From Victivallis vadensis (GTDB lineage: Bacteria > Verrucomicrobiota > Lentisphaeria > Victivallales > GWF2-50-93), in contig CAMCYE010000008.1 in NCBI GenBank assembly GCA_945883805.1, positions 1,240-65,239 on the forward strand: a stretch of DNA of 64,000 nucleotides. The letters are read 5' to 3'. Positions 1 to 64,000 of the stretch are shown here, piece after piece (position 1 is the first letter of the stretch; each line of letters starts with the position of its first letter). The notes below the pieces were generated by a model. That model saw only the letters and a program-made list of their open reading frames with translations. It made no database searches and was not told the DNA's origin. The translations under genes and the position numbers were made by a program.

Positions 1-25
1 CTTGGAAATCTTTCCAAAAAAAATA

Positions 26-349
26 TTACCTATATAGCTTTTTCGCCTCGTCTATTTTGCCTGCTATCCTTGATACTCTTGCAGCTTTTTGTGGGTCGTC
101 CATTAAGTTTAGAGCCTCTGTCAAGTAAGCGTCTATGATTGCAAAACATCTTGATATCATATAATTTTTGTGATTGCACCGACAATATGGATTAAACTTG
201 TCATACACCAGATATTCAACCATATTCATATAATCTCTGAATTTTGAAACCATAGCCAAAGCATTTTCTAAATCATGCAATTCTCCCGACTGTAAAAATT
301 TATCAACCTCAGGCATTCGTTTTTCTATCATCTCATGTGTCATATCCAT
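26..349 (-). CDS. hypothetical protein (element A)
   Basis: 107-aa ORF co-oriented with the xis-like and int genes; no recognisable motif. Confidence 0.4.
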   Translation of the reverse strand: MDMTHEMIEKRMPEVDKFLQSGELHDLENALAMVSKFRDYMNMVEYLVYDKFNPYCRCNHKNYMISRCFAIIDAYLTEALNLMDDPQKAARVSRIAGKIDEAKKLYR

Positions 350-428
350 TTTCCCATAGTCTCCTTTTTTTTAATGAGATAAAAAGCTAGCCGCAACTTA
401 TGGTTACATTATGCTTGCTGGAAAAACA

Positions 429-704
429 TCACCTGCACAATGCCTCTATGTCATCTAGTTTGTAACGGACAAGAGTTTTGCCAGCCAGCTTGATTGGTTT
501 CAACTCTCCAGATTTCTCCCAGTTGACAAGCGTCTGGGTTGTCACCTTCAGCATCTCGCAAGCTTCTTTCCGTGTTACAAGGACTGTCTTGCCGTCCGTC
601 CCCCTCGTGGCTGCGATTTCCTTCATCGTACCCTCACTTATCATGCCTGAGTCAACAAATCCTTTCAACGTCTGCCTAATCAATTTCAATTCATTTGCAT
701 TCAT
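429..704 (-). CDS. excisionase-family / MerR-type helix-turn-helix DNA-binding protein
   Basis: C-terminal segment TRKEACEMLKVTTQTLVNWEKSGELKPIKLAGKTLVRYKLDDIEAL fits the excisionase HTH pattern (HTH followed by a basic wing). It lies directly downstream of an integrase. Confidence 0.7.
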   Translation of the reverse strand: MNANELKLIRQTLKGFVDSGMISEGTMKEIAATRGTDGKTVLVTRKEACEMLKVTTQTLVNWEKSGELKPIKLAGKTLVRYKLDDIEALCR

Positions 705-794
705 AAATCTTTCTCCTTTTTACAATCATTATACTAACGAGGTAAAGATTTGGAGAAAATAAAATAAAAATAATTAAAAAATAAATTGCAGACA

Positions 795-822
795 ACAAAA
801 AGGGCTGGATTTAACCAGCCCT
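795..822 (-). terminator. rho-independent terminator after integrase A
   Basis: Hairpin agggctgg-attta-accagccct (801-822), followed on the minus strand by a T-run (plus-strand aaaaa at 796-800), about 30 nt after the int stop. Confidence 0.5.
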
Positions 823-850
823 TAAATGCTCTTAAATACTCTTAAATGAA

Positions 851-2257
851 TTAATTTACCTCTAAAGGTAATTGTAATATTTTTATCAGTTCTTTTTTTA
901 ACTCTCCTGTTTTGTCATTTGCAAGAGCGTGTTTAATTACGTTCAGGGCGTGTTTTACGTTATTACTCAGTACAGATATGGGTTTGACATCAATTACCGT
1001 ACCTGTCTCGCTGGAAACGGTCAAAGCAGGTAAAGCCATGACAGCTTTGGTTTTGCTCTCATCACTTGCCTTGATATAATACTTCTCCAATGTTCGTGCG
1101 CTGTCTCCAAGTATGCTTGCCAATGTCGTTATTGGTACGCCAGCATTAGCGGCAAACGAAGCAAACGAGTGGCGCAGGGAATGGAAACTGTAAAGCCTTC
1201 TGGATTTGCCCCTCTTCGCCTCTTGTATTTCCTTCAGCCCTACAGATTTTAAATCAAGCACTTTGTGAAAATCATCAACTATTCCATCAGGGTTTTGCTG
1301 GTAACGTTCAACTATTGACGGCATGACATAACCGCCTTTGTCTTTTGTTTCCGCTAGGTCTAATTGCACTTTCAATTCTGGGTGAAGCGGAATATGGACA
1401 TTTCTCTGTATGCCCCTAGTCTTTATCGGCAAAGCTGAAATCATCTTATTGGCAAAATCAACTTGGTCCCATTTCATGTGAACGGCATCAACAAGCCTTA
1501 ACCCTGTGCAAGCTCCAATATAGCAAAGCAGTTTTATTTCAGCTTTGTTGGGGATAATCAATAGAGGGTCATTAAAGCTTGCAAAGATTTTCTTCAGTTG
1601 TTCATCTGAAAAGTTTTTACGGTTTATCTTCTCTTCCTTTTTTCTTTCAATCCCAGTGAAAGGCGTTTCAAGCTTATTGAAGATAATTTTGAAAATCAGG
1701 TTTAATGCCTGAATGTGATAATTAAAAGTGTTTGCCGTTATGCCCCTAGCCAGTTTCTTTTCCTCTGCCGTCAATTCTTTTTCCTCTTCACCCTTTTTCT
1801 TTTTTGGCTCTGCTTTCATCCAGACATGCTCTGCATAGGCTTCAGCTTCCTTTGCGGTTATCTGGTTTACCTTTTTAATATTCCTATGGTTCTCCTCAAG
1901 CCATTTTACGAACATATCCCAACATCTTTTATAATTTTCAAGTGTGCCTTCAGAAGACTGTGGCCGCTTTGGGCTTTTAAGATATTGTTTCCACACTGTT
2001 TCCAATGTGTATTTTACATCTGTCAGAAGTTCTCTTGCTTCAGCAATGTGCCTAGTGACCTTTTCGGAAGAGGTTGCCATTAATGCTGGGGTTAATATTT
2101 CATCACGCTTTGCTTCTGCCTTTATCTTGTTGGCAGTTCCTAAGCTGATAAGTTTTGTTTTACCGTGAATGACATACCTTAGAGAATAGTTGCCTGTGGG
2201 ATTTCCTTTTGAATCCCTCCCCCTCTGAAACAGATACCCTTTTCCTGTTGTCTTCAT
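851..2257 (-). CDS. tyrosine recombinase / phage-type integrase (integrase A)
   Basis: C-terminal catalytic region ...LRLVDAVHMKW...HSLRHSFASFAANAGVPITTLASILGDSARTLEKYY (R..HxxR..Y pattern). The start is taken at MKTTGKGYLF (2257) rather than the upstream ORF start at 2320. Confidence 0.9.
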   Translation of the reverse strand: MKTTGKGYLFQRGRDSKGNPTGNYSLRYVIHGKTKLISLGTANKIKAEAKRDEILTPALMATSSEKVTRHIAEARELLTDVKYTLETVWKQYLKSPKRPQSSEGTLENYKRCWDMFVKWLEENHRNIKKVNQITAKEAEAYAEHVWMKAEPKKKKGEEEKELTAEEKKLARGITANTFNYHIQALNLIFKIIFNKLETPFTGIERKKEEKINRKNFSDEQLKKIFASFNDPLLIIPNKAEIKLLCYIGACTGLRLVDAVHMKWDQVDFANKMISALPIKTRGIQRNVHIPLHPELKVQLDLAETKDKGGYVMPSIVERYQQNPDGIVDDFHKVLDLKSVGLKEIQEAKRGKSRRLYSFHSLRHSFASFAANAGVPITTLASILGDSARTLEKYYIKASDESKTKAVMALPALTVSSETGTVIDVKPISVLSNNVKHALNVIKHALANDKTGELKKELIKILQLPLEVN

Positions 2258-2320
2258 TATCTTTATTCCTTTATGATTGTTTATAAGCGGATTACAGGTA
2301 AGATAACATTCAAAAAGCAA

Positions 2321-2342
2321 AAAGGTATCATAAAGGTATCAT
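2321..2342 (+). repeat. tandem 11-bp direct repeat AAAGGTATCAT x2 (candidate arm-type integrase sites of element A)
   Basis: Two exact copies at 2321-2331 and 2332-2342, between the int A start and the att fragment. Confidence 0.5.
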
Positions 2343-2384
2343 TTTCTATATTTTGTGCGTATATAGATACGTTCGCAACGTATA

Positions 2385-2416
2385 GGCCACGGGTTCGAGT
2401 CCCGTCAGCTCCACCA
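2385..2416 (+). ncRNA. ssrA: 3'-terminal fragment of a tmRNA (ssrA)-like gene (T-arm, acceptor 3' strand, CCA); att site, not an intact gene
   Basis: ggcc-ACGGG-TTCGAGT-CCCGT-CAGCTCC-A-CCA. The T-arm is canonical. CAGCTCCACCA matches the conserved tmRNA 3' end, with U70 for a G3:U70 pair. No complementary 5' acceptor strand (GGAGCTG) lies upstream. tRNA-Ala cannot be excluded. Confidence 0.6.
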
Positions 2417-2490
2417 TTTTATCTGCAACTGCTTAATTAACAGCACGTTAGCACTTTCCTAAAACTCTTCTCCACCAGTTTCTGCACTTT

Positions 2491-2513
2491 TTTGGTACAA
2501 GTTTGGTACAAGT
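2491..2513 (+). repeat. tandem 11-bp repeat TTTGGTACAAG x2 (candidate arm-type sites, left end of island B)
   Basis: tttggtacaagtttggtacaagt lies 23-45 nt upstream of the integrase B ATG. The same unit occurs x3 at 26765-26796. Confidence 0.6.
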
Positions 2514-2535
2514 CTTGCACCTGGGAAAGGAAAAC

Positions 2536-4170
2536 ATGACGCTCACTGTATCAGCCCTCTTAACCAGAAACGGCAGGTATTATTTCAGGATCTCCGTACC
2601 TCCTGACCTTAAAAACGACTTAAAAGTCCGGGAAATAAAAAAAAGGCTTCGAGTAACAGACTTGAATAGCGCCACGGAGTTATGTAACTTATTTTCCGAA
2701 AGATTAAAAAAACTGTTCTGCAAGTTGAGAAAAAACATGATTCCCAAAGAAAAAATTTCGACCGCTGTAGACGAATGCATGGAGACCGACCTTGAGCTTG
2801 ATGAAGAAGTCAGGATTGGGTCTGGCAAAAGAACCCCTGAAGACGTTATTCGTGATATAGCATTCAACAACAACCTGTTAAGATATTTCAGGGACAAGCT
2901 CATGTTAAACGACCTTGCCTCCGTATCTGAAAAAGCCGATGAAATAGTGCAGGAAAAGAAGTTTGATTTTAAAAAAGGTTCTCCCGCCCACAATTTCCTC
3001 TGCCGTGAAATATTGAAAAAGCGTGTAAACCGTTTTGAAATCGAAGCCGAAAGACTTGAAGGCAAATTTGAAAATCCTAAACCATATCCTCTTATTCAAG
3101 TCGCTCCACCGCCACCCCTCCCTCCCCTTACACCTGGGTTTAAGCTAAAGGAACTCTGTGAAAAATTTTATAGTGAGAAAAAGATTTCTTCATGGAGTGA
3201 GAAGACAGAACAGGATCAGCGAGCCCAATTTAATCTTCTAATCGAGGTTTTAGGAGATGTGCCGGTAAGGTCCATAACTAGACACATGCTTTTGGATTTC
3301 AGGGATAACATCTTGCTAAAACTTCCGGCAAATAGAACTAAAATTGCAATATATAAGGGGAAAACTGCTGAGATAATTGTCAAGATGAAGGATGTGAAAC
3401 CCATGAGTATTACTACGGCAAACGATACGCTCGTAATGATATCCTCCTTCTTCAAATGGTGTTCTCTGAACGAATTCACCGACAAGAATATTGGTGAAGG
3501 TCTTACCTTATCTTCCAGGAAAAACAAAATTAAGGCCGAAGAAATAAGAAAGGTCTATGAAAAAAAGGATATTGAAAAGATACTTGCTAATTTGCCATTC
3601 ACGGGGCAAGACAAGCACAGGTTCTGGATTCCAATCATTGCAATGTTTTCAGGAATGCGTCAGAACGAAATAGCGCAGCTTTACAAAAGTGACATTGTTA
3701 AAAAGGAAGGCATACTCTGCTTCGACATAAACGACACTTCACCTGATAAAAAGCTGAAAAACAAGGCATCCGCAAGGATAGTTCCAGTCCATCCGCTACT
3801 CCTTAATATTGGATTTGAGAAATACCTGAAAAGCGTGACTCATAAACGAATTTGGCCGACACTTAAGCCAAGCAGGGATGGATACGGGCAGCACTTCCAG
3901 CGCTGGTACGGGAGGTTTAACCGCTATTATGTAACGAATGACAAAAGAAAGGTCTTTCATTCTTTCAGACACGGTTTTGCTAATACTCTCAAGCAGACAG
4001 GCGTACAAGAATCCATAATCTCAGAGTTGATGGGGCATGCAAACGAGTCGATCACGACCGGAAGATATGGGAAAAGTTATGAACCTAAAAAACTGTTTGA
4101 CGCCATATGTAAGCTGGATTTCGGCATTGACGTAGTAAAGATACTGAAGTCAGCTGGGTATACTCCATAA
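2536..4170 (+). CDS. tyrosine recombinase / integrase (integrase B)
   Basis: C-terminal HSFRHGFANTLKQTGVQESIISELMGHANESITTGRYGKSY plus an upstream ...FSGMRQNEIAQL... (Arg) box. The start is taken at ATG 2536 (MTLTVSALL) instead of TTG 2503. Confidence 0.9.
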   Translation: MTLTVSALLTRNGRYYFRISVPPDLKNDLKVREIKKRLRVTDLNSATELCNLFSERLKKLFCKLRKNMIPKEKISTAVDECMETDLELDEEVRIGSGKRTPEDVIRDIAFNNNLLRYFRDKLMLNDLASVSEKADEIVQEKKFDFKKGSPAHNFLCREILKKRVNRFEIEAERLEGKFENPKPYPLIQVAPPPPLPPLTPGFKLKELCEKFYSEKKISSWSEKTEQDQRAQFNLLIEVLGDVPVRSITRHMLLDFRDNILLKLPANRTKIAIYKGKTAEIIVKMKDVKPMSITTANDTLVMISSFFKWCSLNEFTDKNIGEGLTLSSRKNKIKAEEIRKVYEKKDIEKILANLPFTGQDKHRFWIPIIAMFSGMRQNEIAQLYKSDIVKKEGILCFDINDTSPDKKLKNKASARIVPVHPLLLNIGFEKYLKSVTHKRIWPTLKPSRDGYGQHFQRWYGRFNRYYVTNDKRKVFHSFRHGFANTLKQTGVQESIISELMGHANESITTGRYGKSYEPKKLFDAICKLDFGIDVVKILKSAGYTP

Positions 4171-5461
4171 TGAAATTCGACTATGTACGGTTTATCAAAT
4201 GTGTCACTGCGGCCTCAACCCCGGACGATCACGCTAGTGACATTGATAGTGGCTTTTCCTATACACCCCCTACAGGCTCTATTAGAGAGGAATTGGGAAA
4301 ACCGGCATCTACTGTCACCAATGTCACCAACGGGATTGGTTCAGCCTCAGTTCCATATGATGCTGATTATTGTCCGGAAAGTTACCCGACACCGCAACAT
4401 CTGGGTAAAGTTGCCCAGAAGTCTGCCTCGCCAGCGGTAAGCTCTCTACAAAATTTACTTTAACCCTATAGCCGGCGGTGGACTTTAATACAGCTTTTCA
4501 GCATTTAGATGGCGCATTCTTCAAAAGATTTACTTGGAAACAAGTTTTGAGTGGGCAACATTGCCCATTCACATCAGGTTTTCTTTCCCGCCTTTCGCCT
4601 GTTGTTGGAAATGCTTCTGCCCAGAACTGGGTGGAAGTATGAAATAAACAGAATGGAACTTCTGGTCCAATTGAGCCAGAAGTTAAAAACCATGTGTATG
4701 ATTTCTGTCAAAGGGCAGTTTCAAAACCAGCCACTATCTAAGCCATCCGACCGGATATCCAGCTTTCTTAAAGGTGAAATATCTTAATGCACAGGCAGTT
4801 GGCATGCTTTATGCTATTCACATAAATTAATAAACAATTATATCCCCCCTTATAAAGGGGGGATATAATTGGTCTTTATTTGAGAACTGTAAAAAAGGGA
4901 TTGTCAGAAAAGAATAAAAATATTATTAAAAAATCTTCCCTTTGCGGGGACTCCCTTACGGTCGCCCGCAAAGGGACTGAAGAATATAGTAATTACGTGG
5001 TAGTGTTCTCAGCCAGGGAATCCGAAGTGTCTTACGGGCTGAACAAAAACAAGTTCATGAAGTAATTGCCAGTCCTGACAAATATCAGACCATGTATGAT
5101 TGATTTGTTCTCCATCGCCGCTTTTGAATTCCTTTCCAGATTTGTTTTCATTATCTCCGCAGTTGCACCTGATTGAAAGCCAGGAAGTTTCCAGTCAGCC
5201 TGATATCTGAAGCAAACAGCTCAGAGGTCTGCGGAAACGATCATTTTCAGGCATTTTAAGTGACTTGTGACAAAAGAGCGTATAGCTGTCATGAAGTGCC
5301 AGGGAACGGCTTGGTAAAGGTTTTCATAACGGGTAAAATTATTAAAGGGAGCTTGGAACTTTGCAGATATTCACTGCAACGAGCTACAGGTTTTGAAAAT
5401 GATTGAGGCGTTTCTGCAAATCGCGCCAAAATCTTATTAAAATCGTCGCGTCCGCCCAATT

Positions 5462-5480
5462 AAAAGTCTACTATGGTAGA
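5462..5480. promoter_or_regulatory. operator-like palindrome AAAAGTCTACTATGGTAGA (TCTAC-N4-GTAGA), copy 1
   Basis: A near-identical 19-mer recurs at 11621-11639 (one C/T difference). Confidence 0.4.
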
Positions 5481-5505
5481 TCATTGCCAAAGGAAGAGAG
5501 TTTAT

Positions 5506-6030
5506 CTACCTCTCCGAAGCCTTAACTTTACTGATGACCAGCTCTATGATTTTCTTCTTTTCATTTGGATCAAGCCTCATGTAATTGTCCAGCAATAGCT
5601 TCTGGTCGACAGACAGGGCATTCTCCGACAGCACGGCATGATAATCCTCCGGCATCAGCCTGGATATGCTTACATTCAAAGCGTTGCAGATGTTGCGGAC
5701 GTCATCTACCGGTGCAGGCTGCTCTCCTTTCCGGTATTCCATGATCGTGTTTACTGACAGATTGGTTTTTCTGGAAAGCTGGACATTGGATATGTTAAGC
5801 CTAGACATCAGTTCGTCAAGCTGTCTTGAAAAATCATTTATCTGAAGCCATTTCGCAATACAGGGGTAAAGCTTGACCCAGGCATCATCACTGATCGCCT
5901 TTATCTCTCCATTAAGATATCTGGCGATTGTGGCTTGGGTTATGCCGGTTTTTGCGGCAAGTGCCAGTTGGGAGCCTTTTTCCTTTACAGCTCCAGCCAA
6001 TGCGTTTTTGATTTTATTTGTTACTTTCAT
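5506..6030 (-). CDS. XRE-family transcriptional regulator with two HTH domains (repressor-like)
   Basis: Two XRE-type HTH segments: LAAKTGITQATIARYLNGE and LSRKTNLSVNTIMEYRKGEQ. It is divergent from the rightward gene block. Confidence 0.8.
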   Translation of the reverse strand: MKVTNKIKNALAGAVKEKGSQLALAAKTGITQATIARYLNGEIKAISDDAWVKLYPCIAKWLQINDFSRQLDELMSRLNISNVQLSRKTNLSVNTIMEYRKGEQPAPVDDVRNICNALNVSISRLMPEDYHAVLSENALSVDQKLLLDNYMRLDPNEKKKIIELVISKVKASER

Positions 6031-6122
6031 GGTTTCCTTATTATACTTAGAAGAATAGTATAGGTCTGTATCGGCAGTAAGTCAAATAAATTAAATTAAT
6101 ATTACTTGAGCGCTTGAATAAT

Positions 6123-6139
6123 TATACGTGGCACGTATA
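6123..6139. promoter_or_regulatory. 17-bp palindrome TATACGTG-G-CACGTATA in the divergent promoter region (candidate operator)
   Basis: Perfect 8-1-8 inverted repeat between the XRE gene (start 6030) and the rightward ORF (6172). Confidence 0.4.
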
Positions 6140-6171
6140 GTATGCATAGTTATAAATAACATTAGGAGGAA

Positions 6172-6540
6172 ATGAAAATGGAGAAGAAGAAAACAGTGAA
6201 GACAATAAACACCTTTACCATCGAAGCTCTGGCTGACAGTTTGCATTCGATCAAAGCTGAAGAGGAACGTCTCAAAAAACTGATGGTTACAGCCATGAGG
6301 ATGCAAAAGCTCAGTGAAGTGCGTACGGAATCCGGCCTGATCGCATTTGTTGAGGGTCGGGACATGCTGGTCATAAACAAGAAAAAGCTGGAGGAAATAC
6401 TCCTCTTCCGCTTCAAGCTCAAACCGTCCAGGCTAAAGAAGGCCATTGTCGATAGCCATGACAGCAAGTTGGTGGAGGCAAATGTCCGTATCTACAGCGG
6501 TAAAAAATACGCTGGATATACGGCAAGGAAAGCTGCTTAA
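6172..6540 (+). CDS. hypothetical protein
   Basis: 122-aa ORF preceded by AGGAGGA. The second ATG at 6178 is better spaced from the RBS. No recognisable motif. Confidence 0.5.
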   Translation: MKMEKKKTVKTINTFTIEALADSLHSIKAEEERLKKLMVTAMRMQKLSEVRTESGLIAFVEGRDMLVINKKKLEEILLFRFKLKPSRLKKAIVDSHDSKLVEANVRIYSGKKYAGYTARKAA

Positions 6541-6554
6541 AATTAAAGATCGAG

Positions 6555-6571
6555 TGGTTCAGCCTCAGTTC
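6555..6571 (+). promoter_or_regulatory. conserved 17-mer TGGTTCAGCCTCAGTTC containing GTTC-N7-GTTC, 73 nt upstream of dinB
   Basis: An exact second copy lies at 4337-4353. Similarity continues imperfectly for about 13 more nt in both copies. Confidence 0.35.
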
Positions 6572-6643
6572 TATGTAATGATCACGACTCAAAATAAACA
6601 GGAAAATTAATTTAACCCCGGTAACACCGGAAAAAGGAGAGAG

Positions 6644-7861
6644 ATGAAGAAAACAGACAGTATGAACGGTGGCGTGGAATTCGCTGGATCGACAAAAACC
6701 GAAAACAAGATTGAACTTGCGGCTCCGACCGTCGAGACGTTTGTCACAACTGACAGGAAAATAATAGTTGTTGACATGGATGCGTATTTCGCTTCTGTGG
6801 AACAGCGAGACAATCCAGATTTAAAAGGCAAACCTGTTATTGTATGCGAATCACTTGGAAGTCGTGGCGTAGTTTCTACCGCATCGTATGAGGCCAGAAA
6901 GTTTGGCGTCCACTCTGCCATGCCTTTATGGAAAGCGCGACAACTCTGTCCTGAAGGCATATTCCTAGAGGTAAGGATCGATGTCTATAAAATCATATCC
7001 AGCCAAATAAAAAACATCTATCTTGAATACACTGATCTTGTGGAACCAGTCGCTCTTGATGAAGCTTATCTCGATGTTACGGTCAATAAAAAAGGCATTT
7101 CTTCAGCAATTGATCTCGCCGGAGAGATACAGTCACGCATATTTTTCGAGACGAAACTGACGGCTTCTGCTGGTGTGTCTTTCAATATGTTCCTGGCCAA
7201 GCTCGCTTCTGGCATGCACAAACCATCTGGGCTTACAGAAATTACAAAAGACCAAGTTGACAGTTTGATGGACAACTTACCCATCGGCGAGTTCTACGGC
7301 GTTGGCGAGGTGACAGAATCTAAATTTCGTAACATGGGCGTTGAAACTGGAGCCGACTTGAAAAAGCTCTCCTTTGACGATCTGAGCAGGCTCTTTGGTA
7401 AACCTGGGCGGAGCTTCTATAATTTGGTGCGTGGAATAGACGAAAGGGTAGTGGATCCCAACAAGCTACGTAAATCAATTGGCAAGGAGATCACCCTCCA
7501 GGCCGATACGGAGAATGTTGAAGAAATCCTGGATAATCTTGCAACTCTATCTACAGATGTTGAAAAACTTCTTCAAGTTGAAGGTCTTTACGGGCGTACA
7601 ATCACGTTAAAATTGAAATACGGTAATTTCTCTTCGATTACTAGGCAGCAAGCTTTGAAAGAATTTACTGATGATGCAGTAATTTTCTTCAACACCGCTG
7701 TTGGACTCCTGAAAAAGACAAGGGCCGGGGAATGGCCCGTTCGTTTGGTTGGCATAGCGGTTTCAGGGTTTGCCCCGTTACCTGAAAGCGAACCTGCTGT
7801 TTCTGAATCTCCCTCACTATCGGCTACAACGAACATGGAGGTGGCACAGATTACAGCATAG
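6644..7861 (+). CDS. dinB: DNA polymerase IV (Y-family translesion polymerase)
   Basis: IIVVDMDAYFASVEQRDNPDLKGKPVIV, SYEARKFGVHSAMP and LDEAYLDV motifs. RBS AAGGAGAG. The ~40-aa N-terminal extension suggests the true start could be internal. Confidence 0.9.
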   Translation: MKKTDSMNGGVEFAGSTKTENKIELAAPTVETFVTTDRKIIVVDMDAYFASVEQRDNPDLKGKPVIVCESLGSRGVVSTASYEARKFGVHSAMPLWKARQLCPEGIFLEVRIDVYKIISSQIKNIYLEYTDLVEPVALDEAYLDVTVNKKGISSAIDLAGEIQSRIFFETKLTASAGVSFNMFLAKLASGMHKPSGLTEITKDQVDSLMDNLPIGEFYGVGEVTESKFRNMGVETGADLKKLSFDDLSRLFGKPGRSFYNLVRGIDERVVDPNKLRKSIGKEITLQADTENVEEILDNLATLSTDVEKLLQVEGLYGRTITLKLKYGNFSSITRQQALKEFTDDAVIFFNTAVGLLKKTRAGEWPVRLVGIAVSGFAPLPESEPAVSESPSLSATTNMEVAQITA

Positions 7862-8084
7862 TTCAACGTGGTGGGGGTGGTGGGGTTAAACGCCATTTTC
7901 TTAAGACTTTTTGTATATGTGTGTGAAAAAAAGTCTTGGGAAACAGCCCTCTATCCCCACCAAATCTTACTGGAGTTCGACGGCTGGCAAACACAATGAA
8001 ACACTGAAAATCGCAGGATGATAAGAACAAATATGTCGGAAAACATTATGGCAGCGGAGAAACATTAACAACAAAGGAGGCTAT

Positions 8085-9329
8085 ATGCCTACTGTAAAAA
8101 GCAATCAGATCCTCGCCGGCCAGATCGACAACTTCAAGACCCTCGTTGCCAAGGGTGAAATCTTCAAGGGTAAATCCTGTAAGGAACTCTTCTACCGGGG
8201 GTGCAATCTCGGAGACTTCAAGGACATCTCAAGATCCCTAGAAGGTAACGAACATCCGGAAGCTGTCAATCTTCTGGACGCAATCACAAGACATCTGCAA
8301 CCTGATGAGGACGAGCCGCAACCAAGGGAGGAATCTCCTGCCATTCCAAGCTGCCAGGTGCAGATAATCATGACACCTGTCAGTGAACTTGCCCCTCATC
8401 CGCTAGTGAAGGATTTCTATCCTATTGATCCGGAAATGCTGGCATCAATGAGTGAACTGATGAAGGAACGGGGCTATGACCCGCGCTTTCCTATCCAGGT
8501 GTGCATGAAGGACGGGAAATCTTTTGTATGGGACGGCATTACAAGGTTAAAAGCCGCCACAGATGCAGATATAAAGACCGTCCCGGTCATTGTCTCGGAG
8601 TTTTTATCGGACGATGATTTGATGGAGGCGGTAGTGGAAGTACAGCTCCGGAGGAGGAACGCCACGCCAAGGGTAATCATAGCATCAGTTGAGAGGCTTA
8701 TCGACATTGCCGGCAGAAAGGCAAAGGAAAACCAGGGCAGAAGAAACGACCTTCTGGGAACTTCTGGTCCAATTGAGCCAGAAGTTGAATACGGTGGAGC
8801 CAACGAATACATCGCAAAAGTGATTGGCAGGTCGGTGTCTACCGTGAAGCGTATCAAGGAGGTCATCGAGAACCCAACGCTAAAGCAAAAGGTGATGGAG
8901 GGGAAGATTTCACCGAACCAGGCCTATGAATCCCTGCATCCGAAGAAGTCTGACACAGGAAAATGTTCATCAATAATGGCTGAGATTCAGAAGTTTTCCG
9001 GCGGTGAAAATGAAGATGAATCTTCACTGGAATTGAAGACGGCGGAGGATTCAAACGCTGACGTCCAACCTCCTGAAGAAAACACACCGTTTGGAAAGGA
9101 TCATCGTCAGCCCGAGGCATCAGCTGTCAGCTCCGTTGTTGCAGAGAGGCTCGTCAAAGAATCTGATGAGGATACCGATACTATCCGTGTACCGATCAAG
9201 TTCCTCCAGGTCGTCGTCAAATACATATATATCAGCCATGTGCCGGAGCTGATTGATCTTGTAGGCGGCCCCGATTCAGTCGGTGGTAGAATCATCAACG
9301 AGGCTCTGGAAAAGCGGAAAGCTGCATAG
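8085..9329 (+). CDS. ParB-like N-terminal (nuclease/CTPase-fold) domain protein with central HTH-like segment and acidic C-terminal half
   Basis: LAPHPLVKDFYPIDPEMLASMSELMKERGYDPRFPIQVCMKDGKSFVWDGITRLKAA resembles the ParB/Srx fold (the usual GxxR box reads DGITR here). Strong RBS AAGGAGG. Confidence 0.75.
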   Translation: MPTVKSNQILAGQIDNFKTLVAKGEIFKGKSCKELFYRGCNLGDFKDISRSLEGNEHPEAVNLLDAITRHLQPDEDEPQPREESPAIPSCQVQIIMTPVSELAPHPLVKDFYPIDPEMLASMSELMKERGYDPRFPIQVCMKDGKSFVWDGITRLKAATDADIKTVPVIVSEFLSDDDLMEAVVEVQLRRRNATPRVIIASVERLIDIAGRKAKENQGRRNDLLGTSGPIEPEVEYGGANEYIAKVIGRSVSTVKRIKEVIENPTLKQKVMEGKISPNQAYESLHPKKSDTGKCSSIMAEIQKFSGGENEDESSLELKTAEDSNADVQPPEENTPFGKDHRQPEASAVSSVVAERLVKESDEDTDTIRVPIKFLQVVVKYIYISHVPELIDLVGGPDSVGGRIINEALEKRKAA

Positions 9330-9597
9330 GGAGGGGATGCTGATATGAACCGAAACGAAAGGAGAATCATCATGGATTCCTGAGAAAAATGACCGGTTAC
9401 CCTGCGGGCATCAGCCGGAGCATATGTGGTTTGCTTCCAGCCTGAGCCGCAGGGTGCTGCCCGGTCTCACGAACTTGGTCAACAATAATTATGGGGGTGG
9501 GAACTATGGAAGAACCAGATGACAGAGAGCGGTTCAGCATACCGGTTGGCTGAACCGCTCATAAAAACAATACCGGAATAAATAAAAGGAATAAACC

Positions 9598-9816
9598 ATG
9601 TGTTTATCCAGAGATGAAAAAGGCCTTGTCCCTGACAATTCATTCGAGGCGGAGGTTGTTGATGCCGAGGTTGAACCCTATGTGGATACGCTCAGGGGTG
9701 TGACCGATAATTCCTTCGAGGAGGAAGTTATCGATGCAGAGGTCAAGGAATTAAGTGCCGGTGCCCTGCGTGCTTTTTACGAGGCCGAGAGTAAAGCCCT
9801 TGCCATGGCAGGGTAG
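9598..9816 (+). CDS. small acidic protein with internal tandem repeat
   Basis: 72 aa: 18 acidic against 6 basic residues. DNSFEAEVVDAEVEP and DNSFEEEVIDAEVKE are repeated. Confidence 0.4.
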   Translation: MCLSRDEKGLVPDNSFEAEVVDAEVEPYVDTLRGVTDNSFEEEVIDAEVKELSAGALRAFYEAESKALAMAG

Positions 9817-9951
9817 TGAACCAGGACTAACAACAGAAAGTGAGGTGAGCCATATGGATCCTTGAAATTTAATTGAGCGGGGCAACCAAGGGAGCCGGAT
9901 TACACAAGTCTGGCTCCCTCTTTCAAGAAAAATAATATTCAACACATAGGA

Positions 9952-10710
9952 ATGGGGAAACATGAAATGAAAACTATCAAAAGATCGATTGGGAAAAAGG
10001 ATAAGAGTTCAAAGGAAAAGAGGAAGAAGGAAAATGGCTGTCACATAAGGAAGCTGAAAAAAATGCCGCAGGTGGACTACGACGGTCTTTGCAAATGGAT
10101 GTCTGACCTCGTAGACGGGAAGAATCCCGCATGTCCGCCAACCGCTGGGGAGATGGCGGAAGACATGGAAGGTTATTCCTGTGTTCAAGCTGATCCGGAT
10201 GAAGATAAGTTGCCCATAGAGGGCGAAGTTGTGAACCTGTATGATATGCCTGCGCCTTTGGAGGTGATGGAGGACCAGCAATGGTCCGACCTGACAGATG
10301 CTGGCTACAAGCTGGCTGCTACAGGGAAACACATGGCCGGAGAAACTGAATTGACCGGACCTCTGTCGATATATTTTTCCTCAGGAGCGGCGGCTATGAA
10401 GGAAAAGCTGAAGGGCTCCGATGCGGATTTCAATGAAGCTGTCAAAGATATTCTATCCGGAATGGTGGTTGATAATCTGGTCCACTCCCAGTCTGCAAAC
10501 ATGGTGATGATGTCTTTGGAAACTCCGTTCTCCCCCGAATACATGAAGATGCTGAAGACCAGGCATCAGCTGGAGAACCAGGTACTGAAAATAATCGAGA
10601 CGAAACAGCGGCTCACGGCAATTCCTATCCGCATTAGAAACGCCGCCCAGGTCAATGTCGGGCAGGTGCAGCAGGTGGTAAACCACGGCGACGACAGGGA
10701 GGGAGGATGA
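9952..10710 (+). CDS. hypothetical protein (basic N-terminus, acidic centre)
   Basis: 252-aa ORF co-oriented with its neighbours; no recognisable motif. Confidence 0.5.
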   Translation: MGKHEMKTIKRSIGKKDKSSKEKRKKENGCHIRKLKKMPQVDYDGLCKWMSDLVDGKNPACPPTAGEMAEDMEGYSCVQADPDEDKLPIEGEVVNLYDMPAPLEVMEDQQWSDLTDAGYKLAATGKHMAGETELTGPLSIYFSSGAAAMKEKLKGSDADFNEAVKDILSGMVVDNLVHSQSANMVMMSLETPFSPEYMKMLKTRHQLENQVLKIIETKQRLTAIPIRIRNAAQVNVGQVQQVVNHGDDREGG

Positions 10711-10716
10711 TTCTTG

Positions 10717-11226
10717 ATGGCCAGTGCATATATTGAACGGATAGAGAGGAAATACCGAGGACGCAGGCATCCCTATTATTTTCTCACAGTGAGGAAGGGA
10801 AAGATTAGGAAAAGGAAATATATACCTTTCCGGGAAGTTCTCTCAGTGATGGAGGTTCTTGAGATGAACAGGAAAAAGAAACACAAACTTAAACAGGAGA
10901 AGTCTTTCAAGGAACCTATGGAGAAAAACTTTTTCCCGAAGCCTCTGAGGTTCCTGCTGAAATCGGCAGGGTACTCCGTCCGAGGATCGGAGCTGAAGAG
11001 GGGAAGGAATTTCATGTCAAAGTCGGCTGCGAATGTAAGGTTTGAAATGCTGGACAGGGAATCCCAGAAGTTTGTCAGGTCGCCTGCAAACCTCCTCAGG
11101 ATGAACAGCGAGGCCTGCTCGCTTCTGAAGTACAGGAACAGGTGGGGGATAAAAACAAGCTACAATGACTGCATGGCTGAAGTATGCTCTGTAGACCGGA
11201 TTACTGTCATGCCTGCCGTTTCCTGA
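10717..11226 (+). CDS. hypothetical basic protein
   Basis: ATG at 10717 lies 9 nt after GGGAGGA (the ORF track starts at TTG 10714); no recognisable motif. Confidence 0.45.
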   Translation: MASAYIERIERKYRGRRHPYYFLTVRKGKIRKRKYIPFREVLSVMEVLEMNRKKKHKLKQEKSFKEPMEKNFFPKPLRFLLKSAGYSVRGSELKRGRNFMSKSAANVRFEMLDRESQKFVRSPANLLRMNSEACSLLKYRNRWGIKTSYNDCMAEVCSVDRITVMPAVS

Positions 11227-11590
11227 TTTCAAAGACTTGTTCTTTCCCTGAACTGCATAGAAACTGGAATTTTCTCCGATTGATTTTCCTGGAGTGCCTT
11301 TCCAGCAGTTCTGCAATCAGCTTCTCTGTAAGCCTCGGCTCCAGCTTCAATTCAACAGTCTTCAATATCAGTTCCAGCTCCAAGCCTTTGCCACAGCCGA
11401 TTCGCTTGAGCATAGTATCAAACCCTTCACTGACAATCTGCTTAATTTCCCCGGATATGCGGATCGGGACTTTGATGTTCCGCCTATATTTCCTTGCTAT
11501 GCTGCGCTGTGGAAGATCACGGTTAAGGATATGCCGGGCAATGTCCCTGTCCTCCGTCCTGATAACTGAGATGTTCTTATGTGTTTTCAT
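11207..11590 (-). CDS. hypothetical protein
   Basis: 127-aa ORF with no obvious RBS. The operator-like palindrome lies 30 nt upstream. Confidence 0.4.
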   Translation of the reverse strand: MKTHKNISVIRTEDRDIARHILNRDLPQRSIARKYRRNIKVPIRISGEIKQIVSEGFDTMLKRIGCGKGLELELILKTVELKLEPRLTEKLIAELLERHSRKINRRKFQFLCSSGKEQVFEIRKRQA

Positions 11591-11620
11591 AATATTGAGT
11601 ATAATATAGGATACATATTA

Positions 11621-11639
11621 TAAAAGTCTACCATGGTAG
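11621..11639. promoter_or_regulatory. operator-like palindrome AAAAGTCTACCATGGTAGA, copy 2
   Basis: Same 19-mer as 5462-5480. On the minus strand it sits just upstream of TATAAT-like hexamers and the ORF starting at 11590. Confidence 0.4.
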
Positions 11640-11709
11640 AGAATCTGATGTATCCCTTCAAAGAAAAGGGGTGATGTGTGCTTCAGGCGGACGGGATTTG
11701 AAAATGTGA

Positions 11710-12063
11710 TCAGTTCCCCTTCAAGTCCGGCGACTTGTCCGAGGATATCTGGTATCGTTCGAGGATGCGGGGACGGGATTCCAGTTCCCTTTTCCGGTCT
11801 ATGATCACCTGGGAATTATTTTTATCAGCCAATACGACGAATTCGGAATCGGAAAGGCTGACAGCCTTATAAAAGTCCTTGAAATCCCTGATCTTCTTTC
11901 CGTTCACCTCAGTTACCAGCCAGAACGTCAACCCATGATACCCCTTGTTGATTTCATCTGGGAGAGTTTGAATCGCAACCACAGGTTCACGGTAGTCTTC
12001 GGACGGATAGTTACTCAATTCGGCTAACAGGTTTACTGGAGGAGCGTCTTTCTCCCCCCACAT
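11710..12063 (-). pseudogene. PDZ-like C-terminal fragment (probable remnant of a protease/PDZ protein)
   Basis: ...GLTFWLVTEVNGKKIRDFKDFYKAVSLSDSEFVVLADKNNSQVIIDR resembles a PDZ domain. No catalytic domain lies upstream. It overlaps the opposite-strand ORF at 12062. Confidence 0.35.
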
Positions 12064-12862
12064 GCTGGGGAGAATTCCGGTTTTAGGGACAATCGGCACC
12101 ATGGGCTGGGCCGAAATATTGAACCGTGTGTATGGCGGCGATATGATTGCCAGCGGCGATGTTTTAAAGCTGGACATGCACCCCGTCCACGAGCCCGACA
12201 TCCTGTATATATCCGGTGGCCGCGACGGGTTTGGCGAATGCGAAACCAGGAAGGTGTTCCACAGCTGGTATCATTGTGCTCCGGGGTACGATGGTGGCGT
12301 CAGGACGAACTGGTGCGATTTCCATGGCCATAACGGCCGGAAATTCTATCTGCTATATCCTCAAGGCGGACACGGTGAGAACATGCCGTGGGGCGATATA
12401 AACACGATTGTAATGAGGTTTTTCGCGAGAGTCGTAGAAAGGCGCATGAATCATGACAGGTTCATAGCAGAGGCGACCAGTAGAAATTTCATAGGCATTT
12501 CAAACCTGATGAACAACAGGACGCTTGATGAAATCAAATTCGGCAGCCCTAAAGAACACGCACTTCTATGGCCACTGGCATTGCAGAACGGCTGGTTCGC
12601 CATTCAAATTGGCGATACCGGTAAAAGGCTTGGCGTCAAACCAGGGGAGATGCACAACGGCAGCCGGATAGTCGAGCAGGAAGCCAGTGAAGGCTCCGAC
12701 TGTCAACACTGGCGTCCGATACTGTGTGAGGACCGCAGTTTCTCCATTCAGAACAGGGCCGCAAGGCGCTGTCTTGATATGGATTTGGACTCCGGACAAT
12801 ATCTGCAATTATGGGACAACTGGTTCGGATCCAACCAGCGATGGAAACTTATTGGACAATAG
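12062..12862 (+). CDS. ricin-B-lectin (QxW) domain protein, N-terminal part possibly truncated
   Basis: The C-terminal ~100 aa carry QHWRP and QRWKL (QxW) motifs. The N-terminus and start are uncertain because it overlaps the minus-strand ORF. Confidence 0.45.
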   Translation: MLGRIPVLGTIGTMGWAEILNRVYGGDMIASGDVLKLDMHPVHEPDILYISGGRDGFGECETRKVFHSWYHCAPGYDGGVRTNWCDFHGHNGRKFYLLYPQGGHGENMPWGDINTIVMRFFARVVERRMNHDRFIAEATSRNFIGISNLMNNRTLDEIKFGSPKEHALLWPLALQNGWFAIQIGDTGKRLGVKPGEMHNGSRIVEQEASEGSDCQHWRPILCEDRSFSIQNRAARRCLDMDLDSGQYLQLWDNWFGSNQRWKLIGQ

Positions 12863-13082
12863 AAAACTTGAAATGTACTCAGTAAAATAAGGATTAAGCG
12901 AAGTACTTAGGCGGGTATTGACTCCGGCTAAAGTACTTGGCTGACCTGGGTAGGTACTTAATCGGCATTGTTTGTGTCAGTCATTATTGTCATGACGGCG
13001 TTTAGCATTATGTTTTATTTCATAATAAAGAAGGGCGGCAGGCGGTCTTGCAGGAGCAAAACCGCTGTATGAAAGGCAGGAG

Positions 13083-14228
13083 ATGAACACCCGGCAGAAG
13101 TCAATTAAAGCCGATAAGGCCGAACAGGATTATGTACTCCGCGATGCCGTCAAGGCCACTCCGGAGGAATTCCCTGAGCTTTGCCGGATTTTCTCGGACA
13201 TGATGAAGAGGAAACCCTGCGGCAGAAAGCTGACGCTCATGGTCGGGAAAGCTCATTCCGCTGGTGTGGCGGTAATTCAGACACGTCGCACAGGCGTGAT
13301 TCTAATTGACCGCAAGGAAATCCCAATGATGACCGAAGACGAGATGCGCTGCCTGCTTGGTCACGAACTCGGCCATTTTTTTGGAGCTATTAAAATCGAG
13401 AATAAGCCGCAGCCTTGCAACTCTCTTTTTAATGAGAGGTTCCCCCGGCCTCTAATGTATCTGTTTTCTTACCTGTCAGGGCAAATTCTTGCCGACATTT
13501 ATGGCGTCGAGCAATGCCGCTCTACGTTCATCGCGGGTTCGCATTTATCAGAAGGCGACAGCGAAATGGAGGCGCTTTACAGCAATCCCATGGAACCGCT
13601 GCCGGAGAAGTTTTACACTTATTTTGAAGTGGCCTTGAGGATAAAAGCTCTTGGGCTCTTGAATAAGTCGGAATACTTTTACGAACTCATAGGTTCAGAA
13701 CTCCTGGGATTTGGCAGGTGGCAGTTGACTACCGAGGAATACTTCGATAAAATCGGGCATATCTTTGATCCCTACATGAACTTCACCGAGGATGATGGTA
13801 AGGCACTGGGCGTATTTTTAAGTGGGGCGCTGTTCATAGCCGGTTGTAAGGTAAGCGATTTAAGCTGGCGCTCCGAGCTTGACTTGCTGGGAGCATTTGG
13901 TGACCCAGGGGAACTTCTGGTTTACGCTTCCACGGAGGCGGCCTATGAACGTATAGTTGCCGTTGCCGCCAGTATTCACGGCATGAGTCATCCGCTGAAG
14001 AACATTGTCTGGAACACTGTCTGGGACCTGACCTACAAGGACTGGGAGGACAGCGATGAAGCCGAAAGGTTTGACGATTTCATATCAAAGTGCGAGCGGG
14101 GCCAAGCCGTAATGCCTGCTGGGAAACATGAGACTTGTGATGAATACATCCACTGTGACGGCCCTTACTATGCAGATGGTTTCGTATATTATGACGAGAT
14201 ACCCGAAACAGGGACTTCTGTGGCTTAA
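13083..14228 (+). CDS. M48-like HExxH zinc metallopeptidase-domain protein
   Basis: ...SAGVAVIQTRRTGVILIDRKEIPMMTEDEMRCLLGHELGHF follows the M48 pattern (NAFA-like segment, then ...dE..aVlaHElgH). RBS AGGCAGGAG. Confidence 0.55.
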   Translation: MNTRQKSIKADKAEQDYVLRDAVKATPEEFPELCRIFSDMMKRKPCGRKLTLMVGKAHSAGVAVIQTRRTGVILIDRKEIPMMTEDEMRCLLGHELGHFFGAIKIENKPQPCNSLFNERFPRPLMYLFSYLSGQILADIYGVEQCRSTFIAGSHLSEGDSEMEALYSNPMEPLPEKFYTYFEVALRIKALGLLNKSEYFYELIGSELLGFGRWQLTTEEYFDKIGHIFDPYMNFTEDDGKALGVFLSGALFIAGCKVSDLSWRSELDLLGAFGDPGELLVYASTEAAYERIVAVAASIHGMSHPLKNIVWNTVWDLTYKDWEDSDEAERFDDFISKCERGQAVMPAGKHETCDEYIHCDGPYYADGFVYYDEIPETGTSVA

Positions 14229-14391
14229 TTTTTACATGTCACAGCTTTTCTGGTATTGATGTCAGGGCAGGGATTATTAATACTATTCGTTTGTTATATC
14301 ACAATTATACTGATATTTAATTATGGGTGTTTGACCATTGGGAGAAGAGATGGTATTATGAGAAATGGCAGGTGAAACGGGGATAGAAATC

Positions 14392-14410
14392 TGCTACCGG
14401 AATTGCTACC
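14392..14410 (+). repeat. TGCTACC x2 with 12-bp spacing (GGTAGCA on the minus strand); candidate arm-type sites next to the tRNA-Pro relic
   Basis: aatcTGCTACCggaatTGCTACCatg. AATTGCTAC recurs at 28821-28829. Confidence 0.35.
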
Positions 14411-14482
14411 ATGAATATAAGTCATCAGCAGTTTACGCTTGTTTATAAATGAGTCTGGACAGCAGTTGAAGGATGGGCTTAG

Positions 14483-14532
14483 TCAGACTGGGGGTCTGAA
14501 GGCCGCGAGTTCGAATCTCGCCGTCCCGACCA
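14483..14532 (+). tRNA. 3' half of tRNA-Pro(GGG) (anticodon arm to CCA); truncated, att relic
   Basis: TCAGA-CTGGGGG-TCTGA (anticodon GGG), AGGCC, GCGAG-TTCGAAT-CTCGC, CGTCCCG-A-CCA. The C1:G72/A73 type end is typical of tRNA-Pro. The 26 nt upstream cannot form the acceptor 5' strand or the D-arm. Confidence 0.6.
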
Positions 14533-14782
14533 TTTTTTTAGCCCCGCTTTCATCATAAGCCAATCCGCTTCAAGTTTACCTCCTTGATTTTTGAATTCTT
14601 TTGTTCAATGTATTCCAAATATCTTTTCACCGCAAGTGAAAGATTCCGCGCCTTATCCGGTTAGTATGACTGGGAAGATTTTGCACATTGCAGTATAAAA
14701 CATATAATTCGCCTGCGGTGCTTCCGTAGGCGGGTGAAATTTTTGACTCATTGAGCCAATTTCAAAACTGCGGTTTTGACAA

Positions 14783-14820
14783 GCCCTGGTCGCCTTTGGT
14801 GCCGCCGGAGGCGGGTAAAC
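14783..14820 (+). repeat. intergenic repeat module (double mini-hairpin followed by GTAAAC)
   Basis: gccctggtCGCCtttGGTGCCGCCggaGGCGGgtaaac. Same family as 19442, 23166, 34061 and 45586. Confidence 0.7.
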
Positions 14821-14925
14821 AAAACCCTCCATTTTAATCCGCCGCGGCGGATGGAGGGCGAGGCTTGTCCGAGCCGTTTCCTGAGTTTTGAAATTAGCTC
14901 CATTATTTTAAACAGGAGAATTGCC

Positions 14926-16434
14926 ATGAAATTAGATGTTGGAGTATTGCCAAGGAAATTTGTTATCGAGTTAGTATCTCTTATTGCCTTTGTCTGTCTC
15001 TTCAGCACTGGATTTTCCATTCAGGCCGCCAATAATGAAAATCCCGGAAAAGTAAAAGGCGCAGGAAAAGAACGTGCTTTTCCCGCTCCGAAACAGGTGT
15101 GGGATGTGGCGACTGTCATCCTTGGCTGTCCGACCTCGGACAAAATCAACCTGAACATTTGTCCGAATAAGGATCTGGAATGCTTCATCGAATATGGCAC
15201 GGACAGCTCTTCGTTTGGTGGCAAAACGGAAAATCAAAACTTAAAAGCTAAATCGCCTGCAATGCTAACATTGACTAATCTTAAGGCAAACATCGAATAC
15301 AGATACCGCCTTCGTTACAGGAGTCCCGGTGAAACTGAATTTCAAAAAAGTCCTGAGTACTCATTTCATACACAACGATCACCCGGAACTCAATTCACAT
15401 TCGAACTCCAGGGTGATTCCCATCCCGAACGCTCCCCAAAACAGAATGATCCTGCGCTTTACGAACAGACACTTTTGGCTGTCGCAAAGGATCATCCTGA
15501 TTTCTTCCTGTGCATCGGTGATGACTTCAGTGTCGATACGTTGCCGGCAGTCAATGCAAAGACGGTTGAAAGCGTATACCTGAAACAACTTCCATATTTG
15601 GGACTCTTCGCACATTCGACACCGCTGTTTCTTGTCAACGGCAACCACGAACAGGCTGCCCTTTGCAATCTTAACGGCACTGCGGACAATGTCGCCGTAT
15701 GGGCGCAGAATAACAGGAATAAGTATTTCCCACAGCCGTACCCAGATTCGTTTTACTCAGGTGATGCCGAGAAAATCGAGCACATCGGGCTGTTGCGCGA
15801 TTATTATGCCTGGACATGGGGCGATGCGCTCTTCGTCGTGCTCGATCCGTACTGGCATTCGAAGTCGCCTGTCGACAATGTATTTAACGGCGAGAAGAAA
15901 CGGCGTGACCTATGGGATATTACGATTGGAGATGCACAATACAAATGGCTGAAGGAGACGCTTGAGGGTAGCCGGGCCAAGTTCAAATTCATCTTCGCCC
16001 ACCACGTCAACGGCACCAGCCGCGGCGGAATAGAGAAGGCGGACTATTTCGAATGGGGAGGCAAAAATGAGAACGGAACCCCCGGCTTCAAAGAGAAAAG
16101 GCCGGCATGGGAACTGCCTATTCACCAGCTGATGGTGAAATATGGTGTCACAATATTTTTCCAGGGACATGACCACATCTTCGCCAGACAGGTTAAGGAC
16201 GGAGTGACATATCAGACTTTGCCTGATCCGGCAAACCCCAATTATGTCTTTAATAACAAAGACGCGTACCAGAGCGGAGATATCTTTCCCGGCTCGGGAA
16301 GAGTCCGTGTCTCAGTAAGTCCGGAAAAAGTATGTGTGGAATATATCCGCTCATATCTGCCCAAGGATGCGACCAAGGAACATCCCGACGGTGAAATCGC
16401 CTTCAAATACGAAATACCGGCTGCGAAAAAATAA
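14926..16434 (+). CDS. secreted calcineurin-like metallophosphoesterase
   Basis: GDSHPE, IGDDFS, VNGNHEQ, FAHHV and QGHDHIF motifs. Start at ATG 14926 after AGGAG, with a signal-like N-terminus. The upstream 50 codons of the tracked ORF are repeat-element sequence. Confidence 0.85.
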   Translation: MKLDVGVLPRKFVIELVSLIAFVCLFSTGFSIQAANNENPGKVKGAGKERAFPAPKQVWDVATVILGCPTSDKINLNICPNKDLECFIEYGTDSSSFGGKTENQNLKAKSPAMLTLTNLKANIEYRYRLRYRSPGETEFQKSPEYSFHTQRSPGTQFTFELQGDSHPERSPKQNDPALYEQTLLAVAKDHPDFFLCIGDDFSVDTLPAVNAKTVESVYLKQLPYLGLFAHSTPLFLVNGNHEQAALCNLNGTADNVAVWAQNNRNKYFPQPYPDSFYSGDAEKIEHIGLLRDYYAWTWGDALFVVLDPYWHSKSPVDNVFNGEKKRRDLWDITIGDAQYKWLKETLEGSRAKFKFIFAHHVNGTSRGGIEKADYFEWGGKNENGTPGFKEKRPAWELPIHQLMVKYGVTIFFQGHDHIFARQVKDGVTYQTLPDPANPNYVFNNKDAYQSGDIFPGSGRVRVSVSPEKVCVEYIRSYLPKDATKEHPDGEIAFKYEIPAAKK

Positions 16435-16446
16435 TTTCATAAAACT

Positions 16447-16473
16447 TGTAACCTTTCATCGGTGAAAGCGTCT
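16447..16473 (+). promoter_or_regulatory. ECF-type promoter P1 (TGTAACC-N15-CGTCT) upstream of the ECF sigma gene
   Basis: TGTAACC 16447-16453, CGTCT 16469-16473; 16 nt between AAC and CGT. Confidence 0.65.
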
Positions 16474-16497
16474 ATATTATGGAAAGGCACCTTGGAA

Positions 16498-17145
16498 ATG
16501 GCGGAAATGCCAGAATCAATAAATGCGCAAGAGGCAGACAGCATAATTGTAGGATCATTGAACTTAGATGAAGTCGATGTCATTAGCAGGATACTCGACG
16601 GATCTGTCAATGATTTTGAAGTGCTTGTTAAAAGATACAAGGGAAAAGTCGGGAGGATCGTAGCCTCCAGGGTGAGGCCGGAGGATGTCGAAGACATAGC
16701 GCACCAAACGTTTGTCAGGGCGTTCAAATCACTGGGATCATTCAGCGGAAAGGCGCCTTTCGAGAATTGGCTGTCAAAACTTGCTGTTCACTGCTGTTAC
16801 GATTATTGGAGAAGGCGGCAGCGTGAAGACGCAAGGCTTGTCCGGCCGGGAAAAGAGGCTGATTATCAGGCTTGGCTTGACAGGGTTTCAGCCGCCGCCA
16901 ACGAGAGTGATTTGGATGAGGTGGCTAAACTGGAAGAAACTCAGTTGGCTCTCGAACAGGCGATGGAATGTCTTGATGCCGATGAAAGATGGCTCCTCGA
17001 GTCGCACTACTACAAGGCGATGCCTCTTAAAGAGGCGGCCGCGACATTGGGATGGAGCCTGGTGAAGACGAAGGTCAAGGCGATGCGTGCAAGAATGAAA
17101 CTCAGGAAGGCGATTGATAAATTAACCAGCGGGTGGTCGAAATGA
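16498..17145 (+). CDS. ECF (group 4) RNA polymerase sigma factor
   Basis: Region 2 (DVEDIAHQTFVRAFKSL...FENWLSKLAVHCCYDYWRRR) and region 4 HTH (MPLKEAAATLGWSLVKTKVKAMRARMKL). ATG 16498 is chosen because GTG 16462 would lie inside the promoter. Confidence 0.85.
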   Translation: MAEMPESINAQEADSIIVGSLNLDEVDVISRILDGSVNDFEVLVKRYKGKVGRIVASRVRPEDVEDIAHQTFVRAFKSLGSFSGKAPFENWLSKLAVHCCYDYWRRRQREDARLVRPGKEADYQAWLDRVSAAANESDLDEVAKLEETQLALEQAMECLDADERWLLESHYYKAMPLKEAAATLGWSLVKTKVKAMRARMKLRKAIDKLTSGWSK

Positions 17146-17522
17146 AAAAAACAATTCAAAAAATCGAAGAAGTTTTCAAGGCCTCGCATCTTGCTGGGGA
17201 AAACAGGCCCGAACCTGTTTTCAGTGCCGATTGGCAATCCCGGCTCATGCTGGAAGTGAAATGCACAGCCTGGTCGGCGCGCACCCTGCGGGACAATGAA
17301 TCCCCTCTGAATATTTTCGCCTTCCGCCTAGGCTGGGCCATGCTTTGCTTCGCATTTGTTGTCTCAGCCGTCTTCTTCACGGTCGGAAAAAACTCGCTTA
17401 ACAAGACCGCGGAAGTCGGAATCAAGTCCTCGCTATGGGAGATAGTTGATCAAAATGTGAATGTATACGATGTGAATTTGTTTGATGAGACCGGGAAGGC
17501 TAAAGAGGGTGCGGTGAAATGA
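17142..17522 (+). CDS. putative single-pass anti-sigma factor
   Basis: ATGA overlap with the sigma stop. One hydrophobic segment (FAFRLGWAMLCFAFVVSAVFFTV). The call rests on position only. Confidence 0.5.
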   Translation: MKKTIQKIEEVFKASHLAGENRPEPVFSADWQSRLMLEVKCTAWSARTLRDNESPLNIFAFRLGWAMLCFAFVVSAVFFTVGKNSLNKTAEVGIKSSLWEIVDQNVNVYDVNLFDETGKAKEGAVK

Positions 17523-17992
17523 AAAAAAAGGGAATAGTTTTCGGCTTCCTTCTGTCATTGTTTGCGGGAATCATAATTGGGGCGTCCGGAGGTTTTTTAC
17601 TGTTTCCAAAGATTTCCCCGCCTCCGCCGCCTCAGGGTTCAAGTGACAAAGACAAGGCCGGCGGACCTCCGCCTCTTACCGCTGACGCCCTCCGTGAAAA
17701 GATTATGAAGCGTCTTGAAAGTGAACTTGAATTGACCGGGGAACAAAAAACGCAGGTTGAAAAGGAAGTGAAGCTTTTCGCCGACGAACTTGGGGTATTC
17801 CATACGGGTAACCGTGAGAAACTGATATCGATGTTTGATGCTTTCAAGATGAAACTTGCCGGTTTGCTCTCCAAAGAGCAGGCCATACGCCTTGAAAAGA
17901 TTTCAAGGGGAATATGCAGCCCTACGCCACCTCCTCAGGAACATGGTCAGAAACAGGGGCCAGAAGACCGCCGTCCGCCGAAGAACGATTGA
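17519..17992 (+). CDS. periplasmic LTxxQ-motif (Spy/CpxP-like) protein
   Basis: ATGA overlap with the upstream gene. N-terminal membrane anchor, Pro-rich linkers, LELTGEQKTQVEKEV and LLSKEQAIRLEKI motifs. Confidence 0.55.
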   Translation: MKKKGIVFGFLLSLFAGIIIGASGGFLLFPKISPPPPPQGSSDKDKAGGPPPLTADALREKIMKRLESELELTGEQKTQVEKEVKLFADELGVFHTGNREKLISMFDAFKMKLAGLLSKEQAIRLEKISRGICSPTPPPQEHGQKQGPEDRRPPKND

Positions 17993-18022
17993 AATATATT
18001 TTTCTCGCAATGGGAAAAATCA

Positions 18023-18049
18023 TGTAACCTTTCCTTCGTGTTCGCGTCT
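18023..18049 (+). promoter_or_regulatory. ECF-type promoter P2
   Basis: TGTAACC 18023-18029, CGTCT 18045-18049; same spacing as P1; 50 nt upstream of ATG 18099. Confidence 0.65.
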
Positions 18050-18098
18050 TTCTCTGTAGTTCAGTCAATAGAAAAGATTTCTCAGGAAGGGCGCTAAA

Positions 18099-19427
18099 AT
18101 GAAAAACAACGGATTGACAGGAAAGATTTGCGCGGGTCTGATCGGATTGATTTTATTTTGCGGAATAATGAAGGCGCAGGAAATGAATCTCGCGCAGACA
18201 TTGTCCGACGGGGCTCAGCGCACGACTCTGGCATTTGCCGGACTCGCAATGATTACCGGGAACTTGGAGGCGCAGACCTTCTTCCCTCCGGGCAAGGTTG
18301 CCGACTATACCGGTTTCCAGCACCTGCGCGACAATGACCCGGACAACATGGGGCACAACACCAGTTTCCTCACCAGGGTGGCCGAAAACGTCATCTACAT
18401 TCTGGACGACACCCAGCTTACCCAGCTGGCTGATCTAGCCGTGGCCCAGGAGGAAAAGTTCAATCTCTACGGCTACAAGCGTTATCCACTTATGGAAGCA
18501 TTTCGCCGCCTGCTTGAAGGAGATATTCCCGCCGGTTCCCCCGGACTGAATCTCAATGCCGTCAAGAAGGCCTCACGCGAACTTTATATCCTCGACGGCC
18601 AGATCAGCTTCGACCGCGCCCTCCTGTATGCCAATATCCTCAACTCACTGGATGCCGCCCAGAAAGCTCATCTGGACGCGATGAAAGGCAAAGGCTGGAA
18701 CTCGTGGCCGGACACCTCGGCAAACGAATACCAGGCCATCATCAAACCTAAGATGCAATCGTTGCCCAGAGGATCAGCAGTGCTAGTAATGACCTATGCC
18801 AGCGACCTGTTCAGCTGGTACGCCGGTTCAATTGAGGCTGATGTATATTTCTGTCCTGAACGTCATGGAACATATTACGGCTCCTTCTACATCAAGGATG
18901 CACCGGCCATAGGACACGAAGGTTACAGCATAGACGAACAGCTTACTGCCACTGCAGGTTCAGCGCTCTGCGACAGTTCCAAAGGATACGTAACGGCAAG
19001 TCAGGCTTCCCTGATGTCAAGCCTGATTGACACACAGCGGGACAACCTCTACGAAGGCAGCAGCAATATCGTCGATGTGAGAACACAGATTGCCATACAG
19101 TTGCGCGGACTGCTGACTTCGACGACCTCCAGTGATTCTGTAAAGACACAGGTGCTCGAATTGTCGTCCGTCTACGGGGATTTGGACGGGGAGAGCAACT
19201 ATCATTACGCCACCGTTTTCGCAGAGTTCTACAATACGTTGAGCGTCTCACAGAAGACCCAGCTTGCGGCTCTTCGCAAATCCATTATGTCCGGCACATA
19301 TTCGGACGGGACGCCGTTCGACTATACGCTCTGCACAATGCCTTTCCTGTATTCGGCCGAAATCACGGACCTGACCCTTCTTGATCCGTATATCGACAAC
19401 ACCGATTATCTGTTCTTCGAACCGTGA
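18099..19427 (+). CDS. secreted protein of unknown function with several LxxxQ (LTxxQ-like) segments
   Basis: Signal-like N-terminus. LDDTQLTQLADL, LDAAQKAHLDAM and LSVSQKTQLAALR. RBS AGGAAGG. Confidence 0.6.
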   Translation: MKNNGLTGKICAGLIGLILFCGIMKAQEMNLAQTLSDGAQRTTLAFAGLAMITGNLEAQTFFPPGKVADYTGFQHLRDNDPDNMGHNTSFLTRVAENVIYILDDTQLTQLADLAVAQEEKFNLYGYKRYPLMEAFRRLLEGDIPAGSPGLNLNAVKKASRELYILDGQISFDRALLYANILNSLDAAQKAHLDAMKGKGWNSWPDTSANEYQAIIKPKMQSLPRGSAVLVMTYASDLFSWYAGSIEADVYFCPERHGTYYGSFYIKDAPAIGHEGYSIDEQLTATAGSALCDSSKGYVTASQASLMSSLIDTQRDNLYEGSSNIVDVRTQIAIQLRGLLTSTTSSDSVKTQVLELSSVYGDLDGESNYHYATVFAEFYNTLSVSQKTQLAALRKSIMSGTYSDGTPFDYTLCTMPFLYSAEITDLTLLDPYIDNTDYLFFEP

Positions 19428-19441
19428 AAGAACGTAGCACA

Positions 19442-19480
19442 GGCCCTGGTCGCCTTCGGCGCCGCCCAAGGCGGGTAAAC
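19442..19480 (+). repeat. intergenic repeat module (double mini-hairpin followed by GTAAAC)
   Basis: ggccctggtCGCCttcGGCGCCGCCcaaGGCGGgtaaac, 15 nt after the stop at 19427. Confidence 0.7.
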
Positions 19481-19592
19481 ATCTTGCCTGTGTTCTTCGT
19501 CCGGGCATACCGCCCGTTCCATATGAATTAAGAAAGAGAAAGCGACAGGCGGGACGCCTATCCTACATTGCCGGAAAATAAAAGCTTCCACC

Positions 19593-19619
19593 TGTAACCT
19601 TTTCTCTAATCCCGCGTCT
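19593..19619 (+). promoter_or_regulatory. ECF-type promoter P3
   Basis: TGTAACC 19593-19599, CGTCT 19615-19619; same spacing; 62 nt upstream of ATG 19681. Confidence 0.65.
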
Positions 19620-19680
19620 TTGTTTACAGATTACAGTGAATAGACATCCATTGGCATTTTGACTGAAAGGAAAACTTTCG

Positions 19681-21438
19681 ATGAAAAAATATTTTTTGAT
19701 CTTGGCACTTTTGATGTGCATGTCGGCGTTCGTTTCGGCTCAGGGGAAAATACCCGGACTGGCACTGATTCCGGGAGGATCTTTTGAAATGGGGGATCAC
19801 CATGGCTTTGTCGATCCCAAACATGGAGGCGATGAAATTCCGGTTCATAATGTGCGGCTCGATTCATTCTACATCGGCATAAACGATGTGAACACAAAAG
19901 AATATTGCGATTTTTTGAATTCGGCGTTGGCGCAGAAACAGATAACGGTAAAACAGGGAGGAGTGTATCTCGTCAATGGGAACGATCTGCTTTGCGAAAC
20001 TCGCGAAATGTCCCCTTACAGCCGCATCGGCTGGACTGATGGCAAGTTCACAGTTCTCGACCGGAAGGAAAATCATCCTATAATCTGCATCCGCTGGCCG
20101 GGCGCAGCGGCTTATTGCAACTGGCTGAGTGCACAGAAAGGATTGCCGCTCTGCTATAACACTTCCACGTGGGACTGTGATTTCAACAAGAGCGGGTATC
20201 GTCTGCCGACCGAGGCGGAGTGGGAATACGCCGCACGCGGCGGTCAGCAGAAGCCTTATTGGAATTTCCCGTGGGCCAATGAGGCGGATCCGGCAAAAGC
20301 CAACTGGCCGGAATCGAAAAACCCATACCGCAGCGGACCTGAGCCCTGGACTGTGCCGGTCGGATTCTTCGACGGGAAACTGCACAGCAAGTCCGATTAC
20401 GGCTGGCCAGGCATGCAGGAAACTTTTCAAACGGCGAATGGCGCGAACGGCTATGGGCTCTATGATATGGCGGGCAATGTCTGGCAGTTCGTGAATGACT
20501 GGTATGTCCGTGATTACTATTCCTACAGTCCCGCGGAAAATCCACCCGGACCGGAACGCGGAAGCCTCATGCCGGACGGCAAGGCGTACCGCGGAATGCG
20601 CGGTGGAAACTGGTTCAACGGCGAGAACGGTCACAGCCGAGTGTCGAACCGCAATCCGTCTTATTGGCGCGGACCGAAGGATCCGGATCATCCATATTAC
20701 CACATCGGATTCCGTGTCGCTTTACCGGTGAATGCCGAGAGTCGTCCTATTTTAAAACCGACACCTGTACAGAAAGTGGAACGTGGCGAAGCCGCACCAA
20801 AAGCACAGGCTTCAAAAGATTCCAATAGACTTCCGCGTCAGGAAACGTCGCAGACAGTCGGCAACAGTTCGTTCATTTTGCGAAGTTCGCAGGTTTCTGA
20901 CGGCGGGAATTTGCCGGCGGAGTTCACCGGAGACGGAAGCGGTGACACCCTGCCGTTGGAATGGAGCGGAGCCCCAAACGGAACTAAAAGCTATGCGCTC
21001 ATCATGCACCACATTGATCCCAAAGGTGTCGCAAAATGGTATTGGATTCTATACAATATTCCGGCAGACGTCCAAAGCCTTTCCAAAAATGTAAAAGGGG
21101 TCGGGACATTGGGAAACAACAGTGTAAATGAACGGGCGGAATATGCGCCGCCGCATTCCAAGGGGCCGGGCCCAAAAAATTACATTTATACCGTTTACGC
21201 CTTGTCGGCCGCTCCGCAACCCAGTGTCTCGCCTGACAAAGTAAACCGCGAAGTATTGCTGGAGGCCATGAAGGATAAGATACTGGCCTCTGCGGAACTG
21301 CACGTTGTTTACTCGCGCCCGGAGGGAAGTGTTGAAAAAGCGGAGGAGGGCCGTCCCGGTCCGCCACCTCCGCCAAGAGACAGACCGAATGATTCCGATC
21401 CCAAATCCCGTCAAAACGAACCACCACCCAAACAATAA
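19681..21438 (+). CDS. secreted fusion protein: FGE-sulfatase (SUMF1-like) domain plus YbhB/PEBP-family domain, with a Pro-rich tail
   Basis: N-terminal signal. RLPTEAEWEYAARGG, GLYDMAGNVWQFVNDWY and RGGNWFN (FGE fold). C-terminal PLEWSGAPNGTKSYALIMHHIDPKGVAKWYWILYNIP (PEBP/YbhB pattern). Confidence 0.75.
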   Translation: MKKYFLILALLMCMSAFVSAQGKIPGLALIPGGSFEMGDHHGFVDPKHGGDEIPVHNVRLDSFYIGINDVNTKEYCDFLNSALAQKQITVKQGGVYLVNGNDLLCETREMSPYSRIGWTDGKFTVLDRKENHPIICIRWPGAAAYCNWLSAQKGLPLCYNTSTWDCDFNKSGYRLPTEAEWEYAARGGQQKPYWNFPWANEADPAKANWPESKNPYRSGPEPWTVPVGFFDGKLHSKSDYGWPGMQETFQTANGANGYGLYDMAGNVWQFVNDWYVRDYYSYSPAENPPGPERGSLMPDGKAYRGMRGGNWFNGENGHSRVSNRNPSYWRGPKDPDHPYYHIGFRVALPVNAESRPILKPTPVQKVERGEAAPKAQASKDSNRLPRQETSQTVGNSSFILRSSQVSDGGNLPAEFTGDGSGDTLPLEWSGAPNGTKSYALIMHHIDPKGVAKWYWILYNIPADVQSLSKNVKGVGTLGNNSVNERAEYAPPHSKGPGPKNYIYTVYALSAAPQPSVSPDKVNREVLLEAMKDKILASAELHVVYSRPEGSVEKAEEGRPGPPPPPRDRPNDSDPKSRQNEPPPKQ

Positions 21439-21447
21439 GGAGCCGCA

Positions 21448-23112
21448 ATGAAAAAATATGATGAAACGAGTCTTAGTTCACGTATGTTACGAACTTGGAA
21501 AACCATAAATCCCGTATGCATCTTCGGATTGCTTGCCTTGTTTGCGGCATCGCCGGTCATCGGGCAGGATGCGAATAGGCCGCCACAGGATGAAAACCGA
21601 CCGCAACGCTCGGATTCCGGGCCGGGCAGCAAAGACGGGGCTACCATGGGTGTGCGTGCAGTCATGTCGGAAAACAGGACTCCGACATCGCCGAATCCCG
21701 GACAGACTGTCGGACTGTTTCTCAACACGCCCAAAGCGTTCAAGGGATACACATTATTTGCGCCGAAACACAACAACATCATTTATTTGATCGACAATGA
21801 TGGACGCATCGTCAACCAGTGGAAGAGCTCATATGAGCCTGGTCAGTCGGTACACCTCAAACCCAACGGCAACCTGCTGCATTGCTGCTTCACGAAAAAC
21901 AAAGGATTCACCAGCGGCGGTGAAGGGGGACGTGTCGAAGAATTCGACTGGAACGGGAATCTGATCTGGGAGTTCGAGTATTCGAACGACCAGCATCTCT
22001 CGCATCATGACATCGCGCCGCTGCTGAACGGCAACATCCTTATGCTTGTCGTCGAGAAGAAATCCTATGAGGAAAGCCTCGCCGCCGGTTTCAATCCGGA
22101 CATGCTGCGCGACCGTCAATTGTTTCCGGATTCCATCATCGAGGTGGAGCCGACATATCCCAAGGGCGGAAAGATCGTCTGGGAATGGCGTGTCTGGGAT
22201 CATCTCATCCAGAATTCCGACAAGAACAAACCCAATTACGGCGATATCTCCGCGCATCCGGAATTGATTGACGTTGCCTGCAACGGCCGGCCGGTGCCAG
22301 CGTTCTGGAACCACATGAACTCCATCGCCTACAATCCGAAACTCGATCAGATTGTGCTCAGTGTTCGCGGTTGCAACGAGATTTGGTTTCTCGATCACAG
22401 CACCACAACAAAGGAGGCCGCCAGCCACTCCGGCGGAAAGCACGGCAAAGGCGGAGATCTCATTTACCGCTGGGGAAATCCCGCCGCCTACAAGCGCGGA
22501 ACTGTCGCCGACAAACAGCTTGTCCAGCAGCATGACGCCCAGTGGATTCCCGACGGATATCCCGGCGCGGGCAATGTCACCATATTCAATAACGGTTATG
22601 ATCGCGGCTGGTCAAGCATCGAGGAAATAGTTCCCCCGCTTGATGCAAACGGACGTTACATCCTGGACTCAGGCAAAGCTTACGGTCCGGAAAAACCGGT
22701 CTGGCGCTATGAGACGAAAAACCGCACAGATTTCTTCTCGTCGGAAATATCCGGCGCGCACCGTCTGCCAAATGGAAACACACTGATCTGTGCCGGTGTA
22801 ATCGGCAACCTGTTCGAGATCACGCCTGCCGGTGAGACTGTCTGGCAATATGTGAATCCTATGGTCCGCGGCGGAATTCTGGCGCAGGGGGAGATTCCCG
22901 GGAAAGACATGCGAGGTCATCTCTGGAACGCCGTCTTCAAGATTCACCGCTATGCGCCGGATTATCCCGGACTTGCCGGACGCGATCTCGCTCCAAAAGG
23001 CGTAATTGAGCTGCCGGCCGCACAGAAAGGGAAAACTGGACTTGACAAGGCCGACGCACCAGCCGAGGACCGCGACCGCTTCAGCAGGGGCAAAGGCGGC
23101 CAAAGACCGTAA
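21448..23112 (+). CDS. aryl-sulfotransferase-like (ASST/Arylsulfotran_2-type) beta-propeller protein, paralogue 1
   Basis: Starts 10 nt after the FGE-PEBP stop, with RBS AAGGAG. The pattern is shared with paralogue 2: HHD, VWEWxxxDH, WxHxNS, GGDxxYRxGxPxxY, QHDxxWI and LPNGNTxIC. Confidence 0.6.
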   Translation: MKKYDETSLSSRMLRTWKTINPVCIFGLLALFAASPVIGQDANRPPQDENRPQRSDSGPGSKDGATMGVRAVMSENRTPTSPNPGQTVGLFLNTPKAFKGYTLFAPKHNNIIYLIDNDGRIVNQWKSSYEPGQSVHLKPNGNLLHCCFTKNKGFTSGGEGGRVEEFDWNGNLIWEFEYSNDQHLSHHDIAPLLNGNILMLVVEKKSYEESLAAGFNPDMLRDRQLFPDSIIEVEPTYPKGGKIVWEWRVWDHLIQNSDKNKPNYGDISAHPELIDVACNGRPVPAFWNHMNSIAYNPKLDQIVLSVRGCNEIWFLDHSTTTKEAASHSGGKHGKGGDLIYRWGNPAAYKRGTVADKQLVQQHDAQWIPDGYPGAGNVTIFNNGYDRGWSSIEEIVPPLDANGRYILDSGKAYGPEKPVWRYETKNRTDFFSSEISGAHRLPNGNTLICAGVIGNLFEITPAGETVWQYVNPMVRGGILAQGEIPGKDMRGHLWNAVFKIHRYAPDYPGLAGRDLAPKGVIELPAAQKGKTGLDKADAPAEDRDRFSRGKGGQRP

Positions 23113-23165
23113 CTTTAGTCGCTGGTCGTTAGTCGTCAGTAATTGGTCAATCTTCTGAAACTGCC

Positions 23166-23247
23166 GTTGGTGTTCACGGCCCTGGTCGCACGCCTGAGGC
23201 GCGTAAACCTTAGGCGCTGCCAGAGGCAGGTAAACTTTAGCGTGTCT
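23166..23247 (+). repeat. composite intergenic repeat (GTTGGNGTTCACGGC, two hairpin-GTAAAC modules, then TTTAGCGTGTCT)
   Basis: gttggtgttcacggccctggtcgcaCGCCtgaGGCGcgtaaaccttaggcgCTGCCagaGGCAGgtaaactttagcgtgtct. Homologous to 45586-45648. Confidence 0.75.
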
Positions 23248-23326
23248 TTTTCTTTAAAACTTGGTCACGCGGCCACTTGGAATCTTTTGAAAACTTTGAA
23301 ATTCCTATACTTGAAAAAATATGTTC

Positions 23327-23353
23327 TGTAACTTTGCCTCCCATCAAACGTCT
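23327..23353 (+). promoter_or_regulatory. ECF-type promoter P4
   Basis: TGTAACT 23327-23333, CGTCT 23349-23353; same spacing; upstream of the second ASST-like gene. Confidence 0.6.
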
Positions 23354-23403
23354 ATAACTATAAAATGAACCGTGAACTGAATTGCAACCAAAGGATTCCG
23401 CAT

Positions 23404-24945
23404 ATGAAAGAAATAATTCTTCTTCTGGCTGTGCTTTCCACTTCGGCCCTGGCTTATGAACGACTGCAGGGACCGACCGAACTGCTGTTCTGCGACAAGG
23501 ACAAAGCTCTCAAGGGCTACACTTTCTTCGGCGTCGGCAGCCGGACCTACCTGCTGGATATGGAAGGTCTCGTTGTCCATACCTGGCCCATCGGGACGAA
23601 TCCGCATCTGCTCGACAATGGAAATATTATTGATGCTTCAAAGGATGATCCCAGCGGGTTCCAGGGTTTCAAGGAAGTTGACTGGGACGGAAAAACTGTC
23701 TGGGAATACACTGAGAAACGCGAGGGTTACGCTCCACATCACGACTGGGTGCGCATATTCAACAAAAAGTTAAACGCACCCACCACTCTTTACATCGCCA
23801 ACAAATCCATAACCAATGAGCAGGCCGTCGCCGCCGGTGCCGATCCGAAGAAAGGTCCATATCGCGAGGGGCAAATGGATGCAGTCGTCGAAGTGGACAT
23901 GCAGGGAAATGTTGTGTGGGAATGGTGCTTCTTCGATCATGTGGTACAGGACATTGATCCGGAAAAGCCTAACCATGTCGGACAAGGAAAGACAATAGCC
24001 GACTATCCCGGCCGAATAAACATCAATATGCCGGGACGCCCGCTAAGGCGTGACTGGCTGCACTGCAATTCTATGGATTACAATGCGGAGTTGGGACACG
24101 TCGTAATCAACTCCGTGCAGGGAGAACTGTATGTGATTGATCACGACGGCACTTTTGTCGCCAGCGATTCTAAGGCAGGTATCGCCAAAGCCGCAGGACC
24201 GGCTGGCGATTTCCTCTACCGCTTCGGAGATCCGGCACGCTATGCACAGGGAGATCCGCCGAAAGTTCTGGAAAACTGGGACTCGGCGACTTCCGGGCAC
24301 AAGCAGATGGGTGGAGCGCACGACGTCCACTGGATTCGCCCGGGTCTGCCGGGAGCAGGGCACATCATGGTCTTCAACAACGGCCAGTATCTGTATCAGC
24401 GCACTCCGCAGTCATCCATACTCGAAATCAATCCATTCCTGGATGCTAACGGACGCGATACTGGCAAGTATGTAAATCCTCCAAATGCAGGGTACCGCCG
24501 CGAGTCATACGAAAAGGACACGCATAACCAGCCGCGTCAGATCTCCAAGCAGGTTGTCTGGAGCTACAGGTCTGTAAACAGCCACGGTTTCTTCAGCCAT
24601 ATAGGTTCGAGCGGTCAGCGTTTGCCGAACGGGAATACGTTCATATGTTCCGATACCGAAGGGCATTTCTTCGAGGTGACGGCAGACGGAAAACTCGCAT
24701 GGGAATACATAAATCCAGTCACGCGAGACGGCGCAGTGAGAACTATCGAAGACGTCTTGCCGATGGCAAACTCCGCGTTCCGGGCCTACCGATATGCCGT
24801 CGATCATCCGGCCTTCAAGGGACGTGATCTGACACCGAAAGGAACCATCACCGAACGCGCCTCACAAGGACTGGATATCCAACCCAAGAGTCGTAAAGCC
24901 GAAGATCGCCAACCAGCCCGTTATAATAAACGGCAAGAACAATAA
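23404..24945 (+). CDS. aryl-sulfotransferase-like beta-propeller protein, paralogue 2
   Basis: Clear paralogue of 21448-23112. The start is taken at MKEIILLLAVLSTSALA (signal peptide, 23404). ATG 23365 would lie about 5 nt from the predicted transcription start. Confidence 0.6.
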   Translation: MKEIILLLAVLSTSALAYERLQGPTELLFCDKDKALKGYTFFGVGSRTYLLDMEGLVVHTWPIGTNPHLLDNGNIIDASKDDPSGFQGFKEVDWDGKTVWEYTEKREGYAPHHDWVRIFNKKLNAPTTLYIANKSITNEQAVAAGADPKKGPYREGQMDAVVEVDMQGNVVWEWCFFDHVVQDIDPEKPNHVGQGKTIADYPGRININMPGRPLRRDWLHCNSMDYNAELGHVVINSVQGELYVIDHDGTFVASDSKAGIAKAAGPAGDFLYRFGDPARYAQGDPPKVLENWDSATSGHKQMGGAHDVHWIRPGLPGAGHIMVFNNGQYLYQRTPQSSILEINPFLDANGRDTGKYVNPPNAGYRRESYEKDTHNQPRQISKQVVWSYRSVNSHGFFSHIGSSGQRLPNGNTFICSDTEGHFFEVTADGKLAWEYINPVTRDGAVRTIEDVLPMANSAFRAYRYAVDHPAFKGRDLTPKGTITERASQGLDIQPKSRKAEDRQPARYNKRQEQ

Positions 24946-25026
24946 TCCTACAATTGAAGTTGGATAATACAACACCTCTCCATTTTCCAACAGCATAAGT
25001 CCTCCCCGCCAAAAACACATGATCCC

Positions 25027-25114
25027 CATCCGGCAGAAGTCGGGAGCGGGGATGATTGGAACTTACGGGCAATCTAATTTATGACTTGAAGCAATCCGCC
25101 GATTAATCCGCACA
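25027..25114. repeat. left copy of an ~88-bp inverted repeat (partner at 29035-29120)
   Basis: AATCCGCCGATTAATCCGCACA (25093-25114) is the exact reverse complement of 29035-29056. The remaining ~65 nt align at roughly 75-80% identity with one indel. Confidence 0.7.
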
Positions 25115-25823
25115 TCGAGCCCTGCTAACAGACGACCCCATAACCCGACCACAGCAGATCCGGACACTCCGGACGGGGTTTCAGATGTTACGCATGCCAG
25201 TGTGGATTATTTCATCCTGTTCCAGGAATCCCGGTCTCGAAAATATTTCCCGCTTATATGCGCACGGGGTTCCGGGAAAGCGTCCTAAGCGTCCGCGGCA
25301 TAAAGGATTAAATTAAAAGAATTAGGTTATCTATGGCTAATATAAAGACCGTGCAAGCTGCCAGTCGCTAAACATGAAATATCTTTGAAGTGCCGGTCAA
25401 TTCAAGCTAACCTGCTTATATCAGCACTACTCACAATGAAGTAAAAAAAACCTTATATTTAGCCACAAACCGGTGTTCTCTCTATATAATAAATATAACC
25501 AAAACACCGGTTCATCTTTTCTGTGAAGTTACAGGGTGCTGCGGATCCTGAAAATAGCCCATATAAAAAGAGGCCTTCCCCCTCCTACTTCTTATTTTTC
25601 TTCACCGAATCTTTGATTGTAACTGCAGTCACAACCAATACGCATACGGCCTCTACGGCCATAATTATCAGCCTTATCAATGCAGGATTCATTTTCTGCT
25701 TTTCCTTATTCTTTTAGAGGAGGCTGCTGGCGACACAAACAGGAAGACTGGCACAGGCATTCCTTGGAACACCTGCACCAGCCCTGCATTCCTGTCAGAC
25801 GTACCAGTGCCTCAAAATTCTGT

Positions 25824-26537
25824 TCACCCAAACATCTCCTGTGCGACATGCGTGTGTTCCAGATCTTCATCTATCCTGTCAATTTTCATATACTTCCACT
25901 CGCCTTTTTCACGAAGACAGCGGATATCACGCTCCCAGACACCTTCCTGTCCGACATCAACCAGGATATTGTCGCCCATGAACTCCTTTATCTTTCTTGC
26001 AATTTCTTTCTTGAGTTGGACTATTCTCGGTGCTGTAACGGCTAACAGCCGTGCTATCTCGCCTGTGCCGTATCCAAGCATCAATTCTTCTACTATTCTG
26101 CGCTTACGGGCATCAAGGGTGTCTAGGAAAGCCTGCCAGTCAATCTGACGGAGCACCTTCGTTGCCGTATCTTCAGACTTGCAGGCTATCGTATCACCTA
26201 CAGTCGAGTCTTCTTCCTCACAGACTGGCTCCTGCATGGAGCAGAGTGCGTTTTCATGATCCATTTGAAATCCCGGACTCATCACGTCCATTCTCCGGTC
26301 TCCATAACTCCTGCGTCCTGATTTTGTTCTCTGGATTGAGTAATAAGCTATGGAATGAGGCAAGGGTTCCCTGCCTGACTTCTCCATACTTTCAATCATC
26401 TCGGCTGCTGAGGCAGTGGCATCCTGAACCAGTTCCTCGTGGTCTTCGCTACCCATTGGACGAACCGTCCTTGGGATTGTGTTGCGGATGATGGGGTAGA
26501 TCTGTTTTTCGAGCATCAGAGCTGCTGAAGGGCTCAT
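25824..26537 (-). CDS. sigma-70-like / region-4 HTH protein (mobile-element regulator)
   Basis: C-terminal LDARKRRIVEELMLGYGTGEIARLLAVTAPRIVQLKKEIARKI (sigma region 4 / LuxR-type HTH). Start at ATG 26537, preceded by GGGAGGA. Confidence 0.6.
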   Translation of the reverse strand: MSPSAALMLEKQIYPIIRNTIPRTVRPMGSEDHEELVQDATASAAEMIESMEKSGREPLPHSIAYYSIQRTKSGRRSYGDRRMDVMSPGFQMDHENALCSMQEPVCEEEDSTVGDTIACKSEDTATKVLRQIDWQAFLDTLDARKRRIVEELMLGYGTGEIARLLAVTAPRIVQLKKEIARKIKEFMGDNILVDVGQEGVWERDIRCLREKGEWKYMKIDRIDEDLEHTHVAQEMFG

Positions 26538-26764
26538 AAATTCCTCCCGTTTATGTGTTAAAAGCCACGGATTTGTTCCGTAGCAGTGAGAGGGATCTCT
26601 CAGGTATGATGACAAAAAAACGGGGGGATTTTAATAAGGATAAAAACAAGGGGTGGGTTTTTTAGGTGCAAATCAAATACTTCGCGATGGAAATACTGGC
26701 ATTTTATAATTGTGGTTTTATACTTACTGAAGAATTTACTTAACAAAAGACTCTTAATATTATC

Positions 26765-26796
26765 AGGTACAAGTTTGGTACAAGTTTGGTACAAGT
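26765..26796 (+). repeat. tandem 11-bp repeat GGTACAAGTTT x3 (candidate arm-type sites, right end of island B)
   Basis: aggtacaagtttggtacaagtttggtacaagt. Same unit and orientation as 2491-2513; 62 nt from the right direct repeat. Confidence 0.6.
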
Positions 26797-26857
26797 AAAG
26801 GTGATTTTTGAGACTTTTGGATTAGAGTTTGAGGCTAAATGGTGGAGATGGTGAGCT

Positions 26858-26876
26858 TCCCGTCAGCTCCACCATT
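26858..26876 (+). repeat. right 19-bp direct repeat (attR core) = 3' end of the ssrA-like gene
   Basis: TCCCGTCAGCTCCACCATT, identical to 2400-2418. It is preceded by TGGTGGAG (26841-26848), the inverted copy of CTCCACCA. Confidence 0.65.
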
Positions 26877-27076
26877 CAATATCCTTGCAATCAAGCACTT
26901 ACACATACAAAGCCCGCCAATTAAAACTAGTGGATTTAAGCCGTTTCAAAATTCACAAATACATCAAAAGCCCTTGTCTTTCAGCCCCCATTCCCAGCGA
27001 TTCTGTGCGTGTTTTACAGCTTGATACGGGAAAAAGGCATGGCATTGCCGGTTAAAGTGCTTAAAAAACGTTTCTG

Positions 27077-27709
27077 TCACTTTGCTTGGATGGTTTCACG
27101 GGCAGCCGTCTGTTCATCGTTCCGTTTCAGTATATCCTCCAGACTTTCGGACTTTGACAGATTCCCCTTGTCATAATATTCAATCATGCCGTTGGTTGGG
27201 TTATAAAATGAGCCTTCCCATCTCATGTCATTCTTCCATTCGCCTTGGGCTATTGTCCCTCCATCCAAGCCTTCAAGCATGATGTCCTTGCCGTCCTTAA
27301 AGGTGAAAACTGCATCAGCCACGCCAAAACAGAAGAGTTTTCCTTCCCACGGTCGTCCCTTTCTGAAGATCCCCTTCATTTTGACAGTGTTCTTATCGCC
27401 CCTGTAGTAGATGCATATCCCGTCAGGTATGCCTTCGCAGAATATCACGTCTGCCCTTTTCGTAGCGTTTTCGTCATAGCTCTCATACAGACCATGTTTT
27501 ATTGTCTTTCCATCCTTTTCATAGCCGAAGTAACGGGCGGTCATCTTGTTGCCGTCGAAATCCTTAAACTCCTTTACCTTGCGTCCTTCAAAATAGACAG
27601 CTTTGCTTTTTTCAAAGTCTCTCGGATATCCGTCCTCGTTCAGGACAGAGCAACCTGTAAGTGCAAGTAGGAAGATAAATATCAGTCCGTTGGTTATCTT
27701 ATGGTTCAT
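27077..27709 (-). CDS. lipoprotein with MORN/YwqK-like repeats
   Basis: Lipobox LLALTGC. Repeated G-x-W/Y motifs (KHGLYESYDENATK..., GIFRKGRPWEGKLF, GEWKNDMRWEGSFY). Confidence 0.55.
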   Translation of the reverse strand: MNHKITNGLIFIFLLALTGCSVLNEDGYPRDFEKSKAVYFEGRKVKEFKDFDGNKMTARYFGYEKDGKTIKHGLYESYDENATKRADVIFCEGIPDGICIYYRGDKNTVKMKGIFRKGRPWEGKLFCFGVADAVFTFKDGKDIMLEGLDGGTIAQGEWKNDMRWEGSFYNPTNGMIEYYDKGNLSKSESLEDILKRNDEQTAARETIQAK

Positions 27710-28167
27710 GATTTGGGCTTGTCTTCCTTCAACATCTCCATGATTTTCCTTTTCCCAAGACTTCTGAAGGAGATTATCTTTGCTTTGTACGAATCTCTAG
27801 GCTTTGACCTGCCAGACTCCCAAAGAAAGACCGTATTGCTTGCAGCTCCGAGAAGTTTGCCAAAATCTTTCCGTGATAGTTTCAGTTTTTTGCGAAGCAT
27901 GGCTATCAGCTTCGGTGTCAGTCTTGCTTTTTCAAGGGCTTCAGGAGGTAGGGGCTGAATCTTGTCTTCAGGGGTTATGTTCTTTGACAGAGCTAATATT
28001 TCCTTCTGCTGTCTGTCTATAAGTTTTCGCATCAGTCTGGCTGCAAGGTTCAGTTCCTTGATCTTCTTCTCCAAAGGTCGGACTTTTGCGTTCGATTCAC
28101 GCTTGGCAACCCTAATCATCATTTCATGCATTGCTTTTTGAAGATTTACCATTTTGAGTATCTCCAT
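27706..28167 (-). CDS. coiled-coil protein with C-terminal XRE-type HTH
   Basis: LSRKDFGKLLGAASNTVFLWESGRSKP. 4-nt overlap with the downstream lipoprotein gene. Confidence 0.55.
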   Translation of the reverse strand: MEILKMVNLQKAMHEMMIRVAKRESNAKVRPLEKKIKELNLAARLMRKLIDRQQKEILALSKNITPEDKIQPLPPEALEKARLTPKLIAMLRKKLKLSRKDFGKLLGAASNTVFLWESGRSKPRDSYKAKIISFRSLGKRKIMEMLKEDKPKS

Positions 28168-28379
28168 GGGGCTAGGTTGAATTTTGTGATGGGCATTATC
28201 ATATATCGGAAAGAGAGAATAATCAATTTATTTACGGAGATGGAAATCCCTTCTGCTCATCAAGAAAAGAGAAAAGACCGTTTACACAAAAAATCTTACA
28301 TAGCCCAGGAACGAGTGAAAAAAATACTGTTGACCGTGTTCAGTGGAAAGGTGTATTCGATGGGGAGCGAGTAGGCAAT

Positions 28380-28395
28380 GTGAACAAATGTTCAC
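28380..28395. promoter_or_regulatory. palindrome GTGAAC-AAAT-GTTCAC (GAAC-N4-GTTC core), 63 nt upstream of the DUF3127-like gene
   Basis: Perfect 6-4-6 inverted repeat, seen directly. Confidence 0.35.
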
Positions 28396-28457
28396 TTTAC
28401 GGTTTGCCAGAGCGCTAGGGAAGACATCTATTGCCTGTCAAAAAAGAGGAGACGGTA

Positions 28458-28817
28458 ATGGCTTATGATTTGACAGGTAAAATCAAGGTGATTCAGGCGG
28501 CGCAGACTTTCGGTGCCAAGGGATTTACGAAGCGGGAGTTCGTGGTGACAGTTGCCGATGGCAAATACCCCCAGGATATAGCTCTGGAGTGTGTGCAGGA
28601 TAAGGTGAATTTGCTTGACGGGCTCAACGTGGGGCAGACGGTAACAGTGTCATTTGATATACGTGGACGAGAATACAACGGCCGCTATTTCAATAACCTC
28701 CAGGCGTTACGCATAAGTGCCGGAAAGGGGATTAAAACAGCTACAGACGATGAACATCCGCCGATCCCAGCCGATTTTGAGGACACCACCGACTATGGGG
28801 CTACTGTTCCGTTTTGA
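28458..28817 (+). CDS. DUF3127-like (OB-fold-like) protein
   Basis: MAYDLTGKIKVIQAAQTFGAKGFTKREFVVTVADGKYPQDIALECVQDKVNLLDGLNVGQTVTVSFDIRGREYNGRYFNNLQALRI matches my recollection of the DUF3127 family. RBS GAGGAG. Confidence 0.6.
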   Translation: MAYDLTGKIKVIQAAQTFGAKGFTKREFVVTVADGKYPQDIALECVQDKVNLLDGLNVGQTVTVSFDIRGREYNGRYFNNLQALRISAGKGIKTATDDEHPPIPADFEDTTDYGATVPF

Positions 28818-29034
28818 TTGAATTGCTACGGATGCGGGAGCAAATGATGAATTCTTCTGAAGTCCATTCGGCTCTGTAAGAATTTTGTGTAAACGGTATT
28901 TTCGAAATCGGTAGCGGCCCAACCGACAATAACCGTTATTTCCAGTTGAAAGCGTCATGACTGAAAATTGCTGCAACACGAAATGTCGCAGCGCTGCGAC
29001 AGAAAATGTCGTAGCAATAAAAGACATTACTCCT

Positions 29035-29120
29035 TGTGCGGATTAATCGGCGGATTATTCAAGGCATAAACCGGGTTGCCCGGAAGTTCCAATCATCCCA
29101 GATCCCGCCTCAGCCGGATG
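29035..29120. repeat. right copy of the ~88-bp inverted repeat
   Basis: See 25027-25114. Confidence 0.7.
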
Positions 29121-29233
29121 TGTCTCAGGTATTTTTAATGGGGAAGACTACAACTACAGTATGCTTATACGTGGGATGGCTGTGCGACCTCTTTTTATCT
29201 GCTGAATATGCAAAAAAAGAGGGGATTTATATA

Positions 29234-30127
29234 TCAGCCAGTGCGCATACGTTGTCTTATGTTGGATGAACTTCCTTTCCGGAAAGCGTCTGGTGAAATT
29301 CCGTATGTTCTTTTGAAAGCCTTTGAAAAATGATATGGATCCTTGAAGCCGTTCTCTAAGGCGATGCTCTTCAGGGTGAGATCCGAGGTTTTCAATCTTA
29401 CAGCCGCACTGTTCATCTTGAGTTTCATCAGATGCGAATACGGACTTGTCCCTGAGAATTTTTTAAAAAGCCTGCACAGGTACGCCTTGTCGATCCCGCA
29501 GGACTCGGAAATTTCATCGAGTGTCTTTATCGAGTTGAAATGACTGCCGATATGCTCCCTGCACCTGTGGTATGTTGCGGCTGCGAAGTTCGCAGTTTCA
29601 TGTCCGGAAAACATTGTCTCTCGGATCAGGAGAACGAGCGTTTCAAGAAGTAATGCCGATATCCTGCCGCTGTTCACACCTCCGGATATTCCCGTATATT
29701 GGAGCTGATCAAATGCCCCGGCAATGATCTGCGGGTTTGAAATCCGGACGCTCCCGCCTTTCTCCGTCGAAATCGTTTTCAGGAGATTGAGTGCGCGGGT
29801 TCCCGTGAAATCGACAAAATATTTCTGTAGCATGTTGTCCGGATCCGAGCGGATAATATGTGGAATTCCCGGTCCATACGAAAAAACAATTCCGGGGTTG
29901 AGTGCATATGAATTCCCGCCTATCTTCAACTCACCGCTTCCTTCCGCAACATATTCGATTGCATGATAGGGGAAATCTTTCCTGTCGATGACATAGTCTG
30001 ACCTGCACTTTTCGAAACCGCCGCATACGACCGCGAGAGATGCCCTGATTTTCCCTGGCGCGTCAAAATAATAGCATCGGCTTTCCCTGACCTGCTTCGA
30101 AAAGAAATCCGGCTTCCGTGTTTCCAT
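29234..30127 (-). CDS. AraC-family transcriptional regulator (cupin sensor plus HTH)
   Basis: C-terminal AraC-type double HTH (...KAYLCRLFKKFSGTSPYSHLMKLKMNSAAVRL...IALENGFKDPYHFSKAFKRTYGISP). Divergent from the sugar gene cluster. Confidence 0.85.
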   Translation of the reverse strand: METRKPDFFSKQVRESRCYYFDAPGKIRASLAVVCGGFEKCRSDYVIDRKDFPYHAIEYVAEGSGELKIGGNSYALNPGIVFSYGPGIPHIIRSDPDNMLQKYFVDFTGTRALNLLKTISTEKGGSVRISNPQIIAGAFDQLQYTGISGGVNSGRISALLLETLVLLIRETMFSGHETANFAAATYHRCREHIGSHFNSIKTLDEISESCGIDKAYLCRLFKKFSGTSPYSHLMKLKMNSAAVRLKTSDLTLKSIALENGFKDPYHFSKAFKRTYGISPDAFRKGSSSNIRQRMRTG

Positions 30128-30363
30128 GGGCTCCTCACTAAATTGACAGGATAACAGGATTGACAGGGTAATATGAGTTCATACAATATGGTTAGGTTTC
30201 GCCCCGACTTTACCCAATCATCCAGTCATCCAACAATCCATTCATCCGTTCTTTAAAAGTCAACAATAGACATTATAAAGTCAATAATAGCCATTTATAT
30301 TAGCCATTTCAAGAATAATTTAAAAAAAATCAGAAATCATTATATTACATTGAAGGTGTTCGA

Positions 30364-30753
30364 ATGATCATCAAAGGAATACTCAATCCGCAGATTAACT
30401 CCCTGATCAGCAGGGTCAGACACACCAACACGCTTGTCATAGCCGACAGGGGGTTCCCCTTTTGGCCGGAAATCGAGACAATAGACATATCCCTTGTCGA
30501 CGGGATTCCCACAGTCTGCCAGGTCCTCGAAGCGCTGCGTCCGAATTTCATGATCGGAAAAGCATTCATGGCGGAGGAATTCAAAAAGAATAACAGCGTC
30601 AAACTCCAGAAACATTTCTTTTCTCTCTTCCAAGGTGTTAAGATCAATTTTGAACCTCATGTCGATTTCAAGAAGAGAGTCCCTTGCGCCATAGGCCTCA
30701 TAAGGACTGCGGACACGACCCAGTACGCAAACATAATTATTGAATCCGCATAG
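30364..30753 (+). CDS. RbsD/FucU-family sugar mutarotase/pyranase
   Basis: LNPQINSLISRVRHTNTLVIADRGFPF and a C-terminal YANIIIESA parallel E. coli RbsD ([27 protein letters not shown] ... YANIIL). Confidence 0.75.
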   Translation: MIIKGILNPQINSLISRVRHTNTLVIADRGFPFWPEIETIDISLVDGIPTVCQVLEALRPNFMIGKAFMAEEFKKNNSVKLQKHFFSLFQGVKINFEPHVDFKKRVPCAIGLIRTADTTQYANIIIESA

Positions 30754-30816
30754 ATACTCTCGGCGTAAGGAGTTCCGCGCGAGATTATCTATAGTTTGAT
30801 TTGGGAAGGACAATCC

Positions 30817-31851
30817 ATGGAATATCATGAAATTGGAAATACAGGCGTAAAAGTCCCTTCGATAATATTCGGAACCAGCTGCCTCGGGAATCTGTACAAG
30901 TCCATTCCGTATGGTGAAAAGCTTGAATCGGTAAAGGAGTTCTTCGCATATTTCAAACCGCCGGTGGTTCTTGATTCGGCTGGAAAATACGGCGCGGGGC
31001 TTTCACTTGAGACGATTGGAAAATGCCTCAGAGAACTGGGAATTCCTCCTGAATCTGCGGTGATAAGCAACAAACTCGCCTGGTACAGAATTCCCTTGAC
31101 GGGTGCGAAACCGACTTTCGAGCCTGGCGCATGGGCGGATCTCGAACATGACGCGGAACAGAAAATCAGTTATGACGGTATAATCAAGTGTTGGGAGCAG
31201 GGAAACGAACTTCTAGGAAAACCGTACAGGCCTTGCCTTTTATCCGTCCACGATCCCGATGAATACTTGAATGCCGCAAAAGGCACGGATGACAGGAGGA
31301 AAAGGTTTGACGACGTGCTTGGCGCATATAAAGCCCTGCACGAGCTGAAGACGAAAGGACTGGTAAAATCCGTCGGTGTAGGCGCAAAAGACTGGCGTGT
31401 CATTCGGGAACTGAGCGACAGTGCGGAGCTGGACTGGGTGATGTTCGCATGCAGCTTGACTGTCATGCAACATCCGAAAGAGCTTCTTGATTTCATGGAG
31501 TCGCTCAGGAGCAGAAACATTTTCATCGTGAATTCCGCAGTCTTCCATTCGGGATTCCTGACCGGCGGAGAATTTTTCGACTACCGCAAGACCGATCCGG
31601 CAACCGACAAGACCCTTTACGAATGGAGAAATTCTTTCAACGAGACATGTGCGAAGTTCGCAGTTTCACCGGCTGCGGCATGCATCAGGTTCAGCTTCAC
31701 GGTACCCGGAGTTGTGAGCGTAGCCCTGAACACTTCTAATCCGAAGCGTGTCAAGAAAAACGTGGACTTTGCGACAGCCAGAATTCCTACGGAATTTTGG
31801 AATGAGATGAAGGAGAAGAAACTTATTTCACGGGAATACCCTTATCTGTAG
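30817..31851 (+). CDS. aldo/keto reductase (aldose/fucose 1-dehydrogenase-like)
   Basis: AKR-like N-terminus MEYHEIGNTGVKVPSIIFGTSCLGNLY. Start at ATG 30817 after GGAAGGA. Operon context with the lactonase. Confidence 0.8.
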   Translation: MEYHEIGNTGVKVPSIIFGTSCLGNLYKSIPYGEKLESVKEFFAYFKPPVVLDSAGKYGAGLSLETIGKCLRELGIPPESAVISNKLAWYRIPLTGAKPTFEPGAWADLEHDAEQKISYDGIIKCWEQGNELLGKPYRPCLLSVHDPDEYLNAAKGTDDRRKRFDDVLGAYKALHELKTKGLVKSVGVGAKDWRVIRELSDSAELDWVMFACSLTVMQHPKELLDFMESLRSRNIFIVNSAVFHSGFLTGGEFFDYRKTDPATDKTLYEWRNSFNETCAKFAVSPAAACIRFSFTVPGVVSVALNTSNPKRVKKNVDFATARIPTEFWNEMKEKKLISREYPYL

Positions 31852-31903
31852 TTTTTCATTTAAATGGAAAACTAAACATGAAAGCCGAAAAAGGTTAGAA
31901 ATT

Positions 31904-32737
31904 ATGAAGATAGATTCGCATCAACATTTCTGGAAATACAGTGTTGAGGAATACGGGTGGATAGACGACGACATGAAGTCTATCAGAAGGGATTTTCTTC
32001 CGGAGGATCTTGAAAAGGAAACTAGGAGCGTCGGCATTGATGGCGTGGTCAGCGTACAGGCGCGGCAGACCGTTGCAGAGACGGAATGTCTTCTCGACTT
32101 TTCACAGAAACATGATTTCATAAAAGGCGTGGTCGGATGGGTTCCTCTGATTTCCTCAGATGTATGGGAGTGTCTTTCCGGCCTCATGTCATTTCCGAAA
32201 TTGAAATCCGTGCGGCATGTCGTGCAGGGTGAGCCTGACAATGATTTCATATTACGTAATGATTTCAATGAAGGAATAAGTGCCCTACGGGAATTCGGTC
32301 TTGCCTACGACATACTGATTCTGGAAAAACATCTTCCCCAAACAATCAAATTCGTTGACATGCATCCTGACCAGATATTCATACTCGATCATATTGCCAA
32401 GCCAAGGATTAAGGAGAACATCCTTGAACCATGGCGGAAAAACATCATGGCGCTGTCTGAGAGAAAGAATGTGTACTGCAAGGTTTCCGGAATGGTGACG
32501 GAGGCGGATTACGGGAAATGGACAGAGGATCAGCTCCGCCCTTATTTTGAAACCGTGCTTGAGGCATTTGGTCCGGAACGCCTGATGTTCGGCAGCGACT
32601 GGCCGGTCTGCACCGTAGCCTGCGAATATCGCAGATGGCTGGGGACTGTAAGGGAATTCATCTCAAATCTATCCTCCTCCGAGCAGTACGCAATATTCGG
32701 AGGGAATGCCGTCAGGGCATACAATTTAACCATTTAA
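31904..32737 (+). CDS. amidohydrolase-2 family lactonase (L-fucono/rhamnono-lactonase-like)
   Basis: MKIDSHQHFWKY...WID..., with later HIAKP and FGSDWP motifs typical of the PF04909-type sugar lactonases. Confidence 0.75.
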   Translation: MKIDSHQHFWKYSVEEYGWIDDDMKSIRRDFLPEDLEKETRSVGIDGVVSVQARQTVAETECLLDFSQKHDFIKGVVGWVPLISSDVWECLSGLMSFPKLKSVRHVVQGEPDNDFILRNDFNEGISALREFGLAYDILILEKHLPQTIKFVDMHPDQIFILDHIAKPRIKENILEPWRKNIMALSERKNVYCKVSGMVTEADYGKWTEDQLRPYFETVLEAFGPERLMFGSDWPVCTVACEYRRWLGTVREFISNLSSSEQYAIFGGNAVRAYNLTI

Positions 32738-32745
32738 GAAAGAAG

Positions 32746-32809
32746 GTGGTACAGGCGTCTCGCCTGTATTGCAGGATTAAAATAAGAACAGGCGAGACGC
32801 CTGTACCAC
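32746..32809. repeat. long palindrome with arms GTGGTACAGGCGTCTCGCCTGT (terminator-like), copy 1
   Basis: Arms of 22 nt separated by 20 nt, 9 nt after the stop at 32737. Each arm also contains ACAGGCG-TCT-CGCCTGT. Confidence 0.7.
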
Positions 32810-32851
32810 TTTATAATCATCTAAGTTATTTTTTTACGAAGGGAAAAAAAT

Positions 32852-33862
32852 ATGAAAGCTTTTTTCATTACGACTCCGGGTAAGACGGAAATCAGGGAGA
32901 TTTCCAATCCGGAAATGAAGGACGATGAAGTCCTGCTGAAAGTCAGGCTGGTCGGATACTGCGGATCAGACCTCAATACATTCCGCGGCAAGAACCCGAT
33001 GGTCTCACTTCCGAGGATACCCGGGCACGAGGTAGCGGCGACAATAGAAAAATGTGGGGGGGTAGTTCCTGCAGATTTCATGCCGGGAATGAACGTCACA
33101 ATCTCCCCATACACGAGTTGCGGGAAATGCCCGTCATGCCTGCATGACAGGCCGAACGCCTGCCAGTTCAACCAGACTATGGGCGTCCAGCGCGACGGAG
33201 CTCTTGCAGAATACATTTCAGTTCCATGGAAAAAACTTTACAAATCCGATAAACTGTCGTTGAAGGAACTTGCACTTGTCGAACCTTTAACCGTCGGATT
33301 TCACGCAGCAGCAAGGGGAGATGTTTCAGAGAAGGACACGGTTCTCATCCTCGGCTGCGGCGCGATCGGACTCGGTGCCATTGCCGGTTCTGCTTGGAGA
33401 AAGGCGAAAGTTATCGCGGCTGATATTGACGATGCTAAACTTGGAATAGCCAGAAGAGTCGGCGCAGCCTTTACCATTAATTCCGCACATCAGAATCTGC
33501 ATGAGGAACTTCAGAAGATTACAGGTTCTGGTCCCGATGTCGTAATAGAGGCCATAGGACTTCCGTCCACTTTCAAGATAGCGGTTGACGAAGTTGCGTT
33601 CAGCGGGCGCATTGTCTATGTAGGATATGCAAAGGAACCAGTATCGTACGAAACGAAGTATTTTGTCCAGAAAGAGCTTGACATCAGGGGTTCGAGGAAT
33701 GCACTCGGCGATTTCGCCGATGTCATTAAAATGCTTGAACAGGGAAAATTCCCAGTAGACTCAGTAATAACAGAAGTATTCCCGTTTGAAAAATCCGGAG
33801 AAGCTCTGGAAAAATGGGACAGGAATCCCGCCGCAGTTACGAAATTCCTGATTGAGTTTTAA
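32852..33862 (+). CDS. zinc-dependent medium-chain alcohol/polyol dehydrogenase
   Basis: [20 protein letters not shown], structural-zinc Cys cluster [15 protein letters not shown], and GCGAIGLGA Rossmann motif. Confidence 0.85.
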
Positions 33863-34060
33863 TAACTTGGGCTTTCCAGCCCGAGAATAAACTGACTGAA
33901 CTGATAGGAATTTTGATTTTCATGCCGACTTGTAGATACCCGATGATGGAAAATAAATCAAGTGAACCAAGAACAAAGGTGTAGTTTTCCTTTTGGGTTG
34001 CAATTCCCTCATGTCGCCGGGAATCAATCCAGCGGTTTATGCCTGATCAAAATATCGCCG

Positions 34061-34098
34061 CACGTGGTCCCCTACGGCGCCGCCATAGGCGAGTAAAC
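34061..34098 (+). repeat. intergenic repeat module (hairpin followed by GTAAAC)
   Basis: cacgtggtcccctacggcgCCGCCataGGCGAgtaaac. Confidence 0.6.
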
Positions 34099-34122
34099 AA
34101 CTTGCCGGCATCCTTTTTAATG

Positions 34123-34188
34123 TGGTACAGGCGTCTCGCCTGTTCTTATTTCTTTCTTCTGGAAGAACAGGCGAGACGCCTGTACCAC
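34123..34188. repeat. long palindrome with arms GTGGTACAGGCGTCTCGCCTGTTCTT, copy 2
   Basis: 26-nt arms share the 22-nt core of 32746-32809 but carry a different loop. Confidence 0.7.
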
Positions 34189-34573
34189 ACTCTTTTAATT
34201 AAAAATGCCTAAACATCCAACTTTGAAATTCCTATACGTAAATTAGGCGACCACCCCAGTCATCCCAGTCATCCGACGGGACAAGTCCGACCATGATATC
34301 CATCATGGCTAACGGGGCAAGAAGGGGCGCAACGTCAGTCGTCAGATGTCAGTCACTGGCTTTTAGGCGTAAACCGCTCCAGTCTCTTCGCGCCCTTCGT
34401 GGTGGAACCGGAGATTTGACTTATAGCGGTGGAAACGCCCATATTGGAAACTTTTTCAAATTACGCTCGAAATTTCACCCAACCGGCTTATATTAGGAGC
34501 CTTTTCGGAATTTTCATTTGAATCAATCAAAAATAAATTTATAAATTTTACGAGTCTACGAGGAAAATTTATC

Positions 34574-35338
34574 ATGAAACAGAGAAAACTCTTTATTGCC
34601 GGCAATTGGAAAATGAACAAGACAGCCACAGAGGCTGTTCAGATGGTATCAGCTTTAGTCAAGAAAGTCGAAGGACTTTCCGATAAGATAAACATGGCCG
34701 TGTGCCCTCCGTTCACCGCACTCGACAGGATTTCCTCCATTCTCAAGGGGTCAGGAATCGCACTTGGAGCCCAGAACCTTTCCGACAAGGCGTCCGGCGC
34801 ATACACTGGGGAAGTTTCAGCGGCAATGCTTCTTGAGCTCGGGGTGAAATACGTCATCATCGGACACAGCGAACGTCGCCAATACTACGGTGAAACAGAC
34901 GAAATCGTCAGCAAAAAAGCGAAATTCGCACTTAATGCAGGACTTCTTCCGATTGTCTGTGTAGGGGAAACGCTCCAGGAACGCGAAGGGAATAAGACCT
35001 CCAACGTGATCACGACTCAGCTGAAAGGCAGTCTTTCAGGGATTACCTCCGATGAAATGCTTAAAACGACAATCGCCTACGAACCCGTATGGGCAATTGG
35101 AACCGGAAAAACTGCTTCCCCGGATCAGGCGCAGGAAGTTCATGCTTTGATAAGGAAACTGCTGACAGATCTTTTTGGAAAAGCAGTTGCAGAGAAAATC
35201 ATCATACAGTATGGTGGCTCCGTTAAGGCCGACAATGCCAAGGAACTTATGGCGAAAGAGGATATTGACGGTGCGCTGGTCGGTGGCGCAAGTCTTGACG
35301 CCGAAGGATTTTCAGCACTTATAAAGAACGCAATTTAA
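34574..35338 (+). CDS. tpiA: triose-phosphate isomerase
   Basis: FIAGNWKMNKT, IIGHSERR, AYEPVWAIGTG and YGGSV motifs. Confidence 0.95.
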   Translation: MKQRKLFIAGNWKMNKTATEAVQMVSALVKKVEGLSDKINMAVCPPFTALDRISSILKGSGIALGAQNLSDKASGAYTGEVSAAMLLELGVKYVIIGHSERRQYYGETDEIVSKKAKFALNAGLLPIVCVGETLQEREGNKTSNVITTQLKGSLSGITSDEMLKTTIAYEPVWAIGTGKTASPDQAQEVHALIRKLLTDLFGKAVAEKIIIQYGGSVKADNAKELMAKEDIDGALVGGASLDAEGFSALIKNAI

Positions 35339-35415
35339 GGAACGCCGGCAACTTGCCGGCTAAATTAATATAGATGTGGCAATTACAAAATTGCCTTTTT
35401 GAGCTGATTTCAAAA

Positions 35416-35485
35416 GTTGGAGTTCACGGCTTTAGCGTGTCTAACCTGTTGAATACGAAGACACACTAAAGTTGTGAACTCCAAC
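35416..35485. repeat. palindromic copy of the repeat-family flank modules (GTTGGAGTTCACGGC-TTTAGCGTGTCT and its inverse)
   Basis: 27-nt arms with a 16-nt loop. It is nested in an outer inverted repeat: gagctgatttcaaaa (35401-35415) and ttttgaaatcagctc (35519-35533). Confidence 0.7.
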
Positions 35486-35653
35486 AAGAGATATTCCCGT
35501 GACAACGGTTTTCTCGCATTTTGAAATCAGCTCAGATGTCAGCAAGTTGCTGGCGATCCAACAGGATCGGCTATGGCAAATCGCAGATTGTAAATGTTAA
35601 ACTTAGCGCCTTAGAGCCTATGTGCCTATGCGCCCAATAAATCAGAGGTCCCA

Positions 35654-36046
35654 ATGAATATTTTAGTTTCAGTTCTCACTGTGGCAGATGTAATCATAGC
35701 GTTGCTTCTCATTTGCCTGATACTTGTCCAGCAGTCGAAAGACAGCGGTTTCGGAAGTGCTTTCGGCGGCTTGGGCGAATCTGTTTTCGGAGCTCAGACA
35801 GGAGGCCATCTGGCGAGACTCACGGTTATTTTTGCGTCGCTTTTCCTGATCATCACACTCTCACTTGCAATAATGACAGGCCACAGGAAAGCCCCGAGGA
35901 GCGTCGTCGAACTTGAGGCAAAAACTGAAGCCAAAGCTTCTGTTCCCGCTAAGGACGTGAAAGAAAATGCCCCGTCAGCTCAAGTTGATAAAATTGCCGA
36001 ACCGGTTCCTGAAAAATCCAAAACGATTCCCTTGGCAACAGAATAA
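35654..36046 (+). CDS. secG: preprotein translocase subunit SecG (with extended C-terminal tail)
   Basis: N-terminal TM followed by LVQQSKDSGFGSAFGG and a second TM; downstream of tpiA, as in many bacteria. Confidence 0.8.
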   Translation: MNILVSVLTVADVIIALLLICLILVQQSKDSGFGSAFGGLGESVFGAQTGGHLARLTVIFASLFLIITLSLAIMTGHRKAPRSVVELEAKTEAKASVPAKDVKENAPSAQVDKIAEPVPEKSKTIPLATE

Positions 36047-36048
36047 AA

Positions 36049-37050
36049 ATGTTCTCCGCAGTCTTTTACGAGGCCTTCGAAGAAGAGGAGAAAATCCTCA
36101 GAAAAGTCCTGCCAAAAGAGTTTAAATACCTTTTCACCTGGAAAACAATCCAGGAAAGCGGGCACAAATCTCCACCTGCCAAAGTCATCAGCACAAGGAC
36201 CCAGTCAAAATTCCCCATAGAATGGGCTGACAGTCTCAATGCAATCATCACACGTTCAACTGGTTACGACCATGTTTCAGAATATCTAACCCAAACAGGC
36301 GCCCGCATTTCCGCAGCCTATCTGCCCGAATACGCAGCCCGTCCGGTTGCCGAACAGGCGTTGATGATGTGGACCGCCCTTCTCCGAAATTTAACTGTCC
36401 AGAGAAAATCATTTGAAACTTTTCACCGTGACGGTCTCACAGGCCGCGAAATCCGCAACCGCAGAATCACCGTGATCGGCGTCGGACATATCGGCGGGGA
36501 GATAGTTGATATAGCGCATAGTCTCAAAATGAAGATTCTTGGCGTCGACATCAAACCAAGAGCTGAAATGAAAAAACAGTACGGCCTTAAATACGTGTCT
36601 CTAAAAGAAGGCCTTAAAAATGCGGATATCGCAATCTGCGCCCTGCCCCTCACCGGAATCACCCGAGGATTGCTCAATTATAAAATCCTCAAGGTGATGC
36701 CCGGGAATTCCATTTTCATAAATGTCGGGCGCGGCGAAGTTTCGCCGACACAGGATTTGCTGAAACTCCTCAACGAAGGAATTCTCGGCGGAATCGGACT
36801 CGATGTCTATGACTTTGAAAAAGAACTTGCCTCTGTTCTCAGAGGCGGGAAAAAACTGTCGGATTTAAAACCTGGGGCCCGTGAAAGCGTGGCGGCAGTT
36901 CTAAAGCTAATGAGGGATCCAAAAGTAATTCTGACTCCGCACAATGCATTCAATACCGAGGAATCGGTTGAAAGGAAATCCCTGAGAACAGCCGAAAATC
37001 TCGCCTCCTACCTGAAAACCGGCAAGTTCCTCACGCCAATTAAAGTTTGA
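36049..37050 (+). CDS. D-isomer-specific 2-hydroxyacid dehydrogenase family protein
   Basis: VIGVGHIGGEIV NAD-binding motif, ...NVGRGEV..., and PHNAFNT (catalytic His region). Confidence 0.85.
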   Translation: MFSAVFYEAFEEEEKILRKVLPKEFKYLFTWKTIQESGHKSPPAKVISTRTQSKFPIEWADSLNAIITRSTGYDHVSEYLTQTGARISAAYLPEYAARPVAEQALMMWTALLRNLTVQRKSFETFHRDGLTGREIRNRRITVIGVGHIGGEIVDIAHSLKMKILGVDIKPRAEMKKQYGLKYVSLKEGLKNADIAICALPLTGITRGLLNYKILKVMPGNSIFINVGRGEVSPTQDLLKLLNEGILGGIGLDVYDFEKELASVLRGGKKLSDLKPGARESVAAVLKLMRDPKVILTPHNAFNTEESVERKSLRTAENLASYLKTGKFLTPIKV

Positions 37051-37097
37051 CTTCCTTTACTGTTATAGCCTACTGAACCGATTGACTTGCAAATAAA

Positions 37098-37294
37098 TTT
37101 CCACTTCAAACTTTCATCTCGGATTCAAAGGAAAATGACCACAACCTGAACATTCCAAGATATGTCGACACCTTTGAGCCGGAGCCGGAAGTGGATATCC
37201 CCGCCGTCCAGAAGGAAATCGAGAGGATTGAGTCCGAACTGGCGGAGACTAGAAAAAAGATGAACCCTACTTAAAGGAATTGAAGTTAATATAG
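37098..37294 (+). pseudogene. hsdM: C-terminal remnant of a type I restriction-modification methyltransferase (HsdM), with a frameshift
   Basis: ...ENDHNLNIPRYVDTFEPEPEVDIPAVQKEIERIESELAETRKKMNP is the typical HsdM tail (NLNIxRYVD). A 1-nt loss at ~37267 moves the ending YLKELKLI* out of frame. No N-terminal part is present. Confidence 0.7.
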
Positions 37295-37339
37295 TATCAG
37301 TAATGCTTGAATCAAGGTACAGTAATGCTATATTGACTT

Positions 37340-37951
37340 ATGAAAAAAGATCTTGACAAGACTAGAGTGGAGGAGGCATTGAAGCTCCTCGGTGAGCTTA
37401 TAGAAAGCCGCCGTATCGGGCCGTTCAGCCTGATAGTCTGTGGCGGCACAGCTCTGCTTGTCTCCGGACTCCGCGCCGAAGCAACCAAGGATGTGGACAT
37501 ATTGGCATATATGGGAAAGAAGGGTGAAATCATGGCTGCGGATACCATTCCGGAAGACCTTCAAAAGGCAGCCTGGGGCGTCTCTGCTCAAATGGGCCTG
37601 GATCCCCATTGGCTGAATGCAGGACCAAGCTCAATTGTAAATCCAAAACTGCCAAATCTCGGACTTCCTGACGGATTCATATCGAGACTTTCAGAAAAGA
37701 GTTATGGCCGGATGCTCAAGGTCTTCTTTATAGGCAGACTCGATCAGATATATTTCAAGCTTTATGCATCTGTAGATCGAGGAGGCCCGACATACCATCT
37801 TGACGACCTGATGCGGCTCAATCCAACTCATGAGGAACTGCTTGACGCCTCGAGATGGTCCATGTCCCAGGATCCCTCTCCGAGTTATCTCCAGACATTG
37901 ATACAAATGCTAAAGGCAATAAACCATGGAACAGTCGCTGAAAAATTATAG
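37340..37951 (+). CDS. nucleotidyltransferase-fold protein (AbiEii/DUF6036-like)
   Basis: SLIVCGGTALLVSGLRAEATKDVDILAY (GGTAL ... DxD NTase signature) and a later KLYASVDRGGPTYHLDDL. Confidence 0.55.
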   Translation: MKKDLDKTRVEEALKLLGELIESRRIGPFSLIVCGGTALLVSGLRAEATKDVDILAYMGKKGEIMAADTIPEDLQKAAWGVSAQMGLDPHWLNAGPSSIVNPKLPNLGLPDGFISRLSEKSYGRMLKVFFIGRLDQIYFKLYASVDRGGPTYHLDDLMRLNPTHEELLDASRWSMSQDPSPSYLQTLIQMLKAINHGTVAEKL

Positions 37952-38942
37952 GGAAGAACTTTCCGACATCCTACTGCGCCTTCTTTGGCGGCAGTGGTGC
38001 ACGTTCGGTGTCTCTGGAAATACCGAACCTTCTAAAGGGCCGATTGTTGATCCCGAAGCGCTTCTGCTGCTCACATGCTCGGTCGGCAGATCCGATCCGC
38101 GTCTTTTCGACGAGATGATGGATTGGCTTTCATTGAATTGGGAGCTTGTAAACATAAGCCGAATCAATTTCATGCTGAAAAAGCGCCAATGGCAGGGGGG
38201 TGAAGCTCTAGGGGCGCTCTCAAACTGGATGACCAAGAACATGGGCGGAAAAACAAAATGGGCAAGCCTGACAGGAAAAGCAGAGCCGCGCAACGATATG
38301 GTCTCTTTCTTCATTGACCTTAATGGCGCCGAAATGGCGAAGTTCGGAAATCCCGAACCTTCTTTTGCTGAATATGGTTTCTTCCGCGGGGAAGTGAAGC
38401 TTCGCAAACACACACAGGATTTCCGTCCGGACAACCCTTCAAACCTTCTGCCCGCCCTCCGATCGTTTTTCGGGACAAATGTCAGGGCTGAAATCGTGGC
38501 GTATCTGCTGACTCATCCGAACGGTGGTCATCCGTCACTTGTCGCCCGGGAGATTGGCTATTACCAGAAGACCGCGCATCAGGCGCTGGTCGCCATGGGG
38601 CGGTCCGGACTTCTTGAATGCCGGGACACCGGACGTGAAAAGATATTCAGGCTCAATCGCGACTTATCTGATACTTTCCTTAGTGGAATAAAAGGAGAGC
38701 CGACATGGATACAGTGGCCTCCAATCTGCTTTCTCCTGGAAAGAGTCTGGTATAAAATGCTTGACAAGGATTTTCTGGCGCTATCTCCGCAGGTTCAGTC
38801 AATCGAGCTGAGGGAGGCCTTGAGCCCTCTTTCTAAGGAAATCAGTCATCCGGCTTTCGCAAAACTGTTCTCCGGACATCCCAAAGGAGACGGCTACATC
38901 CATGAACTCGTCAGCGGAATCAGGGATCTCGTTAGAGGTTAG
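37926..38942 (+). CDS. winged-helix (MarR/ArsR-like) domain protein, partner of the NTase
   Basis: 26-nt overlap with the upstream gene. VAYLLTHPNGGHPSLVAREIGYYQKTAHQALVAMGRSGLLECRDTGREKIFRLN looks like a wHTH. Confidence 0.5.
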   Translation: MEQSLKNYREELSDILLRLLWRQWCTFGVSGNTEPSKGPIVDPEALLLLTCSVGRSDPRLFDEMMDWLSLNWELVNISRINFMLKKRQWQGGEALGALSNWMTKNMGGKTKWASLTGKAEPRNDMVSFFIDLNGAEMAKFGNPEPSFAEYGFFRGEVKLRKHTQDFRPDNPSNLLPALRSFFGTNVRAEIVAYLLTHPNGGHPSLVAREIGYYQKTAHQALVAMGRSGLLECRDTGREKIFRLNRDLSDTFLSGIKGEPTWIQWPPICFLLERVWYKMLDKDFLALSPQVQSIELREALSPLSKEISHPAFAKLFSGHPKGDGYIHELVSGIRDLVRG

Positions 38943-39553
38943 CATTGCAAATAATGCTGAAGACGGCAAGGATTTTTAAATATTATCAGGGAGGATTCAG
39001 TTATTCGGAATTTCCGAACTACTGCCGCCGATGGCAAAAATGGCATTTAGAAAGGATGGGGTTCAATCCTGATTTTAATTATGGCGAATTCGCCATGGAT
39101 TCCAAGCCGAAGGCGGAGAAATGAGATTTTATAAAAAAAGACAAAATTGATACTGGAAATGAATCTAAGCGGTTTGATATTACTTGCATCACACCCGCCG
39201 CGCCTCTGTTCCGCATGCGTAATTCGGCGGGTTTTTTCTTTTCATGCAAGAAAACACAGGGCCAATAATAATGAATAGCATCATGAACCAAACCATAAGA
39301 GGTTTTGATTTTAAACCCATCGAATTCGAGAGGTTTAGAATCAACGCCGAATTCATCCGTATGGGGTTGCCCCAGCCTGACCACTTGGTCCGGATATCTT
39401 TGAAAAAATTGTTGCTGCCTGGTATAGAAAAGTTGGCTACAAAGTTAATCTAACCCAAAAATAATTCCATGATAAATTCTACCGAAGAATGCAAGTGAGG
39501 GAAATATTTTTTTTAAAAATCTGTACGTTACAGATGTGGGGAAAAGGATCTCT

Positions 39554-40066
39554 ATGAAAATTTTCAGATGTACAAAAAAACTATTGAAGGAAGCTGGGAT
39601 TGTTGTTCCGGATCTGGAAATTTGTCCTTCGTCCTGGCTGGAATCGTGGCACGCAAACCTTGTTATTATTGATCGAAGCAAGTGTTTATTGGTTACCAAT
39701 GACGAATCCTTTTACACATTGTTCATTCCGGGACTTAAAAAGTCGGATTTCAAACAACTCAAGCTCATAATCAATGAGCATTTATTCAGAAGCATGGTAT
39801 ATGACGGCCTTTCCCAAACGTTAATTGAAAAGGTTCTGGCAGTTGGAGATGATCTTGTTTTTTCCACTACCAATAACCGAAGCGTACTTGGAACGATGAA
39901 CGACATGAAATTTGCTCTCGAACATATAGTTTATGCCAATGGCGGCATGAAATACTGCAAACCTTTAGAGTTTCAGCACACAATTAACAGTATGATGCCG
40001 TTGGGGCCATTAAAATACGGGATCTCCCTCGAAGTTTTTAAAAAGAAATTAATGGACTTGAATTGA
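39554..40066 (+). CDS. hypothetical protein (conserved DUF-like)
   Basis: 170-aa ORF starting at ATG 39554, 7 nt after AAAAGGA. ...WHANLVIIDRSKCLLVTNDESFYTLFIPGLKK... No function recognised. Confidence 0.5.
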   Translation: MKIFRCTKKLLKEAGIVVPDLEICPSSWLESWHANLVIIDRSKCLLVTNDESFYTLFIPGLKKSDFKQLKLIINEHLFRSMVYDGLSQTLIEKVLAVGDDLVFSTTNNRSVLGTMNDMKFALEHIVYANGGMKYCKPLEFQHTINSMMPLGPLKYGISLEVFKKKLMDLN

Positions 40067-40174
40067 AAAGGCATATATGTATTTGAAGCTTCTTCCTTTA
40101 ATCTTAAAATGTGTTATCTTATCGGGATTAGAGTTTCCATTAGTGAAAAATCAGAATAAAGAGGCGGGGTTCTC

Positions 40175-41242
40175 ATGCTTAATGAACTCAGGAAAGAAAT
40201 AGACGATATTGATGCGAAAATAATAAAGATGATCAATGAACGCTACAGGCATGTCATTGAAATCGGGCGTCTGAAGAAAAAAACGTCCCACGAGATATAT
40301 GTGCCGGAACGCGAAAAATCCCTGATTGACAGGCTCGATAAGATTAACAAGGGTCCGATGACGCCCCAGGCGCTGAGGGCAATCTACAGGGAAATAATGT
40401 CCGGCGCAATCTCCCTCGAAAAACCCCTGAGAATCGGTTTTTTCGGACCCGAGGCCTCTTTCACGCATCTCGCCGCGCTCAGCAAATTCGGGCACTGTGC
40501 CAGCTATGTGGCGAAAGCCAGCATATCAGATGTATTCAACGATGTTGAGGCCGAACGCATAGACTACGGCGTTGTCCCGATTGAAAATTCTACGGAGGGC
40601 GCCATCAACCACACCCTTGACATGCTTATCAATTCAACTGTCAAGATATGCTCCGAAATCAACATGCGGATCCACCATAACCTCCTTTCAAAAAGCGGAA
40701 TGAAGAATATAAAGAAGGTTTACAGTCATGCGCAGGTTCTAGGACAATGCAGAAGCTGGCTCCAGGAACATCTGCCCGGCGTTGAGATTGTTGAATCTTC
40801 AAGTTCCACAAAGGCTTCCAAAATAGCGGCTGAAGAGAAATATTCCGCATCAATTTCAAGTTCGCTAGCCGCTGAACTGTACAAGCTGAACGTCGTAGCG
40901 GACAATATTGAGGACAATGCCGACAACACCACCCGGTTCATGGTGATAGGACAACAGGAGCCGCGGCCCACTGGGGATGACAAGACTTCAATCTGTTTCG
41001 CAATCCGCGACAGGGTGGGAGCCCTCTATGATTCCCTCCTGCCTTTCAAAGACGAGAAAATCACCCTGACTATGATTGAGAGCCGCCCGTCGAAACGCAA
41101 AAACTGGGAATATTATTTCTTCCTGGATTTCCTCGGCCATGTAGAAGATCCGGCTCCGCAGAGAACTCTGGAAAAACTGAAAGAAATGTGCCAGTTTGTC
41201 CGGATACTGGGAAGTTATCCGAGATCGAAAGACATGTTATAA
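40175..41242 (+). CDS. pheA: bifunctional chorismate mutase / prephenate dehydratase (P-protein)
   Basis: N-terminal CM helix (LRKEIDDIDAKIIKMINERY), PDT domain (GPEASFTH..., IENSTEGAI, NTTRFMVIG) and a C-terminal ACT region. Confidence 0.9.
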   Translation: MLNELRKEIDDIDAKIIKMINERYRHVIEIGRLKKKTSHEIYVPEREKSLIDRLDKINKGPMTPQALRAIYREIMSGAISLEKPLRIGFFGPEASFTHLAALSKFGHCASYVAKASISDVFNDVEAERIDYGVVPIENSTEGAINHTLDMLINSTVKICSEINMRIHHNLLSKSGMKNIKKVYSHAQVLGQCRSWLQEHLPGVEIVESSSSTKASKIAAEEKYSASISSSLAAELYKLNVVADNIEDNADNTTRFMVIGQQEPRPTGDDKTSICFAIRDRVGALYDSLLPFKDEKITLTMIESRPSKRKNWEYYFFLDFLGHVEDPAPQRTLEKLKEMCQFVRILGSYPRSKDML

Positions 41243-41264
41243 ATATTTCCGAAAACGGAAATAT

Positions 41265-42764
41265 TTACTCCGTGTAATAGTTGGGAGCTTCTTTCAGAAT
41301 CTTCACATCGTGCGGATGAGCCTCTCTAAGTCCTGCACCGGTTATCCTGATAAAACTGGCTTTTTCCTGGAATTCTGGAATTGTCTTTTCCCCGCAATAA
41401 CCAAGGGCGTAACGCAGGCCTCCGGCATATTGGTGAATCACGTCTTTGACCTCGCCGCGGAATAGGACAAGCCCTTCAATTCCCTGGGGAACAAGCTGAT
41501 TTTCACTGTCAACTTCAGACTGTCCATAGCGTTCCCGGCTTCCCTTGCCTTTTTTCATCGCCTCCAGACTTCCCATCCCCCTGTAAACCACATACATCCT
41601 GCCTTGATGCCATGTTTTCTCTCCGGGACTTTCATTCGTTCCGGCAAGACCGGATCCCATCATTACGGTTGAAGCGCCGATTGCAATGGCCTTGGCCACA
41701 TCCCCTGACTGCTTTATACCGCCGTCGGCGATGATTGGAATTTCTTTGCCTACAGCTTTGCTGACATTGTAAATGGCGGTCAGCTGCGGGATTCCAACTC
41801 CGGTAACCACGCGGGTTGTGCATATCGATCCGGGGCCGATCCCGACTTTCACGGCGTCGGCTCCTGCGTCCATGAGGGCCTTGGCCGCCTCTCCAGTCGC
41901 GATATTGCCGGCGATGATGTCGACTTTGTCCCCAAAGCGTTTCTTGAACATCTTCACTGTTTCAACAACTCCCTTTGAATGTCCGTGGGCGGTGTCAATG
42001 ACAATTACATCCACACGGGCTTTCACGAGCGCTTCCGCCCTGGCTTCGTCGTACGGGCCGATGGCCGCCGCAACCCTCAGCCTGTGCTCCCTGTCCCGGT
42101 TATAGATCGGAGTTGTGTTTTCAATCAGCTCCTTCACATCATGAAAGCTGTAAAGCCCTGTAAGTTTGCCCGCCTCGTCAACAATCGGAAGTTTTCCGAT
42201 GTTGTTTTTAATCATCACCTTGAATGCCTGATCCAGAGTTGTATGCGCCGGGGCTGAAATCAGGTTTTTCGCCATCACGTCACTGAGCTTGACATTGTAA
42301 TCCGTGAGGAATTTAATGTCGCGCGAAGAAATTATTCCGACAAGCCTCCCGTCTTTCTCGACAATCGGAAATCCGGAAAAGGTATATTTCATTTTCTGTT
42401 TTATGGCCAGGATTTGGGCGACAGTCTGATCCCGATGGAAGCAAACCGGTTCTTCGATGAGGCCGTGAAGATATGATTTCACTTTCCTGACCTCGTCAGC
42501 CTGCCGTTTCACATCAAGATTCTTATGGATGACACCTATTCCGCCGAGGGTCGCCATCGCTATCGCCATCTTGCCTTCGGTTACAGTGTCCATGGCCGCG
42601 CTGACGAACGGAATATTCAGATTTATATTCCTTGAAAGCCTGGTGGATATGTCGGTATCGGCGGGAAGAAAGTCGGCGTATCTGGTTACAAGCGAGACAT
42701 CATCGAAGGTCAACCCCTCCTGCGGAAATGATTTCATGAAATTATCCAAGTATTTGTTTATCAT
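41265..42764 (-). CDS. guaB: IMP dehydrogenase
   Basis: [17 protein letters not shown], tandem CBS region, [11 protein letters not shown] catalytic loop, and [12 protein letters not shown]. Confidence 0.95.
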
Positions 42765-42941
42765 AAGGCGGACTCCATTGTTACATCCATTTTCTAACGT
42801 TTAGCGGCGTAAGATACAGTATTTAGTTTCCTAATGCAAAAAAAAAATCACGATTAGCCGAAATCTTCCGTTTTTCCATTAGTTTTCAGAGCATTTCATG
42901 CTATTGTTGCCAGTTCAAATCCCACAGCATAAAAGATTTAA

Positions 42942-45464
<2,523 letters not shown>

Positions 45465-45585
45465 ACCGAAAAATCTGAATATCCAATATCCAATCCGCCA
45501 CGGCGGAAATTTCCAATGCTAAAGTTTTTTGGAAAGTTATCAGTCATCAGTCATCAGTTATTGGTTATTGGTAAGAGGAAATTAA

Positions 45586-45648
45586 GTTGGAGTTCACAGC
45601 CTTGGTCGCCGTAGGCGCTGCCAAAGGCAGGTAAACTTTAGCGTGTCT
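45586..45648 (+). repeat. composite intergenic repeat, homologous to 23166-23247
   Basis: gttggagttcacagccttggtCGCCgtaGGCGCTGCCaaaGGCAGgtaaactttagcgtgtct. It is preceded by a gtcatcag-type periodic tract, as at 23105-23140. Confidence 0.75.
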
Positions 45649-45839
45649 TTATTCTTTATTGGCTTTTTAGAATCTGAATTCCAATGGAAATTGGAAATTG
45701 AGTGCTGTGCCTGGCGTAGCTGCGCGAAGACTGGTCGGATATTGGGTGTTCATAAATTTTGTAATTCCCCAGCATCAGGGATGCACAACGTTAAAACAAG
45801 TAACGGTGGGGAATGGTAAGTTTAAAGGAAAATCAAATA

Positions 45840-46652
45840 ATGAAAAATAAAAATAAAGTAAAGGCTCTTGTAATTACCGGATTCGGACTGAACTGCGAAG
45901 CTGAAACTTCCGCGGCCTTCCGTGTCTGCGGAGCCACGCCCGAGCAGGTACACCTTAACGATCTTCTCAACGGAAGCCGCAGCCTTGATGAATTCCACAT
46001 ACTCGTTTTCATCGGCGGCTTTTCGTTCGGCGACCACCTAGGCGCAGGAACCATTTTCGCAAACAGGATAAAATTCCGCATGCGCAAACAGCTTGAAAAG
46101 TTTGTCGCAGACGGAAAACTCGTAATCGGCATCTGCAACGGGTTCCAGACACTCACCCGCCTAGGACTTGTTCCGGCGCTGGACGGCAAATATTTCACAC
46201 AGCAGGCCGCCCTCGCCCACAATGACAGCGGAACCTTCCGAGATGACTGGATACACGTTAAGGCAAATCCGAAATGCAATTGCGTTTTCACGAAGGGGAT
46301 TGACCGTGTTTTCCTGCCGATCCGTCACGGCGAAGGCAAGTTTGCGGCGGATGAAGATGTTCTGAAAAAAATCGAAAAGGAAAACCTTGTCGCGCTCCGT
46401 TACTGCGATCCGGACGGGAATGTGAAATGCGGATTTCCGCACAATCCAAACGGCTCCCTCAACAGCATAGCCGGAATATGTGACACGACAGGAAGGATTT
46501 TCGGTCTCATGCCCCACCCCGAAGCACATCTTTCTCCTTTCAATTCCCCCTGCTGGACAACGGAAAAGATCGAAGGCAAACTTCCAAAAGAAGGACAAGG
46601 CGTAGTATTTTTCAGGAACGCAGTAGATTTTGCGGCGGGAAACCTGATATAG
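45840..46652 (+). CDS. purQ: phosphoribosylformylglycinamidine synthase glutamine-amidotransferase subunit (PurQ-like, long form)
   Basis: GICNGFQ (nucleophile Cys), LMPHPEA (His/Glu), FIGGFSFGD. Start at ATG 45840 (MKNKNKVKALVITG). Confidence 0.8.
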   Translation: MKNKNKVKALVITGFGLNCEAETSAAFRVCGATPEQVHLNDLLNGSRSLDEFHILVFIGGFSFGDHLGAGTIFANRIKFRMRKQLEKFVADGKLVIGICNGFQTLTRLGLVPALDGKYFTQQAALAHNDSGTFRDDWIHVKANPKCNCVFTKGIDRVFLPIRHGEGKFAADEDVLKKIEKENLVALRYCDPDGNVKCGFPHNPNGSLNSIAGICDTTGRIFGLMPHPEAHLSPFNSPCWTTEKIEGKLPKEGQGVVFFRNAVDFAAGNLI

Positions 46653-46970
46653 TTAACTGCCACATACAACCTTATTAGCTCCACTCACCAACACCGCATG
46701 TTCTCCCTCGATGTTGTGACGGAAATTTTCAGGGATCTCGTCCCAAACATGGAGATCCACGATGAAAGGAATGTTTCTCTCCGCGATTACGTCTTTGAGT
46801 TCTGACACGATAGTTTTTTGTTCAGGAGAGGTGAAAACTACGAGATCCAGATCGGAATTAGGGCGAGCAGTCCATTTCAGGCGGGAACCAAAGGCCCATA
46901 CCGCGACACCGGGGATGAAACGGTGCAAAAAGAGCCAAAAGTAATTTCCTCTGCTCAGTAGTAATGTCAT
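46653..46970 (-). CDS. minimal nucleotidyltransferase (MNT-type, HEPN/MNT toxin-antitoxin family), orphan
   Basis: FGSRLKWTARPNSDLDLVVF (GS...DxD). No HEPN ORF on either side. The N-terminus is atypical and possibly degraded. Confidence 0.65.
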   Translation of the reverse strand: MTLLLSRGNYFWLFLHRFIPGVAVWAFGSRLKWTARPNSDLDLVVFTSPEQKTIVSELKDVIAERNIPFIVDLHVWDEIPENFRHNIEGEHAVLVSGANKVVCGS

Positions 46971-47051
46971 TGGATTTTCTCTGCGTCCTCTGTGATTGGA
47001 CTTTTAGAAAAAGTAAAAAAAGAGGGTTTACAAAAAGACGGAACGAAGAAG

Positions 47052-50000
47052 TCAGGACGCCTTTTTTCTTCTGCTGGAAACTCGGAGAACGATGACAAAA
47101 AACAGGGGAATGTAGAATATGGCAAGGACGGTTGCGGTAAACATTCCGCCCAAGACTCCGGTGCCGATGGAATTCTGGGCGCCTGAACCTGCACCTGTGC
47201 TTATCGCAAGAGGCATCACGCCGAAGATGAAGGCGAAAGATGTCATCAGAATGGGGCGCAGTCTGATACGGCAGGCTTCAATCGTGGCATCTAGGAGATT
47301 TGTCCCGTGCCCCATCTTGTCCCTCGCGAATTCCACAATAAGGATTGCGTTTTTCGCAGTAAGGCCGATGGTGGCCAGGAGTCCGACCTGAAGATAGACG
47401 TCGTTTGAAAGCCCTCTTGTCCAGGTCGCCAGAACCGCGCCGAAAATTCCGAGCGGCACAACAAGGAGGATGGCAAACGGTATCGCCCAGCTTTCATAAA
47501 GGGCTGCAAGGCACAGGAAGACAACCAGCAGTGAAATCCCATACAGGAGCGGAGCTTGGGATCCGGACATCTTTTCCTGGTAGGAAAGTCCCGTCCATTC
47601 GAAACCCGTCCCCTGTGGAAGCCTGGAAGCCAGTTTCTCCATTATTTTCATAGATTCCCCCGAACTTTTCCCGGGTGCCGCCTGCCCCATAATTTCCGCC
47701 GACGCGAACCCGTTGTATCTTTCAAGACGCGGGGAACCGTAGCCCCAGCTGGTTTTCGCAAAGGAGGTGAACGGCACCATTGTTCCGGTCTTGTTCCGCA
47801 CAAACCACTTGTCCAGGTCTTCCGGTTTCATCCTGAATTTGGCATCAGCCTGCAGGTAGACCTTTTTGACGCGCCCCTTGTCTATGAAGTCATTGACATA
47901 TGCGCTTCCGAGGGCTGAAGAGATAGAATCTTGTATCTCGGTTATCGAGACGCCAAGCGCCCCGGCTCTCTCCCAGTCAATATCGACCTTAAACTCCGAA
48001 GTGTCATCAAGACCGTTCGGCCTGACCATCATGAGGTTCGGATCCTGCGCCGCCATTCCGAGGAGCTGGTTCCGGGCCGCCATGAGATTCTCATGTCCGA
48101 TTCCGCCACGATCCTGGAGCATGAAGTCGAAACCGTTCGCGGTGCCGAGTTCGATGACCGCCGGAGGGGGGAATGCAAAAACCAGCGCCTCTTTGTAGGT
48201 TGAAAACTCACCCATCGCTCTGCCTGCCACGGCGTTGACCCGGAGATCGGGTCTTTTGCGGAATTTCCAATCCCTCAGTTTTACGAATGCCAGTCCGGCG
48301 TTCTGTCCTCTTCCGGCAAAACTGAAACCGGCGACTGCGAAGCAGGATTCCACCGCCTCCTTCTGATCTTCGAGGAAATGCTTCTGCACTTTTTCTACCA
48401 CTTTGAGGGTCTGCTCCTGTGTCGAGCCAGGAGGAAGCATTACCTGTACGAAGAGAATTCCCTGGTCCTCTTCGGGAAGATAAGCCTTCGGCAGTTTCAT
48501 AAAGAGATACCCCGTCCCAACCACAATAAGTGCATATATCGCCATGTAGCGGGCGTTCTTTTCTAGGATTTTGCCGACTATGGACAGATATCCGTCTCTG
48601 CCTCCGTTGAAAATCCTGTTGAACCAAGAGAAGAACGGCCGCAAGAGGAAGAATCCCTCCTCGGAAACTACGTGTCCCTTCTTTACCGGTTTGAGAATGG
48701 TCGCGCATAAGGCGGGCGTAAATATAAGAGCTACTACCACTGAAAGGATCATGCAGGAAATTATCGTTATCGAAAACTGTCTGTATATGACGCCGGTAGA
48801 ACCGCCGAAGAATGACATTGGTATGAACACTGCCGTTAGCACCATTACGATGCTGATAAGAGCCCCGGTGATCTGCTTCATGGATTTCCTGGTCGCCTCT
48901 TCCGGGGAAAGACCCTCCTCGCTCATAAGACGCTCGACATTTTCGATCACGACGATGGCATCGTCAACCAAGAGCCCAATCGTCAGTACCATGGCGAACA
49001 TAGTGAGAGTGTTGATCGAGTATCCGCACATTTTCAGGACTGCGAACGTGCCAAGAAGGACGACCGGTACGGCAATTGTCGGAATTATGGTTGCGCGGAA
49101 ATTCTGAAGGAATACGAACATTACCAAGAAGACCAGGATAATTGCCTCAATGAGAGTCTTCAACACCTCCTGTATGGAAATTCTCACAAACGGGGTTGTG
49201 TCATAGGGATATACTGTGGACATTCCCTGAGGATAGAATTTTGAGAGTTCGTTAAGTCTATCGGTGACGCCTTTGACCGTGGCGAGGGCATTTGCCCCGA
49301 CAGACATTTTTACAGCCATCCCGGCTGCCGGTTTGCCATTGAAATTTCCAACCGAGTCATAGTTTTCGCTACCTATCTCGACATTTGCAACATCCTTAAG
49401 CCTCACCGCGGATCCGTCGCTGTTCGTCCGAAGGAGGATCTGCCCGAACTGTTCCGGAGTCTGTAGGAGGTTTTGGACATTTATGGTCGCATTCAGACGC
49501 TGTCCCCTCACCGAAGGCGTTCCTCCGAGCTGTCCGGCGGACACCTGTACATTGTAAGATCTTACGGATTGCTTGATATCCTCTGGAGTCAGATTGTAAC
49601 TGTTCAGCTTGTCTGGATCCAGCCATATCCTCATCGCGTACTGGGAGCCGAAGGTCATGACTTCACCGACACCCTGTACCCTGCTGATCTGCTCCTGTAT
49701 GTTCGCGACGACATAGTCAGTGAGATCATAGCGGTTCATGCTGTCGTTGTCGGAGATGAATCCGACAACCATCAGGAAGTTGGTTGTGGATTTCGTGACC
49801 CTTATGCCCTGCTGCTGCACAATTTGCGGGAGCGAAGGCATGGCGAGCTGCACCTTATTTTGGGTCTGGACTTGCGCGGTATCAGGGTCGGTGCCGGCAT
49901 CGAAAGTCAGAGTCACTGTCGCATATCCGGCGGAATCGCTTGTTGCGGAAATGTAGCAGAGATTGTCCACCCCAATCATCTTCTGTTCTATGACCTGTGT

Positions 50001-50186
50001 CACGGTGTCCTCGATTGTCTTTGCGGAGGCACCGGGATAGAACACGTCCACGGATATTTCAGGAAGGGCGATCGGCGGATATTGTGAGACAGACAGCGTG
50101 AATATCGAGATGATGCCGGCCAGCATCATCATGATGGCTATTACCCATGCGAATATCGGACGGCTTATAAAAAACTGTGGTAACAT
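47052..50186 (-). CDS. multidrug efflux RND transporter permease (HAE1/AcrB family)
   Basis: 1044 aa. N-terminus [36 protein letters not shown]; 12-TM architecture with two large periplasmic loops. Confidence 0.95.
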
Positions 50187-50222
50187 CGGGATCCTTCAAA
50201 AATTTATACTTTAATTGCATGT

Positions 50223-50421
50223 AAAATCCGAAATCCGAAACTCGAAATCCGAAACAAGCTCGGGAAAAATGAAAATCTCACCTGTCTGCGTTTATGCACA
50301 GGCAGAATTCTCAAAACAATGTTTGAAACAAATTATAAATTCAAAGTTTCAAGAATTTAAATATTTAAATTTTAGGCTTTATTGTTTCGAATTTCGATAT
50401 TCGGATTTCGAGTTTGGTTTC
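50223..50421. repeat. imperfect inverted-repeat element built from CGAAAT/CGAAAC 8-mers, inserted between the MFP and RND genes
   Basis: Left arm aaaatccgaaatccgaaactcgaaatccgaaacaa (50223-50257). Right arm ttgtttcgaatttcgatattcggatttcgagtttggtttc (50382-50421). Central hairpin cctgt...acagg. Confidence 0.65.
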
Positions 50422-50446
50422 AGGCAACGCTCCCTTTAGTAGGGCT

Positions 50447-51628
50447 TTAATTTTTCGAGGATTGCGTTTGCGTTGCAGACGGCGTTGTCTGTGCTCCAAA
50501 CGGTACGACCTTCAACTGAACTCCCGGCCTGATCATTTGCACCCCCTCCATTATGACCCGATCTCCAGGTCTTAGTCCTTCCTTGATCAGCCATTTATCG
50601 CCTATTGAGCGGTCAACTGACAGTTTTCTTATTTCCACCTTGTCGGCGGAGTCGGCGATAAACACGGCAGGTTCACCTCGCATATTCCGTGTCATCGCTT
50701 GGTGTGGCACGAGGATTGCGTCTTCAATGATTCCCTCCTCTACCATTGCCCGTACATACATTCCGGGAAGGAGCGCGCTTTCAGGATTCGGAAACACGAT
50801 GCGAAGAGTGTATGAGCCGGTGCTCTGGGCTACTGTAATATCGCTGAATTGCATTGCGCCCTCAAGAGGGTATGGGGAGCCATCCTCATAGGAAAGTTTG
50901 ACTTTTGCCCCCTTCACATTGTTGCTTTTTACAAGGCCTTCCAACACGCTCCTTTTCAGACGTAGAAAATTTGCGCTGGATTGTGTGACATCTACATAAA
51001 TAGGATCAAGCTGCTGAATAGTCGAAAGTGGGAAAAGGTGATTGGCTGTCACTAGTGCGCCAACCGTCACATGCGACTTGCCTATGCGTCCTGAAATAGG
51101 TGCGACTACCTTCGTGTATTCCAAGTTGATCCGAGCCGTATCAACTGCCGCCTTGCATGCCAGGATATCAGCTTCCCCAGTATTGAATTCGGATGCGGTG
51201 TTGTCGCATTCCTGCTGGCTTATCGCCTTGGATTCAATCAGAACCTTGTGTCTTTCGTATTTGTTCTTCAGGGGGGTTATTTTGGCTTCAGCCTTGCTTA
51301 GTTCGGCCTTAGTCCTGTCATAAGTCGCCTGATAAAGGGACGGATCTATCTGGTAGAGAGTATCGTCTTTCTCTACTTCAGTTCCCTCTTCGAAGAGCCG
51401 TTTCTGCACTATGCCTCCGACTTGAGGCCGGACTTCTGCGACCAGATATGCGGTAGTGCGTCCGGGTAATTCTGTCGTCAGCACAATTTTCTCAGTCTTG
51501 ACGGTAATTATTGAAACCTCTGGTGGCGGCATGGCAGGAACTGCCCCGCGACGTCCGCATCCGGTCAAAAGCAAGACAGTTGTAACAGCCCCGAAAAAGA
51601 CAATTGACATTATTTTATTGTTCCACAT
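50447..51628 (-). CDS. efflux RND periplasmic adaptor (membrane fusion protein, AcrA family)
   Basis: Lipobox LLLTGC, coiled-coil hairpin region, beta-barrel C-terminus; upstream of the RND pump. Confidence 0.9.
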   Translation of the reverse strand: MWNNKIMSIVFFGAVTTVLLLTGCGRRGAVPAMPPPEVSIITVKTEKIVLTTELPGRTTAYLVAEVRPQVGGIVQKRLFEEGTEVEKDDTLYQIDPSLYQATYDRTKAELSKAEAKITPLKNKYERHKVLIESKAISQQECDNTASEFNTGEADILACKAAVDTARINLEYTKVVAPISGRIGKSHVTVGALVTANHLFPLSTIQQLDPIYVDVTQSSANFLRLKRSVLEGLVKSNNVKGAKVKLSYEDGSPYPLEGAMQFSDITVAQSTGSYTLRIVFPNPESALLPGMYVRAMVEEGIIEDAILVPHQAMTRNMRGEPAVFIADSADKVEIRKLSVDRSIGDKWLIKEGLRPGDRVIMEGVQMIRPGVQLKVVPFGAQTTPSATQTQSSKN

Positions 51629-51864
51629 TTTATCCCTTATAGGTTACATAAATATTTTTTCCAGGAACTGGAAAAAATAAAATTAAATGTTAAGCGTTCA
51701 GATCGTAATCACTCAGTTTAGGCTGTCCGGCTCAAAAATACCAACCACAGAGGACCTCAGAGGAATTCACAATTATCATAGGATCCCGATGAATATGTTT
51801 TTCTTCTCTCTTCCTCTGAGCCCTCTTTGGTTAGTCCTAGGCAAGACTGAGCTGTTGCTTCAGA

Positions 51865-52449
51865 TCAGGTGTGCCGTCTCACTCCATCCCAGCAGGCTTC
51901 GACAGCCTTCTTAATCAGTTCATTGTCAAGCAATAACAGTGAGAAAACATGATCCCTTGTCAATGGAACCAGTGGCCCCAGTCCCAGTGAGAAAAGTATG
52001 AGAATAGGCAGATCCTTCAAAACTTTCTGCTTGATTCCCTCCTGAAAAAGCTCCTTGAATACGTCTAGCTCTCCCTGATGATTGTTTAAAATCAGATTTT
52101 TTCGAAAAGCGACCCCGTACGGTGAATTATGGTACTGTTCCATATATCTGAATTCCAGAGGATGATTTATCATATATTTTATCAGGGTTGAAATAAGATG
52201 AAAAAACCTTTCCTTTACAGACGTATCCTTCGAATAGCTGTCCAGCAAGGTCTTGTAGATCCTATTCTCGACAACCTTGTACATTTCCGATATAAGGACA
52301 TCCTTGCTTGCGAAATAACGGTAGATTGTCCCCATTCCCACATCGGCTTTTTCGGCGATCATAGCCATTGAAACCCCATGGAACCCATGTTCCGCAATGA
52401 GTTCCAGCGCAGCATCAATCACCACATCTGGCTTGTCCGAATCCTTCAT
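51865..52449 (-). CDS. TetR/AcrR-family transcriptional regulator
   Basis: N-terminal HTH IDAALELIAEHGFHGVSMAMIAEKADVGMGTIYRYFASKD. Confidence 0.85.
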   Translation of the reverse strand: MKDSDKPDVVIDAALELIAEHGFHGVSMAMIAEKADVGMGTIYRYFASKDVLISEMYKVVENRIYKTLLDSYSKDTSVKERFFHLISTLIKYMINHPLEFRYMEQYHNSPYGVAFRKNLILNNHQGELDVFKELFQEGIKQKVLKDLPILILFSLGLGPLVPLTRDHVFSLLLLDNELIKKAVEACWDGVRRHT

Positions 52450-52768
52450 AATAAAATTTCCCTAAACGACACAGAATGAATGTTCACTCCTATATTATAG
52501 CCCGCCTTTTTCTGAATGCAAATCTCCCATTCGAACGATTTTACCGCATTAAAGTGAGGAGTTTTACAAGAACCCGGCTGACTTTGGAAAGAACTCCCCC
52601 CTACTCCAGCACGTCTGACACGGTAATACGCATACCACGAATACACGACTTGCCACTTCGTTTGCTAGGTTCAATGAGGCAATTTAAAACCGTGAAACGG
52701 TGGATGTTGTGATTATGCCAAAAGTGTTACATGTTTTTAATACAATCAGTCGTCTCAGGGAGCGGTAA

Positions 52769-53094
52769 TATACTGCGTCTGTCGGAAAACAATCGCTTAT
52801 AAAATTATTGAGCGAAGCAGAGGTCGCCGAGAAGGTCTATAACTCCAATGCCATTGAGAACAGCACTCTGACTCTTGAAGAAACAGAAAAACTCCTTTTG
52901 CCAATAAACTTGGACAGATATATACCCGAGAGAGAAATTTTGAAGCAAAAAATCTCGCACGGGTAGTTTCATATATCGATACAAAAGCCAAAGAGCATGA
53001 GCTTGCTCTCGATGTAATTCTACTGCTTCACAAAATGCTCATAGCGAATATCCGGAAAGATGTGGCCGGAAGATTTCCTCTTCGGATACTATGA
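52769..53094 (+). pseudogene. Fic/DOC-family gene remnant (frameshifted and 3'-truncated)
   Basis: SEAEVAEKVYNSNAIENSTLTLEETEKLLL...PEREI, then after a -1 shift in a T-run (~52955) EAKNLARVVSYIDTKAKEHELALDVILLLHKMLIANIRKDVAGRFPLR. It stops before the HxFxDGNGR core. Confidence 0.6.
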
Positions 53095-53308
53095 GGATTC
53101 CAATGGGGCGAAAATAGCATCACCGGAAAAAGCTCTCCTCTACTTCTTCTATCTAAGCCCTGCGAAAACAGGGCTTTTCCACACCCTGCCCGAACTTGAA
53201 ATCTCAAAGGGTTTCAGCATCCGACGTGCAAGAGATATGATTGAAAAAATGCCGGCATCTGGAAGAAAAAGCATACTGAAAAGGAAATTCAACGATATCT
53301 TGCCATAA
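53060..53308 (+). pseudogene. C-terminal fragment resembling AbiEi-type antitoxin / transcriptional-regulator proteins
   Basis: ...AKIASPEKALLYFFYLSPAK... resembles the conserved A(S/T)PE(K/R)ALLDLLY segment. It lacks an N-terminal wHTH and is fused to the Fic remnant. Confidence 0.35.
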
Positions 53309-53443
53309 ATCCTCCTCTCTCTTCTGTGCAATAAATACGCCTGATACCGATTAAGAAACGAGTGTATTGAAATTGATTAAATTCTATTATTGATTGCATC
53401 TTCCGGAAAATAAAGTTATCTTGTGGAAGTTGAAAAGGTGAAC

Positions 53444-53884
53444 ATGAAAGAACTGATCCCGATTGAACGCATAGAAAATGAAATCCTGCTTATTAGGGCG
53501 CAAAAGGTAATGCTTGCCCATGATCTGACTGAACTTTACGGAGATCCGACAAGACGGCTAAACGAGCAGGTGAAAAGAAACATCGGCAAGTTCCCGAAGG
53601 ACTTCATGTTTCAGCTTACCGACGAGGAGCTGGAAGATTTGCGGTCGCAATTTGCGACCGCAAAATTAAGCAAAGCTCGAACCAACCCTTATGCCTTCAC
53701 TGAGCACGGAGCGCTAATGTCCGCGAATGTTTTAAATTCACCTAAATTTCTCCCTGCGGGAAAAATGCGCCTCCGGCGCGTTGAAATGCCGGGAACGCCG
53801 ACCGTCTGGTCGGCTCTTAAAAACAGCCAAGCAGACGCTTGGCGTTCCCAGGTTGGGACATTCGACAAAAACATTTGTCGATAA
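53444..53884 (+). CDS. ORF6N-domain protein, C-terminal part replaced by a palindromic repeat insertion
   Basis: IPIERIENEILLIRAQKVMLAHDLTELYGDPTRRLNEQVKRNIGKFPKDFMFQLTDEELEDLRSQFATAKLSKARTNPYAFTEHGALMSANVLNSPK is the ORF6N/KilA-N-like pattern. The sequence after 53760 is repeat-derived. Confidence 0.6.
   Translation: MKELIPIERIENEILLIRAQKVMLAHDLTELYGDPTRRLNEQVKRNIGKFPKDFMFQLTDEELEDLRSQFATAKLSKARTNPYAFTEHGALMSANVLNSPKFLPAGKMRLRRVEMPGTPTVWSALKNSQADAWRSQVGTFDKNICR
53791..53849. repeat. palindromic repeat, arrangement Y-16 nt-X
   Basis: Y=GGGAACGCCGACCGTCTGGTCGGCT (53791-53815). X=CAGACGCTTGGCGTTCCC (53832-53849). The same two modules occur in X-Y order at 56823-56865. Confidence 0.7.
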
Positions 53885-53918
53885 AAATCGTAATGGGCTA
53901 AAGACAGGATGAATACCC

Positions 53919-54485
53919 ATGGTGAATATAATGAACCCTTTGCCTGAAAATATGCTTCGCGCACTTTGCGGCGACAATCCCGCCATACTCGCGGAAACTG
54001 TCTCCGCCCTTTCCCGGAAATTCCCGGATTTGCCGCCTGATGAAATACTGAAACTGGCAACCCCATTAATATGTCCGGATAACATTGATTTCCCCGAACT
54101 TGTCCTGCGTCCGGAAACATCTGAATGCCAGATTGGAGACGGAAAAATTGAACTGTCTCCTGCGGAATTCGCAGTTTACTGGCTTATGGCGATCAGACAC
54201 AGGAACAAGCTTCCTCCTCTTCGGGGAGAAGACGCATTGCTGGAAGAATTCAGGGCTTTCGCAGAATCTACCTCCTCAAACGTGATGCCGGAAATACTAA
54301 ACAATGACAGATTTAAAAATATTGAAGCGGACGAACTCAGGACAGTTCTGGAAAACATTTCCGGAAAAATTGAAACCTCTGTAGAAATAATGAATGGGAT
54401 GGTTCATTTTCTCCCAGTGAAAGGAATGGGGATCTACGGAATATCTGTTCCCGCCGCTAAAATATTCTGTCCCAGAAATTATTAG
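53919..54485 (+). CDS. hypothetical protein; N-terminus faintly resembles the NE0113-type CARF motif
   Basis: CGDNPAILAETVSAL compared with my recollection of GLSPQIVTETLYAL. At 188 aa it is too short for a full CARF protein. Very tentative. Confidence 0.3.
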   Translation: MVNIMNPLPENMLRALCGDNPAILAETVSALSRKFPDLPPDEILKLATPLICPDNIDFPELVLRPETSECQIGDGKIELSPAEFAVYWLMAIRHRNKLPPLRGEDALLEEFRAFAESTSSNVMPEILNNDRFKNIEADELRTVLENISGKIETSVEIMNGMVHFLPVKGMGIYGISVPAAKIFCPRNY

Positions 54486-54575
54486 GAGAATAATATTTTT
54501 TCACTTGAAATGATTCAATACACTACTATTCTTATATACTATCAAGAGTTTGTTTAACATTAAGGAGATCTGAAC

Positions 54576-55517
54576 ATGAAAATCTACAGTGACATTACAA
54601 AGGTCGTCGGGAACACTCCGCTTGTGAAGCTCAACAAACTTACAAAAGGTTCACATGCGACAGTCCTGGTGAAGCTTGAATCCATGAATCCTCTCTGGAG
54701 TGTTAAAGACCGTATCGGAGTGGCGATGATTGACGCCGCCGAGCGTGACGGGAAACTTAAGCCGGGAGGAACGATTGTCGAACCTACAAGCGGAAACACT
54801 GGAATCGCCCTTGCGTTCGTTTCAGCGACACGCGGATATAAACTGATCCTGACCATGCCGGAAACCATGAGCCTTGAACGCCGTAAACTTCTGAAAATCC
54901 TCGGCGCGGAACTCGTATTGACACCAGGGGAAAAAGGAATGAAAGGCGCCGTTGACAAGGCGGAGGAAATCCAGAGGAACACTCCCGGTTCATTCCTGCC
55001 CCAACAGTTTAACAACCCTGCAAATCCGGAAATCCACAGAAAGACAACCGCCGAGGAAATCTACCGTGACACCGATGGAAAAGTTGATTTTTTCATAGCC
55101 GGTGTCGGCACTGGCGGAACTGTCACCGGGGTTTCGGAAGCACTGAAAAACAAGATTCCCGGTTTCAAGGCCATCGCTGTGGAACCTGTCGATTCACCTG
55201 TGCTATCCGGAGGGAACCCAGGTTCACACAAAATACAGGGAATCGGTGCAGGTTTTGTTCCGGGTGTTTTCAGGAAAGACCTGATAGATGAAATCATAAA
55301 AGTGAAACATGAAGACGCCGGGGAAATCGCACTCCGCCTCGCAAAGGAAGAGGGAATACTTGCCGGAATATCGTCAGGAGCGAACGTGTGGGCTGCACTG
55401 CAGGTTGCGAAACGTCCTGAAAACAAAGGAAAGACGATTGTCACCGTCATATGCGATACCGGGGAAAGATACCTTTCAACTTGGCTGTTCCAGAATGTAC
55501 TCGAGGAAAAGCAGTAA
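54576..55517 (+). CDS. cysK: cysteine synthase A (O-acetylserine sulfhydrylase)
   Basis: [22 protein letters not shown] (PLP-Lys), SGNTGIALA and GVGTGGT. Confidence 0.95.
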
Positions 55518-55522
55518 AATCA

Positions 55523-55564
55523 AATTTCCTTTAAGCGCGTCGGCTCACGCGCTTAAAGGAAATT
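55523..55564 (+). terminator. 17-bp-stem hairpin after cysK (terminator-like, no clear T-run)
   Basis: aatttcctttaagcgcg-tcggctc-(a)cgcgcttaaaggaaatt. Confidence 0.45.
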
Positions 55565-55607
55565 ATTAAAAAGTTGTGCGAAACAAGAAAAATCCATAGG
55601 AGTAAGA

Positions 55608-56741
55608 ATGAGATTTGAAACACTTGCGATAAGGGCCGGACAGGATCCGGACAAGGAAACCGGTGCGGTAATCGTACCGATTTACCAGACTTCGACTTTT
55701 TTTCAGAAATCCCTGGACAAGTTCGGTCAGTATGAATACTCGCGTTCTGGAAATCCGACACGCACGGCACTCGAAACTGCCATTGCCTCACTTGAAGGCG
55801 GAAAATACGGGCTGGCCTATGCGTCCGGCTCTGCGGCGACTGTTGGCGTCCTCCAGCTGCTGAATGCCGGGGACCATATCATCGCAGGACAGGATCTCTA
55901 TGGTGGAACCTTCCGCCTTCTCGAATCCGTATATAAGAAACAGGGGATAGAAGTCTCCTACGCCAACACCTATGACATTGGCGAGTTCAAAAAGTCTTTC
56001 CGGAAAAACACGAAGATGGTCTGGCTTGAGTCTCCCACCAATCCCCTGCTGAAGATTTCGGATATTGCGAAGATCGCAGAAGTGTCGAAGTCTCACAAGG
56101 CTCTTTTTGTAGTGGACAACACATTCCTCAGCCCATTTTTCCAGAAACCGCTTTCCCTGGGGGCCGACATAATTGTGCACAGCACCACAAAATATATTGC
56201 CGGTCACAGCGACATAATCGGCGGTGCAGTCGTGACTTCTAACGAAGAGGCGTACAAGGCGATGAAATTCTATCAGAATGCAGGTGGCGCTGTTCCGGGA
56301 GTTCTCGACTGCTGGCTTACGCTCAGAGGATTAAAAACTCTTGCCATCCGTATGAAAGAGCACGAGGCAAATTCGATTTATCTTGCAAAATGGCTGGAGA
56401 CTCATCCGAAGATAAAAAAAGTGTTTTATCCCGGACTGGAAAGCCACGAGAATCACGCGCTGGCGAAAAAACAGCAGACCGGTTTCGGCGCGGTCATCAG
56501 TATTCTTCTTGACGGAGGATATGACGAGGCGAAAAAATTCTGTGAAAAACTGAAGATTTTCATGCTTGCGGAAAGTCTTGGCGGTGTCGAATCACTTGTA
56601 TGCTATCCTGTGAAAATGTCCCATGCGGTGCTTAGCGAGGAAGACCGCCGGAAACAGGGAATCACCGCGAACCTCGTCCGCCTTTCCGTCGGCATTGAGA
56701 ACAAGGAAGACCTCAGGGAAGATATCGAACAGGCGCTCTGA
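55608..56741 (+). CDS. Cys/Met-metabolism PLP enzyme (cystathionine gamma-lyase / gamma-synthase / beta-lyase family)
   Basis: YSRSGNPTR, and HSTTKYIAGHSD (PLP-Lys in the S-x-T-K motif); adjacent to cysK. Confidence 0.9.
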   Translation: MRFETLAIRAGQDPDKETGAVIVPIYQTSTFFQKSLDKFGQYEYSRSGNPTRTALETAIASLEGGKYGLAYASGSAATVGVLQLLNAGDHIIAGQDLYGGTFRLLESVYKKQGIEVSYANTYDIGEFKKSFRKNTKMVWLESPTNPLLKISDIAKIAEVSKSHKALFVVDNTFLSPFFQKPLSLGADIIVHSTTKYIAGHSDIIGGAVVTSNEEAYKAMKFYQNAGGAVPGVLDCWLTLRGLKTLAIRMKEHEANSIYLAKWLETHPKIKKVFYPGLESHENHALAKKQQTGFGAVISILLDGGYDEAKKFCEKLKIFMLAESLGGVESLVCYPVKMSHAVLSEEDRRKQGITANLVRLSVGIENKEDLREDIEQAL

Positions 56742-56822
56742 CATCTAACTCTCGGCGTAAGTCTTTCCGCACATTTTTAAGCCAAGACGTCTCAGATCCC
56801 GAGTCTCATCAAGATCTCGGGA

Positions 56823-56865
56823 CAGACGCTTGGCGTTCCCGGGAACGCTGACCGTCTGGTCGGCT
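56823..56865. repeat. palindromic repeat, arrangement X-Y (centre GGCGTTCCC|GGGAACGC)
   Basis: CAGACGCTTGGCGTTCCC (56823-56840) directly followed by GGGAACGCTGACCGTCTGGTCGGCT (56841-56865). Confidence 0.7.
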
Positions 56866-57072
56866 CCATGTATTTCTTGTGCGGAAGGACTTCCTCCGAA
56901 AGTATCCAGAGAACATCTGAAAACTAACGTTGGCCTATGGCAAAGGGAAATATCGCGCAGGTGGAAAATAAACATAAAAGGGGCATATTGTCCAGTTGAA
57001 GGCAAGGAATCAATCACATCGCCAAATTTAAAATATAATGCATCTATTTTAAAGTTCGGGATCCGGAGGCTG

Positions 57073-58455
57073 ATGATGAAGAAGTCAAATATGAAACACT
57101 TGCCATGGTCGATGTCGATTATAATGCCGGTATTGGTTTGCCTGTCCGGGTGCGTGGGGCTCACTACCAAGAGCGAACGGCAGGCGCGAAGCGATTTTGA
57201 GACGTTGTCAAAACTGTATCACCCCGACGGACATCAGGCCGCACTCCCCGCACTTGACAGCAATTCTACGCTGGCTACATTACTCACCTATGCCATGCTA
57301 AATCAGCCGCGGGTTGAAGCGGCTTACTACGAATACGCCGCCTCAGTGGAAAAGATCACACTGGAACGATCCCTCTCGGATCCGAGATTCACATTCCAGA
57401 TGGACATTACAAACGTGATCAACTCAGTAATGCCCGGACTGATGATTGATGTTCCCTGGCCGACAAAGCTCAGCACCAAGGCGGATGTCGCCTCGGCCGA
57501 GAGCCAGTCGCGGTATTACGCCTTTGAAAGCGCCGTACTGCAGACGGCGTTCAATGTCAAAAACCCTTATTACCAGCTTCACTTTCTCGGGGAACGCGTC
57601 CGTATCAACCGCAAGATGCTGGTACTGATGGACGGACTTGAGGAAATCGCCCGTGCACTTGACGAAGCGGGCAAGGTCACGTTACAGGATGTTCTCCGGG
57701 CGCAGATCGAACAGGAACGGCTGAAGAATGAAATAGCCAATCTTGAGGATTCGCGAAATCCTCTCATGTCGAAACTGAAAACCGCACTGGGAATGTCTGC
57801 CGAACAAGCGGATCCGCCTGTTCCGGCACACTTTGATTCAACCTCGCCGGGCGTGAGTTCCGAACAGCTTCTGGCAACCGCATTGGCGCATAATCCGCAG
57901 CTGAAATCCATGGAGGCAGAGGTCCGGGCGGCTGAGGAAGGGATTAATCTCGCGCGGCTGAGCAGGTTTCCGGATTTCACCGTAGGCGTAGAAGGCGATG
58001 TGAAGGCCTCTCCGATTATGGTACGGCCGAAACTTGAAATGACACTGCCTGTCTGGCTCGACAAGATTGCCGCGGAGATCGCGGCTTCGCAGGCGAGAAA
58101 ACTCGCCGCCTCATCTAGATTGTCATCGGAACAAATACTGTTGGCCGTAGGATTTGCCGACGCATCCTACAGGTACCGCGAGGCCAGGCGCAACCTGCAG
58201 CTGCTCGACGGAAACCTGGTGTCAAAGGCGCAGATGTCCCTTGATGTCGCACGGGAATCCTATTCCACAGGCCGGATTGATTTCATAAATCTTCTGGAAG
58301 CCGAACGCACACTGCTGAAATTCCAATTGGCCGAAGTGGAGGCGCGCATCCAATGTGAATTGACACTTGCCGAACTGTCACTGATAATTGGAATGAAACC
58401 GGAAGGCGCGCCGGCCACGGGTGTCAACAATGAAAAAACACCAGCAAAGGAATGA
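57073..58455 (+). CDS. outer-membrane efflux lipoprotein (TolC/CusC family)
   Basis: Start at ATG 57073 after GGAGG. Lipobox LVCLSGC. Two OEP-type repeat halves. First gene of the efflux operon. Confidence 0.85.
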   Translation: MMKKSNMKHLPWSMSIIMPVLVCLSGCVGLTTKSERQARSDFETLSKLYHPDGHQAALPALDSNSTLATLLTYAMLNQPRVEAAYYEYAASVEKITLERSLSDPRFTFQMDITNVINSVMPGLMIDVPWPTKLSTKADVASAESQSRYYAFESAVLQTAFNVKNPYYQLHFLGERVRINRKMLVLMDGLEEIARALDEAGKVTLQDVLRAQIEQERLKNEIANLEDSRNPLMSKLKTALGMSAEQADPPVPAHFDSTSPGVSSEQLLATALAHNPQLKSMEAEVRAAEEGINLARLSRFPDFTVGVEGDVKASPIMVRPKLEMTLPVWLDKIAAEIAASQARKLAASSRLSSEQILLAVGFADASYRYREARRNLQLLDGNLVSKAQMSLDVARESYSTGRIDFINLLEAERTLLKFQLAEVEARIQCELTLAELSLIIGMKPEGAPATGVNNEKTPAKE

Positions 58456-58462
58456 AATCCCC

Positions 58463-59881
58463 ATGAAAAACACACTGACACTTTTTTTCATTTTATCAGC
58501 AGCAGCAGCCCTGCTCTCCTCCATGCCGGGATGCGGTAAATCTGATTCATCCAGTTCCGGCGTGAGCGCGTCCGCAGAAGTGAAGAAACAAAAATATCAT
58601 TGCCCGATGCATCCGACCTACGTCAGCGAGCATCCGGGCGACTGTCCCATCTGCAATATGAAACTGGTTCTCATAAAGGACAGTGGAGAGGCGGTTGCGA
58701 AAAACACCACCCCCAGTCCGACCAGAAACATCAAGCAGGGTCAGTTCTATTGTCCGATGCATCTCGACATTGTCAGGGACGCACCCGGAGTCTGCCCGAA
58801 ATGCAACATGAATCTGGAAGAAAAGAAAACCGATGAACACGCAGGCGTACCGGGACGTGCCGACATCGTCCTCTCGCCGGAAAAGAGATACATGATCGGG
58901 ATGCAGTTGTCTTCCGTTGAAAAACGGGATCTGTCCTTCACCCTGCGCACCACCGCCAGAGTGGAACACGATGAAACCCTGCTGGCGAGGATATCCCCGC
59001 GTTTCAACGGTTGGATACGCTCGCTCAAAGTCAATTTCACCGGCGAACCGGTAGTGAAGGGACAACCACTGTTCACAGCATACAGCCCCGAACTGCTGAC
59101 TGCCGAAAAGGAGTACATCCTCGCCTTGAATAATTATGATAAGTTAAAAGACAGTCCGGATAAGGAACAGTTTGTATCGGCACAACGGCTCCAGGAATCC
59201 TCCAGGAAGAGGCTTGTACTTTGGCAGATAGGCGAAGAGGAGATCCGCAATCTTGAAGAACACCGCACGCCTGCGGACGAAACACTGTTCCGCGCCCCGT
59301 TTTCCGGGCATGTTGTGGCAAAAACGGCCGTTGAGGGCAAGTCTTTTATGGCAGGGGAAACCCTGTACGAGATCGCCGATCTCTCCCATATTTGGCTCAG
59401 GGCTTCAATCTTCGAATATGAAATGCATCTGGTCACCGTGGGACAGGATGCCACAATTACTTTTCCATATATGGGCAACCAGTCATTCCCCGCAAAAGTC
59501 ACCTTCATTTATCCGCACATTGACGCCTTGACGCGGCGCGGTGAATTCAGGCTTGAACTGGACAATCCCAGACATCTGCTCAGGCCGGACATGTGGGCCG
59601 ATGTCGAGATAAAGGTGGTTCTCGGCGAAAAACTGACAGTTCCGTCGAGCGCAGTCATCGACACCGGCTCCCGCCATGTCGCTTTTGCGGATGTCGCAGA
59701 CGGGCGCCTGGAGCCGCGCGAACTGAAGATAGGCGCCAAAACGGATGACTACTACGAAGTGCTGGAGGGTGTGAAAGAAGGGGAAAAAGTTGTTACGCGC
59801 GCACTGTTCCTCGTGGATTCGGAGAGCCAGTTGAAAGCCGCAATATCTGGCATGGGCGAAGCTAATGAAAATAAGCACTAA
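58463..59881 (+). CDS. heavy-metal efflux RND adaptor (CusB-like) with two N-terminal CPMH...CPxCxM metal-binding domains
   Basis: Lipobox SSMPGC. YHCPMHPTYVSEHPGDCPICNMKL and FYCPMHLDIVRDAPGVCPKCNMNL, followed by an MFP core. Confidence 0.85.
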   Translation: MKNTLTLFFILSAAAALLSSMPGCGKSDSSSSGVSASAEVKKQKYHCPMHPTYVSEHPGDCPICNMKLVLIKDSGEAVAKNTTPSPTRNIKQGQFYCPMHLDIVRDAPGVCPKCNMNLEEKKTDEHAGVPGRADIVLSPEKRYMIGMQLSSVEKRDLSFTLRTTARVEHDETLLARISPRFNGWIRSLKVNFTGEPVVKGQPLFTAYSPELLTAEKEYILALNNYDKLKDSPDKEQFVSAQRLQESSRKRLVLWQIGEEEIRNLEEHRTPADETLFRAPFSGHVVAKTAVEGKSFMAGETLYEIADLSHIWLRASIFEYEMHLVTVGQDATITFPYMGNQSFPAKVTFIYPHIDALTRRGEFRLELDNPRHLLRPDMWADVEIKVVLGEKLTVPSSAVIDTGSRHVAFADVADGRLEPRELKIGAKTDDYYEVLEGVKEGEKVVTRALFLVDSESQLKAAISGMGEANENKH

Positions 59882-59899
59882 TTAAACAAAGAAAGAAAA

Positions 59900-60080
59900 A
59901 GAACAGCCCTTACGGGCTTGACTATGAACAATACCTGATTCGTTGGTAGTTAGACGTTACTCGAAAAGGTATAGGAAGAACACCCCTTACGGGGTTAACT
60001 ACAAACAATAAATGCTGGATTTGATGCGAATTTGTTGGTAGTCAAGCTCGTAAGAGCTGTTCCTGAAAACCTTTTCGAGT
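59900..60080. repeat. complex direct/inverted repeat block between the adaptor and pump genes
   Basis: A=agaacagcccttacgggcttgactatgaacaata (59900-59933). B=agaacaccccttacggggttaactacaaacaata (59977-60010). C=gtcaagctcgtaagagctgttc (60041-60062, inverse of A). actcgaaaaggt (59959-59970) is the inverse of accttttcgagt (60069-60080). Confidence 0.7.
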
Positions 60081-60092
60081 GGACTCTAGTTA

Positions 60093-63000
60093 ATGCCACA
60101 AGGCATGTTCTTGGATTATCTTATGGAAACAGAATCAAAATTCCCGCATCACAAAGACAGCTTCATCGAGCGTGTCATAGAATGGAGTTGCCGAAACAAG
60201 TTCATGGTCTTCATGCTTGTGGGGGCGCTCACCATAGGCGGCATATACTGCATGCGCAACACTCCGCTGGACGCCATTCCCGACCTGACCGATGTGCAGG
60301 TCATCGTCTTCACGCAGTGGGAAGGGCGCAGTCCGAACCTGGTTGAAGACCAGATCACTTATCCAATAGTCACAAAACTCATAAGCGCACCAAATGTGCG
60401 GGTGGTGCGCGGATATTCCTTCTTCGGTTACTCGTTCGTCTATGTGATTTTCAAGGATGGCACGGACATCTACTGGGCGCGTTCCCGTGTTCTGGAATAT
60501 ATGCAGGGACTTTCCGACAGCCTGCCTCCGTCCGTCACACCTACGCTCGGCCCGGACGCCACAGGTGTCGGATGGGGATTCCAGTATGCACTGATTGACA
60601 GGAGCGGGAAACGCGACCTTGCGGATTTGCGCTCGTTCCAGCAATGGCATCTGCGCTATTGGATTCAGAGCGTGGAAGGTGTTGCGGAAGTCGCGACCAT
60701 CGGCGGATTTGAAAAACAATATCAGGTGGAAATTGATCCGGACAGACTGCTCGCCTACAATATCCCCATTACAAAAGTCGTATCCTCCATCCGCAGTGCG
60801 AATAACGATGTCGGGGGGCGCGAACTCGAACGCAACGGCACAACGTACCTTGTCCGTGGAAAGGGCTACATAACGTCACTGGAGGATTTACGGCTGGTTG
60901 TGATCGGCACGGATGCGCGGGGCACACCGGTACTTCTCCGCGATGTTGCCCGCAACATCGCATTCGGACCCGAGATGCGGAGGGGCGCAGGCGATTTCAA
61001 CGGCGAAGGGGAGACAACCGGCGGCATCGTGGTGGTGCGATTCGGACAGAACGTATTGCAGGTGATCGAACGCATCAAGACCCGGCTGGAGGAGATAAAA
61101 CCGTCGCTGCCGGAAGGCGTCGAAATCGTCACAACCTATGACCGTTCCGACCTGATAAACCGTTCCATCGGAACCTTGACCCGCACCCTCATCGAGGAAT
61201 CAATCATTGTCGCAATCGTCATCATCATCTTCCTTCTGGACTTTGGCGGTGCGGCACGGGCCATCACCCTGTTGCCTATAGCGGTGACATTGGCATTCAT
61301 CCCCATGTATTTCATGGACCTGACAACGAACATCATGTCGCTGGCAGGCATCGCCATCTCCATAGGCGTACTATGCGATGAGGCAATATCAATGATCGAG
61401 AATGTTCATAAGAAACTGGAGCATGCCCCGCCGGGACTTGACCGCAAGGCGCGTCAGGAAATAATCATAGGCGCCTGTAAACAGCTCGGTAAACCCCTCT
61501 TCTTCGCACTGCTTGTAATAACAGTCAGCTTCATGCCGGTGTTCACGCTCGAATCACAGGAAGGACGGCTTTTCAAACCTCTCGCCTTCACAAAAACGTT
61601 CGTGATGGCATGGGCGGCTTTCCTCTCAATCACCATCGGCCCTGCTCTTATTGTCCTGATGACTGGAGCCAAAGTCATTCCGGAATACAGGCATCCGATA
61701 AGCCGTCTGCTCCACAAAATATATTATCCGTGGGTCAGCATGCTGATGACCCGCCGCATCCTGTCCATCGTCATAGCCATAGTGGCAGTGGCTTCATCTT
61801 ACCCTATCTACAAGAAACTCGGCTCGGAATTCATGCCTCCGCTCAACGAGGGAACCATCCTCTACATGCCGACTTCCATGCCGACAATGTCGATCACGGA
61901 AGCCACTAGGGTATTGCAGATACAGGACCGCATCATCAAACAGTTTCCGGAGGTGCTCACGGTGCACGGCAAAGCGGGCCGTTCCGAGACCGCCACTGAT
62001 CCCGCGCCGATGGAGATGTTCGAGACGGTCGTGCAATTGAAGCCGGAAAACGAATGGCGTCATGTTCCAAATATGCGCTGGTATTCGGACTGGTCTCCGG
62101 AATGGACGCAGAAAATCCTGCGGAAAATATGGCCCGATTCCCGCCCCATGACATGGGATGAATTAATCGCTGAAATGGACGGGGCGCTGCAAATCCCCGG
62201 ACAGGTCAACGCCTGGACCATGCCGATCAAAGGCCGCATCGACATGCTCACAACCGGAATCCGCACACCTGTCGGCATCAAGATATTCGGACCTGACCTT
62301 GAAGAAATCGGCAAACTGGGAGTCCGTCTCGAATCCGTTATGCGGGAGGTTCCCGGCACACGCAGCGTATTCGCCGAACGCACTGGAGGCGGATATTATG
62401 TTGACATAATTCCGAAGCGCGCCGAAATCGCCCGTTACGGCCTGAATGTCGAAGATGTCCTCCTGCAGGTGGAAACCTCAATCGGCGGAATGTCCGTCGC
62501 CCGCACCGTCGAAGGACGCGAAAGATACACCATCAACGTCCGCTACAGCCGCGAACTCCGCGACGACGTGGAAAAGCTAAAGCGCGTTCTCGTCCCGGTA
62601 ATGGGCGCCCCTTCAATTCCGCCCGGAACAGAAAGCTCCGGGAAAGGAATGTCGGCAAGCGGTGCAAGACCCGATGCCATCCAGCAGGTGCCGCTTGGAC
62701 AGCTCGTCGACATCCGCACCACCAGCGGCCCGCCTCTCATCCGCAACGAAAACGGATCACTGACCGGCTGGGTCTACGTGGACATGACCGGCCGCGACAT
62801 AGGAGGCTACATCAAAGATGCCAAGAAGGCCGTATCGGAAAAAATCGAGAAGGCGGGATTTCTTCCAGCCGGATACCGTCTGGAATGGTCCGGACAATAC
62901 GAGCATATGCTCCGTGTGGCCGAACGCCTCAAACTGGTGATTCCAATCACGCTTATTCTGATCTTCGTGCTTCTATATATGAACTTCAAAAGTGTCGCTG

Positions 63001-63545
63001 AAACTTTCATCATACTTCTCTCAATTCCGTTCGCCATGACCGGCAGTATCTGGCTTCTCTGGCTCTTGGACTACAATTTGAGCATTGCCGTCTGGGTTGG
63101 AATTATCGCGCTTGCAGGACTCGCCGCGCAGACTGGCACGGTGATGATCATCTACCTCGACGAGGCTTTCCACGCCTACCAGAGAGCCGGACGGATGAAG
63201 ACGCAGTATGATCTTTTTGAGGCCATAACCTATGGCGCGGTGCAGCGCGTCAGGCCGAAACTCATGGTTGTATCAACGACTATACTGGCGTTGTTGCCTG
63301 CATTATGGGCGCATGGTGCGGGAGCAGAGGCGATACAGCGCATCGCCGCACCGATGATCGGCGGCCTGGTCACCAGCACAATCCTCACGCTTGAAATCGT
63401 ACCTGCAATTTACTCGCTATGGCGCGGCCGGGAGGTCGAATGGGTCAAGGGCCCGAAACCCCCGCACAAGAATTGGGAGGAGATGAGCGCCCAATTCGTG
63501 GAATGGGAGAAAAAAGAGCACCAGTCAGAAGAATCCATTCGGTGA
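60093..63545 (+). CDS. heavy-metal efflux RND pump (CusA/CzcA family)
   Basis: 1150 aa. IERVIEWSCRNKFMVFMLVGALTIGG..., AIPDLTDVQVIVFTQWEGRSPNLVEDQITYPI. The start may be an internal Met (60123). Confidence 0.95.
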   Translation: MPQGMFLDYLMETESKFPHHKDSFIERVIEWSCRNKFMVFMLVGALTIGGIYCMRNTPLDAIPDLTDVQVIVFTQWEGRSPNLVEDQITYPIVTKLISAPNVRVVRGYSFFGYSFVYVIFKDGTDIYWARSRVLEYMQGLSDSLPPSVTPTLGPDATGVGWGFQYALIDRSGKRDLADLRSFQQWHLRYWIQSVEGVAEVATIGGFEKQYQVEIDPDRLLAYNIPITKVVSSIRSANNDVGGRELERNGTTYLVRGKGYITSLEDLRLVVIGTDARGTPVLLRDVARNIAFGPEMRRGAGDFNGEGETTGGIVVVRFGQNVLQVIERIKTRLEEIKPSLPEGVEIVTTYDRSDLINRSIGTLTRTLIEESIIVAIVIIIFLLDFGGAARAITLLPIAVTLAFIPMYFMDLTTNIMSLAGIAISIGVLCDEAISMIENVHKKLEHAPPGLDRKARQEIIIGACKQLGKPLFFALLVITVSFMPVFTLESQEGRLFKPLAFTKTFVMAWAAFLSITIGPALIVLMTGAKVIPEYRHPISRLLHKIYYPWVSMLMTRRILSIVIAIVAVASSYPIYKKLGSEFMPPLNEGTILYMPTSMPTMSITEATRVLQIQDRIIKQFPEVLTVHGKAGRSETATDPAPMEMFETVVQLKPENEWRHVPNMRWYSDWSPEWTQKILRKIWPDSRPMTWDELIAEMDGALQIPGQVNAWTMPIKGRIDMLTTGIRTPVGIKIFGPDLEEIGKLGVRLESVMREVPGTRSVFAERTGGGYYVDIIPKRAEIARYGLNVEDVLLQVETSIGGMSVARTVEGRERYTINVRYSRELRDDVEKLKRVLVPVMGAPSIPPGTESSGKGMSASGARPDAIQQVPLGQLVDIRTTSGPPLIRNENGSLTGWVYVDMTGRDIGGYIKDAKKAVSEKIEKAGFLPAGYRLEWSGQYEHMLRVAERLKLVIPITLILIFVLLYMNFKSVAETFIILLSIPFAMTGSIWLLWLLDYNLSIAVWVGIIALAGLAAQTGTVMIIYLDEAFHAYQRAGRMKTQYDLFEAITYGAVQRVRPKLMVVSTTILALLPALWAHGAGAEAIQRIAAPMIGGLVTSTILTLEIVPAIYSLWRGREVEWVKGPKPPHKNWEEMSAQFVEWEKKEHQSEESIR

Positions 63546-63578
63546 AAATACATAATTTAGATGCATCGGATTGTCAGG

Positions 63579-63836
63579 TCACCTGTAGATTTCTTTTCGA
63601 TGTCCGACTGCGACCACAAACACGATTAGCAAGTCGTCCTTGATGGAGTAGAGAATCCGACAGTTGCCTTGTCGTAAACGGTACTGCTCAAGACCAGAGA
63701 GCTTTTTGGATTGAGGTGGCCGTGGATTGTCGGCCAATGATTCTATTGCCAGTATAATTCTCTGAAGGTCTTTCTTAGGGATTAACTCGAAATCTTTTGG
63801 GACGCTTTTCTTGAGCTCGATTCTATATTTTCCCAT
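63579..63836 (-). CDS. RelE/ParE-family type II toxin
   Basis: MGKYRIELKKSVPKDFELIPKKDLQRIILAIESLADNPRPPQSKKLSGLEQYRLRQGNCRILYSIKDDLLIVFVVAVGHRKEIY, the classic RelE/StbE pattern. Confidence 0.85.
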   Translation of the reverse strand: MGKYRIELKKSVPKDFELIPKKDLQRIILAIESLADNPRPPQSKKLSGLEQYRLRQGNCRILYSIKDDLLIVFVVAVGHRKEIYR

Positions 63837-63993
63837 TTCGTTTTAGCTCCTTTAGAGTGGATTCAAACGAAATAGCAGGTTCATGGGCCCTTTTCTTGAA
63901 GATCTCCAAATCTTCCAGATCCTCGCACAGAGCCGTAGATACAGCTTCGTTAACTAATTCAGATACGCTTCGCGAGGTTTCGGCAGATTTCAT
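63823..63993 (-). CDS. putative antitoxin of the RelE-like toxin (possibly 5'-partial at the window edge)
   Basis: 56-aa ORF not in the track: MKSAETSRSVSELVNEAVSTALCEDLEDLEIFKKRAHEPAISFESTLKELKRNGKI. It overlaps the toxin start by 14 nt. The frame stays open to position 64000. Confidence 0.55.
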   Translation of the reverse strand: MKSAETSRSVSELVNEAVSTALCEDLEDLEIFKKRAHEPAISFESTLKELKRNGKI

Positions 63994-64000
63994 CCGCAAC

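Follow-up and report, generated by a model that had tools for sequence, protein, structure and literature searches.

A predicted autoregulated ECF sigma factor switch and its four-promoter regulon on an integrative element of a Victivallales genome

In a Victivallales (Lentisphaerota) MAG, four copies of an ECF-type promoter motif accompany an ECF sigma factor gene and a run of genes for exported proteins. This situation raises the question of whether the sigma factor reads the four sites, and what response it would then control. We put at roughly 85% the probability that an integrative element here carries an autoregulated ECF sigma switch governing a regulon of four promoters, a reading drawn from sequence comparison. 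The switch would be an ordinary one; the exported proteins form an undescribed gene set common to several phyla. The features are collected in Table 1, where "the window" is the whole 64-kb stretch of DNA that was analysed.

Table 1. Features of the element and of the predicted regulon, in window coordinates.
Feature	Position	Strand	Basis
tmRNA 3'-end fragment (T-arm and acceptor, ...GCTCCACCA)	2353..2418	+	Rfam local match, E 2.8e-6
Left 19-nt direct repeat TCCCGTCAGCTCCACCATT, attL-like, end of tmRNA fragment	2400-2418	+	exact repeat D7
Tandem GGTACAAGTTT repeats just inside left end	2483..2520	+	repeat family D2
Tyrosine integrase gene adjoining left repeat	2503..4170	+	Pfam Phage_integrase 3.1e-12, DUF6538
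Exported calcineurin-like/PhoD-like metallophosphatase, just 5' of sigma	14926..16434	+	Pfam Metallophos
P1, putative promoter of sigma operon (-35 TGTAACC, -10 CGTCT)	16447..16473	+	pattern search, PWM
ECF sigma factor, 215 aa	16498..17145	+	Pfam Sigma70_r2 1.8e-12, Sigma70_r4_2 3.9e-8
Putative anti-sigma, 126-aa single-pass membrane protein, +1 position	17142..17522	+	position, topology
157-aa LTxxQ-like protein, putative periplasmic co-sensor or modulator	17519..17992	+	translation, ATGA overlap
P2, putative promoter of X442 gene	18023..18049	+	pattern search, PWM; L015 arranged likewise
X442, exported all-alpha protein, 442 aa	18099..19427	+	homolog search, AF2 model
Strong hairpin with D1 repeat, directly 3' of X442	19430..19498	+	MFE -29.1 kcal/mol, z -2.4
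P3, putative promoter of FGE-PEBP/ASST1 unit	19593..19619	+	pattern search, PWM
Exported FGE-fold and PEBP (YbhB/YbcL-type) fusion	19681..21438	+	Pfam FGE-sulfatase 3e-44, PBP 1e-22
ASST1, exported ASST-family protein	21448..23112	+	Pfam Arylsulfotrans 7.9e-24
Hairpin region 3' of ASST1, holding two D1-like repeats	23163..23245	+	repeat and folding analysis
P4, putative promoter of ASST2 (-35 variant TGTAACT)	23327..23353	+	pattern search, PWM
ASST2, second exported ASST-family protein	23404..24945	+	Pfam Arylsulfotrans 9.1e-16
Tandem GGTACAAGTTT repeats just inside right end	26766..26803	+	repeat family D2
Right 19-nt direct repeat TCCCGTCAGCTCCACCATT, attR-like	26858..26876	+	exact repeat

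The promoter motif in the window and at orthologous sigma loci

ECF promoters, such as those of B. subtilis sigma-X, sigma-W and sigma-V, have AAC and CGT boxes at a spacing of 16-17 nt. Performing a pattern search with TGTAAC-N16-CGTCT, we found exactly four matches in the window (P1-P4), all intergenic and on the plus strand. Shuffled sequence gave a mean of 0.06 matches, and none of 100 shuffles reached four. The distance from AAC to CGT is 16 nt in every copy, TTT follows AAC(C/T) in all four, and an A-rich tract (GAAAAA...) stands 10-20 nt 5' of each -35 element. The start codons at 16498, 18099, 19681 and 23404 lie 24, 49, 61 and 50 nt past the last T of CGTCT. The initial annotation had described the copies with these positions, strand, spacing and T-rich tract, and its gaps of 25-62 nt to the start codons equal ours within the counting convention. 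The likeness among P1-P4 is confined to the two boxes (in extended form TGTAACCTTT and CGTCT(ATATTA)), and spacers and flanks differ. The boxes are dissimilar, fixed in spacing and orientation, and have no dyad or direct-repeat symmetry.

The initial annotation had proposed a PWM scan with a matrix from the four copies; ours was performed with a matrix from 14 distinct orthologous sites, taken from other genomes only and including no window site. P1 (44.1), P3 (31.6), P4 (22.2) and P2 (21.5) ranked first. The next position in 64 kb, on either strand, scored only 10.7, and thus there is no fifth copy in the window.

We found sigma orthologs at 13 loci (67-76% identity), and the same motif stands 25-60 nt 5' of the sigma gene in all 13. 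Motif density, likewise proposed as a check, came to 19 strict matches in 84 kb of ortholog loci, all in gene sense, and to zero in the 266 kb of control loci without this sigma family. The motif is kept among genomes with diverged flanks. In six loci (L007, L013-L015, L016 and L017) the motif occurs once more after the sigma operon. This further copy lies 5' of PEBP, X442-type or metallophosphatase genes in L007, L013-L015 and L017, and in L016 the contig ends before the gene downstream. Because the motif fronts both the sigma orthologs and the follow-on genes, an autoregulated sigma operon with a small regulon is the arrangement we favour. Comparative backing was thereby gained for the earlier reading of the sites as ECF promoters, and of P1 as autoregulatory. 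Autoregulation is usual among ECFs, as is the encoding of an ECF together with its regulators and targets (PMC7826278).

The sigma operon and the exported proteins

The sigma factor scored 80.1 against NCBIfam TIGR02937 (cut-off 42.9), which places it among the ECF sigmas, and did not reach the cut-off of any NCBIfam equivalog model. Its two Pfam domains bear out the first domain call. Domain searches of the ORFs found no second sigma gene in the window. ATGA overlaps join the sigma gene to the 126-aa gene (17142-17145) and the latter to the 157-aa gene (17519-17522), so the coupling claimed for the three genes stands. The 126-aa protein shows one hydrophobic span in its translation, and its gene accompanies sigma at every orthologous locus. 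Of the single-pass anti-sigma first proposed, the single span and the +1 position hold, but Pfam and NCBIfam gave no match to it, including no detectable anti-sigma domain. We infer its putative role from position and topology only.

The 157-aa protein is anchored in the membrane at its N terminus and continues with a Pro-rich linker and four helices, which bear LTGEQ and LSKEQ motifs. Its AF2 model likewise contains four helices; the single-sequence model was poor. Weak Pfam LTXXQ matches were returned for five of seven orthologs (best E 0.0055). The LTxxQ calls made earlier on this protein and on X442 are echoed in such matches, which stay sub-threshold for both.

Apart from these, X442 has no match in Pfam, NCBIfam or PDB, and a fold search with its AF2 model (pTM 0.78) gave no match. 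It has more than 3000 homologs, of which the best 120 are 69-84% identical, and its family falls into 693 clusters at 50% identity. The two most conserved loops hold invariant Cys, His, Asp and Glu, and PEBP fusions are common in the family. Judged by its homologs, X442 is the founder of a large, highly conserved, uncharacterised family. The hairpin after it is a probable terminator or insulator.

For the FGE-PEBP fusion and both ASST-like propellers, Pfam agreed with the initial assignments. When the FGE-fold domain was aligned to T. curvata FGE 6s07, Asn and Ser occupied both catalytic Cys positions. Both catalytic cysteines being replaced, it is ruled out as a formylglycine-generating enzyme. 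Its best NCBIfam model is GldK, below that model's cut-off, and its PDB matches include FGEs and PorK. As had been claimed, there is no sulfatase among the window ORFs of at least 120 aa. The ASST1 gene begins 9 nt after the FGE-PEBP gene, and the protein is 79% identical to P0125; ASST2 and a protein from Tepidisphaeraceae (Planctomycetota) share 85% identity.

Ahead of the metallophosphatase gene, the PWM gave no match to an ECF promoter in the window. In L007, L013 and L017 its orthologs belong to the ECF-driven gene run or follow it immediately, and the L026 and L029 clusters contain orthologs as well. By gene neighbourhood, the metallophosphatase is a member of the conserved effector gene set. 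An earlier list of four units had left this gene out.

The gene set in other phyla and the element that carries it

The effector set is co-clustered, with its domains fused, in L005, L026 and L029; L002, L006 and L028 have X442 and PEBP side by side or in one protein. Fusions of the ASST domain with FGE-like and PEBP domains occur in other genomes. In other phyla, X442 with PEBP makes up the core of the module, without ASST. The regulators encoded next to these clusters are two-component systems resembling CusRS, BaeSR or CpxAR, or an ECF with a Ser/Thr kinase. Since X442, PEBP, FGE-like, ASST-like and metallophosphatase proteins recur beside other envelope regulators, the output set looks like a portable envelope-directed module. 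The conservation of neighbourhood that had been proposed as a check is thus seen both at sigma ortholog loci and in other phyla, and a search of the accessible literature gave no description of the gene combination, initially said to be unrecognised.

The gene cluster lies inside an element of about 24.5 kb with 19-nt direct repeats at both ends and an integrase. These repeats, the integrase and the tmRNA 3' fragment agree with the island carriage proposed at first. The tandem GGTACAAGTTT repeats are candidate arm-type integrase-binding sites. A second integrase adjoins the element, which suggests tandem elements. The window shows no complete tmRNA gene, an empty integration site was looked for in relatives and not found, and there is no GC contrast between element and chromosome.

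Proposed mechanism, alternatives and known systems

In the mechanism we propose, translational coupling would tie the sigma gene to the 126-aa and 157-aa genes, and the sigma factor would recognise TGTAACCTTT-N12-CGTCT. Without a signal, the 126-aa membrane protein would sequester sigma, and a periplasmic cue would free it. The cue may be sensed by the anti-sigma candidate through its short periplasmic tail, by the LTxxQ-like protein, or by both; compare CnrX-CnrY and CpxP. Transcription from P1 would give positive feedback on the sigma operon, while P2 would drive X442, P3 the FGE-like-PEBP fusion with ASST1, and P4 ASST2. Each unit would have its own promoter because the hairpins after X442 and ASST1 keep the units apart. 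All regulon outputs carry signal peptides, and so the response would act in the periplasm or at the cell surface. As low-confidence guesses, the outputs may bind or transfer sulfate or phosphate esters, both anionic, carried by aromatic or envelope substrates, and the helical proteins may have a Spy/CpxP-like protective role.

It is possible, if doubtful, that the regulon responds to metal stress, as a system of the CnrYXH or ECF281-290 type, in which the LTxxQ-like protein and X442 bind metal and the others are accessory. The order of sigma, +1 membrane protein and +2 LTXXQ-like protein is that of ECF281 and ECF290, one ortholog of the 157-aa protein has a weak Metal_resist match (E 0.041), and the invariant residues of the X442 loops speak for the same idea. 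In Syntrophus, the two-component system next to X442 is best matched by the heavy-metal sensor family model, but the remaining two-component neighbours best fit BaeSR and CpxAR. Moreover, the family matches are all sub-threshold, no efflux pump or metal transporter lies under the motif, and no metal-resistance role is known for ASST-like, PEBP or metallophosphatase proteins.

We also consider tentatively, as an unlikely reading, a periplasmic defence against phenolic or humic compounds, with ASST-like enzymes sulfating or otherwise conjugating phenols and helical LTxxQ-like proteins acting Spy-like against tannin-type damage to proteins. Phenolic substrates are used by the ASST family (PMC11576661). 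ASST1 keeps aligned counterparts of E. coli AssT H356 and R374, with a His beside H436, but the match is weak (E 0.004) and leaves the catalytic His one residue out of register. Several sigma orthologs, by their contig names (for example AlinenLipids and TBL ... HYPO), suggest lake MAGs or metagenomes, from lakes that we take, by name, to be humic. E. coli spy is induced by tannins, also by Bae and Cpx, and Bae- and Cpx-like systems adjoin X442. Against this, the X442 and PEBP core occurs elsewhere without ASST, and no source of donor sulfate was identified.

It is improbable that P1-P4 are real sites read by another sigma encoded elsewhere, or operators of a DNA-binding regulator. The link of sigma to motif is one of sequence, from a scan of 64 kb of genome, and the metallophosphatase gene of the same set has no motif. 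However, the motif tracks the sigma family in 13 of 13 orthologs versus none in the control loci, its asymmetric boxes keep their spacing, orientation and distance to starts, and the window encodes no other sigma that we found. That the copies are chance matches or functionless relics of a duplicated segment can hardly be entertained: P1 and P2 are 76% identical over 33 nt (family D6), but shuffling never yielded four matches, the copies agree in the boxes alone, and these are conserved across genomes despite diverged flanks.

The preferred autoregulated ECF switch has several known counterparts. In ECF281 and ECF290, an anti-sigma stands at +1 and a 'heavy-metal resistance' (LTXXQ-clan) protein at +2 (Casas-Pastor et al. 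2021, PMC7826278). The +2 protein here is below the Pfam LTXXQ and Metal_resist thresholds, and the likeness to these groups is one of layout. As in CnrYXH of Cupriavidus metallidurans (ECF291), an ECF sigma, a small membrane anti-sigma candidate and a membrane-anchored periplasmic helical protein come together, and an autoregulated promoter is expected, as for all three systems. Unlike cnrYXH, the gene order differs, the 126-aa candidate has no zinc-finger, RskA or CnrY signature in Pfam, and the regulon has no efflux pump. The promoters resemble those of B. subtilis sigma-X, sigma-W and sigma-V in a -35 ending in AAC, a -10 starting with CGT, the 16-17 nt between them and the T-rich tract; they differ in their extended boxes and in their host, a Lentisphaerota bacterium.

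Like tmRNA (ssrA) islands, the element has a tyrosine integrase adjoining a tmRNA 3' end and the tmRNA-terminus repeat at its far end, though it differs in the missing intact gene, empty site and GC contrast noted above. The ASST-like proteins share export and the Pfam Arylsulfotrans family with E. coli AssT (PDB 3elq); unlike it, ASST1 is a very distant pairwise match, there are two paralogs, and no dsbL/dsbI partner is present here. The FGE-PEBP protein shares its fold with FGE/SUMF1 and with the non-catalytic PorK/GldK. It differs from FGE/SUMF1 in the lost cysteines, the absence of a nearby sulfatase and the PEBP fusion, and from GldK in scoring below the cut-off. X442 is three to four times larger than E. 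coli Spy, CpxP and ZraP, and differs from them in its two extremely conserved Cys/His/Asp/Glu loops, its sub-threshold LTXXQ matches and the lack of a PDB sequence or fold match. Like them, it is an exported helical protein with LTxxQ-like motifs; Spy, CpxP and ZraP adjoin and are induced by Bae, Cpx and Zra, and X442 elsewhere adjoins BaeSR-, CpxAR- and CusRS-like systems.

ECF-type promoters and the sigma operon

Four copies of the motif TGTAAC-N16-CGTCT (P1 to P4) are present in the 64-kb window, all of them intergenic and on the plus strand. Dinucleotide-preserving shuffles put the expected count at 0.06 on average; four copies were reached in 0 of 100. In each copy, TTT follows the -35 AAC(C/T), and an A-rich tract lies 10-20 nt further upstream. 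The boxes resemble the sigma-X/W/V type of B. subtilis. The initial annotation had reported these four copies as ECF promoters, P1 serving autoregulation, and both their number and their positions are right.

Searching genomes and metagenome contigs, we found 13 loci with sigma orthologs of 67-76% identity. Two belong to Lentisphaeria or Lentisphaerae MAGs and a third bears the label Oligoflexia; most of the loci have no taxon label. All 13 carry TGTAACCTTT-N12-CGTCT, usually followed by ATATTA, 25-60 nt 5′ of the sigma gene, and the intergenic sequence around the motif differs between loci. The strict motif occurs 19 times in 84 kb of these sigma-ortholog loci, every copy on the gene-sense strand, and not once in the 17 other loci fetched, which span 266 kb. 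We then scanned both strands of the window with a position weight matrix (PWM) made from 14 distinct external sites only. P1 to P4 ranked first to fourth (44.1, 31.6, 22.2, and 21.5). The next score was 10.7, so a fifth copy was rejected, in particular in the stretch 14229-14925, 5′ of the metallophosphatase gene. The AAC-N16-CGTCT at 12026, 5′ of a ricin-lectin gene, lacks TGTAAC and has a low PWM score, and was not counted as a site. Searches of the window ORFs found no other sigma gene. A conserved bipartite motif before its own sigma gene is what comparative work usually takes as the mark of ECF autoregulation (PMC7826278). The motif 5′ of the window sigma gene and of all 13 orthologs thus argues for the autoregulatory reading, and transcription probably starts just downstream of CGTCT.

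Features of the window and their coordinates
Feature	Position	Strand	Remark
P1	16447	+	Motif ends 24 nt before start codon 16498; sigma operon
P2	18023	+	49 nt before 18099; X442
P3	19593	+	61 nt before 19681; FGE-PEBP and ASST1
P4	23327	+	50 nt before 23404; ASST2
Metallophosphatase gene	14926-16434		Directly 5′ of P1
Direct repeats TCCCGTCAGCTCCACCATT	2400-2418; 26858-26876		Exact, 19 nt
tmRNA 3′ fragment	~2353-2418		Ends in the left repeat
Tyrosine integrase	2503-4170		Directly after the tmRNA 3′ fragment
Second tyrosine integrase	851-2320	-	Directly left of the tmRNA 3′ fragment
tRNA-Pro(GGG)-like sequence	14455-14532		Island; 394 nt upstream of the metallophosphatase gene
~43-nt GC-rich hairpin repeat	14698-14821; 19439-19481; 23179-23236		Intergenic in the cluster
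Weaker copies of the ~43-nt repeat	45599-45636; 34087		
36-nt palindromic repeat	4655-4690; 8757-8792		Left island half; 94% identical
Cro/C1-type regulator and Y-family polymerase genes	5506-7861		Island
Ricin-type lectin-domain protein	12062-12862		Island, upstream of the cluster; exported
PDZ_3-domain protein	11710-12201	-	Island, upstream of the cluster
RND efflux system	47052-51628	-	Chromosome side
RND efflux system	56830-63545	+	Chromosome side
TetR regulator	51865-52449		

The sigma factor (215 aa) is above the cut-offs of both Pfam Sigma70_r2 and Sigma70_r4_2, as its earlier ECF call predicted. It scores 80.1 against a cut-off of 42.9 with the NCBIfam ECF superfamily model TIGR02937 and passes no NCBIfam equivalog model. 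The ATGA overlaps described earlier do join the three genes of this first unit. At the +1 position, the 126-aa protein has one membrane span, is ATGA-coupled to the sigma gene, and always co-occurs with it. It has no Pfam or NCBIfam domain, and it is a putative anti-sigma factor by position, coupling, and co-occurrence. The 157-aa protein at +2 is anchored at its N-terminus and has a proline-rich linker and four helices; its sequence shows LTGEQ and LSKEQ motifs. Its single-sequence structure model was poor (pLDDT 64) and gave no meaningful fold matches.

The initial annotation had also assigned LTxxQ character to this protein and to X442, the exported 442-aa protein (18099-19427) behind P2. 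This assignment stays sub-threshold: the gathering threshold of the LTXXQ/CpxP-Spy family PF07813 (24.3 bits) was not reached. The 157-aa window protein gave no Pfam LTXXQ match even at E <= 10. Five of seven orthologs matched weakly and sub-threshold (best E 0.0055), and one weakly matched Metal_resist. X442 scored 11.6 bits, and 20 of its 34 relatives had sub-threshold matches (best E 1.9e-4). The idea that X442 shares an origin with the 157-aa protein was rejected (hhalign probability 0.3).

A second motif copy follows the third sigma-operon gene in six loci fetched for comparison (L007, L013, L014, L015, L016, and L017). In L007 and L013, it leads into genes for a stand-alone PEBP, an X442-type protein (38-40% identical to window X442), and a metallophosphatase; L014 starts likewise and breaks off inside the PEBP gene. 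L017 has these three gene families in another order, with a second metallophosphatase copy. In L015 the motif precedes an X442 gene, the product of which matches window X442 at 82% identity over its first 60 residues, and the L016 contig ends just after the promoter. The gene content of these loci thus defines a conserved core: sigma, +1 membrane protein, and +2 helical protein, then PEBP, X442, and metallophosphatase. The window differs from this core, as its PEBP is fused to an FGE-fold domain and two ASST-like genes are added. Its metallophosphatase gene has no ECF motif. Strong hairpins with a local repeat after X442 and ASST1 fit separate transcription units. With the sigma trio and the core recurring across ortholog loci, the neighborhood is conserved, and the regulon appears to be kept across these loci and enlarged in the window.

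Exported proteins of the regulon and their relatives

Export signals are evident in the predicted sequences of the regulated proteins. Profile searches bore out the proposed FGE, PEBP, and ASST domains. The FGE-PEBP protein matched Pfam FGE-sulfatase (3e-44, residues 25-347) and PBP (1e-22, 81.4 bits versus a cut-off of 24). Arylsulfotrans was matched by both exported ASST-family proteins, ASST1 (84.8 bits) and ASST2 (58.2 bits; cut-off 24.2). The PEBP domain also matched the bacterial PEBPs 3n08, 1fux, and 1vi3 in the PDB and stayed just below the cut-off of TIGR00481 (52.0 versus 57.75). The alignment of ASST1 to E. coli AssT is weak (E 0.004). Of the catalytic His and active-site His/Arg residues of AssT, H356 and R374 have aligned counterparts in ASST1, and H436 has a His one position away.

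Aligning the FGE-fold domain to T. curvata FGE, we noticed Asn and Ser at the catalytic-Cys positions (GGNWFNGENGHSRVSNR in the window versus GGSFLC--HESYCNR in T. curvata, the cysteines of FLC and SYC forming the pair). Since the catalytic Cys pair is absent, the domain is not a formylglycine-generating enzyme, and a true FGE acting on an unseen sulfatase is ruled out. No sulfatase (PF00884) match was found among window ORFs of at least 120 aa, as the initial annotation had stated.

Neither sequence nor profile searches found a relative of X442 in Pfam, NCBIfam, or the PDB. Its family is large, with more than 3000 homologs and 693 clusters at 50% identity. The best 120 homologs are 69-84% identical and come from contigs attributed to Syntrophus, Competibacter, Planctomycetota, and others; 18 of these 120 have a PEBP domain in the same polypeptide. 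An alignment of 34 sequences shows about 160 invariant positions, concentrated in two loops (PPGKVADYTGFQ.LRDND....GHN and YFCPERHGTYYG.FY.KDAPA.GHEGY). The AlphaFold model is all-helical (pTM 0.78) with low confidence in both loops, and it has no PDB fold match.

Related gene sets were seen beside other regulators. L002 (Syntrophus) has a PEBP-X442 fusion and a paralog beside a CusRS-like two-component system, and L004 (Competibacter) has X442 beside a BaeSR-like one. In L006, X442 and PEBP stand a few genes downstream of a CpxR/OmpR-like response regulator and a short CpxA-like kinase ORF; L028 has a two-component system, X442, and X442-PEBP. In one metagenomic genome (L005, 2692-11689), three X442 paralogs, all with 72-73% identity to window X442, stand around a single 1109-aa FGE-PEBP-ASST fusion. 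In L026 (5999-21938), the same module has another regulatory arrangement: the full effector set (PEBP-X442, double ASST2, FGE-SGL-ASST1, PEBP, and metallophosphatase) stands divergent to an ECF sigma gene, whose partner is a 1002-aa Ser/Thr kinase. L029 carries FGE, PEBP, ASST1, ASST2, and metallophosphatase, mostly in the order of the window. Because of these contexts, we regard the effector set as a recurrent, fusion-linked module under different envelope-signaling regulators. Sequence and comparison together demonstrate the promoter motif and its link to this sigma family, the predicted unit structure, and the export signals; they also show that the core of the regulon is conserved and that the module occurs across phyla. 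A search of the literature returned nothing relevant to this gene combination. A review of the contexts of bacterial PEBP genes describes fusions and operons of this kind as rare and lists none of these partners (PMC8793217).

The probable integrative element and signs of transfer

The direct repeats bound a segment of ~24.5 kb that contains the cluster. A tmRNA 3′ fragment (Rfam local E 2.8e-6) has the left repeat as its end, and tandem GGTACAAGTTT repeats lie just inside both ends of the segment. The flanking repeats, the tmRNA fragment, and the adjacent integrase agree with the island carriage proposed earlier. Rfam at gathering thresholds had no match in the window. Beyond 27 kb, the genes are increasingly housekeeping, including TIM, SecG, GyrB, IMPDH, and PheA. 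GC contrast was not informative (island 0.480 versus chromosome 0.483), and a search of relatives for an empty site found no att core and no tmRNA. Therefore, we infer mobility from anatomy only. Relatives with an 87%-identical AraC neighbor carry different genes on that side.

A Victivallales MAG protein matches the host GyrB at 97% identity; outside the handful of nearest contigs, identity falls to 65-73%, with a Kiritimatiellaeota-labelled match at 70%. ASST2 is 85% identical to a Tepidisphaeraceae (Planctomycetota) protein, ASST1 79% to a protein from another MAG, and X442 72-75% to the compared homologs (Syntrophus, Competibacter, and other unrelated contigs), with about 74% for those of Syntrophus and Competibacter. 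Set against host GyrB, these identities suggest recent cross-phylum transfer, very strong constraint or selection, or both.

Several further features accompany the segment. The second integrase beside the tmRNA fragment points to integrative elements in tandem at a single ssrA site; an intact tmRNA gene is not in the window. The tRNA-Pro(GGG)-like sequence, called by ARAGORN and under the 29-bit Rfam tRNA threshold (25.2 bits), may be a tRNA that is degenerate or carried by the island, or else a former attachment site. The ~43-nt hairpin repeat (GCCCTGGTCGC...AGGCGGGTAAAC) looks like a REP-like element or terminator and was found in none of the fetched loci. The 36-nt palindromic repeat reads GGAACTTCTGGTCCAATTGAGCCAGAAGTT... 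The island also encodes a double-HTH Cro/C1-type regulator and a Y-family (ImpB/UmuC-type) DNA polymerase, a typical mobile-element cargo. Of the two RND systems on the chromosome side, one has a membrane-fusion protein with heavy-metal-binding (HMBD) motifs, and the ECF motif is absent from both systems in the window. An AraC/aldo-keto reductase/amidohydrolase/ADH cluster flanks the island. The related genome GCA_965085625.1 has two copies of this cluster (L030 and L031), one adjoining a type I restriction-modification and AbiE defense region, which indicates that the island-flanking neighborhood is variable.

Proposed role and known counterparts

In the proposed mechanism, the 126-aa protein would sequester the sigma factor, and the signal would enter through the 126-aa protein, the 157-aa protein, or both. 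For the regulated genes, a more far-reaching reading has a probability of about 0.45. Rather than a loose collection, these genes may form an undescribed, horizontally mobile periplasmic pathway, in which a new, highly conserved all-alpha family, X442, would work physically with PEBP and have FGE-fold, ASST-propeller, and metallophosphatase partners in many genomes. Different phyla would have independently wired this pathway to ECF/anti-sigma pairs, to an ECF with a Ser/Thr kinase, or to Bae/Cpx/Cus-like two-component systems. The Victivallales element would have captured it by placing a host-type ECF promoter before each unit.

What such a pathway does is a matter of speculation, held with low confidence, and three ideas partly overlap. 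The helical proteins might protect periplasmic proteins in a Spy/CpxP-like manner. Another possible role is the sensing or binding of metal, by analogy with Cnr/Zra. The ASST-like proteins, the metallophosphatase, and the anion-binding PEBP pocket could also point to transfer or hydrolysis of sulfate/phosphate esters on aromatic or envelope substrates.

The sigma-promoter pair is well supported computationally and should be directly usable as an orthogonal expression part, in a host phylum that to our knowledge is almost without genetics. An apparently complete ECF regulon, as scanned in this window, riding on an integrative element is a rare case, and its targets point to a recurrent cross-phylum exported-protein set without an assigned role. 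We know of no function so far for bacterial PEBP proteins; their repeated fusion to X442 and FGE-ASST proteins is a concrete handle on it. Overall, the observation of the initial annotation was correct and its interpretation essentially right.

Among known systems, ECF281 and ECF290 have an anti-sigma factor at +1 and a 'heavy-metal resistance' protein at +2 (PMC7826278); the sigma/+1/+2 layout here is alike, a likeness of gene order alone. The arrangement of sigma factor, membrane protein, and helical protein also has a functional resemblance to CnrYXH. The switch itself is a textbook-type ECF system and, as a device, an unclassified example of a well-known kind; its cargo is an undescribed, widely transferred exported-protein set with the large X442 family at its center.

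Follow-up and report, generated by a model that had tools for sequence, protein, structure and literature searches.

A 36-nucleotide two-hairpin element inserted without target duplication in bacterial genomes of several phyla: a candidate substrate for single-strand DNA mobility

What might explain why short, hairpin-rich sequences recur in the intergenic spacers of a Victivallales metagenome contig, always on the same strand? The window, by which we mean the whole 64,000-nt stretch of this contig that was analysed, holds five clear copies and one decayed copy of a 36-nt element, all of them intergenic and on the + strand (Table 1). The initial annotation had listed the copies as a modular, hairpin-rich repeat family, and all are present, within 1-3 nt of where it had placed them; it missed the exact 36-nt unit, the near-identity of that unit across phyla, and the nature of the flanking modules as separate host repeats. 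Three copies (14785-14820, 19445-19480 and 45601-45636) match the unit pattern exactly, where none would be expected (100 shuffles), and a scan of the window with a covariance model built from 68 copies, with filters off, found the five clear copies, the decayed sixth at 14710-14735 and nothing else. The 19445 copy begins 18 nt past the stop codon at 19427. The 14785 copy, whose hairpin 1 has a G.T wobble owing to GGTG, is flanked according to gene calls by a tRNA-Pro and a metallophosphoesterase gene. What had been described as two modules at 23166-23247 is actually one canonical 36-mer, split after CCTGGTCGC by a 19-nt single-hairpin unit, ACGCCTGAGGCGCGTAAAC (23190-23208), and at a further locus (L090, 489-548) a different, 24-nt hairpin module splits the element at the same point.

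Table 1. Copies of the 36-nt element and associated repeats in the window
Feature	Position	Strand	Basis
Best 36-nt element copy, CCTGGTCGCC-TTC-GGCGCCGCC-CAA-GGCGGGTAAAC	19445..19480	+	61.1 bits; exact pattern match
36-nt element copy	14785..14820	+	57.5 bits; exact pattern match
36-nt element copy, CTGCC/GGCAG subfamily	45601..45636	+	52.9 bits; exact pattern match
Degenerate copy, CGTGGTCCCC...GGCGAGTAAAC	34063..34098	+	47.1 bits; pattern with 2 mismatches, hairpins 1 and 2 both affected
Split/rearranged copy, 23181-23189 and 23209-23235, loop 1 = TTA	23181..23235	+	29.6 bits over model positions 7-36
Decayed copy, CGCCTGCGGTGCTTCCGTAGGCGGGTGAAA	14710..14739	+	13.8 bits, model positions 7-32
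Filled host repeat, GTTGGTGTTCACGGC + insert + TTTAGCGTGTCT	23166..23247	+	Sequence
Filled host repeat, GTTGGAGTTCACAGC + 36-nt insert + TTTAGCGTGTCT	45586..45648	+	Sequence
Empty host repeat, inverted doublet (REPIN-like), GTTGGAGTTCACGGC/TTTAGCGTGTCT contiguous in both arms	35416..35485	.	Inverted pair, DNA fold
Host REP-like hairpin around the 19445 copy, GTAG-CA-CAGGC[element]ATCTT-GCCTGTG	19433..19492	+	Sequence, DNA fold
Perfect palindrome, 27-bp arms containing empty hairpin ACAGGC|GTCTCGCCTGT	34121..34189	.	Inverted pairs; second copy 32743-32812
MITE-like shell, inverted ends GAGCYRATTTCAAAA (14752-14767 / 14886-14901)	14752..14901	.	Inverted pair; DNA fold z = -3.5
Composite gyrB-purQ spacer: five heptamer mini-arrays, host half-repeat, element	45465..45812	+	TRF; L213 comparison
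Heptamer tract TTAGTCG x3.7, upstream of the 23166 composite	23115..23140	+	TRF

The unit reads CCTGGT-CGCC-NNN-GGCG-CYGCC-NNN-GGCRG-GNAAAC and comprises two direct hairpins on one strand, with stems of 4-5 bp and loops of 3 nt. Of the 36 positions, 30 are nearly invariant. TGGT stands immediately 5' of hairpin 1 in more than 90% of copies, and CCTGG at one terminus does not form an inverted repeat with GTAAAC at the other. Selection for structure had been proposed at the outset, and constraint is evident in two covarying pairs. The alternation of CCGCC/GGCGG with CTGCC/GGCAG, read initially as compensatory change, is real and amounts to one of these, pair 19-29 of hairpin 2 (C-G 78, T-A 8, T.G 2, C.A 0; Fisher p 7e-10). 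The other emerged from an unbiased scan: pair 6-35 (T-A 104, C-G 15, T.G 3, C.A 1, T.C 3; Fisher p 6e-6) joins the position immediately before hairpin 1 with the last base but one of the element. G4 stands opposite a pyrimidine at +1 in 84-87% of copies, and a closing helix of 3 bp is formed by G4-G5-T6 with A35-C36 and the first flanking base. Covariation at 19-29 and 6-35 gives a three-way junction that is favoured under DNA, not RNA, folding parameters: both mini-hairpins are kept in 102 of 153 minimum-energy folds with the former and in none of the 153 with the latter. Each covarying pair could trace to one ancestral subfamily split; in the C6 subfamily, flank position -2 is A in 10 copies and G in 4, so that -2 does not track 6. 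Two other folds were considered and rejected: kissing or complementary loops show no covariation at 11-25 or 12-24 on reading the alignment, and an extended single hairpin in which loop 1 pairs with loop 2 lacks that same covariation and is contradicted by 19-29.

How does the element come to lie where it does? A related empty site, its flanks abutting exactly, was found for 34 of 141 non-redundant filled sites, and an empty-site census with 11-nt flanks gave 84 matches at gap 0 and a combined 7 over the remaining gaps between -4 and +12. The element is therefore a clean 36-nt insertion without target duplication, and such filled and empty sites bear out the earlier view of REP/MITE-like mobile DNA. 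Insertion falls between C and a pyrimidine in the target consensus RARC|YT (among 73 non-redundant sites, C at -1 in 71, A at -3 in 51, a pyrimidine at +1 in 64 and T at +2 in 52), and the junctions are C|C on the left and C|Y on the right, as in the target. Targets are frequently heptamer tracts or the loops of GTAG-type REP hairpins, the latter lineage-specific; many copies have no REP nearby and lie in heptamer tracts or coding DNA. Some coding copies are in-frame, inside the RibD, PheT and ApbE domains (ribD, pheT, apbE) and in PHO4 too, and the coding insertions checked are antisense to the gene in five cases of five. At L045 three copies stand head to tail with a period of 36, and the paralogous site at L057 has one. 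A 7-nt target duplication, which ATCGAAC and GTGAAGC flanking some copies on either side had suggested, was rejected because the flanking sequence in these cases consists of tandem heptamers and empty sites generally close at gap 0. The census likewise rules out a MITE with terminal inverted repeats and target duplication. An integron attC site is not matched by the ends (RYYYAAC/GTTRRRY boxes), and a CRISPR repeat, suggested by the 36 nt and by GTTTAC... on the reverse strand, was set aside on finding no spacers, copies that are single or abutting with period 36, and no relevant Rfam CRISPR match.

The sequences around the element in the window are repeats in their own right. The flank modules GTTGGAGTTCACGGC and TTTAGCGTGTCT, which had been taken as companions of the core, are present at 23166-23180/23236-23247 and 45586-45600/45637-45648, and the palindrome that they were said to form at 35416-35485 exists, with the modules contiguous there in 27-nt arms that are 89% complementary (DNA fold z = -8.1). 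They are separate host repeats, REP-like hairpins tagged with GTAG, GTGG or GTTG, that receive the element and are not parts of it. Two filled/empty pairs occur within the window itself, 45586-45648 versus 35416-35442 and 19436-19492 versus 34128-34142. In the DNA fold of 19433-19492 a closing stem, CACAGGC/GCCTGTG, encloses both mini-hairpins, and empty relatives of this host hairpin, ACAGGC|GTCTCGCCTGT, lie at 32752-32766 and 34128-34142. The MITE-like shell at 14752-14901 encloses the 14785 copy together with another hairpin. Heptamer periodicity, also remarked on initially, is confirmed by TRF, whose tracts include 23115-23140, 34333-34354, 45535-45558 and 45557-45572, and the CTTTGAAATTCCTATAC repeats, at 23294-23310 and 34221-34237, are 1-2 nt from their first placement. 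The orthologous gyrB-purQ spacer measures 8 nt in L213, a close relative whose GyrB is 97% identical and which lacks the window's composite spacer; no copy of the element occurs in a total of 53 kb of close relatives.

Beyond the window, the exact 33-nt core is present in at least 118 genome stretches, as befits a dispersed family and not a local duplication. The same 36-mer was found in MAGs of Verrucomicrobiota, Desulfobacterota, Nitrospirota, Kiritimatiellota, Lentisphaerota, Omnitrophota and Planctomycetota; among the element-bearing matches listed, MAG labels span seven or eight phyla, across which the 36-mer is nearly identical, these assignments depending on MAG binning and all sources, the window included, being metagenome assemblies. 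Such near-identity is unexpected for RAYT-associated REPs because those are normally lineage-specific. Viral contigs carry few copies (5 viral stretches), and a plasmid collection contained no match to the element. One inverted pair of copies was seen (L078), 525 nt apart with an unrelated gene between them. A literature search by sequence string returned only primers and the T-DNA right border TGACAGGATATATTGGCGGGTAAAC, which we take as coincidence.

What, then, could account for the observed unit, its clean insertions, target logo, covariation and spread across phyla? The explanation we favour, at a probability of roughly 0.45, is a non-autonomous 36-nt element that moves as single-stranded DNA and is mobilised in trans by an HUH/Y1 enzyme, either a RAYT or an IS200/IS605-like one. 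We infer both the single-stranded intermediate and the class of enzyme. The element would be nicked and joined by the enzyme acting in trans, with the GGT 5' of hairpin 1 serving as a guide that chooses AC| cleavage sites, much as GTAG chooses C|T for TnpAREP. It would insert between C and a pyrimidine without target duplication, often in a pre-existing REP-like loop, could stack head to tail, and might spread further as a passenger of larger repeats that it had already entered. At 36 bases it is among the smallest mobile DNAs seen. We are doubtful of a stronger version, in which the 36-mer by itself would suffice as a transposition substrate and rank as the smallest known mobile DNA, a 3-nt guide (GGT/AC|Y) would pick both cleavage sites and the target, and this parasite of other genomes' REP loops would have crossed at least seven phyla with an unlinked HUH-type family or, less likely, machinery common to its hosts.

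A REP-associated tyrosine transposase had been suggested initially, and the anatomy fits, with no target duplication, C to T/C junctions and guide-like covariation, but no such gene was found in the window or in 1.47 Mb of related loci. More broadly, neither a Y1/HUH transposase nor a reverse transcriptase turned up in the window, in the DNA up to 2.5 kb away from about 200 copies, or across the 1.47 Mb. The only tblastn match to approximate IS200 and IS608 TnpA queries, a weak test, was a GcvT-GlyA fusion at E = 0.99, and all-against-all clustering of 5110 ORFs near copies brought together only ABC, NtrC, AraC and sulfatase families. Nor was any longer, gene-carrying element seen between left and right halves (0 left-only halves).

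Could the element act as RNA? It might be a structured module (terminator, 3'-end stabiliser or protein-binding three-way junction), each copy being under selection and spread only within larger MITEs or REPs; terminator or mRNA stabiliser was the role first offered. The window copies are all co-oriented with flanking genes, some just past stop codons, but elsewhere the copies show no orientation bias with respect to adjacent ORFs (43 co-oriented, 33 opposite), and the checked coding insertions are antisense. G.U-type intermediates occur at both covarying pairs, the G4/+1 pairs are half wobble, and positions 31-34, G-N-A-A, are GNRA-like with position 32 free; yet the fold that the covariation supports is never the RNA minimum, lying ~3.9 kcal/mol above it. 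Few decayed copies are found among the loci, as selection on each copy would have it. The core, however, has neither a T-run nor a terminator call, GTAAAC standing 3' of the hairpins, and no call was made in 23080-23400 or 45400-45900; a weak one at 19469-19491 is built from the element's tail and flank. Rfam gave 0 matches at gathering thresholds in the window and nothing relevant even at E <= 10 (45540-45700), which discards a known RNA family, and a small ribozyme was rejected on the absence of hammerhead core motifs on reading the sequence and of an Rfam match. A selected RNA also leaves exact 36-nt insertions in unrelated contexts across phyla unexplained. We find no support for a terminator or stabiliser and regard an RNA module in general as unlikely.

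The failure to find a linked transposase would suit a templated insertion, in which a reverse transcriptase or polymerase, working in a telomerase-like or target-primed way, copies a small master of RNA or DNA into nicks, and the target end RARC mimics the unit's AAAC to prime the next round. The left flank does resemble the 3' end of the unit, and head-to-tail arrays with differing copy number at paralogous sites (L045 3, L057 1) could arise in this way. Shortening is at the 5' end only, with seven right-only 19-mers and zero left-only halves, but the 19-mers, which have no obvious guide, are a discrete module and not random truncations because their start base is identical in all. Loops that differ within one array and one genome are unlike the output of a single master, reverse transcriptases were found neither in the window nor close to copies, and 6-35 covariation is given no role, so that we hold this mechanism to be quite improbable. 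It is also improbable that the 36-mer lacks an enzyme of its own and is a substrate of host machinery (a resident RAYT via an adjacent GTAG REP, a relaxase/Rep or a conserved DNA-binding protein), conserved along with that machinery or with a host function, for example as a nucleoid or gyrase site. Near-invariance at 30 of 36 positions and internal covariation are not expected of a passive passenger, and absence from the 53 kb of close relatives speaks against an essential host site. The element is often inside GTAG/GTGG-tagged REPs with the tag on the same strand, and E. coli TnpAREP, once bound to a REP, cleaves in cis at any C|T across a span of more than 400 nt (PMC3333891), but the many copies in heptamer tracts or coding DNA have no REP nearby. 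Identity across phyla would fit a common recognition partner, and the geometry of hairpin, 7 nt and junction is like that of HUH relaxase nick sites. Finally, although every source is a metagenome assembly, we give almost no credence to chance similarity, local duplication or an artefact of assembly or adapters: chance predicts 0 matches, loops vary by copy, flanks are lineage-specific, copies occur on contigs 1.0 and 1.8 Mb long and in assemblies made by many studies and assemblers, and some are in-frame inside conserved genes.

How repeats too small to encode anything move has reportedly been an open question since cyanobacterial small dispersed repeats (SDRs) were described in 2008. A 36-nt substrate for which the exact ends, the target logo and a guide-like pair are available makes the question testable, including by oligonucleotide cleavage and joining, and the patchy spread over several phyla is material for finding the enzyme by phylogenetic profiling. 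The family also presents a layered parasitism, with a mini-element in REP loops and REPs inside MITE-like shells. Its insertion can give essential enzymes at least 12 extra in-frame residues, and it can serve to mark recent changes between the genomes of close strains, besides being a source of spurious ORFs and MAG assembly breaks.

Non-coding, dispersed, hairpin-forming and non-autonomous, the element is reminiscent of MITEs. Those of the Correia/NEMIS, RUP and ERIC kind are 70-300 bp long with terminal inverted repeats of 15-30 bp and target duplications; the present unit has neither and is itself a passenger within the MITE-like shell at 14752-14901. Rickettsia palindromic elements (RPEs) are longer and restricted to Rickettsia. 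Like the 36-nt element, they are palindromic repeats that occur in-frame in protein genes (here RibD, PheT, ApbE and PHO4), a passage in PMC3733652 describing them as inserted in-frame in functional protein genes, whereas most copies of the element are intergenic. With IS200/IS605 elements and PATEs it shares strand asymmetry, sub-terminal hairpins at both ends and the lack of terminal inverted repeats and target duplication, and with IS200/IS605 insertion 3' of a short conserved sequence and a putative guide-to-cleavage-site complementarity. IS608 has a separate guide for each end; unlike in IS608, 6-35 covariation in the element couples hairpin 1, at its putative guide position, with the element's right end, and this left-guide-to-right-end link is the sole guide-like covariation. 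Its hairpins are adjacent, its target specificity is loose, and neither a parental IS with tnpA nor left-only halves were found in the loci. To our knowledge, every described gene-less derivative of IS200/IS605 is larger by about an order of magnitude. In IS200/IS605 itself, which has no terminal inverted repeats and makes no target duplication, cleavage sites pair with guides 5' of the hairpins (PMC8266576; PMC3333891).

The closest described analogues are the SDRs and the REPs. According to Elhai et al., SDR4-6 of Nostocaceae are said to be 21-27 nt long and to have been judged mobile from precise presence or absence in conserved or repeated sequence; SDRs are reportedly nested in other repeats, tied to heptamer tandem tracts, and have no transposase of their own. 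The resemblance, drawn from descriptions, lies in a very small unit that is precisely present or absent inside other repeats without duplication, with heptamer tracts nearby; the present unit differs in its 36 nt (with a 19-nt sub-unit), its two hairpins and closing helix, its RARC|YT target, and its hosts, which are PVC phyla, Desulfobacterota and Nitrospirota. SDRs have been reported from Nostocaceae only (PMC5861425), and SDR5, as cited in PMC4390886, inserts exactly between the third and fourth bases of HIP1. In contrast to REPs, the element has two direct hairpins and not one, carries TGGT in place of a GTAG/CGTC tag, the GTAG/GTGG tags belonging to host repeats, and is a guest inside GTAG-type REPs; it is single or head to tail and never in inverted doublets, near-identical across phyla where REPs are lineage-specific, and accompanied by no repeat-flanked RAYT gene (REPtron) in the window or the 1.47 Mb of loci. 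Like REPs and REPINs it is a short GC-rich hairpin sequence, dispersed in high copy, mainly extragenic and sometimes in-frame in genes, as REPs occasionally are in Opitutus terrae (PMC3733652). TnpAREP cleaves at C|T on either side of a REP, strand transfer yields tandem copies, and a change of GTAG to GTGG shifts the cut to CC (PMC8266576; PMC3333891). The element too occurs in tandem, its C to T/C junctions recall the C|T cut of TnpAREP (PMC3333891), and the base 5' of its hairpin covaries with a putatively cleavage-proximal base in a manner reminiscent of the GTAG guide (PMC8266576).

Read at the coordinates of the initial annotation, the hairpin repeat is a unit of exactly 36 nt, CCTGGT-CGCC-NNN-GGCG-C(C/T)GCC-NNN-GGC(G/A)G-GTAAAC. 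The copies listed there are present, as are the flank modules, the palindrome at 35416-35485, the common 17-mer and the heptamer tracts, all displaced by at most 1-3 nt. What had been taken for two modules at 23166-23247 is instead a single 36-mer (23181-23235), split after CCTGGTCGC by a 19-nt unit (one hairpin plus GTAAAC) at 23190-23208. We searched the window without filters using covariance model R1, which rests on alignment A1 with its 68 distinct copies, and all six matches lie on the + strand; the remaining matches above E = 1 are reverse-strand echoes or noise. The pattern matched in 0 of 100 shuffled windows. The observation is confirmed, and its extent is much broader than was first seen.

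The 36-mer is not a local family. Its 33-nt core was found in at least 118 stretches from several phyla in a scan of 185,579 species genomes, which bears out the earlier preference for a family over a local duplication. Among the matches listed, with group labels taken from record titles, there are about 50 loci in Verrucomicrobiota (mostly Opitutaceae), about 42 in Desulfobacterota, 11 in Nitrospirota/Thermodesulfovibrionia, seven in Lentisphaerota, six in Kiritimatiellota, one each in Omnitrophota and Planctomycetota, and two in a MAG labelled Pseudomonadota. The core is rare in viral contigs (five stretches), and there was no match among 72,556 plasmids. R1 scores over 100 loci are bimodal, with full copies at 45 bits or more and then only echoes. 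Conservation is at least 90% at 30 of the 36 positions and variation falls mostly in the two loops, chiefly at positions 12, 13, 23 and 24; the flanks show no relation between lineages.

The metagenome contig that forms the window (ENA ERZ27280308, k141_54128) comes from a Victivallales bacterium (Lentisphaerota), since its GyrB shares 95-97% identity with proteins carrying that name. According to gene calls and Pfam, every copy in it occupies an intergenic spacer, in the same direction as the flanking genes: tRNA-Pro/metallophosphoesterase, hypothetical/FGE-sulfatase, arylsulfotransferase/arylsulfotransferase, alcohol dehydrogenase/tpiA, and gyrB/purQ-like. Separately, the lower-GC block (0.39-0.48) at 1-14400, which adjoins tRNA-Pro and also carries an HTH_17/MerR excisionase-like gene and HTH regulators, looks like an integrated island.

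Coordinates of the 36-mer copies and of neighbouring or related features (window positions, or positions in other sequence stretches where an L number is given)
Feature	Coordinates	Strand	Detail
36-mer	19445-19480	+	pattern exact; 61.1 bits
36-mer	14785-14820	+	pattern exact; 57.5 bits
36-mer	45601-45636	+	pattern exact; 52.9 bits
36-mer	34063-34098	+	2 mismatches to pattern; 47.1 bits
36-mer	23191-23235	+	pattern not matched; 29.6 bits
36-mer	14710-14735	+	pattern not matched; 13.8 bits
In-frame 36-mer	L095 5073-5108		RibD deaminase
In-frame 36-mer	L046 509-544		PheT
In-frame 36-mer	L039 780-815		ApbE
In-frame 36-mer	L116 7042-7077		PHO4 transporter loop
Two palindromes	32743-32812, 34121-34189		perfect or near-perfect; 25-27-bp arms (TGTGGTACAGGCGTCTCGCCTGTTCTT ... 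inverted); just after gene ends
Related single hairpin	19541-19566
Inverted heptamer arrays	50224-50415		(AAATCCG)x4.4 and complement; 53-nt arms, 74% complementary; spacer upstream of RND efflux operon
11-nt tandem repeat GGTACAAGTTT	2483-2520, 26766-26803		2-3 copies at two distant places; one array directly upstream of second integrase gene
Motif TTTGAAAT	23294-23310, 34221-34237, 14752-14767/14886-14901, 35400-35415/35519-35534
Tyrosine integrase	851-2257	-	1-14400 block
Tyrosine integrase	2536-4170	+	1-14400 block
Y-family polymerase	6644-7861		1-14400 block
tRNA-Pro	14455-14532
ParE toxin, BrnT toxin and partners	63000-64000 (L219 19004-20104)		small toxin-antitoxin gene cluster, contig right end
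23S rRNA intervening-sequence protein gene	L078 2186-2782		121 aa; PF05635, E = 2.4e-13; Desulfobacteraceae MAG
Degenerate 8-nt repeats (CCTCYGWC)	L012 2980-3260		about 280 nt; two 19-nt single-hairpin units (CCGCCAAAGGCGGGCAAGC)
Palindromic variant	L028 7524-7556	-	GGTTTACCCGCC-CGCCTGA-GGCGGGTAAACC

Filled and empty sites can be compared directly. GTTGGAGTTCACGGC and TTTAGCGTGTCT are contiguous at 35416-35442, an empty site, are parted by exactly one 36-mer at 45586-45648, and by a 36-mer plus a 19-mer at 23166-23247. The 19445 copy is housed in GTAG-CA-CAGGC[unit]ATCTT-GCCTG; empty relatives of this host, ACAGGC|GTCTCGCCTGT, lie at 32752-32766 and 34128-34142. Across all the sequence analysed, a related empty site with 11-nt left and right flanks directly abutting was found for 34 of 141 non-redundant filled sites; 84 empty-site matches have a gap of 0, versus seven at all other gaps from -4 to +12 combined. 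The unit is therefore gained or lost cleanly as 36 nt, with no target duplication, and since a C precedes the unit and another ends it, the junction is ambiguous by 1 nt. At the orthologous gyrB-purQ junction the spacer is 8 nt long in a relative whose GyrB is 97% identical, and in the window it comprises about 350 nt made up of heptamer arrays, a host half-repeat and the 36-mer; four relatives, 53 kb in total, held no copy. Units also stack head to tail (three in L045 versus one in the paralogous L057), and the unit can itself be a target: at window 23189|23190 and in L090 (489-548), small hairpin modules of other kinds interrupt it at C9|C10. Loop sequences track the flank family in one Opitutaceae MAG (JAUSID01), which means that the unit entered each larger repeat a single time and was thereafter carried along as that repeat spread.

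Seventy-three non-redundant sites give the target logo R(-4) A(-3, 51/73) R(-2) C(-1, 71/73) | Y(+1, 64/73) T(+2, 52/73), and flanks pair into stems of at least 7 bp at 18% of sites versus 5% in a shuffled control. The typical host is a hairpin with a CTTG-type loop; many hosts bear a same-strand 5' tag, GTAG or GTGG, and are for that reason REPs in the sense of PMC3733652. Heptamer tracts are further targets, for example GTGAAC|CTGTGAAC. The two long palindromes in the table resemble a REPIN-like doublet built from a GTGG-tagged REP. The TTTGAAAT motif recurs at both ends of MITE-like shells, as inverted pairs of GAGCYRATTTCAAAA, and also within CTTTGAAATTCCTATAC; a promoter-like match overlaps it at 23296-23325.

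At four loci the 36-mer, with bits of host repeat, is translated in-frame inside real domains, adding about 19-38 residues, and all four copies are antisense to the gene. The L078 PF05635 gene lies exactly between two inverted 36-mers. The 19-mer behaves as an insertion module in its own right. In L028 the palindromic variant, directly upstream of a normal 36-mer, has the GTAAAC tail mirrored on its left.

Two pairs covary in alignment A3 (126 sequences with 6-nt flanks, non-redundant counts), in tests that ignore shared ancestry. Pair 19-29 of hairpin 2, the stem change noted initially, is C-G in 78, T-A in eight, T.G in two and C.A in none (Fisher p 7e-10, ancestry ignored). Pair 6-35 of the closing helix is T-A in 104, C-G in 15, T.G in three, C.A in one and T.C in three (Fisher p 6e-6, for that scan alone); it came from a metagenome scan for position-32 variants in which neither 6 nor 35 was fixed. 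Pair G5-C36 is invariant, and the flank +1 base opposite G4 is a pyrimidine in 84-87% of copies. The fold is accordingly a three-way junction that consists of two triloop hairpins, a linker of sequence G-N-A-A and a closing helix of 3 bp, in which GGT pairs with AC plus Y. Each covarying pair may represent few events; the sites count as independent insertions because their flanks differ. Under RNA parameters an extended single hairpin, which the 19-29 covariation contradicts, is more stable than the two-hairpin fold in 153 of 153 copies, by about 3.9 kcal/mol; with DNA parameters both mini-hairpins are kept in 102 of 153 minimum-energy folds, exactly the junction in 35.

How might such a unit move? 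It is firmly shown that the 36-mer is strand-asymmetric, with sub-terminal hairpins, termini that are not inverted and no duplication; that its junctions fall between C and C/T, with tandem stacking; and that bases just 5' of the hairpin pair with bases just before the right junction. Such features are hallmarks of HUH/Y1 single-strand systems. IS200/IS605 elements have no terminal inverted repeats, make no direct repeats, and have cleavage sites picked through complementarity to guides 5' of hairpins (PMC3333891; PMC8266576). TnpAREP of E. coli cleaves C|T on the 5' or the 3' side of a REP with otherwise low specificity, and its strand transfer gives tandem copies (PMC3333891); in Marinomonas, GTAG to GTGG shifts the cut from CT to CC (PMC8266576). 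By the same rule as GTAG, a guide ending G5-T6 would select A-C|, matching the unit right end A35 C36|; the right end of the C6 subfamily is G35 C36|. Because of the shared hallmarks and this fit, we rank first the reading that the 36-mer is mobilised in trans by a candidate HUH/Y1 enzyme, with a probability of about 0.45.

Several observations weaken trans-mobilisation by HUH/Y1. Gene calls and Pfam found no HUH/Y1 transposase in the window, nor was such a gene found in 1.47 Mb of loci around copies elsewhere; the 6-35 covariation connects the left hairpin with the unit's right end; flank -2 does not vary along with position 6; the 19-mers have no guide; and ordinary REPs do not show such near-identity across phyla. 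An unlikely alternative is that the unit uses host machinery or serves a host function, and a module acting at the RNA level is equally unlikely. Templated, telomerase-like insertion is somewhat less likely still; gene calls and Pfam showed no reverse transcriptase encoded in the window. The 11-mer at unit positions 26-36 (GGCGGGTAAAC) exactly matches how the Agrobacterium T-DNA right border (TGACAGGATATATTGGCGGGTAAAC), a substrate of the HUH relaxase VirD2, ends; this match is probably a coincidence.

The 36-mer fits neither CRISPR repeats nor an Rfam family nor terminators, and the suggested terminator role is unsupported. Literature searches returned no description matching it. The REP/MITE-like label stands in part. 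Unlike REPs and REPINs the unit lacks the GTAG tag and inverted-doublet organisation, and unlike MITEs it has neither inverted termini nor a target duplication. Among described phenomena the small dispersed repeats of Nostocaceae, as citing papers present them, come nearest. We file the 36-mer as of the very small mobile repeat/REP-like kind.
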